A stretch of DNA of 17,813 nucleotides, taken from IMG/VR virus record IMGVR_UViG_2531839664_000031; one strand, given 5' to 3'. Source of the stretch: a virus (taxonomy: Duplodnaviria; Heunggongvirae; Uroviricota; Caudoviricetes). The notes below the pieces were generated by a model. The model was not told where the DNA came from and did not search any database. It saw nothing but the letters and a program-made list of their open reading frames with translations. Below, piece by piece: positions 1 through 17,813 of this stretch. Positions within the stretch are counted from its first letter, which is position 1. Every line of letters starts with the position of its first letter. Both the position numbers and the translations under genes were made by a program.

Positions 1-981
1 AGGCTTCCGCTTATTTGCGAAGGCGGAGTTCGACCGCCTCTGGAAAAAATGATGCCACTGCTGGATAAGCTGCGTGAGCAGTACGGGGTCGGACCGGTAT
101 GCAGCGAACTGCATATTGCCCCGTCAACGTATTACCATTGTCAGCAACAGCGACATCATCCGGATAAACGCAGTGCCCGTGCGCAGCACGATGACTGGCT
201 GAAGAGAGAGATACAGCGCGTATACGATGAAAATCACCAGGTATACGGTGTGCGTAAAGTCTGGCGTCAGTTGTTACGGGAAGGTATCAGAGTGGCCAGA
301 TGCACTGTGGCACGTCTCATGGCAGTTATGGGACTTACCGGTGTTCTCCGGGGTAAAAAGGTCCGCACTACCGTCAGCCGGAGAGCCGTTGCCGCAGGCG
401 ACCGCGTAAACCGTCAGTTCGTGGCAGAACGTCCAGACCAGTTGTGGGTGGCTGATTTTACCTGGGTAAGCACATGGCAGGGCTTCGTTTATGTGGCGTT
501 CATCATTGATGTGTTCGCCGGATACATCGTGGGATGGCGGGTCTCATCATCCATGGAAACGGCATTCGTGCTGGATGCACTGGAGCAGGCGTTGTGGGCC
601 CGTCGGCCGTCCGGCACAATCCACCACAGTGATAAAGGTTCTCAGTATGTATCGCTGGCCTACACGCAGCGGCTTAAGGAAGCCGGCTTACTGGCATCAA
701 CAGGGAGTACTGGTGACTCGTATGACAACGCGATGGCGGAGAGCATCAATGGCCTTTACAAAGCGGAGGTAATACACCGTAAGCGCTGGAAAAACCGTGC
801 AGAAGTGGAACTGGCCACACTAACGTGGGTGGACTGGTATAACAATCGACGATTGCTGGGAAGGCTGGGCCATACTCCTCCGGCAGAAGCAGAAAAAGCT
901 TATTATGCTTCCATCGGAAACAATGATCTGGCAGCCTGAGTTCACAGATAAAACACTCTCCAGGAAACCCGGGGCGGTTCA
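1..981 (+). mobile_element. Partial IS3-family insertion sequence (IS629/IS1203/IS3411-like), 3' portion; the window starts inside the element
   Basis: orfA tail in frame 2 (..FAKAEFDRLWKK, stop 50-52) overlaps the orfB start in the -1 frame at an A6 run (44-49), the usual IS3-family frameshift layout. 296-aa orfB follows. Right terminus ..CCGGGGCGGTTCA ends at 981 (TG..CA-type end). Specific IS name is from memory of the OrfB sequence. Confidence 0.6.
49..939 (+). CDS. IS3-family transposase OrfB (DDE/rve integrase-like catalytic subunit), IS629/IS1203-like
   Basis: 296-aa ORF with typical IS3-family OrfB features: ..QLWVADFTW.., ..HHSDKGSQY.., ..YDNAMAES.. and a C-terminal ..LGHTPPAEAE.. 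tail. Starts in the -1 frame overlapping the orfA stop. Confidence 0.85.
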   Translation: MMPLLDKLREQYGVGPVCSELHIAPSTYYHCQQQRHHPDKRSARAQHDDWLKREIQRVYDENHQVYGVRKVWRQLLREGIRVARCTVARLMAVMGLTGVLRGKKVRTTVSRRAVAAGDRVNRQFVAERPDQLWVADFTWVSTWQGFVYVAFIIDVFAGYIVGWRVSSSMETAFVLDALEQALWARRPSGTIHHSDKGSQYVSLAYTQRLKEAGLLASTGSTGDSYDNAMAESINGLYKAEVIHRKRWKNRAEVELATLTWVDWYNNRRLLGRLGHTPPAEAEKAYYASIGNNDLAA

Positions 982-1143
982 GTGGGTTACGTAAGCTTCA
1001 GCGAGGCAGCTCACGCCATAACGGACTATATCGTTGGATATTACAGCGCACTAAGACCGCACGAATATAACGGTGGGTTACCCCCAAACGAATCGGAAAA
1101 TCGATACTGGAAAAACTCTAACTCGGTGGCCAGTTTTTGTTGA
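982..1143 (+). pseudogene. Orphan C-terminal tail of a DDE (rve-type) transposase, or alternatively 5' leader of the adjacent IS66-like element
   Basis: One frame reads ..SEAAHAITDYIVGYYSALRPHEYNGGLPPNESENRYWKNSNSVASFC*, matching the conserved C-terminal pattern of IS3/IS481-type transposases (YYN..RPH...L.P.E.E). No catalytic core or start codon is present; it begins directly after the IS629-like terminus. Confidence 0.3.
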
Positions 1144-2635
1144 CCACTTCAGAAAGCCAGTTCCGTCAGAAAGACCAGCAACTAAGTCTGGTTGAAGAGA
1201 CGGAGGCCTTCCTGTGCTCTGCACTGGCACGTGCCGAAGAAAAGATCGAAGAAGATGAACGGGAAATAGAACATCTGCAGACTCAGATAGAAAAACTGCG
1301 CCGGATGCTGTTCGGTACCCGTTCTGAAAAACTGCGTCGTGAAGTTGAACAGGCTGAGGCCCTGCTGAAACAACGCGAACAGGACAGCGATCGTTACAGT
1401 GGGCGGGAAGACGCTCCACAGGTTCCCCGCCAGTTGAGACAGCCGCGCCATCGTCGTCCGTTACCGGCACACCTTCCCCATGCAATACACCGTCTGGAGT
1501 CTGAAGAAAGCTGTTGCCCGGAGTGTGGCGGTGAGCTGGATTATCTGGAGGAAGTCAGTGCAGAACAACTGGAACTGGTGAGCAGCGCCCTGAAAGTGAT
1601 CCGCACTGTTCGGGTAAAAAAGCCTGTACAAAATGTGACTGCATCGTTGAAGCACCGGCGCCGTCCCGCCCGATAGAGCGTGGTATCGCGGGCCCCGGAT
1701 TACTTGCCCGCGTGTTAACGGGAAAATACTGCGAACAGCTGCCACTGTATCGTCAGAGTGAAATCTTTGCCCGACAGGGTGTCGAACTGAGCCGTGCATT
1801 ACTCTCCAACTGGGTTGACGCGTGCTGCCAGTTAATGACTCCGCTGAATGATGCCCTGTACCGTTATGTGATGAATACCCGCAAGCTTCACACTGACGAC
1901 ACACCGGTAAAGGTACTGGCACTGGGCCTGAAAAGACGAAAACAGGGCGCATCTGGACGTATGTCCGGAATGATCGCAATGCGGGTTCGTCATCTCCTCC
2001 GGCGGTCTGGTTCGCGTACTCACCGAACCGGCAGGGGAAACACCCGGAGCAACACCTCCGCCCCCTGCAGGCGGATGCGTTCAACGGTTACGATCGGCTG
2101 TTCAGTGCAGAACGTGAAGATGGTGCGCTGACAGAAGTTGCGTGCTGAGCCCATGTCCGGAGAAAAATCCACGATGTATACATCAGCAGCAAAAGTGCGA
2201 CGGCAGAAGAAGCCCTGAAGCGCATCAGTGAACTGTACGCCATCGAGGATGAAATACGGGGATTACCAGAGTCAGAGCGTCTTGAAGTCAGGCAGCAGCG
2301 AAGCAAAGCGTTACTGACGTCGCTGCATGAATGGATGGTGGAGAAGAATGGCACGCTGTCGAAAAAATCCAGACCAGGCGAAGCGTTCAGCTATGTACTG
2401 AATCAGTGGGACGCCCTCTGTTATTACAGTGATGACGGTCTGGCGGAGGCGGACAATAACACAGCGGAAAGAGCGCTTCGTGCCGTCTGTCTCGGGAAAA
2501 AGAATTACATGTTCTTCGGTAGCGATCACGGCGGCGAGCGTGGAGCACTGCTGTACGGGCTGATCGGCACCTGCCGTCTGAACGGTATCGATCCGGAAGC
2601 GTATCTGCGCCATATTCTGAGCGTACTACCGGAAT
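1137..2635 (+). pseudogene. IS66-family transposase (TnpC-like), inactivated by frameshifts and a nonsense codon and truncated at its 3' end by IS3
   Basis: Three consecutive ORFs in frames 0, 2 and 1 (1137-1676, 1712-2131, 2335-2673) together read as one IS66-type transposase: coiled-coil N-terminus with LFGTRSEKL, zinc-finger CPECGG..KACTKCDC, IERGIAGPGLLA, DDTPVKVLA, then ..GKKNYMFFGSD... Frame change at the A6 run 1616-1621, a second near 1925-1945, in-frame TGA at 2146-2148 where Trp is expected (ACWAHVRR context), and the reading frame runs into the IS3 left end at 2636. No ATG start and no tnpA/tnpB upstream. Confidence 0.75.
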
Positions 2636-2700
2636 TGATCTTACCCAGCAATAGTGGACACGCGGCTAAGTGAGTAAACTCTCAGTCAGAGGTGACTCAC

Positions 2701-3000
2701 ATGACAAAAACAGTATCAACCAGTAAAAAACCCCGTAAACAGCATTCGCCTGAATTTCGCAGTGAAGCCCTGAAGCTTGCTGAACGCATCGGTGTTACTG
2801 CCGCAGCCCGTGAACTCAGCCTGTATGAATCACAGCTCTACAACTGGCGCAGTAAACAGCAAAATCAGCAGACGTCTTCTGAACGTGAACTGGAGATGTC
2901 TACCGAGATTGCACGTCTCAAACGCCAGCTGGCAGAACGGGATGAAGAGCTGACCATCCTCCAAAAGGCCGCGACATACTTCGCGAAGCGCCTGAAATGA
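2701..3000 (+). CDS. insE: IS3 transposase OrfA (InsE), HTH DNA-binding subunit
   Basis: 99-aa product [29 protein letters not shown].. with a C-terminal leucine-zipper-like segment. ATG at 2701 (the ORF track starts 3 codons earlier at a GTG). Confidence 0.85.
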
Positions 3001-3862
3001 AGTATGTCTTTATTGAAAAACATCAGGCTGAGTTCAGCATCAAAGCAATGTGCCGCGTGCTCCGGGTGGCCCGCAGCGGCTGGTATACGTGGTGTCAGCG
3101 GCGGACAAGGATAAGTACATGTCAGCAGTTCCGCCAACACTGCGACAGCGTTGTCCTCGCGGCTTTTACCCGGTCAAAACAGCGTTACGGTGCCCCACGC
3201 CTGACGGATGAACTGCGTGCTCAGGGTTACCCCTTTACGTAAAAACCGTGGCGGCAAGCCTGCGCCGTCAGGGACTGAGGGCAAAGGCCTCCCGGAAGTT
3301 CAGCCCGGTCAGCTACCACGCACACGGCCTGCCTGTGTCAGAAAATCTGTTGGAGCAGGATTTTTACGCCAGTGGCCCGAACCAGAAGTGGGCAGGAGAC
3401 ATCACGTACTTACGTACAGATGAAGGCTGGCTGTATCTGGCAGTGGTCATTGACCTGTGGTCACGTGCCGTTATTGGCTGGTCAATGTCGCCACGCATGA
3501 CGGCGCAACTGGCCTGCGATGCCCTGCAGATGGCGCTGTGGCGGCGTAAGAGGCCCCGGAACGTTATCGTTCACACGGACCGTGGAGGCCAGTACTGTTC
3601 AGCAGATTATCAGGCGCAACTGAAGCGGCATAATCTGCGTGGAAGTATGAGCGCAAAAGGTTGCTGCTACGATAATGCCTGCGTGGAAAGCTTCTTTCAT
3701 TCGCTGAAAGTGGAATGTATCCATGGAGAACACTTTATCAGCCGGGAAATAATGCGGGCAACGGTGTTTAATTATATCGAATGTGATTACAATCGGTGGC
3801 GGCGGCACAGTTGGTGTGGCGGCCTCAGTCCGGAACAATTTGAAAACCAGAACCTCGCTTAG
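2997..3862 (+). pseudogene. insF: IS3 transposase OrfB (InsF), frameshifted
   Basis: Two ORFs (2997-3242 and 3248-3862) together read as Ins[23 protein letters not shown].. then ..[27 protein letters not shown]... The first ends ..GYPFT* and the second picks up ..[11 protein letters not shown].. in another frame, consistent with loss of one A near 3237-3240 (TTTACGTAAAAACC, where NVKTVAAS is expected). Confidence 0.8.
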
Positions 3863-4415
3863 GCCTGTGTCCATATTACGTGGGTAGGATCAGCTAACCT
3901 ACATGTGCAAAGCATGAAATTGGCCTCAGATTAATGTTAAGCGTCTTGCCGGACGCGTAATGTTAACTGGGGCTTTTCTCTATCTGCCTTTTGGTGTTCA
4001 TGCCTGAGGCAGATAGCCTCAAGCACCCGCAGCAATTCTAACTATCCAATAGATCAATGCCAACTTCTTTTCCTGCAACATCTCTCATCATAAGTGACCC
4101 AAATTCATCCAATCAGCACAAAAGAAACATTTAAAGCGTGAATGCTACCGAACGTTCATTTCAATTACATCGTTTTGATTTTTAACAGTTTTCACCTCAA
4201 CAAATCAAATGGCATTAGCATTCATCATGGAAGAAAGACTGATAAAAATGATCATTTTCAATGACTTATGATCACACCGGGTATTGCCAAGTCATTCCTT
4301 TTACGCCAGGATACCCACAAGTGAGTAGTCGAGGAGAGTTTGCCAATTTTTGCGATATAAATTTCAATGTCCGAAGAACCATTAATTGTTAATTGATTCT
4401 GTATAAGGTATTAAC

Positions 4416-5513
4416 ATGACAATTTCATATATTCCTATTCTGAAAGCGAAACGTTCTGAGTTATCAGCTTTATCGCAGCTATCCATTGAAAAGAAATCAA
4501 AAATTTTGCCATTACTCGAAATTGAACCAGTGCCAATTGACCCTGATTCAGGTATTGCCTTAAAGAGTTATAACGAGACTCTTATAGAGTTCGGAAAGAA
4601 AGTCTCAAAATCTTGCTCAGATATGCAAGGTGTTTATATTGATGGATTATTAATTGAAGAGCATTTTATTTCTCCTGAAGATCATTACCCTATAATAAAT
4701 GCGGTTAATCAAGTTAGAGATATGGGGATAAGAGTTATTCCTGTCAGTTCACCAACTCGCCCATCTAACTATAAAAGAGCGATTGATGAATTAATGCAGA
4801 ATGAAATATGCTTGAGATTAACCACGTTAGATCTGGTTAACCCACAATTAATAACGCATTACATTAATCATCTGGGAATTCCTTTATCAAATATTGATAT
4901 AATTATTGACTTAAGAGATGAGTTAACCGAGGATAAAATTAATTCCGGCGAACTATATACTTTGGCAATGGGATTGATAAACAATCTGGCGCACCTCAAT
5001 GAATACAGAAAAGTGATTCTTTCTGGGGGTTCATTTCCTACAGATCTCAGTGATATTTCTGTTGGTCTATATTCTCAACCTCGAATCGAGTGGATTTTAT
5101 GGCAGAGTTTAATGAATAGAAAAGAACTTGCCAGAAATGTGATTTATAGTGATTATGGAGTACAGCACCCCGACTTTAATAGGCTTTCGACGCGATTCCC
5201 TAGCGTATCTGCCAGCGTCAGATACTCTGGAGATAATGACTTTTGGGTATTTCGAGGAAGAGTAGCTAATCGCTTTGGTTATGAACAATATGGTAAACAT
5301 AGTGAGGATATTCTTGCTCATCGAGAATATTCAGGGCCTACATTCTGTGCGGGAGATAGAGACATAGAATATTATGCAAACGAGTATCAAGCCTACAAAG
5401 CCAATCCCTCTGGTAACTATAAATTTGGTAGCCCAGAGGTATGGCGTAGGATTGGGCAAAACCATCACATAACTAAGGTTGTTGAGCAACTCGCCACTCT
5501 TTACGGGCTTTAA
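4416..5513 (+). CDS. Uncharacterised 365-aa protein; resembles, from memory, proteins annotated as 'beta family protein' (the sce7725-type partner of sce7726-family proteins)
   Basis: 1.1-kb ORF in AT-rich DNA, which is unlikely by chance. ATG at 4416 preceded by AAGGT at 4402-4406. N-terminus MTISYIPILKAKRSELSAL. Alternating hydrophobic strand-like segments (YIPIL, VYIDGLL, IRVIPV, ICLRL, IDIIIDL, KVILSGG, VIYSDYG) suggest an alpha/beta fold. No recognisable catalytic motif. Family recollection is unverified. Confidence 0.7.
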   Translation: MTISYIPILKAKRSELSALSQLSIEKKSKILPLLEIEPVPIDPDSGIALKSYNETLIEFGKKVSKSCSDMQGVYIDGLLIEEHFISPEDHYPIINAVNQVRDMGIRVIPVSSPTRPSNYKRAIDELMQNEICLRLTTLDLVNPQLITHYINHLGIPLSNIDIIIDLRDELTEDKINSGELYTLAMGLINNLAHLNEYRKVILSGGSFPTDLSDISVGLYSQPRIEWILWQSLMNRKELARNVIYSDYGVQHPDFNRLSTRFPSVSASVRYSGDNDFWVFRGRVANRFGYEQYGKHSEDILAHREYSGPTFCAGDRDIEYYANEYQAYKANPSGNYKFGSPEVWRRIGQNHHITKVVEQLATLYGL

Positions 5514-6051
5514 GTTTAACTCGAACAGCTTCACGAAGCTCGCCAACATCCATACTATTGGCGAGTTTTGACCATAAGACGCGTTTAGGTTTATTTTTCA
5601 AATTCTGTAGCTCCCCTACATCACTTAATAGGGAAAGCAATTCATCTTTCCAAAGAAGCATTGTTAAGGAAAGTTTGTCCACTTGTGGATTCAACTTGCT
5701 AGTTCGAATTGTTTTTAAATGGATACCTTGCCGTGCACCTTGCGTAACTTGCTTTATCCCCCACCATGATGGAACTATGCTTAAAGCATCATAAAGATGG
5801 CAATCAGAGACAACCAAAGTTACTTTATCCATCACTGATGAGTAATGTTGCACCTGCGCTGGTAATCTGAGCAAGTTATCACTCTTGCTCTTCAACTCAT
5901 AACCATGTATAAGCCCATTGATCACTGCTATATCAGCTCTGCTAGCCCCTAGATTCATCGTAAACTCATCAATGATTAGGGTGTCAGGATCTTTATGATG
6001 ATCTCTCAGAATCTTGGCATGCACAGCCTTTCTTACATCAATGTCTCTCAT
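5473..6051 (-). CDS. Uncharacterised 192-aa protein with a PD-(D/E)xK-like nuclease motif; resembles, from memory, 'sce7726 family' proteins
   Basis: Convergent with the 365-aa gene and overlapping its 3' end by 41 nt. Motif ..IIDEF..-..RADIAVINGLIHGYELKSKSD.. fits the D-x11-E-x-K signature of restriction-endonuclease-fold nucleases. Basic C-terminal tail. No clear Shine-Dalgarno before ATG 6051, so the start is uncertain. Confidence 0.6.
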   Translation of the reverse strand: MRDIDVRKAVHAKILRDHHKDPDTLIIDEFTMNLGASRADIAVINGLIHGYELKSKSDNLLRLPAQVQHYSSVMDKVTLVVSDCHLYDALSIVPSWWGIKQVTQGARQGIHLKTIRTSKLNPQVDKLSLTMLLWKDELLSLLSDVGELQNLKNKPKRVLWSKLANSMDVGELREAVRVKLKARKEWRVAQQP

Positions 6052-6373
6052 ACCATAGTTGCGCTTTCATCGACTCTCTCAAGCCATGATTCTATATCAT
6101 GGTTCGCATGAATGCCATTTGATATGACCAGTGGTTAAACATTGCACAGAAAAGTGGATGTGTATTTTAACAAAAGCAATGACGGCTAACCATGTTGGTA
6201 TGTCGATAAAATGTTTCAACGTAAGCATTATCTGTTCCGCCCTTTCGGGCGGCCTCCTGATGTTCTGAGGGTGCAGAAATCCCTCCGGTTAAGGATTAAA
6301 TTTTATTTACAGAACTGAATTTAATTATTCAGATATACGTATCTGTAACCTTACTAACCTACTCACTGGATGC

Positions 6374-6847
6374 CTATTTCATAAAAATAATCCAGTGGGT
6401 TTTATCGTTTTTTCCTGTTCGTTGACCGATAACAGGTTTTCTGTCGGTCAGTGCCAATATCTGGCGAACAGGTATTTGCGTTTCATTCCATTTAAAAATC
6501 AGAACGCCGTATGGACGCAACACACGAAAGGCTTCTTTAAATCCCTGCCGCAAATCATCACGCCAGGTATCTTTATTCAGCCGTCCATATTTCTTTCCCA
6601 TCCTGGCGTTATCACCAACACGCTCAAGATGCGGAGGATCGAATATAACCATCGAAAAAGATGCGTCTGCAAATGGTAGTGCACGAAAATCAGCTATCAG
6701 ATCAGGACTGATAATCAGGCGTCGTCCATCACACAATGTGTGCTCTTCCTTTCTGATATCGCTAAATATCGCCCGGTCGTCATTCTTATCGAACCAGAAC
6801 ATGCGACTGCCACAGCACATATCAAGAATGGTTGCCGGTGCACTCAC
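6374..6847 (-). CDS. Small SAM-dependent methyltransferase-like protein (putative phage DNA methyltransferase)
   Basis: 157 aa. Motif I-like LDMCCGS near the N-terminus and motif IV-like FDPPH (DPPY/H type) about 60 residues later. GTG start with AGGAGG 6-8 nt upstream, overlapping the stop of the upstream gene by 4 nt. Confidence 0.6.
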   Translation of the reverse strand: MSAPATILDMCCGSRMFWFDKNDDRAIFSDIRKEEHTLCDGRRLIISPDLIADFRALPFADASFSMVIFDPPHLERVGDNARMGKKYGRLNKDTWRDDLRQGFKEAFRVLRPYGVLIFKWNETQIPVRQILALTDRKPVIGQRTGKNDKTHWIIFMK

Positions 6848-7260
6848 TGCGCTACCTCCTGAAAATTACCCTGATAGAAAGCCAGTACACGCTGCATAGC
6901 TTCGCTCTTCCGGCACTCGCGACAGATTATATTCAGGCGCCTGTCGTAGCGGCGTATTTCTCCGTCTGGTAATGAATAAACCAGGTCCGGGTCGCTCTTT
7001 TTTTTCACTGCTGCTTTCGACATCTTTTTGCGGGCCTTTATCCAGTCCTTACGTGCCTGTTCAGACGGAAATAACCCGTAGCCGGAGTTGTATAAATCGC
7101 CACTGGCAACCAGCTCTCTGGCAAGAACACTCATCAGATATCTTGTCGCACCTGTCTTGGCTTCCAGTTGCCGTAACGTCTCGCGACCGCTCAGACGTAC
7201 AAGTTCAACAACCTGCCCTTTAATTTTTTCCCGCTCTTCTGATGTAAATACTTTTGCCAT
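6844..7260 (-). CDS. Hypothetical prophage protein (138 aa from ATG 7260)
   Basis: Translationally coupled within the minus-strand operon. GGAGG 5 nt upstream of ATG 7260 (the track ORF starts 5 codons earlier at TTG). Basic, lysine-rich central segment; no motif recognised. Confidence 0.55.
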   Translation of the reverse strand: MAKVFTSEEREKIKGQVVELVRLSGRETLRQLEAKTGATRYLMSVLARELVASGDLYNSGYGLFPSEQARKDWIKARKKMSKAAVKKKSDPDLVYSLPDGEIRRYDRRLNIICRECRKSEAMQRVLAFYQGNFQEVAQ

Positions 7261-7275
7261 AGGTGCCTCCGGCAA

Positions 7276-8037
7276 TCACTTTTCCGACACAATACGGCTG
7301 GAGGAATCGAAAATCTGTCGAACAATATCCCGGTGCTTGTTCAGCTCCCGCAGCGCGGCGCAGACTCGCTCCCACTTCTGGACATGATTTTTCGCCCGAC
7401 GCAGTTCGCGGTTTGCCATATGCAGCGATGGTAAAACCAGGTCATCCGCTCGCGTTTCAGTAAACGATGGCAGCGACTGCACAATGTCCGCCACCGTTTC
7501 TGTTTTAATATCTTCCTGTGTTGCAGCCTCCTGTACTGGTAACGCAACACCTGTGGGCTGAGGAAAGGCCTTACCATCAGTTTCCGCTACCGATGCTGCT
7601 TTCGGCTCTGCTGGTAAATTATCGCCCGGTATGCAGTAACGAAATTTACCGTTCTGGTTTACGCGAATCAGGCGTCCTTTGCTGATAGCCATTGCCAGCG
7701 TTGAAGCTACTTTGCGTGATGTGGTACCGAACAATGTAGCCAACTCATCCGCCGTTTGTGGTCCACGTTGTTCAATCGCCGCAGTTAAATCGCACTCCGA
7801 AATTTTCGCGACTGTTGCCGTGGTGGTTTCTTCCGGCAGTTCTGCCTGCTCTGGCTGTTCCTGCTGAACGTTGTTATCAGCCACACGCCAGGTGTATACG
7901 CTTTTATCAACGAAACCAGCCTTTTTCAGTTCCCACAGCTCGTTCAGTACCTCTTCACGACTGATATCAAGTCGCGCAGCCAGTTCTACCGACGTGGCTT
8001 TTCCCATTGCTTTCAGTGCGTCAAATACAGTTTCCAT
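7276..8037 (-). CDS. Prophage protein with two winged-helix/HTH-like segments (ydaW-like position downstream of ydaV)
   Basis: ATG 8037 with GGAGG about 9 nt upstream (the track ORF starts at TTG 8055). Segments ..[29 protein letters not shown].. and ..[32 protein letters not shown].. look like HTH/wHTH units separated by an acidic, low-complexity linker. Confidence 0.55.
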
Positions 8038-8058
8038 TAAAACGTCCTCCAACAAAAA

Positions 8059-8805
8059 TTACTCCGCAATTCCTGGCTGACCAACATTCGGACGCCAGCT
8101 CTCCCAGTTAAAATTCACCCATCGCCCGCCGTTCATGGTCATGCGATCCATAATCCGCTCACCGAGCAATGTTTTCATGGCCTCATAGTTCAGGTTTGTC
8201 AGCATCCCCACGCTGCGCATCGACGCTGTCCGGCGATCAACAATCTGATGCAGCACCACCTGCTCGTTTTTCGTCTCGCGCTGAATGCCAATTTCATCAA
8301 GAACCAGCAGATCCACTTCGCACAGCTCCCGCAAAAATTTTTCGCCTGACTGCCCGTCGTCATAGCTGGCGTGCAGGGCGCTCATAACATCAGCCACGGT
8401 AACCACAATCACTGTCTGACCGTCTTTCAGCAGGCGATTCCCGATAGCTGCCGCTAAGTGATTCTTCCCGGTACCAGGTTTTCCGCTGAACGAAAAATTT
8501 GTACACCCGGTCATCAGTTCATCGGCGATGGATTTCGCCTGGCTTAACGCGTATCGCTGGCCGTCGTTCTGCACCTGGTAATTCGCAAACGAGCATTTAC
8601 GGTGCAACGGCTGGATGCCAGAGCGATTCAGAATTTTTTCCACCCGCAACTGACGATTCAGGCGGTTGATCTCCTCGCAACGTTTCTGTCCTTCAGCAAG
8701 TTGCCACTCACGCCACTCCGCAACCGTTCTGAATGGGGCGGTTACATGTGGTGGGGTCAGTCTGCGGATACGCTCCAGAACGCCGCCTGTCGCAATATTT
8801 TTCAT
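8059..8805 (-). CDS. ydaV: DnaC-like replication protein / helicase loader (AAA+ ATPase)
   Basis: 248 aa. Walker A GKPGTGKNHLAAAIG and Walker B LLVLDEIG. Sits directly after ydaU as in lambdoid O/P-type replication modules. Confidence 0.85.
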   Translation of the reverse strand: MKNIATGGVLERIRRLTPPHVTAPFRTVAEWREWQLAEGQKRCEEINRLNRQLRVEKILNRSGIQPLHRKCSFANYQVQNDGQRYALSQAKSIADELMTGCTNFSFSGKPGTGKNHLAAAIGNRLLKDGQTVIVVTVADVMSALHASYDDGQSGEKFLRELCEVDLLVLDEIGIQRETKNEQVVLHQIVDRRTASMRSVGMLTNLNYEAMKTLLGERIMDRMTMNGGRWVNFNWESWRPNVGQPGIAE

Positions 8806-8811
8806 GGTCTG

Positions 8812-9669
8812 TTACCCCCTGAAGCCTGGCGGGATCGCACTATCCGGTAGCGAAACGGTGTTAACCTGTCGGAGTAACGTCTCAGGTCGAACACCTTTCG
8901 GCGCGAACAAGCCCTGGTATTCATTGGCGATGCTGTGTCGAATCACCTGCTCAGGTGAAAAACCCTGCTGGCGGAATTTTTCCAGCTCCCGTATCGCCCC
9001 GTTAGCGCCCTGCTCCGTTCGAATCGGTTTACGCAATGCCTGGCGAAATTCAACCCACTCACGCCAAAGCGAGACAGAAATCCAGTTCGGCAAAGCAATA
9101 TCCAGAGGGTCAAACTTTTTGACACCTCGATTCCCCCGGGGGGGATTTAGGGGGGGATCTGTTTTTAGATCTTTATCTGTATCTTTATTAGTTGCCTTTG
9201 TGTTGACATCATGTTCAAACACCACTTCAACATCTGTTTGAACACCTGTTAAATTTCTCTCTTGTTTTTTTTGAACATCTGCTTCCTTTCTGCTTCTTCT
9301 GGCCTGAACAGATGCTTTTCCTGCGGCTGATTTTTTGGTTAATTTTTCCCTGACTGATGCCAGATCTTCCTCAATCCGAAGATGCACCCATTCCTCGCCG
9401 TTATCGCAAAAAAACTCCTGCAAGGATGGTTCAACATCAGCCCATCGCTCGTTAGTCAGACGGGCAATTTTTGCCAGTCTGTTTTTAGGTATTGGCTTTC
9501 CTGTTTGCCAGTAATTGAACATCAGCAACAAATACGCACCATGCTCCTCTGCTGACAAATGCATGGTGTCAGCCAAGTAATCAGCTATGTACAGTTGCAT
9601 GTATGGTAATGCGGCCATAATTGCCCCGTATGATGCTGCCCGGTGGCTTAGAATAAGCACAAACAGCAT
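8812..9669 (-). CDS. ydaU: Putative prophage replication initiation protein (DUF1376-like N-terminus)
   Basis: 285-aa ORF from the first ATG. The conserved N-terminal pattern (MQLYIADYLADTMHLSAEEHGAYLLLM) begins at internal Met codons (9600 or 9618), so the true start may be internal. Contains homopolymer tracts at 9133-9156. Confidence 0.8.
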   Translation of the reverse strand: MLFVLILSHRAASYGAIMAALPYMQLYIADYLADTMHLSAEEHGAYLLLMFNYWQTGKPIPKNRLAKIARLTNERWADVEPSLQEFFCDNGEEWVHLRIEEDLASVREKLTKKSAAGKASVQARRSRKEADVQKKQERNLTGVQTDVEVVFEHDVNTKATNKDTDKDLKTDPPLNPPRGNRGVKKFDPLDIALPNWISVSLWREWVEFRQALRKPIRTEQGANGAIRELEKFRQQGFSPEQVIRHSIANEYQGLFAPKGVRPETLLRQVNTVSLPDSAIPPGFRG

Positions 9670-9681
9670 GGAAACTTTTGC

Positions 9682-10104
9682 TTAATGAACAATGACAGAA
9701 TCTTCGGAAGACCCGCCGCCGCTGAAATGCGCTTTCCGGTAAACGGCCTGGACTGCATCATCATGCGCATCAATTGCCGTACTCAACGCTTCCTGCGCCG
9801 CCAGTAATGCACGGCGTTCCAGGGTATCGAAGATGCAGAGTCGGTGACGCAGCTCGCGCGGAATAATTGCCAGAACCGCAGGGATCAGTTTCTGAATTTT
9901 TTCCCTTTGCGCTTTCGTTTCACCTTTCAACCAACGGTGATAGATATTCTGCTGATTGTTCCAGTCCTTGCCTGGTACCAGGGGCAATTCGCCGCCCCCC
10001 TGGCGCAGATATTCTTCAGTAATTGCGTTAGCGACCCACGCCTGCCCTTTTTCGGCTGCCAGGGCTAACAACACTGATTCGATGTGCTCATGCCTGATTT
10101 TCAT
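9682..10104 (-). CDS. ydaT: Rac prophage protein YdaT (reported toxic when derepressed)
   Basis: 140 aa. AGGAG 7 nt upstream of ATG 10104. Overlaps the ydaS 3' end by 17 nt. Confidence 0.8.
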   Translation of the reverse strand: MKIRHEHIESVLLALAAEKGQAWVANAITEEYLRQGGGELPLVPGKDWNNQQNIYHRWLKGETKAQREKIQKLIPAVLAIIPRELRHRLCIFDTLERRALLAAQEALSTAIDAHDDAVQAVYRKAHFSGGGSSEDSVIVH

Positions 10105-10363
10105 GAATCAACTCCTGTGCATTTTGCGTGTTAGCCTTACATCCAACAGGTAAACCATCGGTCGGATTAGGGTAGATATCAGGCCGGAGTTCATGAGGTG
10201 TAACCTCGAAATTCGTAGCCTCTGCGATACGCAATACCTTTTCAGGGCTTAACTGACTACGTCCAGTAGCAACGAGGCTAATCATTGATTGCGAACAACC
10301 AGCCAGCGCGGCCAAACAAGACTGTCGTACACGATTTTTTTTCAAATATTCATCTAATGTCAT
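10088..10363 (-). CDS. ydaS: Cro-like HTH regulator YdaS
   Basis: HTH segment ..SCLAALAGCSQSMISLVATGR... ATG 10363 (MTLDEYL..) has AAGGTGA upstream. The track ORF extends to 10402 without a ribosome-binding site, so the start is uncertain. Confidence 0.7.
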   Translation of the reverse strand: MTLDEYLKKNRVRQSCLAALAGCSQSMISLVATGRSQLSPEKVLRIAEATNFEVTPHELRPDIYPNPTDGLPVGCKANTQNAQELIHENQA

Positions 10364-10467
10364 AATGGTCACCTTAGTAATGCTCACAAAAATATTAACC
10401 ATACTAATTTAAATGATCAATACCTATATCAGTTTGAGATTATGAACTGTATTCATAAGATGGTGGT
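10364..10467. promoter_or_regulatory. Divergent ydaS / racR control region with candidate operators
   Basis: AT-rich 104-bp spacer between divergent genes. Inverted repeats TTAGTA(10374-10379)/TACTAA(10402-10407) and TATGAA(10441-10446)/TTCATA(10452-10457), the latter 11 nt upstream of the racR ATG. Confidence 0.5.
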
Positions 10468-10932
10468 ATGAGAAGAAAACGCGAAGAAATCGCATCGCCG
10501 GAAGCTACGCAACGTCTGCGCGCAATCTGGGATGCAAAAAAAAGAGAGCTCAAACTGACTCAGGAGCTTGCTGCCGAGCTAATGGGTTTTGAGGCGCAAT
10601 CTGCGGTTAGCCATTATCTCAACGGAAAGGCTCCACTTAATACTGATGCGGCATTAAAATTCGCTGTATTACTAAGAGTTAAGCCTGAAGAGTTGAGGCC
10701 TGATTTAGCTGATCTGATGAATTACGTCCGTTCCTCAGGAACTTATGACGAAAGTTTCGAAGGCGAAGGTTGGCGGATGGTTAACAAGCAACAAGCTGAT
10801 TTACTAGATCTTTTTGATATCCTTCCCGAATCAGAAAAAGCAAAACTAATCGAAAGACTTAAAGGTCAGAATGAACTCTACAAAGAAGCATTTGAAAATA
10901 TGCTGGCAGCTCAAAAACGCATGAAGAAATAG
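10468..10932 (+). CDS. racR: Rac prophage repressor RacR
   Basis: 154 aa. HTH-like segment ..LKLTQELAAELMGFEAQSAVSHYLNGK.. (lambda cI/XRE-like). Divergent from ydaS-ydaT. Confidence 0.85.
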   Translation: MRRKREEIASPEATQRLRAIWDAKKRELKLTQELAAELMGFEAQSAVSHYLNGKAPLNTDAALKFAVLLRVKPEELRPDLADLMNYVRSSGTYDESFEGEGWRMVNKQQADLLDLFDILPESEKAKLIERLKGQNELYKEAFENMLAAQKRMKK

Positions 10933-10953
10933 CTCCCACCATCTCGTAACTAA

Positions 10954-10978
10954 ACCGCCATTTTTGGCGGTTTTTTTG
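10954..10978 (+). terminator. Intrinsic (Rho-independent) terminator downstream of racR
   Basis: Stem ACCGCCA (10954-10960), loop TTTT, stem TGGCGGT (10965-10971), followed by T6 (10972-10977). Confidence 0.7.
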
Positions 10979-11167
10979 TCCCCTCCGCCCGCCCCCGCCT
11001 TACTTTTTATCAAAAAAACACTAAAAATTTCATTAGGATAGTACATTTTTATCAACGAAATGCATATTTGTGTTGATCATTAATATGAACATAACTAATA
11101 TTATTGCAGAAGCAGCACGGCGCTGTAGGTTTTAGTTCCGCCACCCGGCGTTAAAGGGAGAGATAAA

Positions 11168-11302
11168 ATGGTGCATTACGAAGTAGTTCAGTATTTGATG
11201 GATTGTTGCGGTATCACTTACAGCCAAGCTGTACAGGCTCTACGCAGCAACGACTGGGATCTCTGGCAGGCAGAAGCCGCTATATGCAGCAACAAGATGT
11301 GA
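11168..11302 (+). CDS. ydaG: Small Rac prophage protein YdaG (44 aa)
   Basis: MVHYEVVQYLMDCCGITYSQAVQALRSNDWDLWQAEAAICSNKM. GGGAGAG upstream of the ATG. Below the size cut-off of the ORF track. Confidence 0.65.
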   Translation: MVHYEVVQYLMDCCGITYSQAVQALRSNDWDLWQAEAAICSNKM

Positions 11303-11312
11303 GATTCGCAAA

Positions 11313-11465
11313 ATGCAAAAAATCGACCTCGGCAACAACGAATCCCTAGTGTGTGGCGTGTTCCCCAACCAGGATGGAACGTTCACCGCCATGACGTATA
11401 CCAAAAGCAAAACATTTAAAACTGAAACAGGCGCACGTCGCTGGCTTGCCAAAAATACCAGCTAA
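11313..11465 (+). CDS. ydaF: Small Rac prophage protein YdaF (50 aa)
   Basis: MQKIDLGNNESLVCGVFPNQDGTFTAMTYTKSKTFKTETGARRWLAKNTS, read directly from the sequence. Follows ydaG after 10 nt. Confidence 0.65.
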   Translation: MQKIDLGNNESLVCGVFPNQDGTFTAMTYTKSKTFKTETGARRWLAKNTS

Positions 11466-11889
11466 ACCATTTATTGGATTAATTCAATATTCTTGCTGTA
11501 GGGGTATAGCCGAGGCCACCAAAGCCCGGAGGTGGTGAAATAAAACCGGGCACAACACGAAGGCGCATTTCCGGTATCCATAAAGAGTCGGTCTTGTCTG
11601 TCAAATTTAAATGGTGGGAGTGCGCCTCCGGTTGTGAATAACAACACTGCTGTGTGTAGTCTTGGCGGCATCAGTTTTTTCTTGAAGTTCGACTGATGTC
11701 CGCCCTTTTTAAAGTGAATTTTGTGATGCGGTGAATGCGGCTAAGCGCACGCGGAACAGTTAAAAAGCTATTGTCCTTCGTAGCAGAGTTATGGGTGAAA
11801 TATCCGGCGTTAATTGTTAACTGGTTAACGTCACCTGGAGGCACCAGGCACCGCATCGACAAAATTCATTTGTAAAAATGGAGATAATT

Positions 11890-12111
11890 ATGATTGCTCA
11901 TCACTTCGGAACTGATGAAATACCACGTCAGTGTGTGACCCCTGGCGATTATGTTCTTCATGAAGGCCGGACATATATTGCCTCGGCAAACAATATTAAA
12001 AAGCGAAAACTTTATATTCGTAACCTGACCACAAAAACATGCATTACTGACCGCATGATTAAAGTCTTCCTCGGTCGTGATGGTTTACCTGTAAAGGCGG
12101 AGTCATGGTGA
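11890..12111 (+). CDS. kilR: KilR, FtsZ-targeting cell-division inhibitor of Rac
   Basis: 73 aa from ATG 11890 ([29 protein letters not shown]..), with GGAG 5 nt upstream. The track ORF starts 4 codons earlier. Confidence 0.85.
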
Positions 12112-12281
12112 TGACTAAGAAAATAAAATGTGCTTATCACCTTTGCAATAAAGGAATTGAAGAAAGCAAAAGTATTAAAAGACCACTTCATTTCATGCGT
12201 GGAGTTATCCCAACGACGGAAATGAAAAAATATTGTAGTGAAAATTGTGCCGAAAAAGACCAGATGGCACACGAACTTTAA
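12111..12281 (+). CDS. ydaE: YdaE, small Cys-rich (zinc-binding type) Rac protein, 56 aa
   Basis: [59 protein letters not shown] overlaps the kilR stop (TGATG). C-x4-H-x2-C ... C-x3-C arrangement. Confidence 0.75.
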   Translation: MTKKIKCAYHLCNKGIEESKSIKRPLHFMRGVIPTTEMKKYCSENCAEKDQMAHEL

Positions 12282-12361
12282 CTAACTGACTATTCGAAAC
12301 TGAATTTATGCCAGCAATGGCAGGTGGTCGCTCAACCTTAAAATAGTTATGAGGTTTATCA

Positions 12362-15031
12362 ATGAGTACTGATAAAGAAAATTACGCTCTGTATTGCGAC
12401 GCGAAAAATGATAAAACCAGAAAACGCCTCGGCATCAAAGGCGGCTTTTTCTGGACAGAGGCAAAAAAACTTTCTGTTGCGGTTTCACGCTGCATTGCTG
12501 CAATGGACGATGCCGGATTTGACGAAGAGGATTTTAAAAAACCCATCCGCGTCCATTTACCCGTTGTGAATGACCTTCCACCGGAAGGTGTGTTTGATAC
12601 TGAATTCTGCAACCGATACGAAAAAGGCGGAGAAGATGGTATCACAATGATACTTATCGCGCCCTCTGTTCCGGACAAACCAGCCAGTACTGACAATACC
12701 AACGTCAACGGCGAAGACATGGCTAAGATTGAGGAGAATATGCTTCTTCCGGTTTCAGGTCAGATTCTGCCTGTTCGCTGGCTGGCGCAACACAACAGCG
12801 AAAAACCGCTCACGCACGTTTCACTGGACAAACTGCGCGCATTACATAACGCACAGGATGAAAAACTTCCCGCCGTTACCGCGCTGGCCATCTCAAATAA
12901 AGCAGTGCAACTCGAACCGCTGGAGATTCGGGATTTGTACAAACTGGTGCGAGACACTGACAAAGTTTTCCCCGCCCCCGTAAATTCGGACCTGGGACTG
13001 ATGACCTCTTTTATCGAAGCATACCTGGGCGCTGACTACACCGATCGCGGTCTGCTTACAAAAGAGTGGATGAAAGGAAATCGTGTTTCACGCATCAGCC
13101 GCACGCCATCCGGCGCTAACGCTGGCGGCGGCATTCTTACCGATCGCGGCGAAGGTTTTGTCCACGATGATGCGTCAGTGGCGCGTGACGTAGCCACTGG
13201 CGTACTGGCCCGTTCAATGGACGTGGATATTTATAACCTTCATCCCGCGCACGCTAAACGCATTGAGGAAATTATCGCTGAAAATAAACCGCCATTTTCT
13301 GTGTTTTTCAGCAAATTCATCACCATGCCGGGCCACAAGGATTACTCCCGCGCCATCGTGGTTGCGTCCGTGAAAGAAGCACCAATTGGTATAGAGGCTA
13401 CTCCCCACCGTGTCACCGAATACCTGAATAAGGTGCTGACTGAAACCGATCATGCCACCCCTGATCCGGAAATCGTGGATATTGCCTGTGGTCGCTCCTC
13501 TGCCCCGATGCCGCAGCGTGTAACAAAAGAAGGAAAACAGGATGATGAAGAAAAACTGCAACCATCTTGCGCAATGGCAGATGAACAGGCAACGGCTGAA
13601 ACAGTGGAACCGGATGCAACTGAACATCATCAGGACACGCAGCCGCTGGATGCTCAGTCACAGGTAAATTCTGTTGATGCGAAATATCAGAAACTGCGGG
13701 CAGAACTCCATGAAGCCCGGAAAAACATTCCGCCCCAAAATCCTGTCGATGCAGATAAATTACTGGCTGCCTCTCGCGGAGAATTTGTTGAAGGGATTAG
13801 CGACCCGAATGATCCGAAATGGGTTAAGGGAATTGAAACCCGAGATTCTGTGAACCAGAACCAGCCCGAATCGGAACAAAACAACCAGAAAGCGGAACAA
13901 AACAGCCCAAATGCACAGAAAAACGAGCCAGAAACGAAACAATCTGAACCAGTAGCGCAACAGGAACCGGAAAAAGTCTGTGCCGCCTGCGGTCAGAGCG
14001 GTGGCGGCAACTGCCCTGATTGTGGCGCGGTGATGGGCGACACCACGTATCAGGAAACCTTTAATGAAGAAAATCTGGATGAATCTCAGGAAAAAGATCC
14101 GGAGGAAATGGAAGGCCCTGAACATCCGCACAATGAGAATGCTGGCAGCGATCCGCATCGCGATTGCAGTGACGAAACTGGCGAAGTCGCAGATCCCGTA
14201 ATCGCAGGAGACATAGAGCCTGGTATTTATTACGGAATTTCGAATGAGAATTACCACGCTGGTCCCGGTGTCAGTAAGTCTCAGCTCGACGACATTGCTG
14301 ATACTCCGGCTCTGTATTTGTGGCGTAAAAATGCCCCAGTGGACACCACAAAGACAAAAACGCTCGATTTAGGAGCCGCTTTCCACTGCCGTGTACTTGA
14401 ACCGGAAGAATTCAGTAACCGCTTTATCATAGCACCTGAATTTAATCGCCGTACAAACGCCGGAAAAGAAGAAGAGAAAGCGTTTCTGATGGAATGCGCA
14501 AGCACAGGAAAAACGGTTATCACTGCGGAAGAAGGCCGGAAAATTGAACTCATGTATCAAAGCGTTATGGCTTTGCCGCTGGGGCAATGGCTTGTTGAAA
14601 GCGCCGGACACGCTGAATCATCAATTTACTGGGAAGATCCTGAAACAGGAATTTTGTGTCGGTGCCGTCCGGACAAAATTATCCCTGAATTTCACTGGAT
14701 CATGGACGTGAAAACTACGGCGGATATTCAACGATTCAAAACCGCTTATTACGACTACCGCTATCACGTTCAGGATGCATTCTACAGTGACGGTTATGAA
14801 GCACAGTTTGGAGTGCAGCCAACTTTCGTTTTTCTGGTTGCCAGCACAACTATTGAATGCGGACGTTATCCGGTTGAGATTTTCATGATGGGCGAAGAAG
14901 CAAAACTGGCAGGCCAGCAGGAATATCACCGCAATCTGCGGACCCTGGCTGACTGCCTAAATACCGATGAATGGCCAGCTATTAAGACGTTATCACTGCC
15001 CCGCTGGGCTAAGGAGTATGCAAATGATTAA
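12362..15031 (+). CDS. recE: RecE, exodeoxyribonuclease VIII (5'-3' dsDNA exonuclease of the RecET system)
   Basis: 889 aa. C-terminal third (..[47 protein letters not shown]..) is the RecE PD-(D/E)xK exonuclease domain. Acidic, low-complexity linker contains a C-x2-C-x7-C-x2-C motif (13979-14023). GAGG 8 nt upstream of the ATG. 3' end overlaps recT. Confidence 0.9.
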
Positions 15032-15833
15032 GCAACCACCTATCGCAAAAGCCGATCTGCAAAAAACTCAGGGAAACCGTGCACCAGCAGCAGTTAACGA
15101 TAAGGATGTGCTGTGCGTGATTAACAGCCCGGCAATGAAAGCGCAACTGGCAGCAGCTCTGCCACGTCACATGACAGCGGAACGCATGATCCGCATTGCT
15201 ACAACAGAAATCCGTAAAGTACCGGAACTAAGAAACTGTGACTCGACGAGTTTTATCGGTGCCATCGTACAGTGTTCACAGCTCGGACTTGAGCCAGGTA
15301 GCGCCCTCGGTCATGCATATTTACTGCCTTTTGGTAATAAAAACGAAAAGAGCGGTAAAAAGAACGTTCAGCTAATCATTGGCTATCGCGGCATGATTGA
15401 TCTGGCTCGCCGTTCTGGTCAAATCGCCAGCCTGTCAGCCCGTGTTGTCCGTGAAGGTGACGAGTTTAGCTTCGAATTTGGCCTTGATGAAAAGTTAATA
15501 CACCACCCGGGAGAAAACGAAGATGCCCCGGTTACCCACGTCTATGCTGTCGCAAGACTGAAAGACGGAGGTACTCAGTTTGAAGTTATGACGCGCAAAC
15601 AGATTGAGCTGGTGCGCAGCCTGAGTAAAGCTGGTAATAACGGGCCGTGGGTAACTCACTGGGAAGAAATGGCAAAGAAAACGGCTATTCGTCGCCTGTT
15701 CAAATATCTGCCCGTATCAATTGAGATCCAGCGTGCAGTATCAATGGATGAAAAGGAACCACTGACAATCGATCCTGCAGATTCCTCTGTATTAACCGGG
15801 GAATACAGTGTAATCGATAATTCAGAGGAATAA
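15024..15833 (+). CDS. recT: RecT, single-strand annealing recombinase
   Basis: 269 aa from ATG 15024 ([23 protein letters not shown]..), with AAGGAG at 15011-15016. Overlaps the recE stop by 8 nt. The track ORF begins further upstream inside recE. Confidence 0.9.
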
Positions 15834-15889
15834 TTCAGCCTGGCGGTGTAATGCACCGCCAACTTGAAATATTTTTTATGAGAAAAATT

Positions 15890-16084
15890 ATGAGATATGA
15901 CAATGTTAAACCATGTCCATTTTGTGGTTGTCCATCAGTAACGGTGAAAGCCATTTCAGGATATTACCGAGCGAAGTGTAACGGATGCGAATCCCGAACC
16001 GGTTATGGTGGAAGTGAAAAAGAAGCACTCGAAAGATGGAATAAACGAACCACTGGAAATAATAATGGAGGTGTTCATGTATAA
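15890..16084 (+). CDS. ralR: RalR (Lar), restriction-alleviation protein, reported as the toxin of a type I toxin-antitoxin pair
   Basis: 64 aa from ATG 15890 (MRYDNVKPCPFCGCPSVTVKAISGYYRAKCNGCESRTGYGG..), with a C-x2-C ... C-x2-C zinc-ribbon pattern. A partner antisense sRNA (RalA) is expected nearby, but I could not place it from sequence. Confidence 0.85.
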   Translation: MRYDNVKPCPFCGCPSVTVKAISGYYRAKCNGCESRTGYGGSEKEALERWNKRTTGNNNGGVHV

Positions 16085-16286
16085 AATTACCGCCACTATT
16101 GAAAAGGAAGGTGGCACTCCTACTAACTGGACAAGATATTCAAAATCTAAACTAACGAAATCAGAATGCGAAAAAATGCTCTCAGGTAAAAAAGAAGCAG
16201 GCGTTTCCAGAGAGCAGAAAGTAAAACTGATAAATTTTAATTGCGAGAAACTTCAGTCCTCGAGAATTGCATTGTATTCAAATTAA
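16077..16286 (+). CDS. ydaC: YdaC, small Rac prophage protein (69 aa)
   Basis: ATG 16077 with GGAGG 6 nt upstream, overlapping the ralR stop. MYKITATIEKEGGTPTNWTRYSKSKLTKSECEKML.. Confidence 0.8.
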   Translation: MYKITATIEKEGGTPTNWTRYSKSKLTKSECEKMLSGKKEAGVSREQKVKLINFNCEKLQSSRIALYSN

Positions 16287-16364
16287 AACTTCATAGCTGA
16301 TTATTAATAATCAACATCGGGCGTCAATTTCAGTCTAACATTGGCGCCTGCCAGAGGTGATGCG

Positions 16365-17813: not shown

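Follow-up and report, generated by a model that had tools for sequence, protein, structure and literature searches.

A convergent beta/sce7726 gene pair in a lambdoid prophage of Escherichia coli: a candidate minimal phage-defence cassette related to gop-beta-cII and PD-lambda-2

A convergent pair of genes encoding a beta-family protein and an sce7726 (P4 cII) family protein was analysed in a 17,813-nucleotide stretch of viral DNA (IMG/VR record IMGVR_UViG_2531839664_000031), which is referred to in its whole length as the window. Genes of the same two families face each other in nearly all of the bacterial and viral loci sampled, and they are carried by phages as well as in defence islands. 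On balance, the comparison of families, structural models and gene neighbourhoods favours the reading that this cassette is a phage-borne system which probably defends the lysogen against other phages, with a nuclease as effector and the beta protein as its controller or sensor.

The features of the cassette and of its surroundings are collected in Table 1, in which the two genes and their convergent arrangement appear as the initial annotation had placed them. The G+C content is 0.34-0.42 over about 4000-6400, against 0.50-0.59 in both flanks, so the AT-rich island that had been proposed at 3893-6373 does exist as a region of low GC, although both of its limits were revised. The presence of the sok RNA indicates that the left end is the hokD/sok control region, separated from hokD by insertion sequences, and on the right the mobile segment common to other E. 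coli prophages, which begins at 3893 and measures ~2.4 kb, stops at about 6301-6332. Two small open reading frames (4142-4264 and 4261-4392) were considered as a hidden third gene and rejected, as they have no family matches and the sequence preceding beta does not align from one enterobacterial relative to another.

Table 1. Position of the cassette components and neighbouring elements in the window.
Feature	Coordinates	Strand	Remarks
Beta-family gene, 365 aa	4416..5513	+	TIM barrel by prediction; PD-Lambda-2_C-like and distantly related to P4 beta
sce7726 / P4-cII-family gene, 192 aa	5473..6051	-	Predicted PD-(D/E)xK nuclease with C-terminal helical domain
Dual-coding 3' ends, 41-bp overlap of the convergent beta/sce7726 genes	5473..5513	.	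ORF coordinates
Nuclease-gene 5' flank, part of the mobile cassette	6052..6332	-	Shared segment stops at window 6301-6332
Promoter-like site in nuclease-gene 5' flank, candidate	6118..6089	-	Consensus scan
GC-rich hairpin in nuclease-gene 5' flank	about 6240-6256		Sequence read
Beta-gene 5' flank inside cassette	4029..4415	+	No conserved third gene
sok antitoxin RNA of the hokD locus	3858-4028		Rfam, 80.9 bits
Small DNA methyltransferase, 157 aa, adjoining the cassette	6374-6847		PADLOC MTase_II, 238 bits
IS nest: IS3-family orfB, IS66-type fragments, then IS3	1-2690		

The signals that might govern transcription of the two genes were also searched for. The + strand of the beta 5' flank (4029-4415) yielded no promoter-like site. 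The number of consensus promoter sites in the cassette equals the expectation from shuffled sequences, and for this reason the site upstream of the nuclease gene is listed as a candidate. The point where the two genes meet showed no intrinsic terminator, and the RNA structure at the 41-bp overlap was not significant (z = -1.0). Without a terminator or a structured RNA at this point, the beta and nuclease transcripts should be mutually antisense.

Positions 2635-17813 of the window are colinear with E. coli O121:H19 chromosomes, and positions 3880-6380 are 100% identical in genomes of this serotype, where RefSeq names the products 'beta family protein' and 'sce7726 family protein'. Of 5426 complete E. 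coli genomes, 93 hold the cassette, and in all 93 both open reading frames are intact, with at least 99% DNA identity. In strains free of IS3 it forms a 2.4-kb segment flanked by hokD on one side and by the replication module (DUF977, ydaUV-like) on the other in three different lambdoid prophage backbones; its limits are unchanged in the strains that lack the insertion sequences. It is also carried by Escherichia phage Rac-SA53, and in Rac-like prophages it adjoins replication and recombination genes. The IS3-free strains and Rac-SA53 indicate that the cassette lies inside a cargo slot of lambdoid prophages and not beside the prophage, wedged between it and the IS elements, as had been thought from the window alone; the IS nest disrupted its neighbourhood at a later stage. 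In the Qin prophage of K-12 the same hokD-adjacent slot is occupied by relBE, which identifies it as a variable cargo position. The gene doc is another member of the toxin-antitoxin-type cargo near the cassette, besides hokD/sok. A second E. coli lineage of the pair, 54% identical, is located between the lysis genes and the terminase gene Nu1. This patchy distribution and the low GC fit a horizontally moving accessory cargo. The 157-aa methyltransferase was discarded as a component of the system, given that it flanks the cassette in nine O121-type genomes only and other strains differ at this point.

The small protein matches the NCBIfam model NF033832 (sce7726_fam) with 191.1 bits (cut-off 70) and the PADLOC 'cll' model over residues 14-183 (2.4e-28), and PF26915 (Phage_P4_cII) is annotated on every one of its homologues, including the 99%-identical P0001. 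RefSeq, in turn, calls the cII protein of P4 an sce7726 family protein. The family comprises 3,459 cluster representatives at 50% identity (E <= 1e-3). The nuclease-type motif noticed in the initial annotation was confirmed, E29, D40 and the E52-x-K54 residues being invariant in 80 of 80 homologues. In the structural model these catalytic residues lie on strands 25-32, 37-44 and 48-54 of a restriction-endonuclease-like alpha/beta core fold, to which an additional C-terminal helical domain (residues ~125-187) is attached. Hence, the small protein is predicted to be a PD-(D/E)xK nuclease whose catalytic tetrad is intact. When the PDB was searched with sequence profiles, no relatives of this protein were detected, nor of the large one. 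The top structural neighbour of the small protein is SPO1766 (PDB 3dnx), which we take to be an MmcB-family protein, and one source labels a homologue of the small protein 'DNA repair protein MmcB-like'. SPO1766, the nuclease domain of Can2, NucS and the type II restriction endonucleases are PD-(D/E)xK nucleases, as the small protein is predicted to be, but this one differs from them in its extra C-terminal helical domain and in having a TIM-barrel gene as near-obligate partner.

The large protein aligns with Pfam PF14350 (Beta_protein) almost from end to end (178.3 bits, cut-off 27; residues 5-356 on positions 1-341 of the 342 of the profile) and with PD-Lambda-2_C (PDLC03983) over residues 4-362 (1.8e-41). 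Its match to the PADLOC model of P4 'beta' is weak (2e-4) and covers the N-terminal residues 4-40. The Pfam, NCBIfam and RefSeq names agree with those that the initial annotation had suggested for the pair without database searches (beta for the large protein, sce7726 for the small one), and the PHROGs entry for both families alike reads unknown function. The sce7725 family, which is paired with sce7726 by its name, was tested as the identity of the partner and rejected (12.3 bits, cut-off 60; of 10 diverse beta proteins, not one matches it). The small protein is a genuine member of sce7726_fam, and its partner in the window is not sce7725. The large protein had been described as devoid of recognisable motifs. 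Its model is a (beta/alpha)8 TIM barrel in which E15, D165 and D246 are invariant and R223 and H351 nearly so, all of them at or near the ends of the barrel strands, and the invariant residues hold across phyla.

The structural matches of this barrel include DpdA/TGT enzymes, with scores no better than those of dozens of unrelated TIM barrels, and with matches of such a generic kind no chemistry can be assigned to beta. The conserved positions do not include cysteines, which makes a TGT-like zinc site unlikely. These results bear on whether the cassette works in the manner of a restriction-modification system, with the TIM barrel modifying DNA or the nucleotide pool, as DpdA/TGT-type barrels do, the nuclease cutting unmarked or marked nucleic acid, and the convergent order setting the order of expression on cell entry. 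Convergent gene order is common in restriction-modification systems, and the window pair resembles the convergent type II systems in that a nuclease gene faces an enzyme-like partner gene and in being mobile and patchy. It departs from them in that the partner is a TIM barrel without methyltransferase motifs and is not known to have a modifying activity, and the adjacent methyltransferase at 6374-6847 is not conserved with the pair, being confined to the O121 flank. In addition, a modifying role is hard to reconcile with a P4 beta that neutralises the unrelated toxin Gop, according to the P4 passages of PMC9122126, and with beta proteins that work with HigB/Xre-peptidase modules. Together with the undistinguished DpdA/TGT scores and the lack of conserved cysteines, this leads us to regard the restriction-modification model as unlikely.

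Both families have relatives in systems of proven activity. The three-gene gop-beta-cII locus of the phage satellite P4 (Rst_gop_beta_cll; Rousset et al. 2022) protects against lambda and P1 (PMC9122126). The passages of that article dealing with P4, which cite Ghisotti 1990, describe Gop as toxic when beta is missing and beta as the protein that neutralises it, and they describe the gop-beta-cII region as non-essential. Killing by gop-beta-cII is triggered by the phage accessory gene orf184 (bioRxiv 10.1101/2023.04.06.535777). In P4 the beta gene (+, 651-1718) and cII (-, 1746-2540) are convergent like the window pair, with gop directly upstream of beta; the window pair belongs to the same two protein families, and its carrier, like P4, is a viral and mobile element found in E. 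coli. The differences are several: gop is absent from the cassette, where no open reading frame matches the PADLOC gop model; P4 cII has 264 aa, with a C-terminal extension, compared with 192 aa in the window; the P4 genes do not overlap and have a terminator between them, whereas those of the window overlap; the two beta proteins are only distantly related, though both belong to Pfam Beta_protein; and the window pair occupies a lambdoid prophage slot, while the P4 system occupies the P4 hotspot.

The second system is PD-lambda-2 (Vassallo et al. 2022), composed of the proteins A, which is HigB-like, B, an Xre-peptidase that is toxic, and C, which resembles P4 beta (PMC9519451); C is needed for defence, which takes place via abortive infection (PMC9519451). 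The large protein of the window is PD-Lambda-2_C-like along its full length, but neither the HigB-like A nor the Xre-HTH/M78 peptidase B is present in this region (3860-6400). As published, PD-lambda-2 consists of three genes without cII, and the cloned fragment stops 396 bp after gene C. If the original strain, ECOR42, carries a convergent cII at this point, the end of the clone implies that an intact cII was not required for the defence against lambda. In our search for PD-lambda-2_B-type proteins, the matches on E. coli plasmids were plain HigA, and the homologue search listed environmental matches only. Taken together, the homology to P4 cII and to PD-Lambda-2_C identifies the cassette of the window as a gop-less and HigB-less variant of known systems.

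The linkage of the two families was then quantified. Relatives of sce7726 were sampled at one genome per species, and 78 of the 80 loci had enough sequence; a convergent beta gene lay beside sce7726 in 72 of these. The same arrangement was found in 78 of the 79 informative viral loci from 80 sampled IMG/VR contigs, so that the partner of the nuclease is a Pfam Beta_protein in 150 of 157 informative loci. A reverse test that started from PD-lambda-2_B-type proteins, and was therefore blind to sce7726, recovered convergent beta and sce7726 genes in all six loci. In the genome pairs, beta is always directly 3' of the sce7726 gene and on the opposite strand. The 3' ends overlap in 70 of the 72 genome pairs (median 47 bp), in 77 of the 78 viral pairs and in all nine loci of a set that includes those of the reverse test. 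The pair is distributed among alpha-, beta-, gamma- and delta-Proteobacteria, Firmicutes, Cyanobacteria/Melainabacteria, Patescibacteria, Acidobacteria, Nitrospirae, Gemmatimonadetes, Chloroflexi and Elusimicrobia, and it also occurs in the Gordonia phages Powerball, where HicAB adjoins it, and DumpsterDude, and in Mycobacterium phage Mycofy1. The exceptions include four Melainabacteria loci, in which the nuclease gene is convergent and overlapping with the gene of a ~713-aa DUF4388/DUF4384 protein, and the myxophage Mx4, with a solitary nuclease homologue within an early-gene operon. The initial annotation had proposed these families as a conserved, defence-like pair, and this is supported by the linkage data, by carriage in phages, prophages and defence islands and by the homology to two validated systems.

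Accessory genes are much less constant. In 54 of the 72 genome pairs gop, HigB, Xre-M78 and DUF6932 are all absent within 2.5 kb, and each of the remaining 18 is accompanied by a HigB- or DUF6932-type gene, by an Xre-peptidase or by the two together. Direct matches place Xre-M78 upstream of beta in 8 of the 72 pairs, and the number rises to as many as 18 when loci in which only the partner toxin was detected are counted. At one of these loci (L050) the Xre-M78 protein matches PD-Lambda-2_B with 465 bits, and a HigB-like component is present both there and at L040. Among 77 loci, gop was found in P4 alone, and in the enterobacterial clade no conserved gene was found upstream of beta. The six loci of the reverse test have the order HigB, Xre/M78, Beta_protein and then the convergent Phage_P4_cII gene, so that PD-lambda-2-type loci outside the published one have a cII/sce7726 gene after gene C, and they often adjoin restriction-modification, NucS, NERD or recombinase genes. 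With three quarters of the genome pairs devoid of the accessory genes searched for and no conserved gene upstream, the pair looks autonomous. From these sequence comparisons, beta and cII appear to be the conserved core, and the toxin-type modules optional additions.

The same counts bear on whether the window holds the decayed, non-functional remains of a system of three or four genes from which the toxin module has been lost. The absence of gop, HigB and the Xre-peptidase and the disruption of the neighbourhood by IS elements would agree with decay. Against it, the accessory-free form is the majority across phyla, the catalytic residues are intact, the reading frames are preserved in near-identical copies in all 93 of the E. 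coli genomes with the cassette, the pair occupies different prophage slots in its two distinct lineages of this species, and the limits are the same where no insertion sequences are present. We consider decay to be extremely improbable.

The constant convergence of the genes is also relevant to a pure addiction module, in which the nuclease would be a toxin and beta its antitoxin, stabilising the prophage without an anti-phage role. Protein toxin-antitoxin pairs are normally co-transcribed, whereas beta and the nuclease were convergent, and never in one operon, in every pair examined. The partner, moreover, is a barrel of 365 aa whose invariant residues are arranged like a catalytic site, and in this it does not resemble a typical antitoxin, which is small and labile. 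The antidote role of beta towards Gop, as given in the P4 passages of PMC9122126, would suit addiction, as would the toxin-antitoxin-type neighbours (hokD/sok and doc, relBE in the slot of Qin, HicAB in Powerball). Addiction and defence can coexist, and addiction as the sole function seems to us very unlikely.

A further alternative is that the pair serves the carrying phage itself, in the lysogeny decision or in recombination or repair. Several observations point in this direction: the cII gene of P4 is reportedly named after the clear-plaque (lysogeny) phenotype of its mutants; the nearest structural neighbour of the nuclease is SPO1766, presumably of the MmcB family, and the MmcB-like repair label recurs on a homologue; the cassette stands by replication and recombination genes in Rac-like prophages; and in Mx4 the solitary homologue belongs to an early-gene operon. 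A function in phage lifestyle or DNA metabolism is difficult to combine with a pair that is dispensable and present in so few of the E. coli genomes, that occupies different cargo slots in unrelated prophage backbones, and that outside prophages stands beside restriction-modification genes. The P4 region is non-essential according to the P4 passages of PMC9122126, and the three-gene locus protects against other phages. We judge this alternative quite unlikely.

Defence of the lysogen is therefore the function that we favour. It is supported by the homology to parts of two validated systems, by the nuclease fold with its intact tetrad, the TIM barrel with invariant acidic residues and the tight linkage of both genes, and by the location in cargo slots next to hokD/sok or between lysis and terminase genes, with HicAB, restriction-modification, NucS, NERD and recombinase genes as neighbours elsewhere. 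Some observations run counter to it, namely that the toxic parts of the published systems are Gop and the Xre-peptidase and not beta or cII, that the PD-lambda-2 clone would have worked without an intact cII if ECOR42 has this gene, that P4 cII is said to owe its name to clear plaques, that the matches of the barrel are generic, and that sequence searches detected no solved structure for either family. Under the defence model, temperate phages would carry the two-gene module as a self-contained cargo. The PD-(D/E)xK nuclease would be the probable effector, cutting the DNA of the invader or, in a form of abortive infection, that of the infected host. The TIM-barrel protein may restrain the nuclease until infection takes place; alternatively, it may sense or process a phage-derived cue through its enzyme-like site. 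The convergent, overlapping transcription is possibly regulatory. We infer the defensive role, the division into effector and regulator, the DNA substrate and any part played by convergent transcription from the homology, the models and the gene arrangement described above.

A broader proposal can be put forward tentatively, although we would not yet rate it as probable. The convergent beta/cII pair may be an autonomous anti-phage system of many phyla and phages, in which a TIM-barrel enzyme governs a PD-(D/E)xK nuclease by a mechanism that would be without precedent among the defence systems described so far, and the 3'-overlapping transcription may be part of this control. The gop, HigB/Xre-peptidase and DUF6932/Xre-peptidase modules would be interchangeable add-ons, and the published definitions of gop-beta-cII (three genes, Proteobacteria only) and PD-lambda-2 (without cII) would both be incomplete.

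Both families, the two related defence systems and the gene annotations are already known. In a 2024 survey gop-beta-cII is listed as 'unknown function, Proteobacteria only' and PD-lambda-2 is attributed to HigB-type translation inhibition; the remaining mentions of these families in the literature searched are incidental annotations. The term uncharacterised, used for the cassette in the initial annotation, has to be narrowed accordingly: it no longer applies to the families, which belong to known systems as P4 cII and PD-Lambda-2_C, and it holds for the two-gene form and for the biochemistry. Within the literature searched, it appears to be new that a core of nuclease and TIM barrel unites gop-beta-cII and PD-lambda-2, usually without the known accessory genes, and also that the window carries the minimal form of this core.

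Two systems that have been treated as unrelated thus have a conserved two-gene core in common, and the cassette of the window provides a natural minimal system for working out how beta and cII act. Our counts suggest that the rules of PADLOC and DefenseFinder miss most members, and the PD-lambda-2 locus may hold an overlooked fourth gene. If the defence function is true, the cassette would provide Shiga-toxigenic E. coli O121:H19, as well as strains related to it, with an additional prophage-borne defence.

The small nuclease gene recurs at loci related to PD-lambda-2, the published anti-phage system composed of a HigB-like protein (A), an Xre-M78 peptidase (B) and a beta-like protein (C). At all six PD-lambda-2_B-type loci examined (L088-L093), a Phage_P4_cII/sce7726 gene was found as the fourth gene, lying beyond the beta-like gene C, convergent with it and overlapping it. 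The published clone comes from ECOR42 (QOYB01000002, 228989-232396; PMC9519451, supplementary table) and extends 396 bp past gene C, which is insufficient for an intact cII/sce7726 copy.

The minimal pair was also found in a second E. coli lineage (L094 3134-4763, L095 and L096; 203 member sequences), where the nuclease has 206 aa and is 54% identical, the beta protein has 355 aa and the two genes overlap by 59 bp. These copies are located in lambdoid prophages, between the lysis cassette and the terminase gene Nu1, a cargo slot different from that occupied in the window. Actinobacteriophages carry the pair as well. Annotated gene 30 of Mycolicibacterium phage Mycofy1 encodes a beta-family protein (2.6e-34), and an sce7726 homologue, which carries no annotation in the GenBank record, is convergent with this gene and overlaps it. 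In Gordonia phage Powerball (L005 3725-6684) the two genes are flanked by the tail genes on one side and by the integrase/immunity cassette on the other, in a region that is known in actinophages to harbour defence genes expressed from the prophage. They are situated just past the HicAB toxin-antitoxin genes and another two small genes, and the nuclease gene is annotated as 'exonuclease'.

Coordinates of the features (rows without a locus or accession refer to the window)
Feature	Location	Strand	Remarks
ALIL frameshifting pseudoknot of IS3-family element	8-123	+	extreme start of window
IS3 transposase reading frame, apparently broken	2692-3862	+	window ORF reading
sok antitoxin RNA	3858-4028	-	Rfam RF01794, 80.9 bits vs gathering score 59
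Small DNA methyltransferase, 157 aa, DPPH motif	6374-6847	-	PADLOC MTase_II 237.7 bits, orphan MTase 165.7 bits
RalA sRNA (antitoxin of RalR type I toxin)	16083-16261	-	225 bits; Rac-like recombination region
sce7726 homologue, Mycolicibacterium phage Mycofy1	L007 4001-4561 = PQ356897.1 26026-26586	+	40% identical
PD-lambda-2_B-type locus with fourth gene (example)	L089 3706-6954		
Melainabacteria/Obscuribacterales locus	L076 4057-6195	-	
Melainabacteria/Obscuribacterales locus	L078 5684-7828	-	
Melainabacteria/Obscuribacterales locus	L084 3888-6029	-	
Melainabacteria/Obscuribacterales locus	L086 5744-7885	-	

In the window, the methyltransferase gene shares the orientation of the nuclease gene, upstream of which it lies at a distance of 323 bp; it accompanies the cassette only in the nine O121-type genomes, unrelated hypothetical genes being present at that position elsewhere. 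To the left of the cassette, the IS3 copy abuts the sok RNA directly with its right end. In strains lacking the IS, hokD lies just past sok; in O121 genomes IS3 cuts hokD off from the sok region, and no hokD coding sequence was seen in the decayed IS elements of the window (1-2690). The hok/sok locus has therefore been disrupted in the window. In the IS3 copy, the frame of orfB ends at 3242 and picks up in a different frame at 3248..3862, and OrfAB is annotated in RefSeq as intact, with the programmed frameshift only, in a near-identical O121 genome. These coordinates suggest a 1-bp difference inside the IS between the window and the reference.

Loci without beta were also observed. The sole enterobacterial locus without beta, from Xenorhabdus koppenhoeferi (L016 5001-6810), shares its contig with the viral locus L134, and two codirectional genes come after the nuclease gene there: a putative protein-kinase-like fragment of 165 aa, then an ORF of 241 aa that was judged by eye to be phosphatase-like at its N-terminus. 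In four Melainabacteria/Obscuribacterales loci, the nuclease is of the sce7726 type (gene calls of 245-276 aa in this analysis) and is partnered by a DUF4388/DUF4384 protein of ~713 aa instead of beta. A kinase-like gene of ~710 aa is present at the opposite side in L076, L078 and L086, and in L084 an additional ORF separates the nuclease and DUF4388/DUF4384 genes. The two genes are convergent and overlap by ~10-13 bp in three of the four loci, in what looks like a swap of partner with the architecture retained.

Follow-up and report, generated by a model that had tools for sequence, protein, structure and literature searches.

Two anti-phage systems that have been validated experimentally are the closest described relatives of the locus analysed here. 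The first, P4 gop-beta-cII, confers protection from lambda and P1, and its Gop component is toxic in P4 when Beta is missing (PMC9122126). Killing by P4 gop-beta-cII is triggered by expression of the phage gene orf184 (bioRxiv 10.1101/2023.04.06.535777). The second, PD-lambda-2 (Vassallo et al. 2022), comprises a HigB-like protein A, an Xre-IrrE peptidase B and a beta-like protein C. The IrrE-like B is toxic, the HigB-like A neutralises B, and the beta-like C is needed for defence (PMC9519451). The toxicity of the two systems maps to Gop and to the IrrE-like protein, and not to cII, which is not included in the published three-gene definition of PD-lambda-2 and is given no role in the studies of either P4 gop-beta-cII or PD-lambda-2. 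Tests of phage protection cover three-gene relatives only (PMC9122126, PMC9519451). In the searched literature, none of the cII/sce7726 proteins was found to have been tested biochemically or genetically, be it for nuclease activity or for toxicity, and the names sce7726, sce7725 and PF14350 yielded genome-annotation mentions or nothing.

The window, i.e., the whole analysed stretch of 17,813 nt from a Caudoviricetes virus record (IMGVR_UViG_2531839664_000031), carries the bare beta-cII core of Gop-beta-cII and PD-lambda-2, with no gop, HigB or IrrE gene. The locus is made up of the following features:

4029..4415, plus strand: non-coding region upstream of beta, with no gop-like ORF and none longer than 43 aa
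4416..5513, plus strand: beta gene, coding for a 365-aa protein of the Beta_protein family (relative of P4 beta and PD-Lambda-2_C), predicted TIM barrel
5473..5513, both strands: convergent 3' overlap of beta and cII, dual coding, 41 nt
5473..6051, minus strand: cII gene, coding for a 192-aa sce7726/P4 cII-family protein, whole ATG-to-stop ORF including the stop codon
5488..5676, minus strand: basic helical C-terminal domain of cII (residues 126-188)
5692..6051, minus strand: PD-(D/E)xK nuclease-fold domain of cII with a beta-hairpin at 98-116 (residues 1-120)
6052..6332, minus strand: non-coding region upstream of cII, presumed promoter region, which accompanies the cassette in further E. coli prophages

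The original prediction had described a 192-aa protein at 5473-6051. This ORF exists, but its location on the minus strand went unrecognised; a plus-strand reading of the same interval is ruled out by many in-frame stops. The named family to which the protein belongs, P4 cII or sce7726, had also been missed. The NCBIfam model NF033832 (sce7726) matches with an E-value of 1.7e-56 and 191.1 bits (cut-off 70), aligning residues 1-184 of the 184-position model, and matches were likewise obtained with the PADLOC “cll” model (2.4e-28) and with PHROG 984 (3e-52), whose function label is “unknown.” Precomputed Pfam assignments place all database homologues, among them a cluster with 99% identity, in PF26915 Phage_P4_cII. 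The “CII phage-like protein” of phage Rac-SA53 is 100% identical to the protein of the window, and in E. coli O121:H19 genomes the window's own sequence carries the RefSeq annotations “beta family protein” and “sce7726 family protein.” Source names among the homologues include “regulatory protein” and, in one source, “DNA repair protein MmcB-like,” and the homologue in Gordonia phage Powerball is annotated as “exonuclease.” The cII protein is already catalogued and represents a new instance of a known family in a known kind of system.

The partner gene product matches Pfam Beta_protein PF14350 (3.8e-52) and the PADLOC model PD-Lambda-2_C (1.8e-41), the PADLOC “beta” model giving only 2.1e-4 and none of the NCBIfam models, including NF033831 (sce7725), reaching E <= 0.001. 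It is 23% identical to P4 beta. An AlphaFold2 model (pLDDT 92.2) consists of a TIM barrel and a helical C-terminal extension. The invariant residues of Beta are mostly charged or aromatic (K12, E15, D76, R115, R134, D165, R223, R240, D246, R269, Y270, R344, and H351), and no conserved cysteine is found among the invariant columns.

A D-x11-E-x-K motif had been taken as the mark of a PD-(D/E)xK-type nuclease. It is present in DTLIIDEFTMNLGASRADIAVINGLIHGYELKSKSD as described, with D40 and E52-L-K54 separated by exactly 11 residues. The motif alone is no better than chance. Its strict form appears in 4.6% of shuffles of the cII-family protein, a relaxed form, D-x(8-30)-[DE]-x-K, in 83% of them, and the strict form is also found in two unrelated proteins of the window (DnaC-like and DUF1627); as stand-alone evidence it was therefore dropped. 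It is counted as real because its residues are conserved across a 270-member alignment composed of the window protein and 269 retrieved relatives. The family is large: a word-indexed search retrieved 302 relatives, and 5447 clusters at E <= 0.001 emerged when all 1.84 billion representatives were scanned with a profile. Seven residues of the alignment (E52, K54, D58, R62, Q66, E137, and R183) are found in 270/270 sequences. D40 is an aspartate in 269/270 with one glutamate, E29 is present in 266/270 with gaps in the remainder, and Y70 occurs in 262/270, six further sequences carrying phenylalanine. The motif residues of the original prediction are thus conserved in homologues. The codons of the putative catalytic set are located as follows:

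5965-5967, minus strand: predicted catalytic codon E29
5932-5934, minus strand: predicted catalytic codon D40
5896-5898, minus strand: predicted catalytic codon E52
5890-5892, minus strand: predicted catalytic codon K54
5854-5856, minus strand: predicted catalytic codon Q66

The AlphaFold2 model of cII (mean pLDDT 94.1, pTM 0.89, from a 46-sequence alignment) begins with two helices (residues 3-14 and 16-20), followed by three strands (25-32, 37-44, and 48-54), a helix (63-73), a strand (76-82) and a further helix (83-92). The alpha-beta-beta-beta-alpha-beta core on which the earlier assignment hinged is present in this model, in which D40 lies on the second strand, E52 and K54 on the third, and Q66-x3-Y70 on the next helix. 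Judging from this topology and secondary structure, the four catalytic side chains (E29, D40, E52, and K54) would be expected to cluster in an active site. Foldseek points in the same direction, though more weakly, with SfsA as top match (probability 0.97), followed by NucS, Can2, and McrC. A sequence-profile search of the PDB with the cII family returned no solved relative even at E = 10; only fold comparison therefore ties the family to solved nucleases, and cII proteins form a distinct branch of the superfamily without a close solved structure. With this evidence, cII very probably adopts the PD-(D/E)xK nuclease fold, and the protein is likely to be an active nuclease.

The MmcB-like/DUF1052 protein SPO1766 (PDB 3dnx) resembles cII at the level of the fold, with 20% identity and no family-profile match. 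At 146 aa, it lacks the C-terminal basic helical domain and is not known to be associated with a beta-type partner. The Can2 nuclease domain, NucS/EndoMS, SfsA and type II restriction enzymes show 10-16% identity and differ from cII in their accessory domains (among others CARF and OB-like). The helix motif Q-x3-Y is reminiscent of RecB/Cas4-type nucleases, which are absent from the top structural matches. As to the C-terminus of cII, the original description as lysine/arginine-rich holds, with 12 K/R versus 4 D/E in the last 43 residues, and this part of the protein forms a separate helical domain (helices 126-130, 135-144, 156-166, 169-181, and 185-188). Residues 126-192 have a calculated pI of 10.1, and W134, K181, and W186 are near-invariant in addition to the invariant E137 and R183. 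This basic domain probably holds nucleic acid.

The genomic context of cII was analysed in 80 loci fetched via cII-specific peptide patterns and spanning Proteobacteria, Firmicutes, Actinobacteria, Acidobacteria, Chloroflexi, Myxococcota, CPR bacteria and others. Together with P4 and Rac-SA53, beta was found directly downstream and in opposite orientation in 79 of 82 cII-anchored loci; two of the three loci without a convergent beta end at a contig edge. Conversely, five beta-anchored look-ups, picked regardless of cII, all showed a convergent, overlapping PF26915 gene. A solo cII homologue without beta is located in a co-directional gene array of phage Mx4. Among non-redundant pairs, 68 of 72 overlap by 11-158 nt (median 53), and the overlap length equals 2 mod 3 in all 68 overlapping pairs. 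The two genes have therefore kept one fixed relative reading frame since the common ancestor of the beta/cII pairs. In the window, the 41-nt overlap covers the codons for K181, R183 and W186 of cII as well as beta residues 353-365. A promoter and terminator scan of 3870-6400, in which counts were no higher than in shuffles, detected nothing resembling a terminator within the overlap or close to it. Considered jointly with the locked frame of the overlap, this result suggests that the beta and cII transcripts run into each other.

The pairing of beta and cII is near-obligate and forms a tight unit to which other genes attach variably. Gop was found as an attached gene in P4 only and in none of the 80 other fetched loci. 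An Xre-IrrE peptidase is attached in 12 fetched loci, nine of which also carry a HigB-like protein; one of them (L020) matches the PADLOC models PD-Lambda-2_B (1.8e-150) and PD-Lambda-2_A (9.6e-41). Two of the beta-anchored look-ups showed DUF6932 and an Xre-IrrE protein, and others showed unannotated proteins of ~200 aa. No attached gene was identified here or in a second E. coli subtype, in which the pair is located between the lysis genes and Nu1 of another lambdoid prophage. The HigB-IrrE pair was in turn also found without beta/cII, including plasmid matches to the IrrE-like protein.

In the window, beta-cII has a GC content of 34-41%, compared to about 51-57% in the left flank and 49-55% in the right flank. 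On one side, the pair is bordered by a sok RNA remnant (3858-4028) and IS elements. A methyltransferase follows on the other side, together with replication genes belonging to a Rac-like prophage; RecE, RecT, RalA, and an integrase are encoded by this prophage as well. In phage Rac-SA53, the identical pair occupies the nin region, where replication genes flank it on one side and hok/mok plus Q on the other. The beta-cII pair of the window is accordingly a “moron,” an accessory insert of low GC content within the nin region of a Rac-like E. coli O121 prophage. In Gordonia phage Powerball, the pair adjoins an integrase and HicAB. Among complete E. coli genomes, 93 of 5426 (about 1.7%) carry the pair. 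Upstream of cII, the shared block stops near 6332 in genomes with different neighbours, and the only promoter-like consensus match in this region is located at 6118-6089. Upstream of beta, no ORF longer than 43 aa exists in 3875-4415, and a tblastn search with P4 Gop against the window gave a best E-value of 0.44. A 15/16-nt match between 4201-4216 and 6111-6126 was considered as a shared operator upstream of both genes; it is taken as chance because it is absent from the other loci, except for unrelated Stenotrophomonas repeats.

Compared with P4, the window shows the same convergent arrangement of cII and beta on a mobile element of E. coli. P4 cII (NP_042034, “sce7726 family protein” in RefSeq) aligns as a homologue of the window protein over residues 22-183, at 28% identity (E 2e-17), with the E...D...ExK...Qxxx[YF] arrangement preserved (IINE...ADLA...FEIKS). 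With 264 aa, it has a longer C-terminus than the 192-aa protein described here. Moreover, a 27-nt gap with an annotated terminator lies between P4 beta and cII, whereas the genes of the window overlap, and in P4 the gene for Gop, a toxic membrane protein, precedes beta; the window has no such gene. With regard to PD-lambda-2, the Beta of the window resembles component C, but no A or B component adjoins the pair. PD-lambda-2-type operons in the 12 fetched loci and in two beta-anchored look-ups possess the same convergent, overlapping cII. Beta-cII is thus the core common to two separately listed defence systems. A profile search with PD-lambda-2-type Betas gave no protein named as E. coli among the best 120 matches. 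The defending PD-lambda-2 clone ends 387-396 bp past its three genes; since less than 400 bp beyond the beta-like gene could not accommodate an intact convergent cII, the clone would lack one, and cII may be dispensable in this relative.

Our preferred explanation, which we regard as fairly likely when taken as a whole, is that the cII nuclease and the convergent Beta constitute a prophage anti-phage module. In this model, the N-terminal PD-(D/E)xK domain of cII would use the invariant set E29, D40, E52-x-K54 and Q66-x3-Y70 for metal binding and catalysis, and the protein would pair with the TIM-barrel Beta as one member of an obligate two-gene module that shields the lysogen from other phages. 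Its Mg2+-dependent nuclease activity would be harmless in uninfected cells and become engaged upon infection, either directly or via Beta, while overlapping convergent transcription would couple the expression of the two genes. The effector role is a separate matter. The original designation of cII as the probable effector of the cassette is tempered by three observations: the PD-lambda-2 clone discussed above, the mapping of toxicity in the relatives to other components, and natural beta knock-outs. In the E. coli strains PEC209 and PEC240, beta is interrupted by independent IS1 insertions, each at a different position, while cII is intact and 100% identical. Consequently, cII is no constitutive toxin that needs Beta as an antidote, and there may be selection against beta rather than against cII. 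An effector role is still plausible, given that cII is the only recognisable “weapon” of the two-gene form, and we assign it tentatively, at somewhat less than an even chance.

The same observations could be accommodated if cII were a nuclease-fold regulator or accessory factor that binds DNA or processes the overlapping transcripts and thereby sets Beta levels, with Beta, host or phage factors acting as executioners. The historical name cII and the source name “regulatory protein” would agree with such a role, the phase-locked convergent overlap suggests regulatory coupling, and the defence provided by a clone probably devoid of intact cII, the toxicity of Gop and the IrrE-like protein in the relatives and the tolerance of cII without Beta all fit as well. 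However, the invariance of E29, D40, E52, K54 and Q66 across 270 sequences from many phyla implies selection on catalysis and not only on binding, and domain-model scans detected no HTH or other classical regulator domain in cII, which leaves this explanation rather unlikely, albeit the most substantial of the alternatives. It is less probable still that cII serves the mobile element as an MmcB-like or NucS-like repair or recombination nuclease acting on damaged or branched DNA, the link to defence being secondary. RecE and RecT are present on the Rac-type prophage, phage Mx4 carries its homologue without beta, and one homologue bears the MmcB-like name, but the near-obligate pairing with beta speaks against this role, the module occupies variable accessory positions beside toxin-antitoxin and defence genes and not replication or recombination operons, and the likeness to MmcB exists at the level of the fold only, as is evident from the low identity and the empty profile search.

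Convergent pairs of a nuclease gene and an enzyme gene are typical of restriction-modification systems. Given this layout and the neutralisation of a toxin by P4 Beta, one could envision that the TIM-barrel Beta modifies self DNA or RNA and that cII cuts unmodified nucleic acid. This scenario is very improbable: E. coli strains with an intact cII survive either of the two independent beta knock-outs, the opposite of what would be expected for a restriction-modification pair, and Beta lacks the conserved cysteines for a TGT zinc site. The anti-phage module built from a cII nuclease and Beta remains the explanation that we favour, and it offers concrete experimental targets, namely D40/E52/K54, the overlap, and the two-gene fragment 3900-6332.

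For the annotation of the protein itself, the gain is modest, as “sce7726 family protein” becomes a putative P4 cII-type nuclease. More interesting are two by-products of the analysis, the frame-locked convergent overlap and the beta-cII core common to two listed systems. A broader and more speculative proposal, which we consider possible but somewhat doubtful, is that beta-cII represents an autonomous, ancient two-gene immune core whose frame-locked overlap would be part of the mechanism, via antisense effects or transcription collision. Gop-beta-cII and PD-lambda-2 would then be versions of this core with bolt-on toxins, and PD-lambda-2 would have cII as a fourth, overlooked gene. The pair stands alone in prophages of pathogenic E. 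coli and, if the proposed defence function is true, the rules of current defence finders would miss this gop-less form in the same small fraction of complete E. coli genomes that carry the pair.

The 3' ends of the convergent cII and beta genes were found to overlap in 68 of the 72 non-redundant loci drawn from many phyla (L001-L102, the comparison loci together with phage P4). The overlaps range from 11 to 158 nt and all 68 lengths are 2 modulo 3, so that the two genes keep a fixed relative frame. The window's own overlap (5473-5513) contains the codons for the conserved cII residues K181, R183, which is invariant, and W186. A 15/16-nt match with a ATCAAATGGCATT core is located 5' of both genes (4201-4216 and 6111-6126), and the two copies are oriented alike with respect to the gene that follows. 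This match was not conserved in the other loci and the repeat is probably due to chance.

A convergent, overlapping cII gene is also present at operons of the PD-lambda-2 type (L020, L037, L041, L043, L047, L057, L058, L073, L075, L076, L079, L082, L095 and L098). In these operons, a gene for a HigB-like protein or DUF6932 is followed by the Xre-IrrE peptidase gene and then by beta. The HigB-like protein was identified in nine of the 12 loci of the L020-L082 set, the exceptions being L037, L043 and L076, while DUF6932 takes its place at L095 and L098. The cII gene lies outside PD-lambda-2 as published, which comprises three genes. Three plasmid loci (L092-L094) carry the HigB-IrrE pair without beta or cII.

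In phage P4 (L001), Gop is encoded at 4821-5222. Its N-terminal part has two hydrophobic segments, and the tail after them is charged and helix-like, a layout resembling that of a small membrane toxin. Among the other 80+ beta-cII loci, no Gop homologue was found.

The surroundings of the pair in the window contain the following features:

8-123, ALIL frameshift pseudoknot, in an IS3-family element within 1-3870
1137-2673, IS66-family transposase fragments, split across several frames
2692-3862, second IS3-family element
3858-4028, minus strand, sok antitoxin RNA (Rfam, 80.9 bits)
6374-6847, minus strand, class I SAM-dependent methyltransferase
16083-16261, minus strand, RalA sRNA (225 bits), which serves as antitoxin in the type I toxin-antitoxin system RalR/RalA of the Rac prophage

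The RalA match confirms that the element is Rac-like. The IS elements of the IS-rich region 1-3870 have replaced the prophage's distal nin/Q side, and the sok RNA directly adjoins the IS end at about 3870. As an intact hok/mok locus exists at the corresponding place in phage Rac-SA53 and in other E. coli strains, the hok toxin side appears to have been removed here by IS insertion. The methyltransferase gene, situated directly upstream of the presumed cII promoter region, was ruled out as a module member: it is confined to the O121-type prophage, and the neighbors of the cassette differ in other E. coli strains, which places it outside the beta-cII module.

Two E. coli strains carry IS1 within beta:

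L090 (PEC209), 3017-4890
L091 (PEC240), 1501-3372

The two cassettes are near-identical apart from IS1, and the insertions, which differ in site and orientation, are two independent events. In both strains, cII is intact and 100% identical to that of the window. Truncation of beta may be common, to judge from a database cluster (P0304) containing 123 beta proteins marked "partial."

Among phage relatives, Gordonia phage Powerball (L101) carries genes 32 and 33 (2372-4184) between HicAB and the integrase, where genes for prophage-mediated defence are often located in temperate actinophages. The cII homologue is gene 32, annotated as "exonuclease," and the convergent gene 33, with an 89-nt overlap, is assumed to be a beta homologue. 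Myxococcus phage Mx4 (L102) encodes a cII homologue of 35% identity (2492-3061), which is located without a beta partner inside a co-directional gene array. Such solo occurrence is rare; the Mx4 case suggests that the cII-type predicted nuclease may be able to work independently.

What the first reader, a model, noticed from the sequence alone, without database searches (positions are those of the whole stretch)
4416..5513. The 365-aa cassette protein has no recognisable catalytic motif; repeating strand/helix pattern suggests an alpha/beta enzyme or sensor
About eight short hydrophobic strand-like segments, several followed by acidic or polar residues, alternate with helical stretches, and the C-terminal third is rich in aromatic residues (YSDYGVQHPDF, FWVFRGR, EYYANEYQAYK). 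This is compatible with a TIM-barrel-like or Rossmann-like fold of unknown activity. It is the uncharacterised half of the cassette and the most likely place for new biochemistry.
Basis: inference. Interest (0 to 1): 0.6.

Follow-up and report, generated by a model that had tools for sequence, protein, structure and literature searches.

The report
Prophage TIM-barrel partner of a nuclease
The 365-aa protein belongs to the already named "Beta protein" family (relatives of phage P4 β and PD-λ-2C, both parts of proven anti-phage systems); it is predicted to be a TIM barrel of unknown chemistry and is almost always encoded tail-to-tail with a small DNA-cutting enzyme.

Summary
The ORF at 4416-5513 is real. 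It is not an orphan. It matches Pfam PF14350 (Beta_protein) over its full length, and RefSeq already calls the identical E. coli O121 protein "beta family protein". No solved structure is close, and no paper I could search gives a biochemical activity.

The 192-aa partner (5473-6051, minus strand) is an sce7726 / P4-cII-family PD-(D/E)xK nuclease with intact E29/D40/E52/K54.

The tail-to-tail pair with overlapping 3' ends is close to obligate. It appears in 77 of 78 genome loci from many phyla and in 78 of 80 viral loci. The upstream add-ons vary: gop in P4, HigB plus Xre-M78 peptidase in the PD-λ-2 type, or nothing, as here.

The window cassette is therefore the minimal two-gene form. It sits in a low-GC variable spot of a Rac-like prophage.

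My best reading is an anti-phage module. Beta would be a ligand-binding or catalytic sensor/licensing subunit for the nuclease, not a classical antitoxin. One E. coli strain carries an IS1-split beta next to an intact nuclease gene. The mechanism is inferred, not shown.

The parts
4416..5513 (+). Beta-family protein gene (365 aa), predicted TIM barrel
5473..6051 (-). sce7726 / P4-cII-family PD-(D/E)xK nuclease gene (192 aa), convergent partner
5473..5513 (.). 41-nt overlap of the two 3' coding ends (tail-to-tail)
   Evidence: Coordinates. The same convergent overlap (8-140 nt) occurs in 77 of 78 genome loci and in most of 80 viral loci. No intrinsic terminator is predicted in or near the overlap.
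4041..6301 (.). Low-GC two-gene cassette (variable cargo of a prophage hotspot)
   Evidence: GC is 0.34-0.41 here against about 0.51-0.57 in the left flank and 0.49-0.55 from about 6500 rightwards. Other lambdoid phages match only the flanks, 3900-4040 and about 6302-6400, and carry different genes in between.
4041..4415 (+). AT-rich non-coding leader upstream of beta; no partner ORF
   Evidence: Only ORFs of 43 aa or less are present. It is not conserved among related cassettes. There is no gop homologue.
6089..6118 (-). Promoter-like site upstream of the nuclease gene (weak evidence)
   Evidence: ATGGCA-18-TAGAAT, 9 of 12 matches. The number of such sites in the region is no higher than in shuffles.

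Best explanation
The 365-aa protein is a canonical member of the Beta_protein family (PF14350). With the convergent 192-aa PD-(D/E)xK nuclease it forms the minimal, stand-alone form of a very widespread two-gene module. P4 gop-β-cII and PD-λ-2 are elaborated versions of that module. I propose that the cassette is a prophage-borne anti-phage (superinfection-exclusion / abortive-infection) module. In this model Beta is a TIM-barrel subunit with a conserved Asp/Arg/Lys/His pocket on the C-terminal face of the barrel. That pocket binds or converts an anionic ligand, probably phosphorylated or nucleotide-like. Through it Beta senses infection and licenses the nuclease, which then cuts DNA. Convergent, overlapping transcription may set the ratio of the two products. 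What is shown: family membership, predicted folds, intact nuclease motif, near-obligate pairing and gene geometry, hotspot location. What is inferred: defence function of this two-gene form, Beta as sensor/activator, nature of the ligand, any role of the 3' overlap.
For: Family and fold. The window protein keeps all family-invariant polar residues. These are Y5, K10, K12, E15, D76, R134, D161, D165, R198, R223, R240, D246, Y270, W343, H350 and H351, each conserved in at least 78 of 84 sequences. In the model most of them sit at or just after the C-terminal ends of successive strands. Examples are K10/K12 after strand 5-9, D76 ending 73-76, R134 in 131-135, D165 ending 160-165, R223 after 217-222 and D246 ending 243-246. 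That is where TIM-barrel active sites lie (established knowledge). Partner nuclease. Pairing: 77 of 78 genome loci from Proteobacteria, Firmicutes, Bacteroidota, CPR, Acidobacteriota, Planctomycetota and others. Also 78 of 80 viral loci probed from the nuclease side. The pairwise identities of the two proteins co-vary, r=0.87. Defence context: relatives are parts of tested systems. gop-β-cII protects against λ and P1 (PMC9122126). PD-λ-2C is required for defence against λvir but not for neutralising the toxin (PMC9519451). A phage gene triggers cell death through gop-β-cII (bioRxiv 10.1101/2023.04.06.535777). Location: a low-GC variable slot of a Rac-like prophage beside hok/sok. Other two-gene copies lie between lysis and terminase genes of lambdoid prophages and next to the primase of P4-like satellites. 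Not a plain antitoxin: in E. coli PEC209 beta is split by IS1 while the identical nuclease gene is intact.
Against: No experiment exists on a two-gene beta+sce7726 cassette. PADLOC models would not call it a complete system, because gop, PD-λ-2 A and PD-λ-2 B are absent. P4 β, the only relative with genetics on neutralisation, deviates at 10 family-invariant positions, so its behaviour may not transfer. The PD-λ-2 clone extends only 396 nt beyond the system end. If ECOR42 has the usual convergent nuclease gene, that clone lacked its catalytic N-terminus and yet still defended. Beta's role in defence would then not require the nuclease. The ligand or chemistry is unknown, and the structural hits are generic TIM barrels. 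The PEC209 observation is a single genome, and nothing is known about expression there.
Confidence: 0.5

Rival explanations
1. Classical toxin-antitoxin pair. The nuclease is a constitutively toxic effector, Beta is its protein antitoxin, and infection removes Beta.
For: P4 gop is toxic without β, and the locus was read as TA-like (PMC9122126). PD-λ-2 was classed as TA-derived. Tight co-inheritance, r=0.87.
Against: E. coli PEC209 carries an IS1-split beta with an intact, identical nuclease gene. PD-λ-2C is not needed to neutralise toxicity. A 365-aa TIM barrel with about 16 invariant polar residues is unlike a labile antitoxin. The genes are convergent, not an operon.
Confidence: 0.15
2. Restriction-modification-like pair. 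Beta is a TIM-barrel enzyme that marks self DNA or nucleotides, by analogy with TGT-like DpdA, and the nuclease cuts unmarked DNA.
Confidence: 0.12
3. Beta itself is the effector: an enzyme that depletes or converts a metabolite or nucleotide on infection. The nuclease is accessory or regulatory.
For: There is a conserved active-site-like pocket. PD-λ-2C is required for defence. The published PD-λ-2 clone probably lacked a complete convergent nuclease gene (inference from the geometry).
Against: The nuclease keeps an intact catalytic motif in 82 of 83 sequences and is more conserved than Beta (mean pairwise identity 0.44 against 0.33). I could not confirm that ECOR42 has the nuclease gene.
Confidence: 0.13
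4. Not defence. The pair serves the mobile element's own life cycle, for example DNA repair or processing, or regulation of lysogeny as the historical name 'cII' suggests.
For: Some sources label family members 'regulatory protein' or 'MmcB-like DNA repair protein'.
Against: The cassette sits in variable accessory slots that hold unrelated cargo in sister phages. The same pair occurs in non-phage contexts across phyla, usually behind HigB/Xre-peptidase modules. Its tested relatives defend against phages.
Confidence: 0.1

Closest known systems
Phage P4 gop-β-cII (PADLOC gop_beta_cll)
   Same: β and cII are homologues of the two window proteins. RefSeq names them 'beta family protein' and 'sce7726 family protein'. 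The β/cII orientation is convergent in both. P4 carries the genes in its non-essential accessory region (PMC9122126), and the window carries them in a variable prophage slot. The P4 system is a tested anti-phage system (PMC9122126).
   Different: There is no gop in the window. β is only 23% identical to the window protein, and the PADLOC 'beta' model matches only residues 4-40. P4 β has lost 10 family-invariant residues that the window protein keeps. P4 cII is 264 aa with a C-terminal extension. The P4 genes are separated by a 27-nt gap with a terminator and do not overlap.
PD-λ-2 (Vassallo et al. 2022), component C
   Same: This is the best PADLOC match (PD-Lambda-2_C, E=1.8e-41, full length). 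Loci of the PD-λ-2 architecture keep the same invariant residues (L039 and L030 columns). They also keep the same convergent nuclease gene.
   Different: Components A (HigB-like) and B (Xre HTH-M78 peptidase) are absent from the window. The published system is defined as three genes and does not include the nuclease.
NCBIfam sce7725 / sce7726 gene pair
   Same: The 192-aa protein is a bona fide sce7726 member (NF033832, 191 bits). The Beta N-terminal motif gives a faint sce7725 match (residues 5-39).
   Different: The sce7725 model scores 12.3 bits against a cut-off of 60. Beta is at most a sister family of sce7725.
Generic (β/α)8 TIM-barrel enzymes (Obc1/ObcA, DUF849/Kce, MTHFR, TGT/DpdA, ribulose-phosphate-binding barrels)
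   Different: Sequence identity is 3-14%. There is no profile match to any of these families. None of their catalytic signatures was recognised. An extra C-terminal three-helix region (about 290-363) carries W343, H350 and H351.
3dnx_A (SPO1766) and other PD-(D/E)xK nucleases, for the partner protein
   Different: There is no sequence-level PDB or Pfam hit in the local libraries. The partner has an added C-terminal helical region with an invariant LLW and a near-invariant R183.

Membership tests
Pfam PF14350 Beta_protein / RefSeq 'beta family protein' | Full-length match to the family HMM above the gathering score | tested here: met
   178.3 bits against a cut-off of 27; residues 5-356 cover profile positions 1-341 of 342. 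The identical RefSeq protein WP_000156213.1 is named 'beta family protein'.
Pfam PF14350 Beta_protein / RefSeq 'beta family protein' | Family-invariant residues retained | tested here: met
   All positions conserved in at least 90% of 84 diverse members are present in the window protein.
Beta + sce7726 two-gene module | Convergent sce7726-family gene immediately downstream, with 3' ends overlapping | tested here: met
   41-nt overlap in the window. The same geometry occurs in 77 of 78 genome loci and 78 of 80 viral loci.
P4 gop-β-cII system | gop gene directly upstream of β | tested here: not met
   No ORF above 43 aa in 3863-4415. tblastn with Gop against the window gives nothing below E=0.4.
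P4 gop-β-cII system | β and cII homologues, convergent | tested here: met
   β 23% identity, E=1e-8. cII 28% identity, E=2e-17. PADLOC 'cll' E=2.4e-28.
PD-λ-2 system | HigB-like component A and Xre-M78 peptidase component B upstream of C | tested here: not met
   Both are absent from the window. They are present upstream of beta in 36 of the 78 genome loci.
PD-λ-2 system | Component C (Beta family) | tested here: met
   PDLC03983, E=1.8e-41, residues 4-362.
NCBIfam sce7725 family | Score above the curated cut-off of NF033831 | tested here: not met
   12.3 bits against a cut-off of 60, N-terminal 35 residues only.
(β/α)8 TIM-barrel fold | Barrel of alternating strands and helices with structural matches to TIM barrels | tested here: met
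tRNA-guanine transglycosylase / DpdA family | Sequence-profile membership (Pfam TGT) and a zinc-binding Cys/His site | tested here: not met
Type II toxin-antitoxin pair | Toxin lethal when the antitoxin gene is lost; co-directional operon | tested here: inconclusive
   The genes are convergent. One natural genome has beta split by IS1 with the nuclease gene intact, which argues against lethality. Expression there is unknown.
Anti-phage defence system (functional class) | Reduces phage plating or triggers abortive infection | not testable with these tools
   Only relatives have been tested (PMC9122126, PMC9519451).

The most novel reading that the evidence does not exclude
Beta proteins are a previously unrecognised class of TIM-barrel enzymes or ligand sensors. 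With a PD-(D/E)xK nuclease encoded tail-to-tail they form one ancient two-gene immune core spread across bacteria, including CPR lineages. gop-β-cII and PD-λ-2 are derived versions of this core, and PD-λ-2 would have an overlooked fourth gene. The conserved 3' overlap of the two genes would be part of the switch, through antisense or transcription-collision control of the nuclease.
Probability: 0.3. Interest if true: 0.7.

Novelty: new variant of a known kind. Interest (0 to 1): 0.45.

Why it matters
Two validated E. coli defence systems, gop-β-cII and PD-λ-2, contain a Beta-family protein whose activity nobody has defined. The window shows the simplest natural context of that protein: Beta plus one nuclease, with no other toxin or regulator. 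That makes it the cleanest construct for working out what the Beta TIM barrel binds or catalyses. The survey here also suggests that the nuclease gene is the constant partner of Beta in nearly all loci sampled. The current three-gene definition of PD-λ-2 may therefore be incomplete. If the pocket turns out to sense or make a small molecule, it would add a new sensor/enzyme class to bacterial immunity. If not, the protein remains an ordinary member of a named family.

Tried and rejected
1. PDB sequence and profile searches for both proteins returned nothing meaningful.
2. Pfam at E<=10 on all alignment members showed no second family for either protein. The local Pfam copy lacks PF26915.
3. Foldseek against PDB gave only weak generic TIM hits, TM 0.3-0.48. 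The afdb50 library was unavailable.
5. A search for gop or any upstream partner ORF in the window found none.
6. A 16-nt element shared by the two upstream regions (4201-4216 and 6111-6126) looked like a common operator. It is within the range of shuffled controls (maximum 15) and absent from 15 related cassettes, so I rejected it.
7. The promoter/terminator scan showed no enrichment over shuffles and no terminator at the overlap.
8. I tried to find E. coli PD-λ-2C and its neighbourhood with a profile of PD-λ-2-type Betas. Only environmental sequences were listed. Other E. coli sce7726 clusters turned out to be further two-gene cassettes, not PD-λ-2. Whether ECOR42 has the nuclease gene therefore remains unverified.
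9. Literature searches for sce7726, sce7725, PF14350, PF26915, 'beta family protein' and PD-Lambda-2 found no mechanistic study of the family. A search for the original P4 gop paper returned noise.

Full report
**Observation.** An AAGG ribosome-binding motif lies upstream of the ATG. The ORF lies in a low-GC island, with GC 0.34-0.41 from about 4000 to 6500 against about 0.51-0.57 on the left and 0.49-0.55 further right. A 192-aa ORF on the opposite strand (5473-6051) overlaps its 3' end by 41 nt.

**Where the window comes from.** The 2.5 kb around the cassette is 100% identical to chromosomes of E. coli O121:H19 and related strains. 93 of 5426 complete E. coli genomes hold at least 80% of it. 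RefSeq annotates the two genes as 'beta family protein' and 'sce7726 family protein' inside a Rac-like lambdoid prophage. Nearby genes include hokD, an IS3, a SAM methyltransferase, ydaV/U/T, kilR and recE/recT. Phage Rac-SA53 carries the same pair at 99.5% identity, with notes 'beta' and 'CII phage-like protein'. Other lambdoid phages match only the flanks (3900-4040 and about 6302-6400) and hold unrelated small genes in between. The site is therefore a variable accessory slot.

**Identity of the 365-aa protein.**
- It matches Pfam PF14350 Beta_protein over its full length (E=3.8e-52).
- It matches PADLOC PD-Lambda-2_C (E=1.8e-41). The P4 'beta' model matches it only weakly, at the N-terminus.
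- It matches phrog_9159.
- It is 23% identical to P4 β.
- The family is large. A profile search found 4394 50%-identity cluster representatives at E<=1e-3 and 2060 at E<=1e-30. The 150 listed are mostly 340-385 aa and match over nearly their whole length, so they look single-domain.

**Fold.**
- AlphaFold2 with a 20-sequence alignment gives a confident model, pLDDT 91.3 and pTM 0.91, with alternating strands and helices followed by three C-terminal helices.
- Foldseek gives weak matches to triosephosphate isomerases.
- No PDB sequence or profile hit exists. No other Pfam family is hit at E<=10.
- The TIM-barrel guess is therefore supported, and no known enzyme family can be assigned.

**Conserved pocket.** I aligned 84 members drawn from many phyla. 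Positions conserved in at least 90% of them include Y5, K10, K12, R13, E15, D76, R134, D161, D165, R198, R223, R240, D246, Y270, W343, H350 and H351. The window protein has all of them. In the model most of these lie at or just after the C-terminal ends of successive strands, which is the usual TIM-barrel active-site face. The mixture of Asp, Arg, Lys and His suggests an anionic ligand, possibly phosphorylated, or a metal. That last point is inference. P4 β deviates at ten of these positions, so it may be a degenerate member.

**The partner.**
- The 192-aa protein is an sce7726-family member (NF033832, 191 bits).
- It matches the PADLOC P4 'cll' model (E=2.4e-28).
- It is 28% identical to P4 cII and 42% identical to gp32 of Gordonia phage Powerball.
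- E29, D40, E52 and K54 are invariant in a 20-sequence alignment and present in 82 of 83 sequences of the wider set.

**Gene geometry across genomes.**
- A scan of one genome per species returned 78 loci with a Beta relative.
- In 77 of them a convergent sce7726 gene follows immediately and overlaps the 3' end by 8-140 nt. The commonest values are 50, 44, 41, 35 and 32 nt. In the single exception the contig ends 101 nt after beta.
- The loci come from Enterobacterales, Firmicutes, Bacteroidota, Patescibacteria, Acidobacteriota, Planctomycetota, Chloroflexota and others.
- Probing viral contigs with the nuclease gave the reciprocal result. 78 of 80 loci had a convergent Beta, although many of these are near-identical E. 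coli prophages.
- The exceptions were two rearranged or fragmented betas and one locus (L138) where a kinase-like gene and a PP2C-like gene replace beta.
- Pairwise identities of the two proteins co-vary, r=0.87. The nuclease is the more conserved of the two.
- P4 itself has the convergent pair, but with a 27-nt gap and a terminator.

**Variable add-ons upstream of beta among the 78 loci**.
- 36 loci have a HigB-like toxin plus an Xre HTH-M78 peptidase. This is the PD-λ-2 A/B architecture.
- 10 loci have the Xre-peptidase plus an unknown protein of about 200 aa.
- 5 loci have the Xre-peptidase only.
- 27 loci have none of these.

The window belongs to the last class. It has no ORF above 43 aa upstream and no gop. 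Further two-gene copies occur between the lysis and terminase genes of lambdoid prophages and next to the primase of P4-like satellites.

**What is known experimentally.**
- gop-β-cII protects E. coli against λ and P1. Gop is toxic without β (PMC9122126).
- A phage accessory gene, orf184, triggers cell death through gop-β-cII (bioRxiv 10.1101/2023.04.06.535777).
- In PD-λ-2, component B is toxic and A neutralises it. C, the Beta protein, is not needed for neutralisation but is required for defence (PMC9519451).
- The PD-λ-2 clone extends only 396 nt past the end of the system. Given the geometry seen in all PD-λ-2-type loci here, it probably lacked the catalytic N-terminus of a convergent nuclease gene. 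I could not check this.
- I found no paper on the biochemistry of the family.

**Mechanism.** I favour a two-gene anti-phage module. In it Beta is the sensing or licensing TIM-barrel subunit, catalytic or ligand-binding, and the PD-(D/E)xK protein is the DNA-cutting effector. The arguments are as follows.
- The pairing is near-obligate and the two proteins co-evolve.
- The nuclease motif is intact.
- The cassette occupies accessory slots of phages and satellites.
- The relatives have defence phenotypes.
- PD-λ-2C is needed for defence rather than for neutralisation.
- In E. coli PEC209 beta is split by IS1 while the identical nuclease gene is intact, which a strict toxin-antitoxin relationship would not tolerate.

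The conserved 3' overlap, with no terminator in it, invites the idea of mutual transcriptional or antisense control. I have no test of that. The rivals are a classical TA pair, an R-M-like pair, Beta as the effector, and a non-defence role. They are weighed in their own section of this report.

**Novelty and score.** The protein is an already named family member, and RefSeq annotates the cassette gene by gene. The two-gene form is not covered by the PADLOC models that matched. Two further points appear to be new within what I could search: the generality of the tail-to-tail Beta-nuclease core, and its presence in all PD-λ-2-type loci sampled. I rate the finding as a new variant of a known kind, with moderate interest.

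Noticed in passing
L023-L084 (36 loci), for example L039:1825-3484 and L070:3396-6771: Every locus with the PD-λ-2 architecture (HigB-like, Xre-M78 peptidase, Beta) also has a convergent sce7726 nuclease gene overlapping the 3' end of beta. The published PD-λ-2 is defined as three genes. Its clone (ECOR42 QOYB01000002, 228989-232396) leaves only 396 nt beyond beta, too short for a complete nuclease gene.
   Followed up: partly
L096:2017-4428 (E. coli PEC209): The beta gene is split by an IS1 insertion after about codon 160. The adjacent sce7726 gene encodes a protein identical to the window's (WP_001204666.1) and is intact.
   Followed up: partly
L138:4001-5810 (IMG/VR contig): This is the one viral locus where sce7726 is not followed by beta. 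Two co-directional genes encoding a Ser/Thr-kinase-like fragment and a PP2C-like phosphatase take its place.
   Followed up: no
window 2442-4028: An IS3-family element (transposase CDS 2700-3862, +) sits between the hokD coding sequence (2442-2597, -) and its sok/leader region (Rfam sok, 3858-4028, -). The hok/sok locus next to the cassette is therefore interrupted in this strain.
   Followed up: partly
L007:651-1718 (phage P4 β): P4 β differs from the family consensus at ten otherwise near-invariant positions (K10R, K12R, R13S, D76N, D161I, R198A, R223Y, R240D, Y270I, H350L). This suggests a degenerate, possibly non-catalytic member.
   Followed up: partly
L007:247-648 (phage P4 gop): By eye, Gop appears to have two N-terminal hydrophobic helices followed by a polar, coiled-coil-like tail. 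That would make it a membrane-acting effector rather than a nuclease-type toxin. It has no Pfam match.
   Followed up: no
window 6237-6252 (-): A GC-rich hairpin with a GAAA loop (CCGCCC-GAAA-GGGCGG) and no T-run lies between the methyltransferase gene and the nuclease gene, about 190 nt upstream of the nuclease start.
   Followed up: no
window 16083-16261 (-) and 8-123 (+): Rfam finds a RalA antitoxin sRNA (225 bits). It also finds an ALIL pseudoknot (114 bits), which points to a second IS3-family element at the left edge of the window.
   Followed up: no
window 1547-2032 (-): RefSeq annotates a Doc-family (death-on-curing) toxin gene here, with a small upstream gene (2051-2230, -). With hok/sok and RalA this puts several toxin-antitoxin elements in one prophage.
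   Followed up: no
L008:2938-4750 (Gordonia phage Powerball gp33/gp32): An actinophage carries the same convergent pair with an 89-nt overlap, between the integrase region and a HicAB module. The nuclease is 42% identical to the E. coli one, whereas Beta is only about 24% identical.
   Followed up: partly

Follow-up and report, generated by a model that had tools for sequence, protein, structure and literature searches.

Two genes converge and end inside one another in the window analysed here (the whole 17,813-nt stretch of IMG/VR virus record IMGVR_UViG_2531839664_000031, Caudoviricetes), which raises the question of whether both C-termini are real and, if so, what has kept them written on opposite strands of the same DNA. 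The features concerned are the following.

4416..5513, plus strand: beta-family gene, 365 aa, from the ORF list
5473..6051, minus strand: sce7726-family gene, 192 aa, from the ORF list
5473..5513, both strands: tail-to-tail coding overlap, 41 nt with both stop codons counted
5463..5513, both strands: conserved dual-coding core, running from beta H350-H351 through L359, A360, T361 and L362 to L365, with sce7726 K181 (5509-5511), R183 (5503-5505), W186 (5494-5496) and R187 (5491-5493) on the antisense side
~4040..6200, both strands: two-gene cassette in a variable slot of lambdoid (Rac-like) prophages, limits approximate

The coordinates and the 41-nt length of the overlap, as given in the initial annotation, were confirmed by the ORF list and by the sequence. 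The stop codons of beta (TAA, 5511-5513) and of sce7726 (TAG, the reverse complement of 5473-5475) both lie within it, and the same bases are read as beta codons 353-365 and as sce7726 codons 180-192, 13 codons in each gene. In the window sequence, codon position 3 of beta faces position 2 of sce7726, position 2 faces position 3, and position 1 faces position 1. Since the overlap is set by the stop codons alone, the choice of start codons is unable to create it, and because the stop of each gene sits inside the partner gene, convergent transcripts are necessarily complementary over at least 41 nt, so that the original statement that such transcripts must overlap holds by geometry. The identical gene pair is annotated by RefSeq/PGAP in E. 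coli O121:H19, as WP_000156213.1 ('beta family protein') and WP_001204666.1 ('sce7726 family protein').

The beta protein of the window matched Pfam PF14350 (Beta_protein) at 178.3 bits (threshold 27; E 3.8e-52), with residues 5-356 of 365 aligned to profile positions 1-341 of 342. The PADLOC model PD-Lambda-2_C matched it at 1.8e-41, far better than the 'beta' model of the P4 system, whose weak match (2.1e-4) covered residues 4-40. A TIM barrel was predicted by AlphaFold (pLDDT 93.5) with residues 340-362 as its last helix, and Foldseek on this model returned generic TIM-barrel matches only. The sce7726-family protein of the window, a homologue of P4 cII, matched NCBIfam NF033832 at 191.1 bits (cutoff 70; residues 1-184 of 192 against profile positions 1-183 of 184) and the PADLOC 'cll' model at 2.4e-28. 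A PD-(D/E)XK nuclease (restriction-endonuclease-like) fold is predicted for sce7726, in which D40, E52 and K54 form an invariant D...(D/E)xK motif, and the protein may be an active nuclease. For the partner in a possible sce7725/sce7726 pairing, no NCBIfam model for beta or 'sce7725' was matched by the beta proteins of the window, P4 or Sorangium. On the beta side, the overlap encodes the conserved end of the last helix (HHITKVVxQLAxLYGL), where H350, H351, I352, T353, L359 and L362 show little or no variation in the homologue alignment, and on the sce7726 side it encodes the conserved LKxRxxWR tail, where K181 and R183 never vary and W186 reaches a conservation of at least 90%. The comparison of C-termini among homologues, proposed in the initial annotation, therefore places conserved motifs of both proteins inside the overlap.

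The overlap proved to be common to relatives from distant bacteria. A sce7726-seeded survey of 80 species genomes from at least 10 phyla gave 77 loci with a convergent beta gene, 75 of them overlapping, and a beta-seeded survey of IMG/VR gave 50 of 55 loci that are convergent and overlapping in one phase, the remaining five having a beta gene that is truncated or at a contig end; both surveys sample the clade near the two proteins of the window, with sce7726 identities of 39% or more and beta patterns drawn from that clade, and not the whole families. Overlapping pairs were found in Pseudomonadota, Bacillota, Myxococcota, Acidobacteriota, Chloroflexota, Patescibacteria, Gastranaerophilales, Actinomycetota (a phage), Gemmatimonadota, Armatimonadota and Thermodesulfobacteriota; the supporting cases include a Desulfosporosinus locus, by its ORF listing, and an 89-nt convergent overlap in the independent annotation of Gordonia phage Powerball. 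A convergent sce7726 partner accompanies all 82 non-redundant beta genes, and 79 of these pairs overlap, by 11-158 nt (median 44 nt) and in an identical phase throughout. The overlap length is 2 mod 3 in every overlapping pair, whether in the sce7726-seeded set (78 pairs), in IMG/VR (50) or in the non-redundant set (79). In the sce7726-seeded set of 81 pairs (the 77 surveyed loci together with the window, its RefSeq copy, P4 and phage Powerball; 78 overlap), the length ranges from 11 to 167 nt depending on where the stop codons fall, while register and phase stay fixed; in 69 of the 81, exactly 28 nt separate the Trp codon of sce7726 from the invariant His codon of beta.

The initial annotation had called convergence unusual for partner genes, which is correct in general, since convergent overlaps make up 7% of overlaps (PMC2478687), and does not apply to this family, where its question of whether orthologous pairs are convergent or co-directional is answered by convergence in 82 of 82. 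Known conserved convergent pairs (Rogozin et al. 2002; Palleja et al. 2008, PMC2478687) are likewise tail-to-tail and set by stop codons, and published surveys found genuine long ones to be uncommon and conserved for the most part just among very close species (PMC2478687); unlike these, the beta/sce7726 pair holds one register across at least 10 phyla, among proteins that are about 40% identical in the case of sce7726 and as little as 26% identical in that of the remotest beta genes. Its phase is the 'phase 1' that is commonest among longer natural convergent overlaps (2025 preprint, 10.1101/2025.11.07.687268).

Constraint is visible at the level of single bases. Beta codon 360 is NCC and codon 361 begins with A, so that CCA on the beta strand faces the Trp codon TGG, and this CCA is present in 64 of the 66 distinct core sequences having the 28-nt register. 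Among 337 third positions in beta, the most conserved are those of codons 360 and 359 (0.20 and 0.68 bit), which face the sce7726 Trp-Arg codons, and their constraint is relaxed where the overlap is lost (the clade L016-19) and in partnerless beta genes. The variation that does occur obeys the genetic code in both frames, amino-acid classes being retained while CTC/ATC and GCC/TCC co-vary with CGA/AGA and TGG. Purifying selection on both reading frames of the overlap is thus shown, as judged from these alignments.

Such results bear on two explanations in which the overlap would not be a matter of two proteins. According to the one, already raised in the initial annotation, translation of one C-terminus departs from the annotation, and the real protein stops short of the overlap; long overlaps are indeed frequently misannotations through 3' extension (PMC2478687), and the last three residues of sce7726 are predicted to be disordered. 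The family-wide conserved residues of both C-termini nevertheless lie inside the overlap, the homologue lengths of closer relatives agree (189-193 aa for sce7726 and 365-367 aa for beta), the family profiles stop no more than 8-9 residues short of the two C-termini, it is stop and not start codons that set the overlap, and both motifs survive in lineages where they are encoded separately. A misannotated C-terminus was rejected on homologue lengths and motif conservation, and we regard this explanation as barely credible: the register is kept by relatives in at least 10 phyla, so the 41-nt overlap is a real and ancestral feature of the gene pair and no annotation error. According to the other, what is conserved is a signal in the RNA or DNA of the gene ends, for instance a site bound by a protein or a terminator acting in both directions, and protein conservation is secondary. 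The region does fold better than shuffled sequence (z = -3.8 on the plus strand and -2.0 on the minus strand) and a terminator hairpin stands at the equivalent junction in P4, and against this are set the variation that tracks the genetic code in both frames, hairpins that lie outside the overlap at positions that are not conserved, and an overlap without any Rfam match (the Rfam matches of the window are sok, RalA and ALIL only, all elsewhere). This second explanation is accordingly very improbable.

The surroundings of the pair point to a mobile module. The flanks of the cassette (3893-4040 and ~6203-6898) are common to thousands of E. coli prophages with other cargo between them, the complete beta/sce7726 pair is present in 93 genomes, and the two-gene form without gop occupies the prophage cargo slot in the Shiga-toxin-producing E. 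coli O121 and O103 lineages. The gop-beta-cII genes of P4 were reportedly described by Ghisotti and colleagues in 1990. The window resembles P4 in its homologous beta (Pfam Beta_protein), in a sce7726-family homologue (P4 cII, 28% identity, named sce7726 family by RefSeq) and in the convergent, tail-to-tail arrangement of the two genes in a mobile-element hotspot. It differs in that gop is present in P4 and absent from the window, that the P4 genes do not overlap, and that P4 cII (264 aa) possesses a further region at its C-terminus and reads IKNRYHA at the LKxRxxW motif, the Trp having been lost. No ORF above 43 aa lies in 3863-4415, and tblastn of P4 Gop on the whole window gave a best E of 0.44. 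The window pair is the gop-less core of P4 gop-beta-cII. That satellite system is experimentally anti-phage and toxin-antitoxin-like (PMC9122126; bioRxiv 10.1101/2023.04.06.535777), protecting against lambda and P1 (Rousset et al. 2022, PMC9122126).

A second relative is PD-lambda-2, a three-gene, toxin-antitoxin-like anti-phage system composed of a HigB-like A, an Xre-peptidase B and a beta-like C (Vassallo et al. 2022, PMC9519451). The segment cloned for the original ECOR42 PD-lambda-2 corresponds to 228989-232396 of QOYB01000002. Sixteen surveyed genome loci carry B and C, nine of them also A, together with the same convergent overlapping sce7726, which is thus also a fourth gene in some PD-lambda-2-like loci, while it stands outside the published three-gene system and its PADLOC models. 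By contrast, the three-gene PD-lambda-2-like loci in IMG/VR are without sce7726, have another beta C-terminus and possess an ordinary terminator after the stop. In the window A and B are missing, tblastn of the HigB-like and Xre-M78 peptidase proteins from related loci giving E of at least 1.1 and no suitably sized ORF being found upstream; from ORF sizes and tblastn, the window was judged to have neither gop nor a HigB-like or Xre-peptidase gene.

Few lineages have lost the overlap. Three of the 82 pairs have none at all, and one further clade is down to 11 nt. Gaps separate the genes in P4 and in the surveyed loci L014 and L015. In P4 the gap between beta and cII is 27 nt and contains an annotated terminator hairpin (gene order and terminator taken from the RefSeq record and the sequence), and in the enterobacterial clade L016-19 a 39-nt tandem duplication has occurred whose second copy has decayed. 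Convergent orientation is kept in the pairs that lost the overlap. Since P4 protects against lambda and P1 without a coding overlap, the overlap is dispensable for function in the P4 lineage.

Transcription signals around the overlap were represented by two candidates.

5537..5569, plus strand: candidate intrinsic terminator of the beta transcript, by folding (-13 kcal/mol)
6089..6118, minus strand: promoter-like -35/-10 pair (ATGGCA-18-TAGAAT) upstream of sce7726, a consensus match only

In the candidate terminator, a 10-bp stem with the core CUCGCC/GGCGAG closes an 11-nt loop and is trailed by UUUU; the structure begins 24 nt past the beta stop inside the sce7726 CDS and was not picked up by the consensus terminator scan. 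Of 82 loci, 26 have terminator-like sites 48-106 nt past the beta stop, compared with 12 when the opposite strand is scanned (p = 0.015); the positions of these sites are not conserved, and promoter-like sites in the region are no more numerous than in shuffled sequence. The consensus scan gave no intrinsic terminator inside the overlap, and an intrinsic terminator within the overlap or between the genes was rejected, all folded hairpins lying outside the overlap.

What has kept two real C-termini on one stretch of DNA can then be read in two ways. The reading that we favour, with a confidence only a little above even, is that the overlap is the ancestral dual-coding segment of a mobile two-gene module, which links the partners and couples their expression antagonistically. 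The module consists of a TIM-barrel beta protein and a PD-(D/E)XK nuclease-like sce7726/cII protein; the end of the last beta helix is encoded by one strand and the LKxRxxWR tail of sce7726 by the other, in a single fixed register. Because separating the genes by recombination or deletion damages both, the pair would be inherited as a unit, and because there is no intergenic room for a terminator, RNA polymerases from the two promoters would have to meet head-on over the same DNA. Both genes are probably transcribed across the overlap, in which case their mRNA 3' ends would be complementary over at least 41 nt, or roughly 100 nt should beta transcription end at the candidate hairpin (5537-5569), and transcription across it may have a regulatory effect, an antagonistic coupling of partner expression through polymerase collision, a 3' mRNA duplex or both. 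Such coupling would be in keeping with a module of the toxin-antitoxin-like or abortive-infection class, to which gop-beta-cII and PD-lambda-2 belong, and the beta/sce7726 pair may likewise defend against phage.

The strong rival to regulation is neutral entrenchment, a real possibility though short of probable, in which the overlap had a single origin (one gene might have run into the other after losing its stop codon, for example) and was kept only because both C-termini became structurally necessary, without any regulatory or linkage function and with convergent transcription merely tolerated. An indel in the core damages two conserved protein segments at once, so a fixed register and phase are also predicted by pure entrenchment, and the free length (11-167 nt) is as expected if only the two protein motifs were selected. 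Escape would need a rare duplication, and escapes do exist, in the 39-nt duplication of L016-19 and the gaps of P4, L014 and L015. Counting against the favoured reading are also P4 itself, which defends with a terminator in its 27-nt gap, the beta genes without any sce7726 in three-gene PD-lambda-2-like loci, and the modest enrichment of terminator-like hairpins just past the beta stop, which would limit antisense read-through and not exploit it. Entrenchment alone, however, accounts less readily for convergence being retained in all 82 non-redundant pairs, those without overlap included, and for the rarity of escapes (the three pairs and the one 11-nt clade) despite divergence to about 40% identity, and to 26% in the most distant beta.

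Antagonistic coupling, the favoured reading, would have parallels elsewhere. Convergent or antisense transcription regulates restriction-modification and toxin-antitoxin systems, such as EcoRI with its reverse promoters and Eco29kI, where a nuclease-type gene and its partner also face opposing transcription and where polymerase collision, antisense RNA duplexes and delayed or bistable expression are the proposed outcomes (review PMC12707154). These systems differ in that their antisense promoters lie inside or beside the genes, their coding sequences are not co-encoded and there is no homology, and in beta/sce7726 such regulation is putative. The beta/sce7726 pair can further be likened to type I loci. 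In the type I toxin-antitoxin loci txpA/RatA and bsrG/SR4 of Bacillus subtilis, the toxin mRNA and the antitoxin RNA overlap at their 3' ends. These are likewise convergent units with complementary 3' ends, one partner being a non-coding RNA, whereas both are protein-coding in beta/sce7726. A bolder version, which we advance tentatively and consider rather unlikely, is that beta/sce7726 is a self-contained, unrecognised two-gene immunity or addiction core whose dosage is set by head-on transcription and mRNA-mRNA pairing, kept in at least 10 phyla and repeatedly joined to toxin modules (gop; HigB/Xre-peptidase). If true, few antiparallel coding overlaps known in bacteria would be as deeply conserved, and the pair would be a protein-coding counterpart to the 3'-overlapping type I toxin-antitoxin loci.

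The conserved overlap is not mentioned in the searchable open-access literature on sce7726, PF14350, gop-beta-cII and PD-lambda-2. A 41-nt convergent overlap normally signals misannotation, and the beta/sce7726 case is real and, on the evidence of its substitutions, selected in both frames, which makes it a clean natural model for two proteins co-evolving on one DNA stretch, with P4 and the 39-nt duplication clade as natural un-overlapped controls. The unit of two experimentally validated anti-phage systems is thereby redefined, beta and cII/sce7726 forming an obligately linked core in the sampled clade and sce7726 an unrecognised fourth, convergent gene in many PD-lambda-2-like loci, and whether head-on transcription tunes a defence module becomes a directly testable question.

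The initial annotation described two convergent genes sharing 41 nt, and their coordinates, strands and overlap were confirmed by the ORF list and by base reading, as follows.

4416..5513, plus strand, beta ORF, 365 aa
5473..6051, minus strand, sce7726 ORF, 192 aa

The beta gene ends with ...ACT AAG GTT GTT GAG CAA CTC GCC ACT CTT TAC GGG CTT TAA, its stop TAA occupying 5511-5513 of the plus strand, and sce7726 ends with ...CTT AAA GCC CGT AAA GAG TGG CGA GTT GCT CAA CAA CCT TAG, its stop TAG being the reverse complement of 5473-5475. The 41 nt in common comprise beta codons 353-365 and sce7726 codons 180-192, and the choice of start codons is irrelevant to the overlap because the stop codons set its limits. 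The same two genes in E. coli O121:H19 are named 'beta family protein' and 'sce7726 family protein' in RefSeq. The beta protein matches Pfam Beta_protein over its full length (3.8e-52) and PADLOC PD-Lambda-2_C (1.8e-41), and sce7726 matches the NCBIfam sce7726 family over its full length (191 bits, cutoff 70) and the PADLOC model 'cll' (2.4e-28), which was built on P4 cII and gives P4 cII itself 3.2e-113. The AlphaFold models of the two proteins are confident (pLDDT 93.8 for sce7726 and 93.5 for beta), with beta predicted as a TIM barrel for which structure comparison found no specific relative among solved structures. In the predicted structures, the second half of the last helix of beta (residues 340-362) is encoded by the overlap, and the opposite strand encodes the end of the last helix of sce7726 and a short tail. 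Beta has invariant charged residues (K12, E15, D76, R115, R134, D165, D246, R269 and H351), which suggest an enzyme or ligand-binding site more than a simple antitoxin, the description given to the P4 homologue in the PD-lambda-2 paper (PMC9519451).

The window comes from a Rac-like lambdoid prophage in E. coli O121:H19. The pair occupies a cassette of ~2.1 kb (roughly 4040-6200) at a site where the content of lambdoid prophages varies; the sequences on either side recur in thousands of E. coli prophages that have different cargo there, and the complete pair occurs in 93 genomes. Elsewhere in the window, an IS3 element, whose transposase CDS spans about 2700-3862, lies between hokD (about 2442-2597, minus strand) and an Rfam sok/hok-leader match (3858-4028, minus strand), so that a hok/sok type I toxin-antitoxin locus (2442-4028) appears, from this arrangement, to have been split by the insertion. 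The antitoxin sRNA RalA, from the RalR/RalA system of the Rac prophage, is present at full length at 16083-16261 (minus strand, 225 bits). The window start carries an ALIL frameshift pseudoknot of another IS3-family element (8-123, plus strand).

The suggestion that one annotated C-terminus is not real was examined in homologues, in which the tails of both proteins are kept. The sce7726 homologues, close and distant alike, are mostly 186-206 aa, and those of beta are 350-374 aa except for two fragments and one 409-aa call. Among 34 sce7726 proteins, the most distant 46% identical, K181 and R183 never vary and W186 is kept in at least 90%, giving the motif LKxRxxWR. For beta, 29-30 proteins with identities as low as 21-25% all share H351; conservation of at least 90% is seen at H350, I352, T353 and L359, as well as at L362 in one of two alignments, giving HHITKVVxQLAxLYGL. 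These conserved residues of both proteins are all encoded within 5463-5513, and together with the homologue lengths they rule out a false C-terminus for either gene.

The overlap sets beta codon position 3 opposite sce7726 position 2. The Trp codon TGG therefore imposes CCA on the beta strand, making codon 360 NCC and starting codon 361 with A; residue 360 is A or S (GCC/TCC), residue 361 is N, S, T, K or I, and CCA is present in 64 of 66 distinct core sequences from pairs in the standard register. Among 76 non-redundant overlapping genes, no third position in 337 columns is as well conserved as those of codons 360 and 359 (entropy 0.20 and 0.68 bit, all other columns at least 0.94 bit), and the third-position C of beta codon 363 is also kept, opposite the invariant Arg183. 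Where the overlap is reduced or lost (surveyed loci L016-19) the constraint is relaxed and beta reads QLTRLAQ or QLNLLSQ, and beta genes without an sce7726 partner have an altogether different C-terminus. On this codon-level evidence the overlap is genuine dual coding, because sce7726 residues hold synonymous sites of beta while beta keeps L359 and L362.

The surveys covered the clade to which the window proteins belong (sce7726 identity of 39% or more, beta patterns drawn from the same clade), and the arrangement proved convergent rather than co-directional in 82 of 82 non-redundant pairs. Seeding with sce7726, one genome per species and profile search of stop-to-stop ORFs, gave 80 loci from at least ten phyla, 77 of which carry a convergent beta, overlapping in 75; two of the other three run off a contig edge. 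When the window, its RefSeq copy, P4 and Gordonia phage Powerball are also counted, 81/81 pairs are convergent and 78 overlap by 11-167 nt, with a length of 2 mod 3 in every overlapping pair (78/78), and the sce7726 Trp codon lies exactly 28 nt from the codon of the invariant beta His in 69/81. Seeding with beta in IMG/VR gave 50 of 55 loci convergent and overlapping in one phase throughout, the other five having a truncated beta or a contig end. After removal of near-duplicates (<90% identity kept), 79 of 82 beta genes overlap their partner, with a median of 44 nt. A Desulfosporosinus locus spot-checked by ORF calling agrees, and independent annotators placed the two Powerball homologues convergently with an 89-nt overlap. 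Three E. coli prophage contigs (L096, L097, L106; pair 99% identical to that of the window) have an earlier sce7726 stop and overlap by 35 nt, not 41. Identical loci in MAGs labelled Bordetella, Bradyrhizobium and Afipia, and a 'Nocardiopsis' contig near-identical to Stenotrophomonas loci (L023-L028, L032; L072 entry), point to contamination, mis-binning or very recent transfer, and were de-duplicated before counting. Myxococcus phage Mx4 (L004) and Bacillus phages carry sce7726-like genes that are more distant (28-35% identity); no beta adjoins that of Mx4, the sole distant context examined, so obligate pairing is limited to the closer clade.

A few loci have escaped the overlap. In a Pectobacterium, Pantoea, Klebsiella and Edwardsiella clade (L016-L019), the dual-coding core has been duplicated in tandem over 39 nt (about 4513-4638). 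The proximal copy stays with sce7726 (LKKRVDWK), whereas the second, a decayed in-frame VKFEPIW with Lys and Trp in place, directly follows the sce7726 stop and now serves beta only; an 11-nt overlap is left. P4, with the order gop(+), beta(+), cII(-), is convergent like the window but, unlike it, has a 27-nt gap with an annotated terminator, and its cII carries IKNRYHA where LKxRxxW is expected, plus a long extra C-terminal region. The gaps of L014 (Xenorhabdus) and L015 are 39 and 14 nt, and the beta C-terminus of L014 looks degraded, with the C-terminal helix gone. These cases point to overlap as the ancestral state and to separation as a rare, derived one. The module is degraded in L014, in L116 (IMG/VR; beta truncated, sce7726 1.2 kb away on the same strand), in L118 (IMG/VR; beta truncated, sce7726 not found) and in L013 (Xenorhabdus, without beta).

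Since each stop lies inside the other gene, a transcript running to the end of either gene crosses the 3' end of the other, and the mRNAs have at least 41 nt of complementary sequence; that convergent transcripts must overlap, as first proposed, follows from this geometry. A consensus scan found no intrinsic terminator and an Rfam search no known RNA family within the overlap. At 5537-5569, inside sce7726, a candidate hairpin with a UUUU tail could terminate the beta transcript. Terminator-like sites 48-106 nt past the beta stop occur in 26 of 82 loci, with the opposite strand giving 12 of 82 (p = 0.015), and are not enriched past the sce7726 stop (8 vs 3). The overlap would lock the two genes together genetically and may set the expression of one against that of the other, through colliding polymerases and/or a 3' duplex, for which restriction-modification and toxin-antitoxin systems offer precedent (PMC12707154). 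The main rival, neutral entrenchment, in which the shared bases of two needed protein segments persist without a regulatory role, is a strong one, if somewhat less likely: indels would be doubly deleterious in such bases, leaving duplication as the sole way out. In its favour, the P4 system works without overlap, with a terminator between its genes.

The ORF list and homology search of the window gave no gop, HigB-like or Xre-peptidase gene, so it holds neither a complete gop-beta-cII, the P4 defence system, nor a complete PD-lambda-2. The former is a toxin-antitoxin-like system that confers protection from lambda and P1 (PMC9122126), its cell-death activity being triggered by the phage gene orf184 (10.1101/2023.04.06.535777); PD-lambda-2C is needed for defence, not for toxin neutralisation (PMC9519451). 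A PD-Lambda-2_B-type Xre-M78 peptidase precedes beta in 16 of 80 genome loci, with a PD-Lambda-2_A-type HigB toxin as well in nine of them, and sce7726 is still convergent on and overlapping beta in these peptidase-bearing loci:

L022, L040, L044, L046, L049, L054, L060, L061
L076-L080, L082, L084, L161

This four-gene variant is not covered by the three-gene definition of PD-lambda-2. A peptidase-seeded search recovered canonical three-gene loci in which beta lacks sce7726 and has a different C-terminus, so the beta family extends beyond the sce7726-linked clade. Three such PD-lambda-2-like loci from IMG/VR (L146, L148, L153), whose beta ends HHxxxxxxE(V/I)xxF... and not ...QLAxL, are a natural control for the overlap constraint; L148 and L153 have a classical hairpin terminator past the beta stop.

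Convergent pairs make up 7% of well-characterised overlaps (PMC2478687), and the phase seen here is itself ordinary, because longer natural convergent overlaps are reported to use it more often than any other (2025 preprint, 10.1101/2025.11.07.687268). The open literature searched gave no mention of a fixed-register, cross-phylum dual-coding overlap, of the gop-less two-gene form, or of PD-lambda-2-like loci in which sce7726 is the fourth gene. The gene families and their convergent order in P4 are already known; the unusual points are how deep and precise the conservation is, and that the overlap marks the core of known defence systems.

Follow-up and report, generated by a model that had tools for sequence, protein, structure and literature searches.

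The segment behind ydaV in a Rac-family prophage of Escherichia coli O121:H19 and its apparent truncation at IS3

Rac-type prophages and the O121 locus

The early-right operon of lambdoid phages carries, directly after its O/P-type replication genes and before Q, a ren/nin region of accessory genes whose mosaic and dispensable content varies among prophages; in lambda, ren follows P. Escherichia phage Rac-SA53 (KU052037.1) is a complete 52-kb genome of the Rac family and shares its gene order with the O121 prophage. It runs from intR-xis-ralR-recT-recE-kilR through ydaT-ydaU-ydaV-ydaW(DUF1627)-lygF(DUF977), later reaching cII-like and beta genes, hok/mok, rem, irsA, ybcO and Q, and then lysis, terminase and structural genes. 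The Rac prophage of K-12 is integrated beside ttcA, as is the O121 prophage, and its early region from int to ydaV is 91-96% identical to that of the O121 prophage; in their late regions, the two share lom and the N-terminal portion of stfR at 92-97%. Two anti-phage loci are also relevant here: the gop-beta-cII locus of P4 (Rousset et al. 2022, PMC9122126) and PD-lambda-2, which is made up of a HigB-like component A, an Xre-peptidase B and a Beta-like C (Vassallo et al. 2022, PMC9519451).

The window, i.e. the whole stretch of 17,813 nucleotides analysed here, belongs to this family. Its positions 12694-17813, with an IntR-type integrase and the xisR-ralR-recT-recE-kilR early-left genes, are 93.6% identical to K-12 Rac, RalA sRNA is found at 225 bits, and the racR/ydaS-ydaT-ydaU-ydaV immunity and replication block is present, with Pfam matches and 95.8% BLASTN identity to K-12 over 7588-10110. 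Moreover, ttcA follows intR in the finished genome of strain RM8352. Base 1 of the window is base 1 of draft contig AEZX02000021.1 (strain 5.0959), and the source record holds no sequence further left.

With a probability of roughly three in four, we read positions 6374-8055 as an accessory segment, on the ren/nin side of the rightward early operon, in a full-length lambdoid prophage of the Rac family that E. coli O121:H19 carries beside ttcA and whose truncation is only apparent. The prophage looks truncated because the window opens at the first base of a contig and because the sequence switches, within IS3, from the chromosome to the IS nest carried by the virulence plasmid pO121. The segment after ydaV is in itself ordinary.

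Three accessory genes behind ydaV

As the initial annotation had proposed, ydaU and ydaV are followed by a ydaW-like gene, a small basic protein and a 157-aa methyltransferase. The three accessory genes lie on the minus strand, close-packed behind ydaV:

8812-9669, minus strand: ydaU, replication gene with DUF1376 (Pfam), 95.8% identical to K-12 Rac and annotated ydaU in RM8352
8059-8805, minus strand: ydaV, replication gene, IstB/DnaC-like ATPase (Pfam), 95.8% identical to K-12 Rac and annotated ydaV in RM8352
7276-8037 (8055 with the longest TTG start), minus strand: DUF1627 gene, 253-259 aa, Pfam DUF1627 7.1e-101, PHROG 630; annotated start 8037
6844-7260 (7275), minus strand: DUF977/Ren-like gene, 138-143 aa, Pfam DUF977 9.3e-30; annotated start 7260
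6374-6847, minus strand: methyltransferase gene, 157 aa, predicted class I SAM-dependent amino-methyltransferase, PADLOC MTase_II 1.5e-71 and oMTase 2.2e-49

The DUF1627 protein has a winged HTH at its N-terminus, and shares 95% identity with YdaW of K-12 over the first 151 aa, after which the two diverge. In BLASTN, homology to K-12 Rac stops at window position 7588, inside this gene, with no homology left of that point in the window; some 13.9 kb on, it picks up again in Rz. The ydaW of K-12 is thus a truncated DUF1627 gene, fused to rzpR by an internal deletion that runs from codon ~151 of ydaW to inside rzpR and has removed about 13.9 kb of RM8352-type sequence; K-12 Rac additionally has trkG and further deletions among the head genes. 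Indeed, K-12 Rac is the deleted form and the O121 prophage has the full ren/nin-type region. The initial annotation was correct in noting that rzpR/rzoR, trkG and the tail-fibre genes of K-12 are missing from the window, and also in suggesting a different module at this position in this Rac relative, but the sense of that difference is reversed, K-12 Rac being the derivative. Given how heavily deleted this reference is, differences from K-12 are no sign of loss in other strains.

The DUF977 protein (pI 9.78) matches PHROG 142, 'Ren-like exclusion protein', at 2.6e-46, and corresponds to LygF in phage records, with 86% identity to LygF of Rac-SA53. It occupies the position of the lambda ren/nin region and is Ren-like by sequence; DUF1627, the methyltransferase, the beta/cII genes, hok/sok and doc are not lambda genes.

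The 157-aa protein is an orphan methyltransferase, predicted to be of the DNA-type amino-methyltransferase class. It matches PHROG 954, 'DNA methyltransferase', at 3.8e-85, and a motif I (LDMCCGS) and a motif IV (FDPPH) of amino-methyltransferases can be read in its translation. A total of 254 phage records contain homologues, and most of the matches listed are annotated as DNA or SAM-dependent methyltransferases. Its Pfam matches are weak ones to the generic Methyltransf_11/25 families, a PDB sequence search returned nothing significant (best E-value 0.27), and the NCBIfam profile search gave no model for this protein, the DUF977 protein or the Beta protein described below. We infer the functions of the three accessory genes; the methyltransferase might shield phage DNA against restriction. 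No cognate restriction endonuclease is constantly linked to it. Its pairing with the PD-(D/E)xK-looking cII-like protein of the adjacent cassette, as a restriction-modification system, was considered and rejected, because the two belong to separate mosaic modules (that of the methyltransferase covers 6302-6843, with a boundary at 6301/6302) and because 7 prophages, as well as Rac-SA53, have the beta/cII cassette but lack this methyltransferase. Rac-SA53, which is 96.4% identical at the DNA level over 74% of window 3893-8805, has rac19, ead, rac21, rac22 and an IS1 in place of the methyltransferase. In Rac-type prophages, small accessory modules such as the orphan methyltransferase or the gop-less beta/cII cassette are exchanged at the slot that separates the replication genes from hok/nin.

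The switch to plasmid sequence within IS3

Left of the methyltransferase come an AT-rich island and then IS elements, as had been noted from the sequence. The IS elements are the following:

2636-3892, plus strand: IS3, a hybrid copy according to the comparison of SNPs and flanks with the plasmid and chromosomal IS3 of RM8352
1-2634, plus strand: plasmid-type IS nest, with the 3' portion of an IS1203/IS629-like IS3-family element at 1-982, inside which the contig starts
983-2634, plus strand: remainder of the nest, an IS3-family fragment and a degenerate IS66 tnpC

The two sides of this IS3 match different replicons. On the left, the nest, which includes an ALIL pseudoknot at 8-123, matches the pO121 plasmids of nine complete genomes at 99.9-100% identity, as it does other EHEC virulence plasmids. 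Positions 1-3892 share 99.9% identity with plasmid pRM8352 and lie there between espP and toxB, and full-length copies of 983-2634 at 100% identity were found only on the nine plasmids of those complete genomes. On the right, window 2635-17813 is collinear, at 99.8-99.9% identity, with the chromosomes of the same nine genomes, which carry the same prophage, and 3893-16613 is 100% identical to RM8352. The differences from the references amount to two homopolymer deletions and one SNP, all inside repeats; a 1-bp deletion at 3236 breaks orfB of the window IS3. This copy has six plasmid-type SNPs at 2953-3318 and a chromosome-type base at 3766. It is flanked by AAT and GCT, where the plasmid copy has AAT on both sides and the chromosomal copy GCT on both sides, so that the identical 3-bp target duplication of a simple insertion is absent in the window.

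The likeliest cause of the switch from plasmid to chromosome is that assembly joined the two through the IS3 repeat; less probable is a real IS3-mediated recombination. The latter would mean that, in strain 5.0959, the IS3 of the prophage recombined with its counterpart on virulence plasmid pO121, whether the plasmid integrated or IS3 mediated some other rearrangement, so that plasmid DNA would now part the early arm from the late genes. The single crossover between 3318 and 3766 and the unmatched AAT/GCT flanks are what homologous recombination is expected to leave, the source contig is continuous and free of Ns, and the same adjacency of IS66 fragment, IS3 and Beta gene recurs in several independent drafts. 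That recurrence was examined as proof of a real rearrangement and rejected: the other draft scaffolds contain single-N joins and duplicated overlaps of 250-300 bp, with a switch at 3465-3713, and they attach the same 1.65-kb plasmid piece to other partners too, one scaffold linking it to cas3 (1.8 Mb off in finished RM8352) and another to a different neighbour, as repeat ambiguity predicts. Moreover, the hybrid junction was found in 0 of 5,426 complete E. coli genomes, the nine with the prophage all retaining both parental arrangements. The switch also falls within a 447-bp SNP-free stretch, the longest in IS3, and homopolymer errors cluster in repeats. Taken together, a real junction seems unlikely, although it keeps some weight, and we infer that the join is artefactual. 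If it were real, it would represent a strain-specific integration of the virulence plasmid, with a split prophage and plasmid DNA of the espP/toxB type on the chromosome. An abrupt end at an IS element near the boundary of a draft contig is uninformative about the real genome.

The AT-rich cassette, the hok/sok leader and the prophage beyond IS3

Between IS3 and the methyltransferase the window contains:

5473-6051, minus strand: cII-like/sce7726-family gene, NCBIfam sce7726_fam 1.7e-56, PADLOC 'cll' 2.4e-28; convergent with the Beta gene, whose 3' end it overlaps
4416-5513, plus strand: Beta-protein family gene, Pfam Beta_protein 3.8e-52, PADLOC PD-Lambda-2_C 1.8e-41; relative of P4 beta and PD-lambda-2C
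3893-4063, minus strand: 5' part of the hokD locus (promoter-like site and leader/sok), Rfam sok RF01794 at 80.9 bits; severed from the hok ORF by IS3

The first two genes form an AT-rich cassette at 4041-6301 (GC 0.38). As in P4, the Beta-family and cII/sce7726-family genes are convergent, while identity to the P4 proteins is only 23% for Beta and 28% for the cII-like protein (E 2e-17), the latter being shorter (192 versus 264 aa). The Beta protein is closest to PD-lambda-2C. No match to gop was obtained among the five proteins scanned against PADLOC (the three accessory proteins and the two of the cassette), and 3893-4416 has only ORFs of at most 43 aa. Of PD-lambda-2, the cassette has only the C-like component: neither a HigB-like A nor an Xre-peptidase B is encoded in 4041-6301, which has no other sizeable ORF. 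Judged from these families, the cassette is a putative gop-less relative of the P4 gop-beta-cII and PD-lambda-2 anti-phage loci. It is a mosaic module: 7 other lambdoid prophages have window 3893-6301, which spans it, at 99.4-99.8% identity, and the module fills the same slot, between DUF977 and hok, in phage Rac-SA53 as well as in many lambdoid prophages that are intact.

The sok match breaks at the end of IS3 (an uninterrupted locus scores 119.8 bits), and the hok ORF is outside the window, beyond IS3 in the complete genomes. Alignment of IS-free prophages gives the empty site as ...GAGGCT/AACC..., and the chromosomal IS3 of the nine complete genomes (99.8-99.9% identity) is a simple insertion in the hok/sok leader, with a GCT duplication and zero loss of DNA, about 35 nt upstream of the AUG of the prophage-borne hokD. 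This IS3 entered the hok leader in the O121 lineage; the hok leader of Rac-SA53 has no IS3. Chromosomal hok loci of K-12 are reportedly inactivated by insertion sequences, which likewise separate the promoter/leader of hok from its ORF. Here the locus is instead a prophage-borne hokD, whose expression might be affected in the same manner, and the insertion is of modest biological interest. A promoter-like site beside the hok leader (4063-4035, 10/12) is a weak hint, as the scan of 3880-8200 did not rise above shuffled controls (8 versus 10.0 promoter-like sites and 6 versus 3.6 terminator-like sites).

The initial annotation had suggested that the island and the IS elements replaced or displaced part of the prophage. 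A loss of the late half, deleted or replaced by IS3 or by the AT-rich island, would fit with the lack of any late gene after the island within the window, and IS elements are able to cause adjacent deletions. However, the DNA left of IS3 is the plasmid IS nest, with the AAT flank and SNPs of the plasmid, rather than distal prophage or chromosome, the island stands unchanged in the same slot of intact prophages and of a phage genome, and the duplication flanking the chromosomal IS3 is perfect and the empty site intact. This explanation is thus very improbable, and the suggestion is unsupported.

The prophage does not end at the methyltransferase: the AT-rich beta/cII-like cassette and the hok/sok leader follow, and the late genes probably lie beyond. 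In the four of the nine complete genomes whose left flank was read (RM8352, CP022407, CP051631 and AP024478), late genes indeed follow IS3, in the order hokD, doc, nin-type genes, a Q-like gene, tRNA, lysis cassette, terminase, head, tail, lom, tail fibre and nleC. NJS001 has a full prophage from ttcA to uspF in the same order. The late genes are thus seen in other genomes of the clone, in NJS001 and in Rac-SA53, the source contig opening at window base 1. The abrupt end of the prophage described initially holds for the window, which has no late genes, and fails for the finished genomes whose left flank was read, where they lie just outside it, contiguous and in order. Least probable of all is a Rac relative that is natively short and defective, with no lysis or structural genes beside its early region, as in the K-12 Rac remnant, since the prophage is ~49 kb long, late region included in full, in complete genomes that are 100% identical over 3893-16613, and since the interrupted hok/sok leader (3893-4028) shows that prophage DNA once ran past IS3.

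Rac-SA53 and the O121 prophage differ in their morons, which are LT-IIa and a pertussis-like toxin in the former and nleC in the latter. As a point against our reading, the far end of the prophage in RM8352 adjoins ydfJ' rather than uspF, and its late region may therefore have been exchanged with that of another lambdoid prophage.

A Rac-family prophage arm shared with O121 genomes

When the whole window was compared by megablast with 5,426 complete E. coli genomes, 2635-17813 proved collinear with nine chromosomes, from O121 strains and unlabelled CDC strains, at 99.8-99.9% identity. In the annotation of one of them, the finished O121:H19 genome RM8352, the genes run leftwards from the window's right edge as intR (beside ttcA), xisR, rcbA, ralR, recT, recE, ydaE, kilR, ydaF, an HTH repressor pair, ydaT, ydaU and ydaV, and then as DUF1627, DUF977, a class I SAM methyltransferase, 'sce7726 family', 'beta family' and IS3. 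This gene order, with intR beside ttcA, identifies the element as a Rac-family lambdoid prophage, integrated at the site that Rac uses. The window starts at base 1 of contig AEZX02000021.1 (assembly GCA_000194395.2; 100% identity over 1-13242), which belongs to the JCVI draft of E. coli O121:H19 strain 5.0959 (published table, PMC3359367), and its positions 3893-16613 are 100% identical to RM8352. At 16614-16622, between xisR and intR, RM8352 carries an extra IS1203/IS629-like element, lacking in the window and in all eight remaining complete genomes; it is of the same type as the element where the window's contig begins.

Features of the prophage arm
16083-16261, minus strand: RalA antitoxin sRNA of the ralR/ralA type I toxin-antitoxin pair (Rfam 225 bits; intact)
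7276-8037: DUF1627 protein with N-terminal winged HTH (DUF1627 7.1e-101)
6844-7260: DUF977 protein, pI 9.8 (DUF977 9.3e-30; PHROG 142 'Ren-like exclusion protein' 2.6e-46)
6374-6847: methyltransferase, 157 aa (PADLOC MTase_II 1.5e-71; PHROG 954 'DNA methyltransferase' 3.8e-85)

The initial annotation had described the last three genes as ydaW-like, small basic and methyltransferase-like, followed by an AT-rich stretch. Profile matches, motifs and pI agree with this description, and GC falls to 0.38 across 4041-6301. The methyltransferase gene overlaps the preceding stop by 4 bp, its product carries LDMCCGS and FDPPH motifs, and homologues occur in 254 phage records from many hosts; no solved structure related to it by sequence was found. 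The piece 6302-6843 is a mosaic module of its own, replaced elsewhere by other small genes.

The island at 3893-6301, made up of a hok/sok remnant and the AT-rich cassette at 4041-6301, recurs at 99.4-99.8% identity in seven unrelated lambdoid prophages whose replication and integration modules differ; it always sits between hok and DUF977, the latter accompanied by one or two small genes. The first cassette gene encodes a Beta-protein family member (Pfam 3.8e-52; PADLOC PD-Lambda-2_C 1.8e-41) and the second a sce7726/P4 cII family protein (1.7e-56). The two genes are convergent, like those of P4, with 23% identity to P4 beta and 28% to P4 cII. P4 gop-beta-cII is a defence system active against lambda and P1 (PMC9122126), and PD-lambda-2 defence requires a Beta-like C component (PMC9519451). 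The cassette lacks gop as well as the HigB-like and Xre-peptidase partners of PD-lambda-2. It is a relative of both systems and a member of neither, with a putative defence role. In the contig collection, 2,241 indexed blocks contain the exact Beta protein, and an alignment of the cII-like protein with P4 cII reveals a common RAD...E-x-K pattern reminiscent of PD-(D/E)xK nucleases.

IS3 and the plasmid-type left end

Window 1-3892 is 99.9% identical to a single stretch of plasmid pRM8352, between espP and toxB, and each of the eight remaining genomes has a plasmid that matches it likewise. Full-length copies at 100% of the 1,652 bp between the two IS elements (983-2634) occur only on those nine plasmids; further EHEC virulence plasmids carry this segment at 99.9%. 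The stretch common to the chromosomal and the plasmid match is exactly the IS3, in which the alleles at 2953, 2955, 3116, 3119, 3120 and 3318 are those of the plasmid and that at 3766 is chromosomal; its flanks are AAT on the left (plasmid-like) and GCT on the right (chromosome-like). The window is thus a hybrid of plasmid and chromosome sequence that switches once, in a 447-bp SNP-free stretch of IS3.

On the chromosome, the empty site in IS-free prophages reads ...CACGTAAGAGGCT|AACCTACATG..., and the IS3 of RM8352 lies there between two GCT copies, which makes it a simple insertion without loss of DNA. The target is part of the hok/sok leader. With the Rfam sok model the uninterrupted locus reaches 119.8 bits and the window 80.9 bits; in the window the alignment breaks off precisely where IS3 begins to intrude, about 35 nt short of the hokD AUG. 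Within 3858-4063, IS3 thereby parts a promoter-like site and the sok region from the hok ORF, which in the complete genomes lies beyond it. The broken alignment is direct evidence, in the window itself, that prophage DNA continued past IS3. Hok loci of K-12 are silenced by IS insertions, and by analogy the IS3 in the hok leader probably silences the hokD toxin. In the complete genomes the prophage has at least three toxin-antitoxin-type loci, ralR/ralA, hokD/sok and doc.

Origin of the hybrid junction

The hybrid junction occurred in none of the 5,426 complete E. coli genomes. A lookup with the plasmid-specific 112-aa IS66 fragment found the same IS66-fragment/IS3/beta adjacency in three drafts (BDLD01, BDKD01 and BDKA01). 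This recurrence might be taken as proof of a real rearrangement, a reading that the scaffolds themselves do not support: they have single-N joins at IS borders and 250-300-bp overlaps present in duplicate, and their plasmid-type IS3 piece stops at 3713 while the chromosome-type piece begins at 3465. In one of them the plasmid piece is joined through the other IS to cas3, a flank that is chromosomal in 9/9 complete genomes and 1.8 Mb from the prophage in RM8352; in a fourth draft, BDJP01, the same piece is linked to another neighbour. Short-read assembly graphs behave in this way where a short unique piece is bounded by two repeats.

The window deviates from the references only by two homopolymer deletions (at 13 and 3236; T4 to T3 and A6 to A5 vs both reference copies) and one SNP, all within repeats; the deletion at 3236 splits IS3 orfB into ORFs of 81 and 204 aa. 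Since these deviations are confined to IS elements, with 12.7 kb of unique prophage DNA identical to RM8352, consensus quality seems lower in repeats. Given the missing junction, the behaviour of the drafts and the repeat-confined errors, we consider an assembly join through IS3 the main explanation, with a probability of about 0.75. True IS3-mediated recombination in strain 5.0959 is the less probable alternative, as the junction is absent from every complete genome searched and the drafts sharing the adjacency carry N-joins, duplicated overlaps and conflicting neighbours.

In four O121-type draft scaffolds (BDLD01000048, BDKD01000131, BDKA01000128 and BDJP01000027), the 1.65-kb plasmid IS66 fragment is placed between chromosomal loci: cas3 flanks it on one side, and either the Rac-like prophage or a different locus does so opposite. 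The single-N joins and duplicated overlaps of these scaffolds make them probable recurrent mis-scaffolds in public assemblies.

The prophage beyond IS3

In RM8352, IS3 is followed by hokD, a small gene, the doc/Fic toxin, DUF1367, ybcO/DUF1364 and DUF1133 (a faint Q-antiterminator match), then by tRNA-Met, DUF6645, DUF1378, DUF826, holin, lysozyme, an antirepressor-like gene and Rz, and finally by small and large terminase, portal, a protease/capsid fusion, tail genes, tape measure, J, lom, tail fibre and nleC. The prophage as a whole measures about 49 kb. Among the matches listed, CP022407, CP051631 and AP024478 have the same left flank, and eight further places are similar. Strain NJS001 holds an IS-free full-length prophage from ttcA to uspF in the same gene order. 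The complete Rac-family phage genome Rac-SA53 (KU052037.1) shares the order of the O121 prophage, and its deposited annotation already names the two island genes 'beta' and 'CII phage-like protein'. All parts of the 6374-8055 arrangement are of known kinds, and in Rac-SA53 a near-identical arrangement has been deposited with annotation.

The apparent prophage end is the IS3 junction together with the contig boundary. The initial description of the sequence was right, but the late genes follow past IS3 in RM8352 and the other finished genomes with this left flank, and replacement of these genes by the island or IS elements is not supported: the chromosomal IS3 is a simple insertion and the island is unchanged in other prophages. 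The downstream K-12 Rac genes are indeed missing from the window, and BLASTN found no K-12 Rac homology left of 7588, inside the DUF1627 gene. Residues 1-151 of K-12 YdaW (186 aa) are 95% identical to the DUF1627 protein and divergent afterwards. In K-12, rzpR/rzoR come next; their match in the RM8352 prophage, the Rz-type lysis gene, lies about 13.9 kb farther along, and the lom and tail-fibre genes there match K-12 lomR and the start of stfR at 92-97%. K-12 Rac is accordingly the deleted form, in which rzpR/rzoR and the following genes adjoin ydaW solely through that deletion; because of this, the alternative suggestion of a different module at this position was right.

At 18362-20019 of L005, a stretch of the RM8352 record (equal to 1699361-1701018 there), the distal prophage end (tail fibre, nleC, DinI-like gene) abuts a truncated ydfJ, past which ydfI...eamA follow in inverted K-12 order; the distal neighbour is uspF in K-12 and NJS001, not in RM8352. 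The arrangement is suggestive of a large inversion that involved the Rac-site prophage and a prophage at the ydfJ (Qin) site, in which case the late region in RM8352 may be recombinant.
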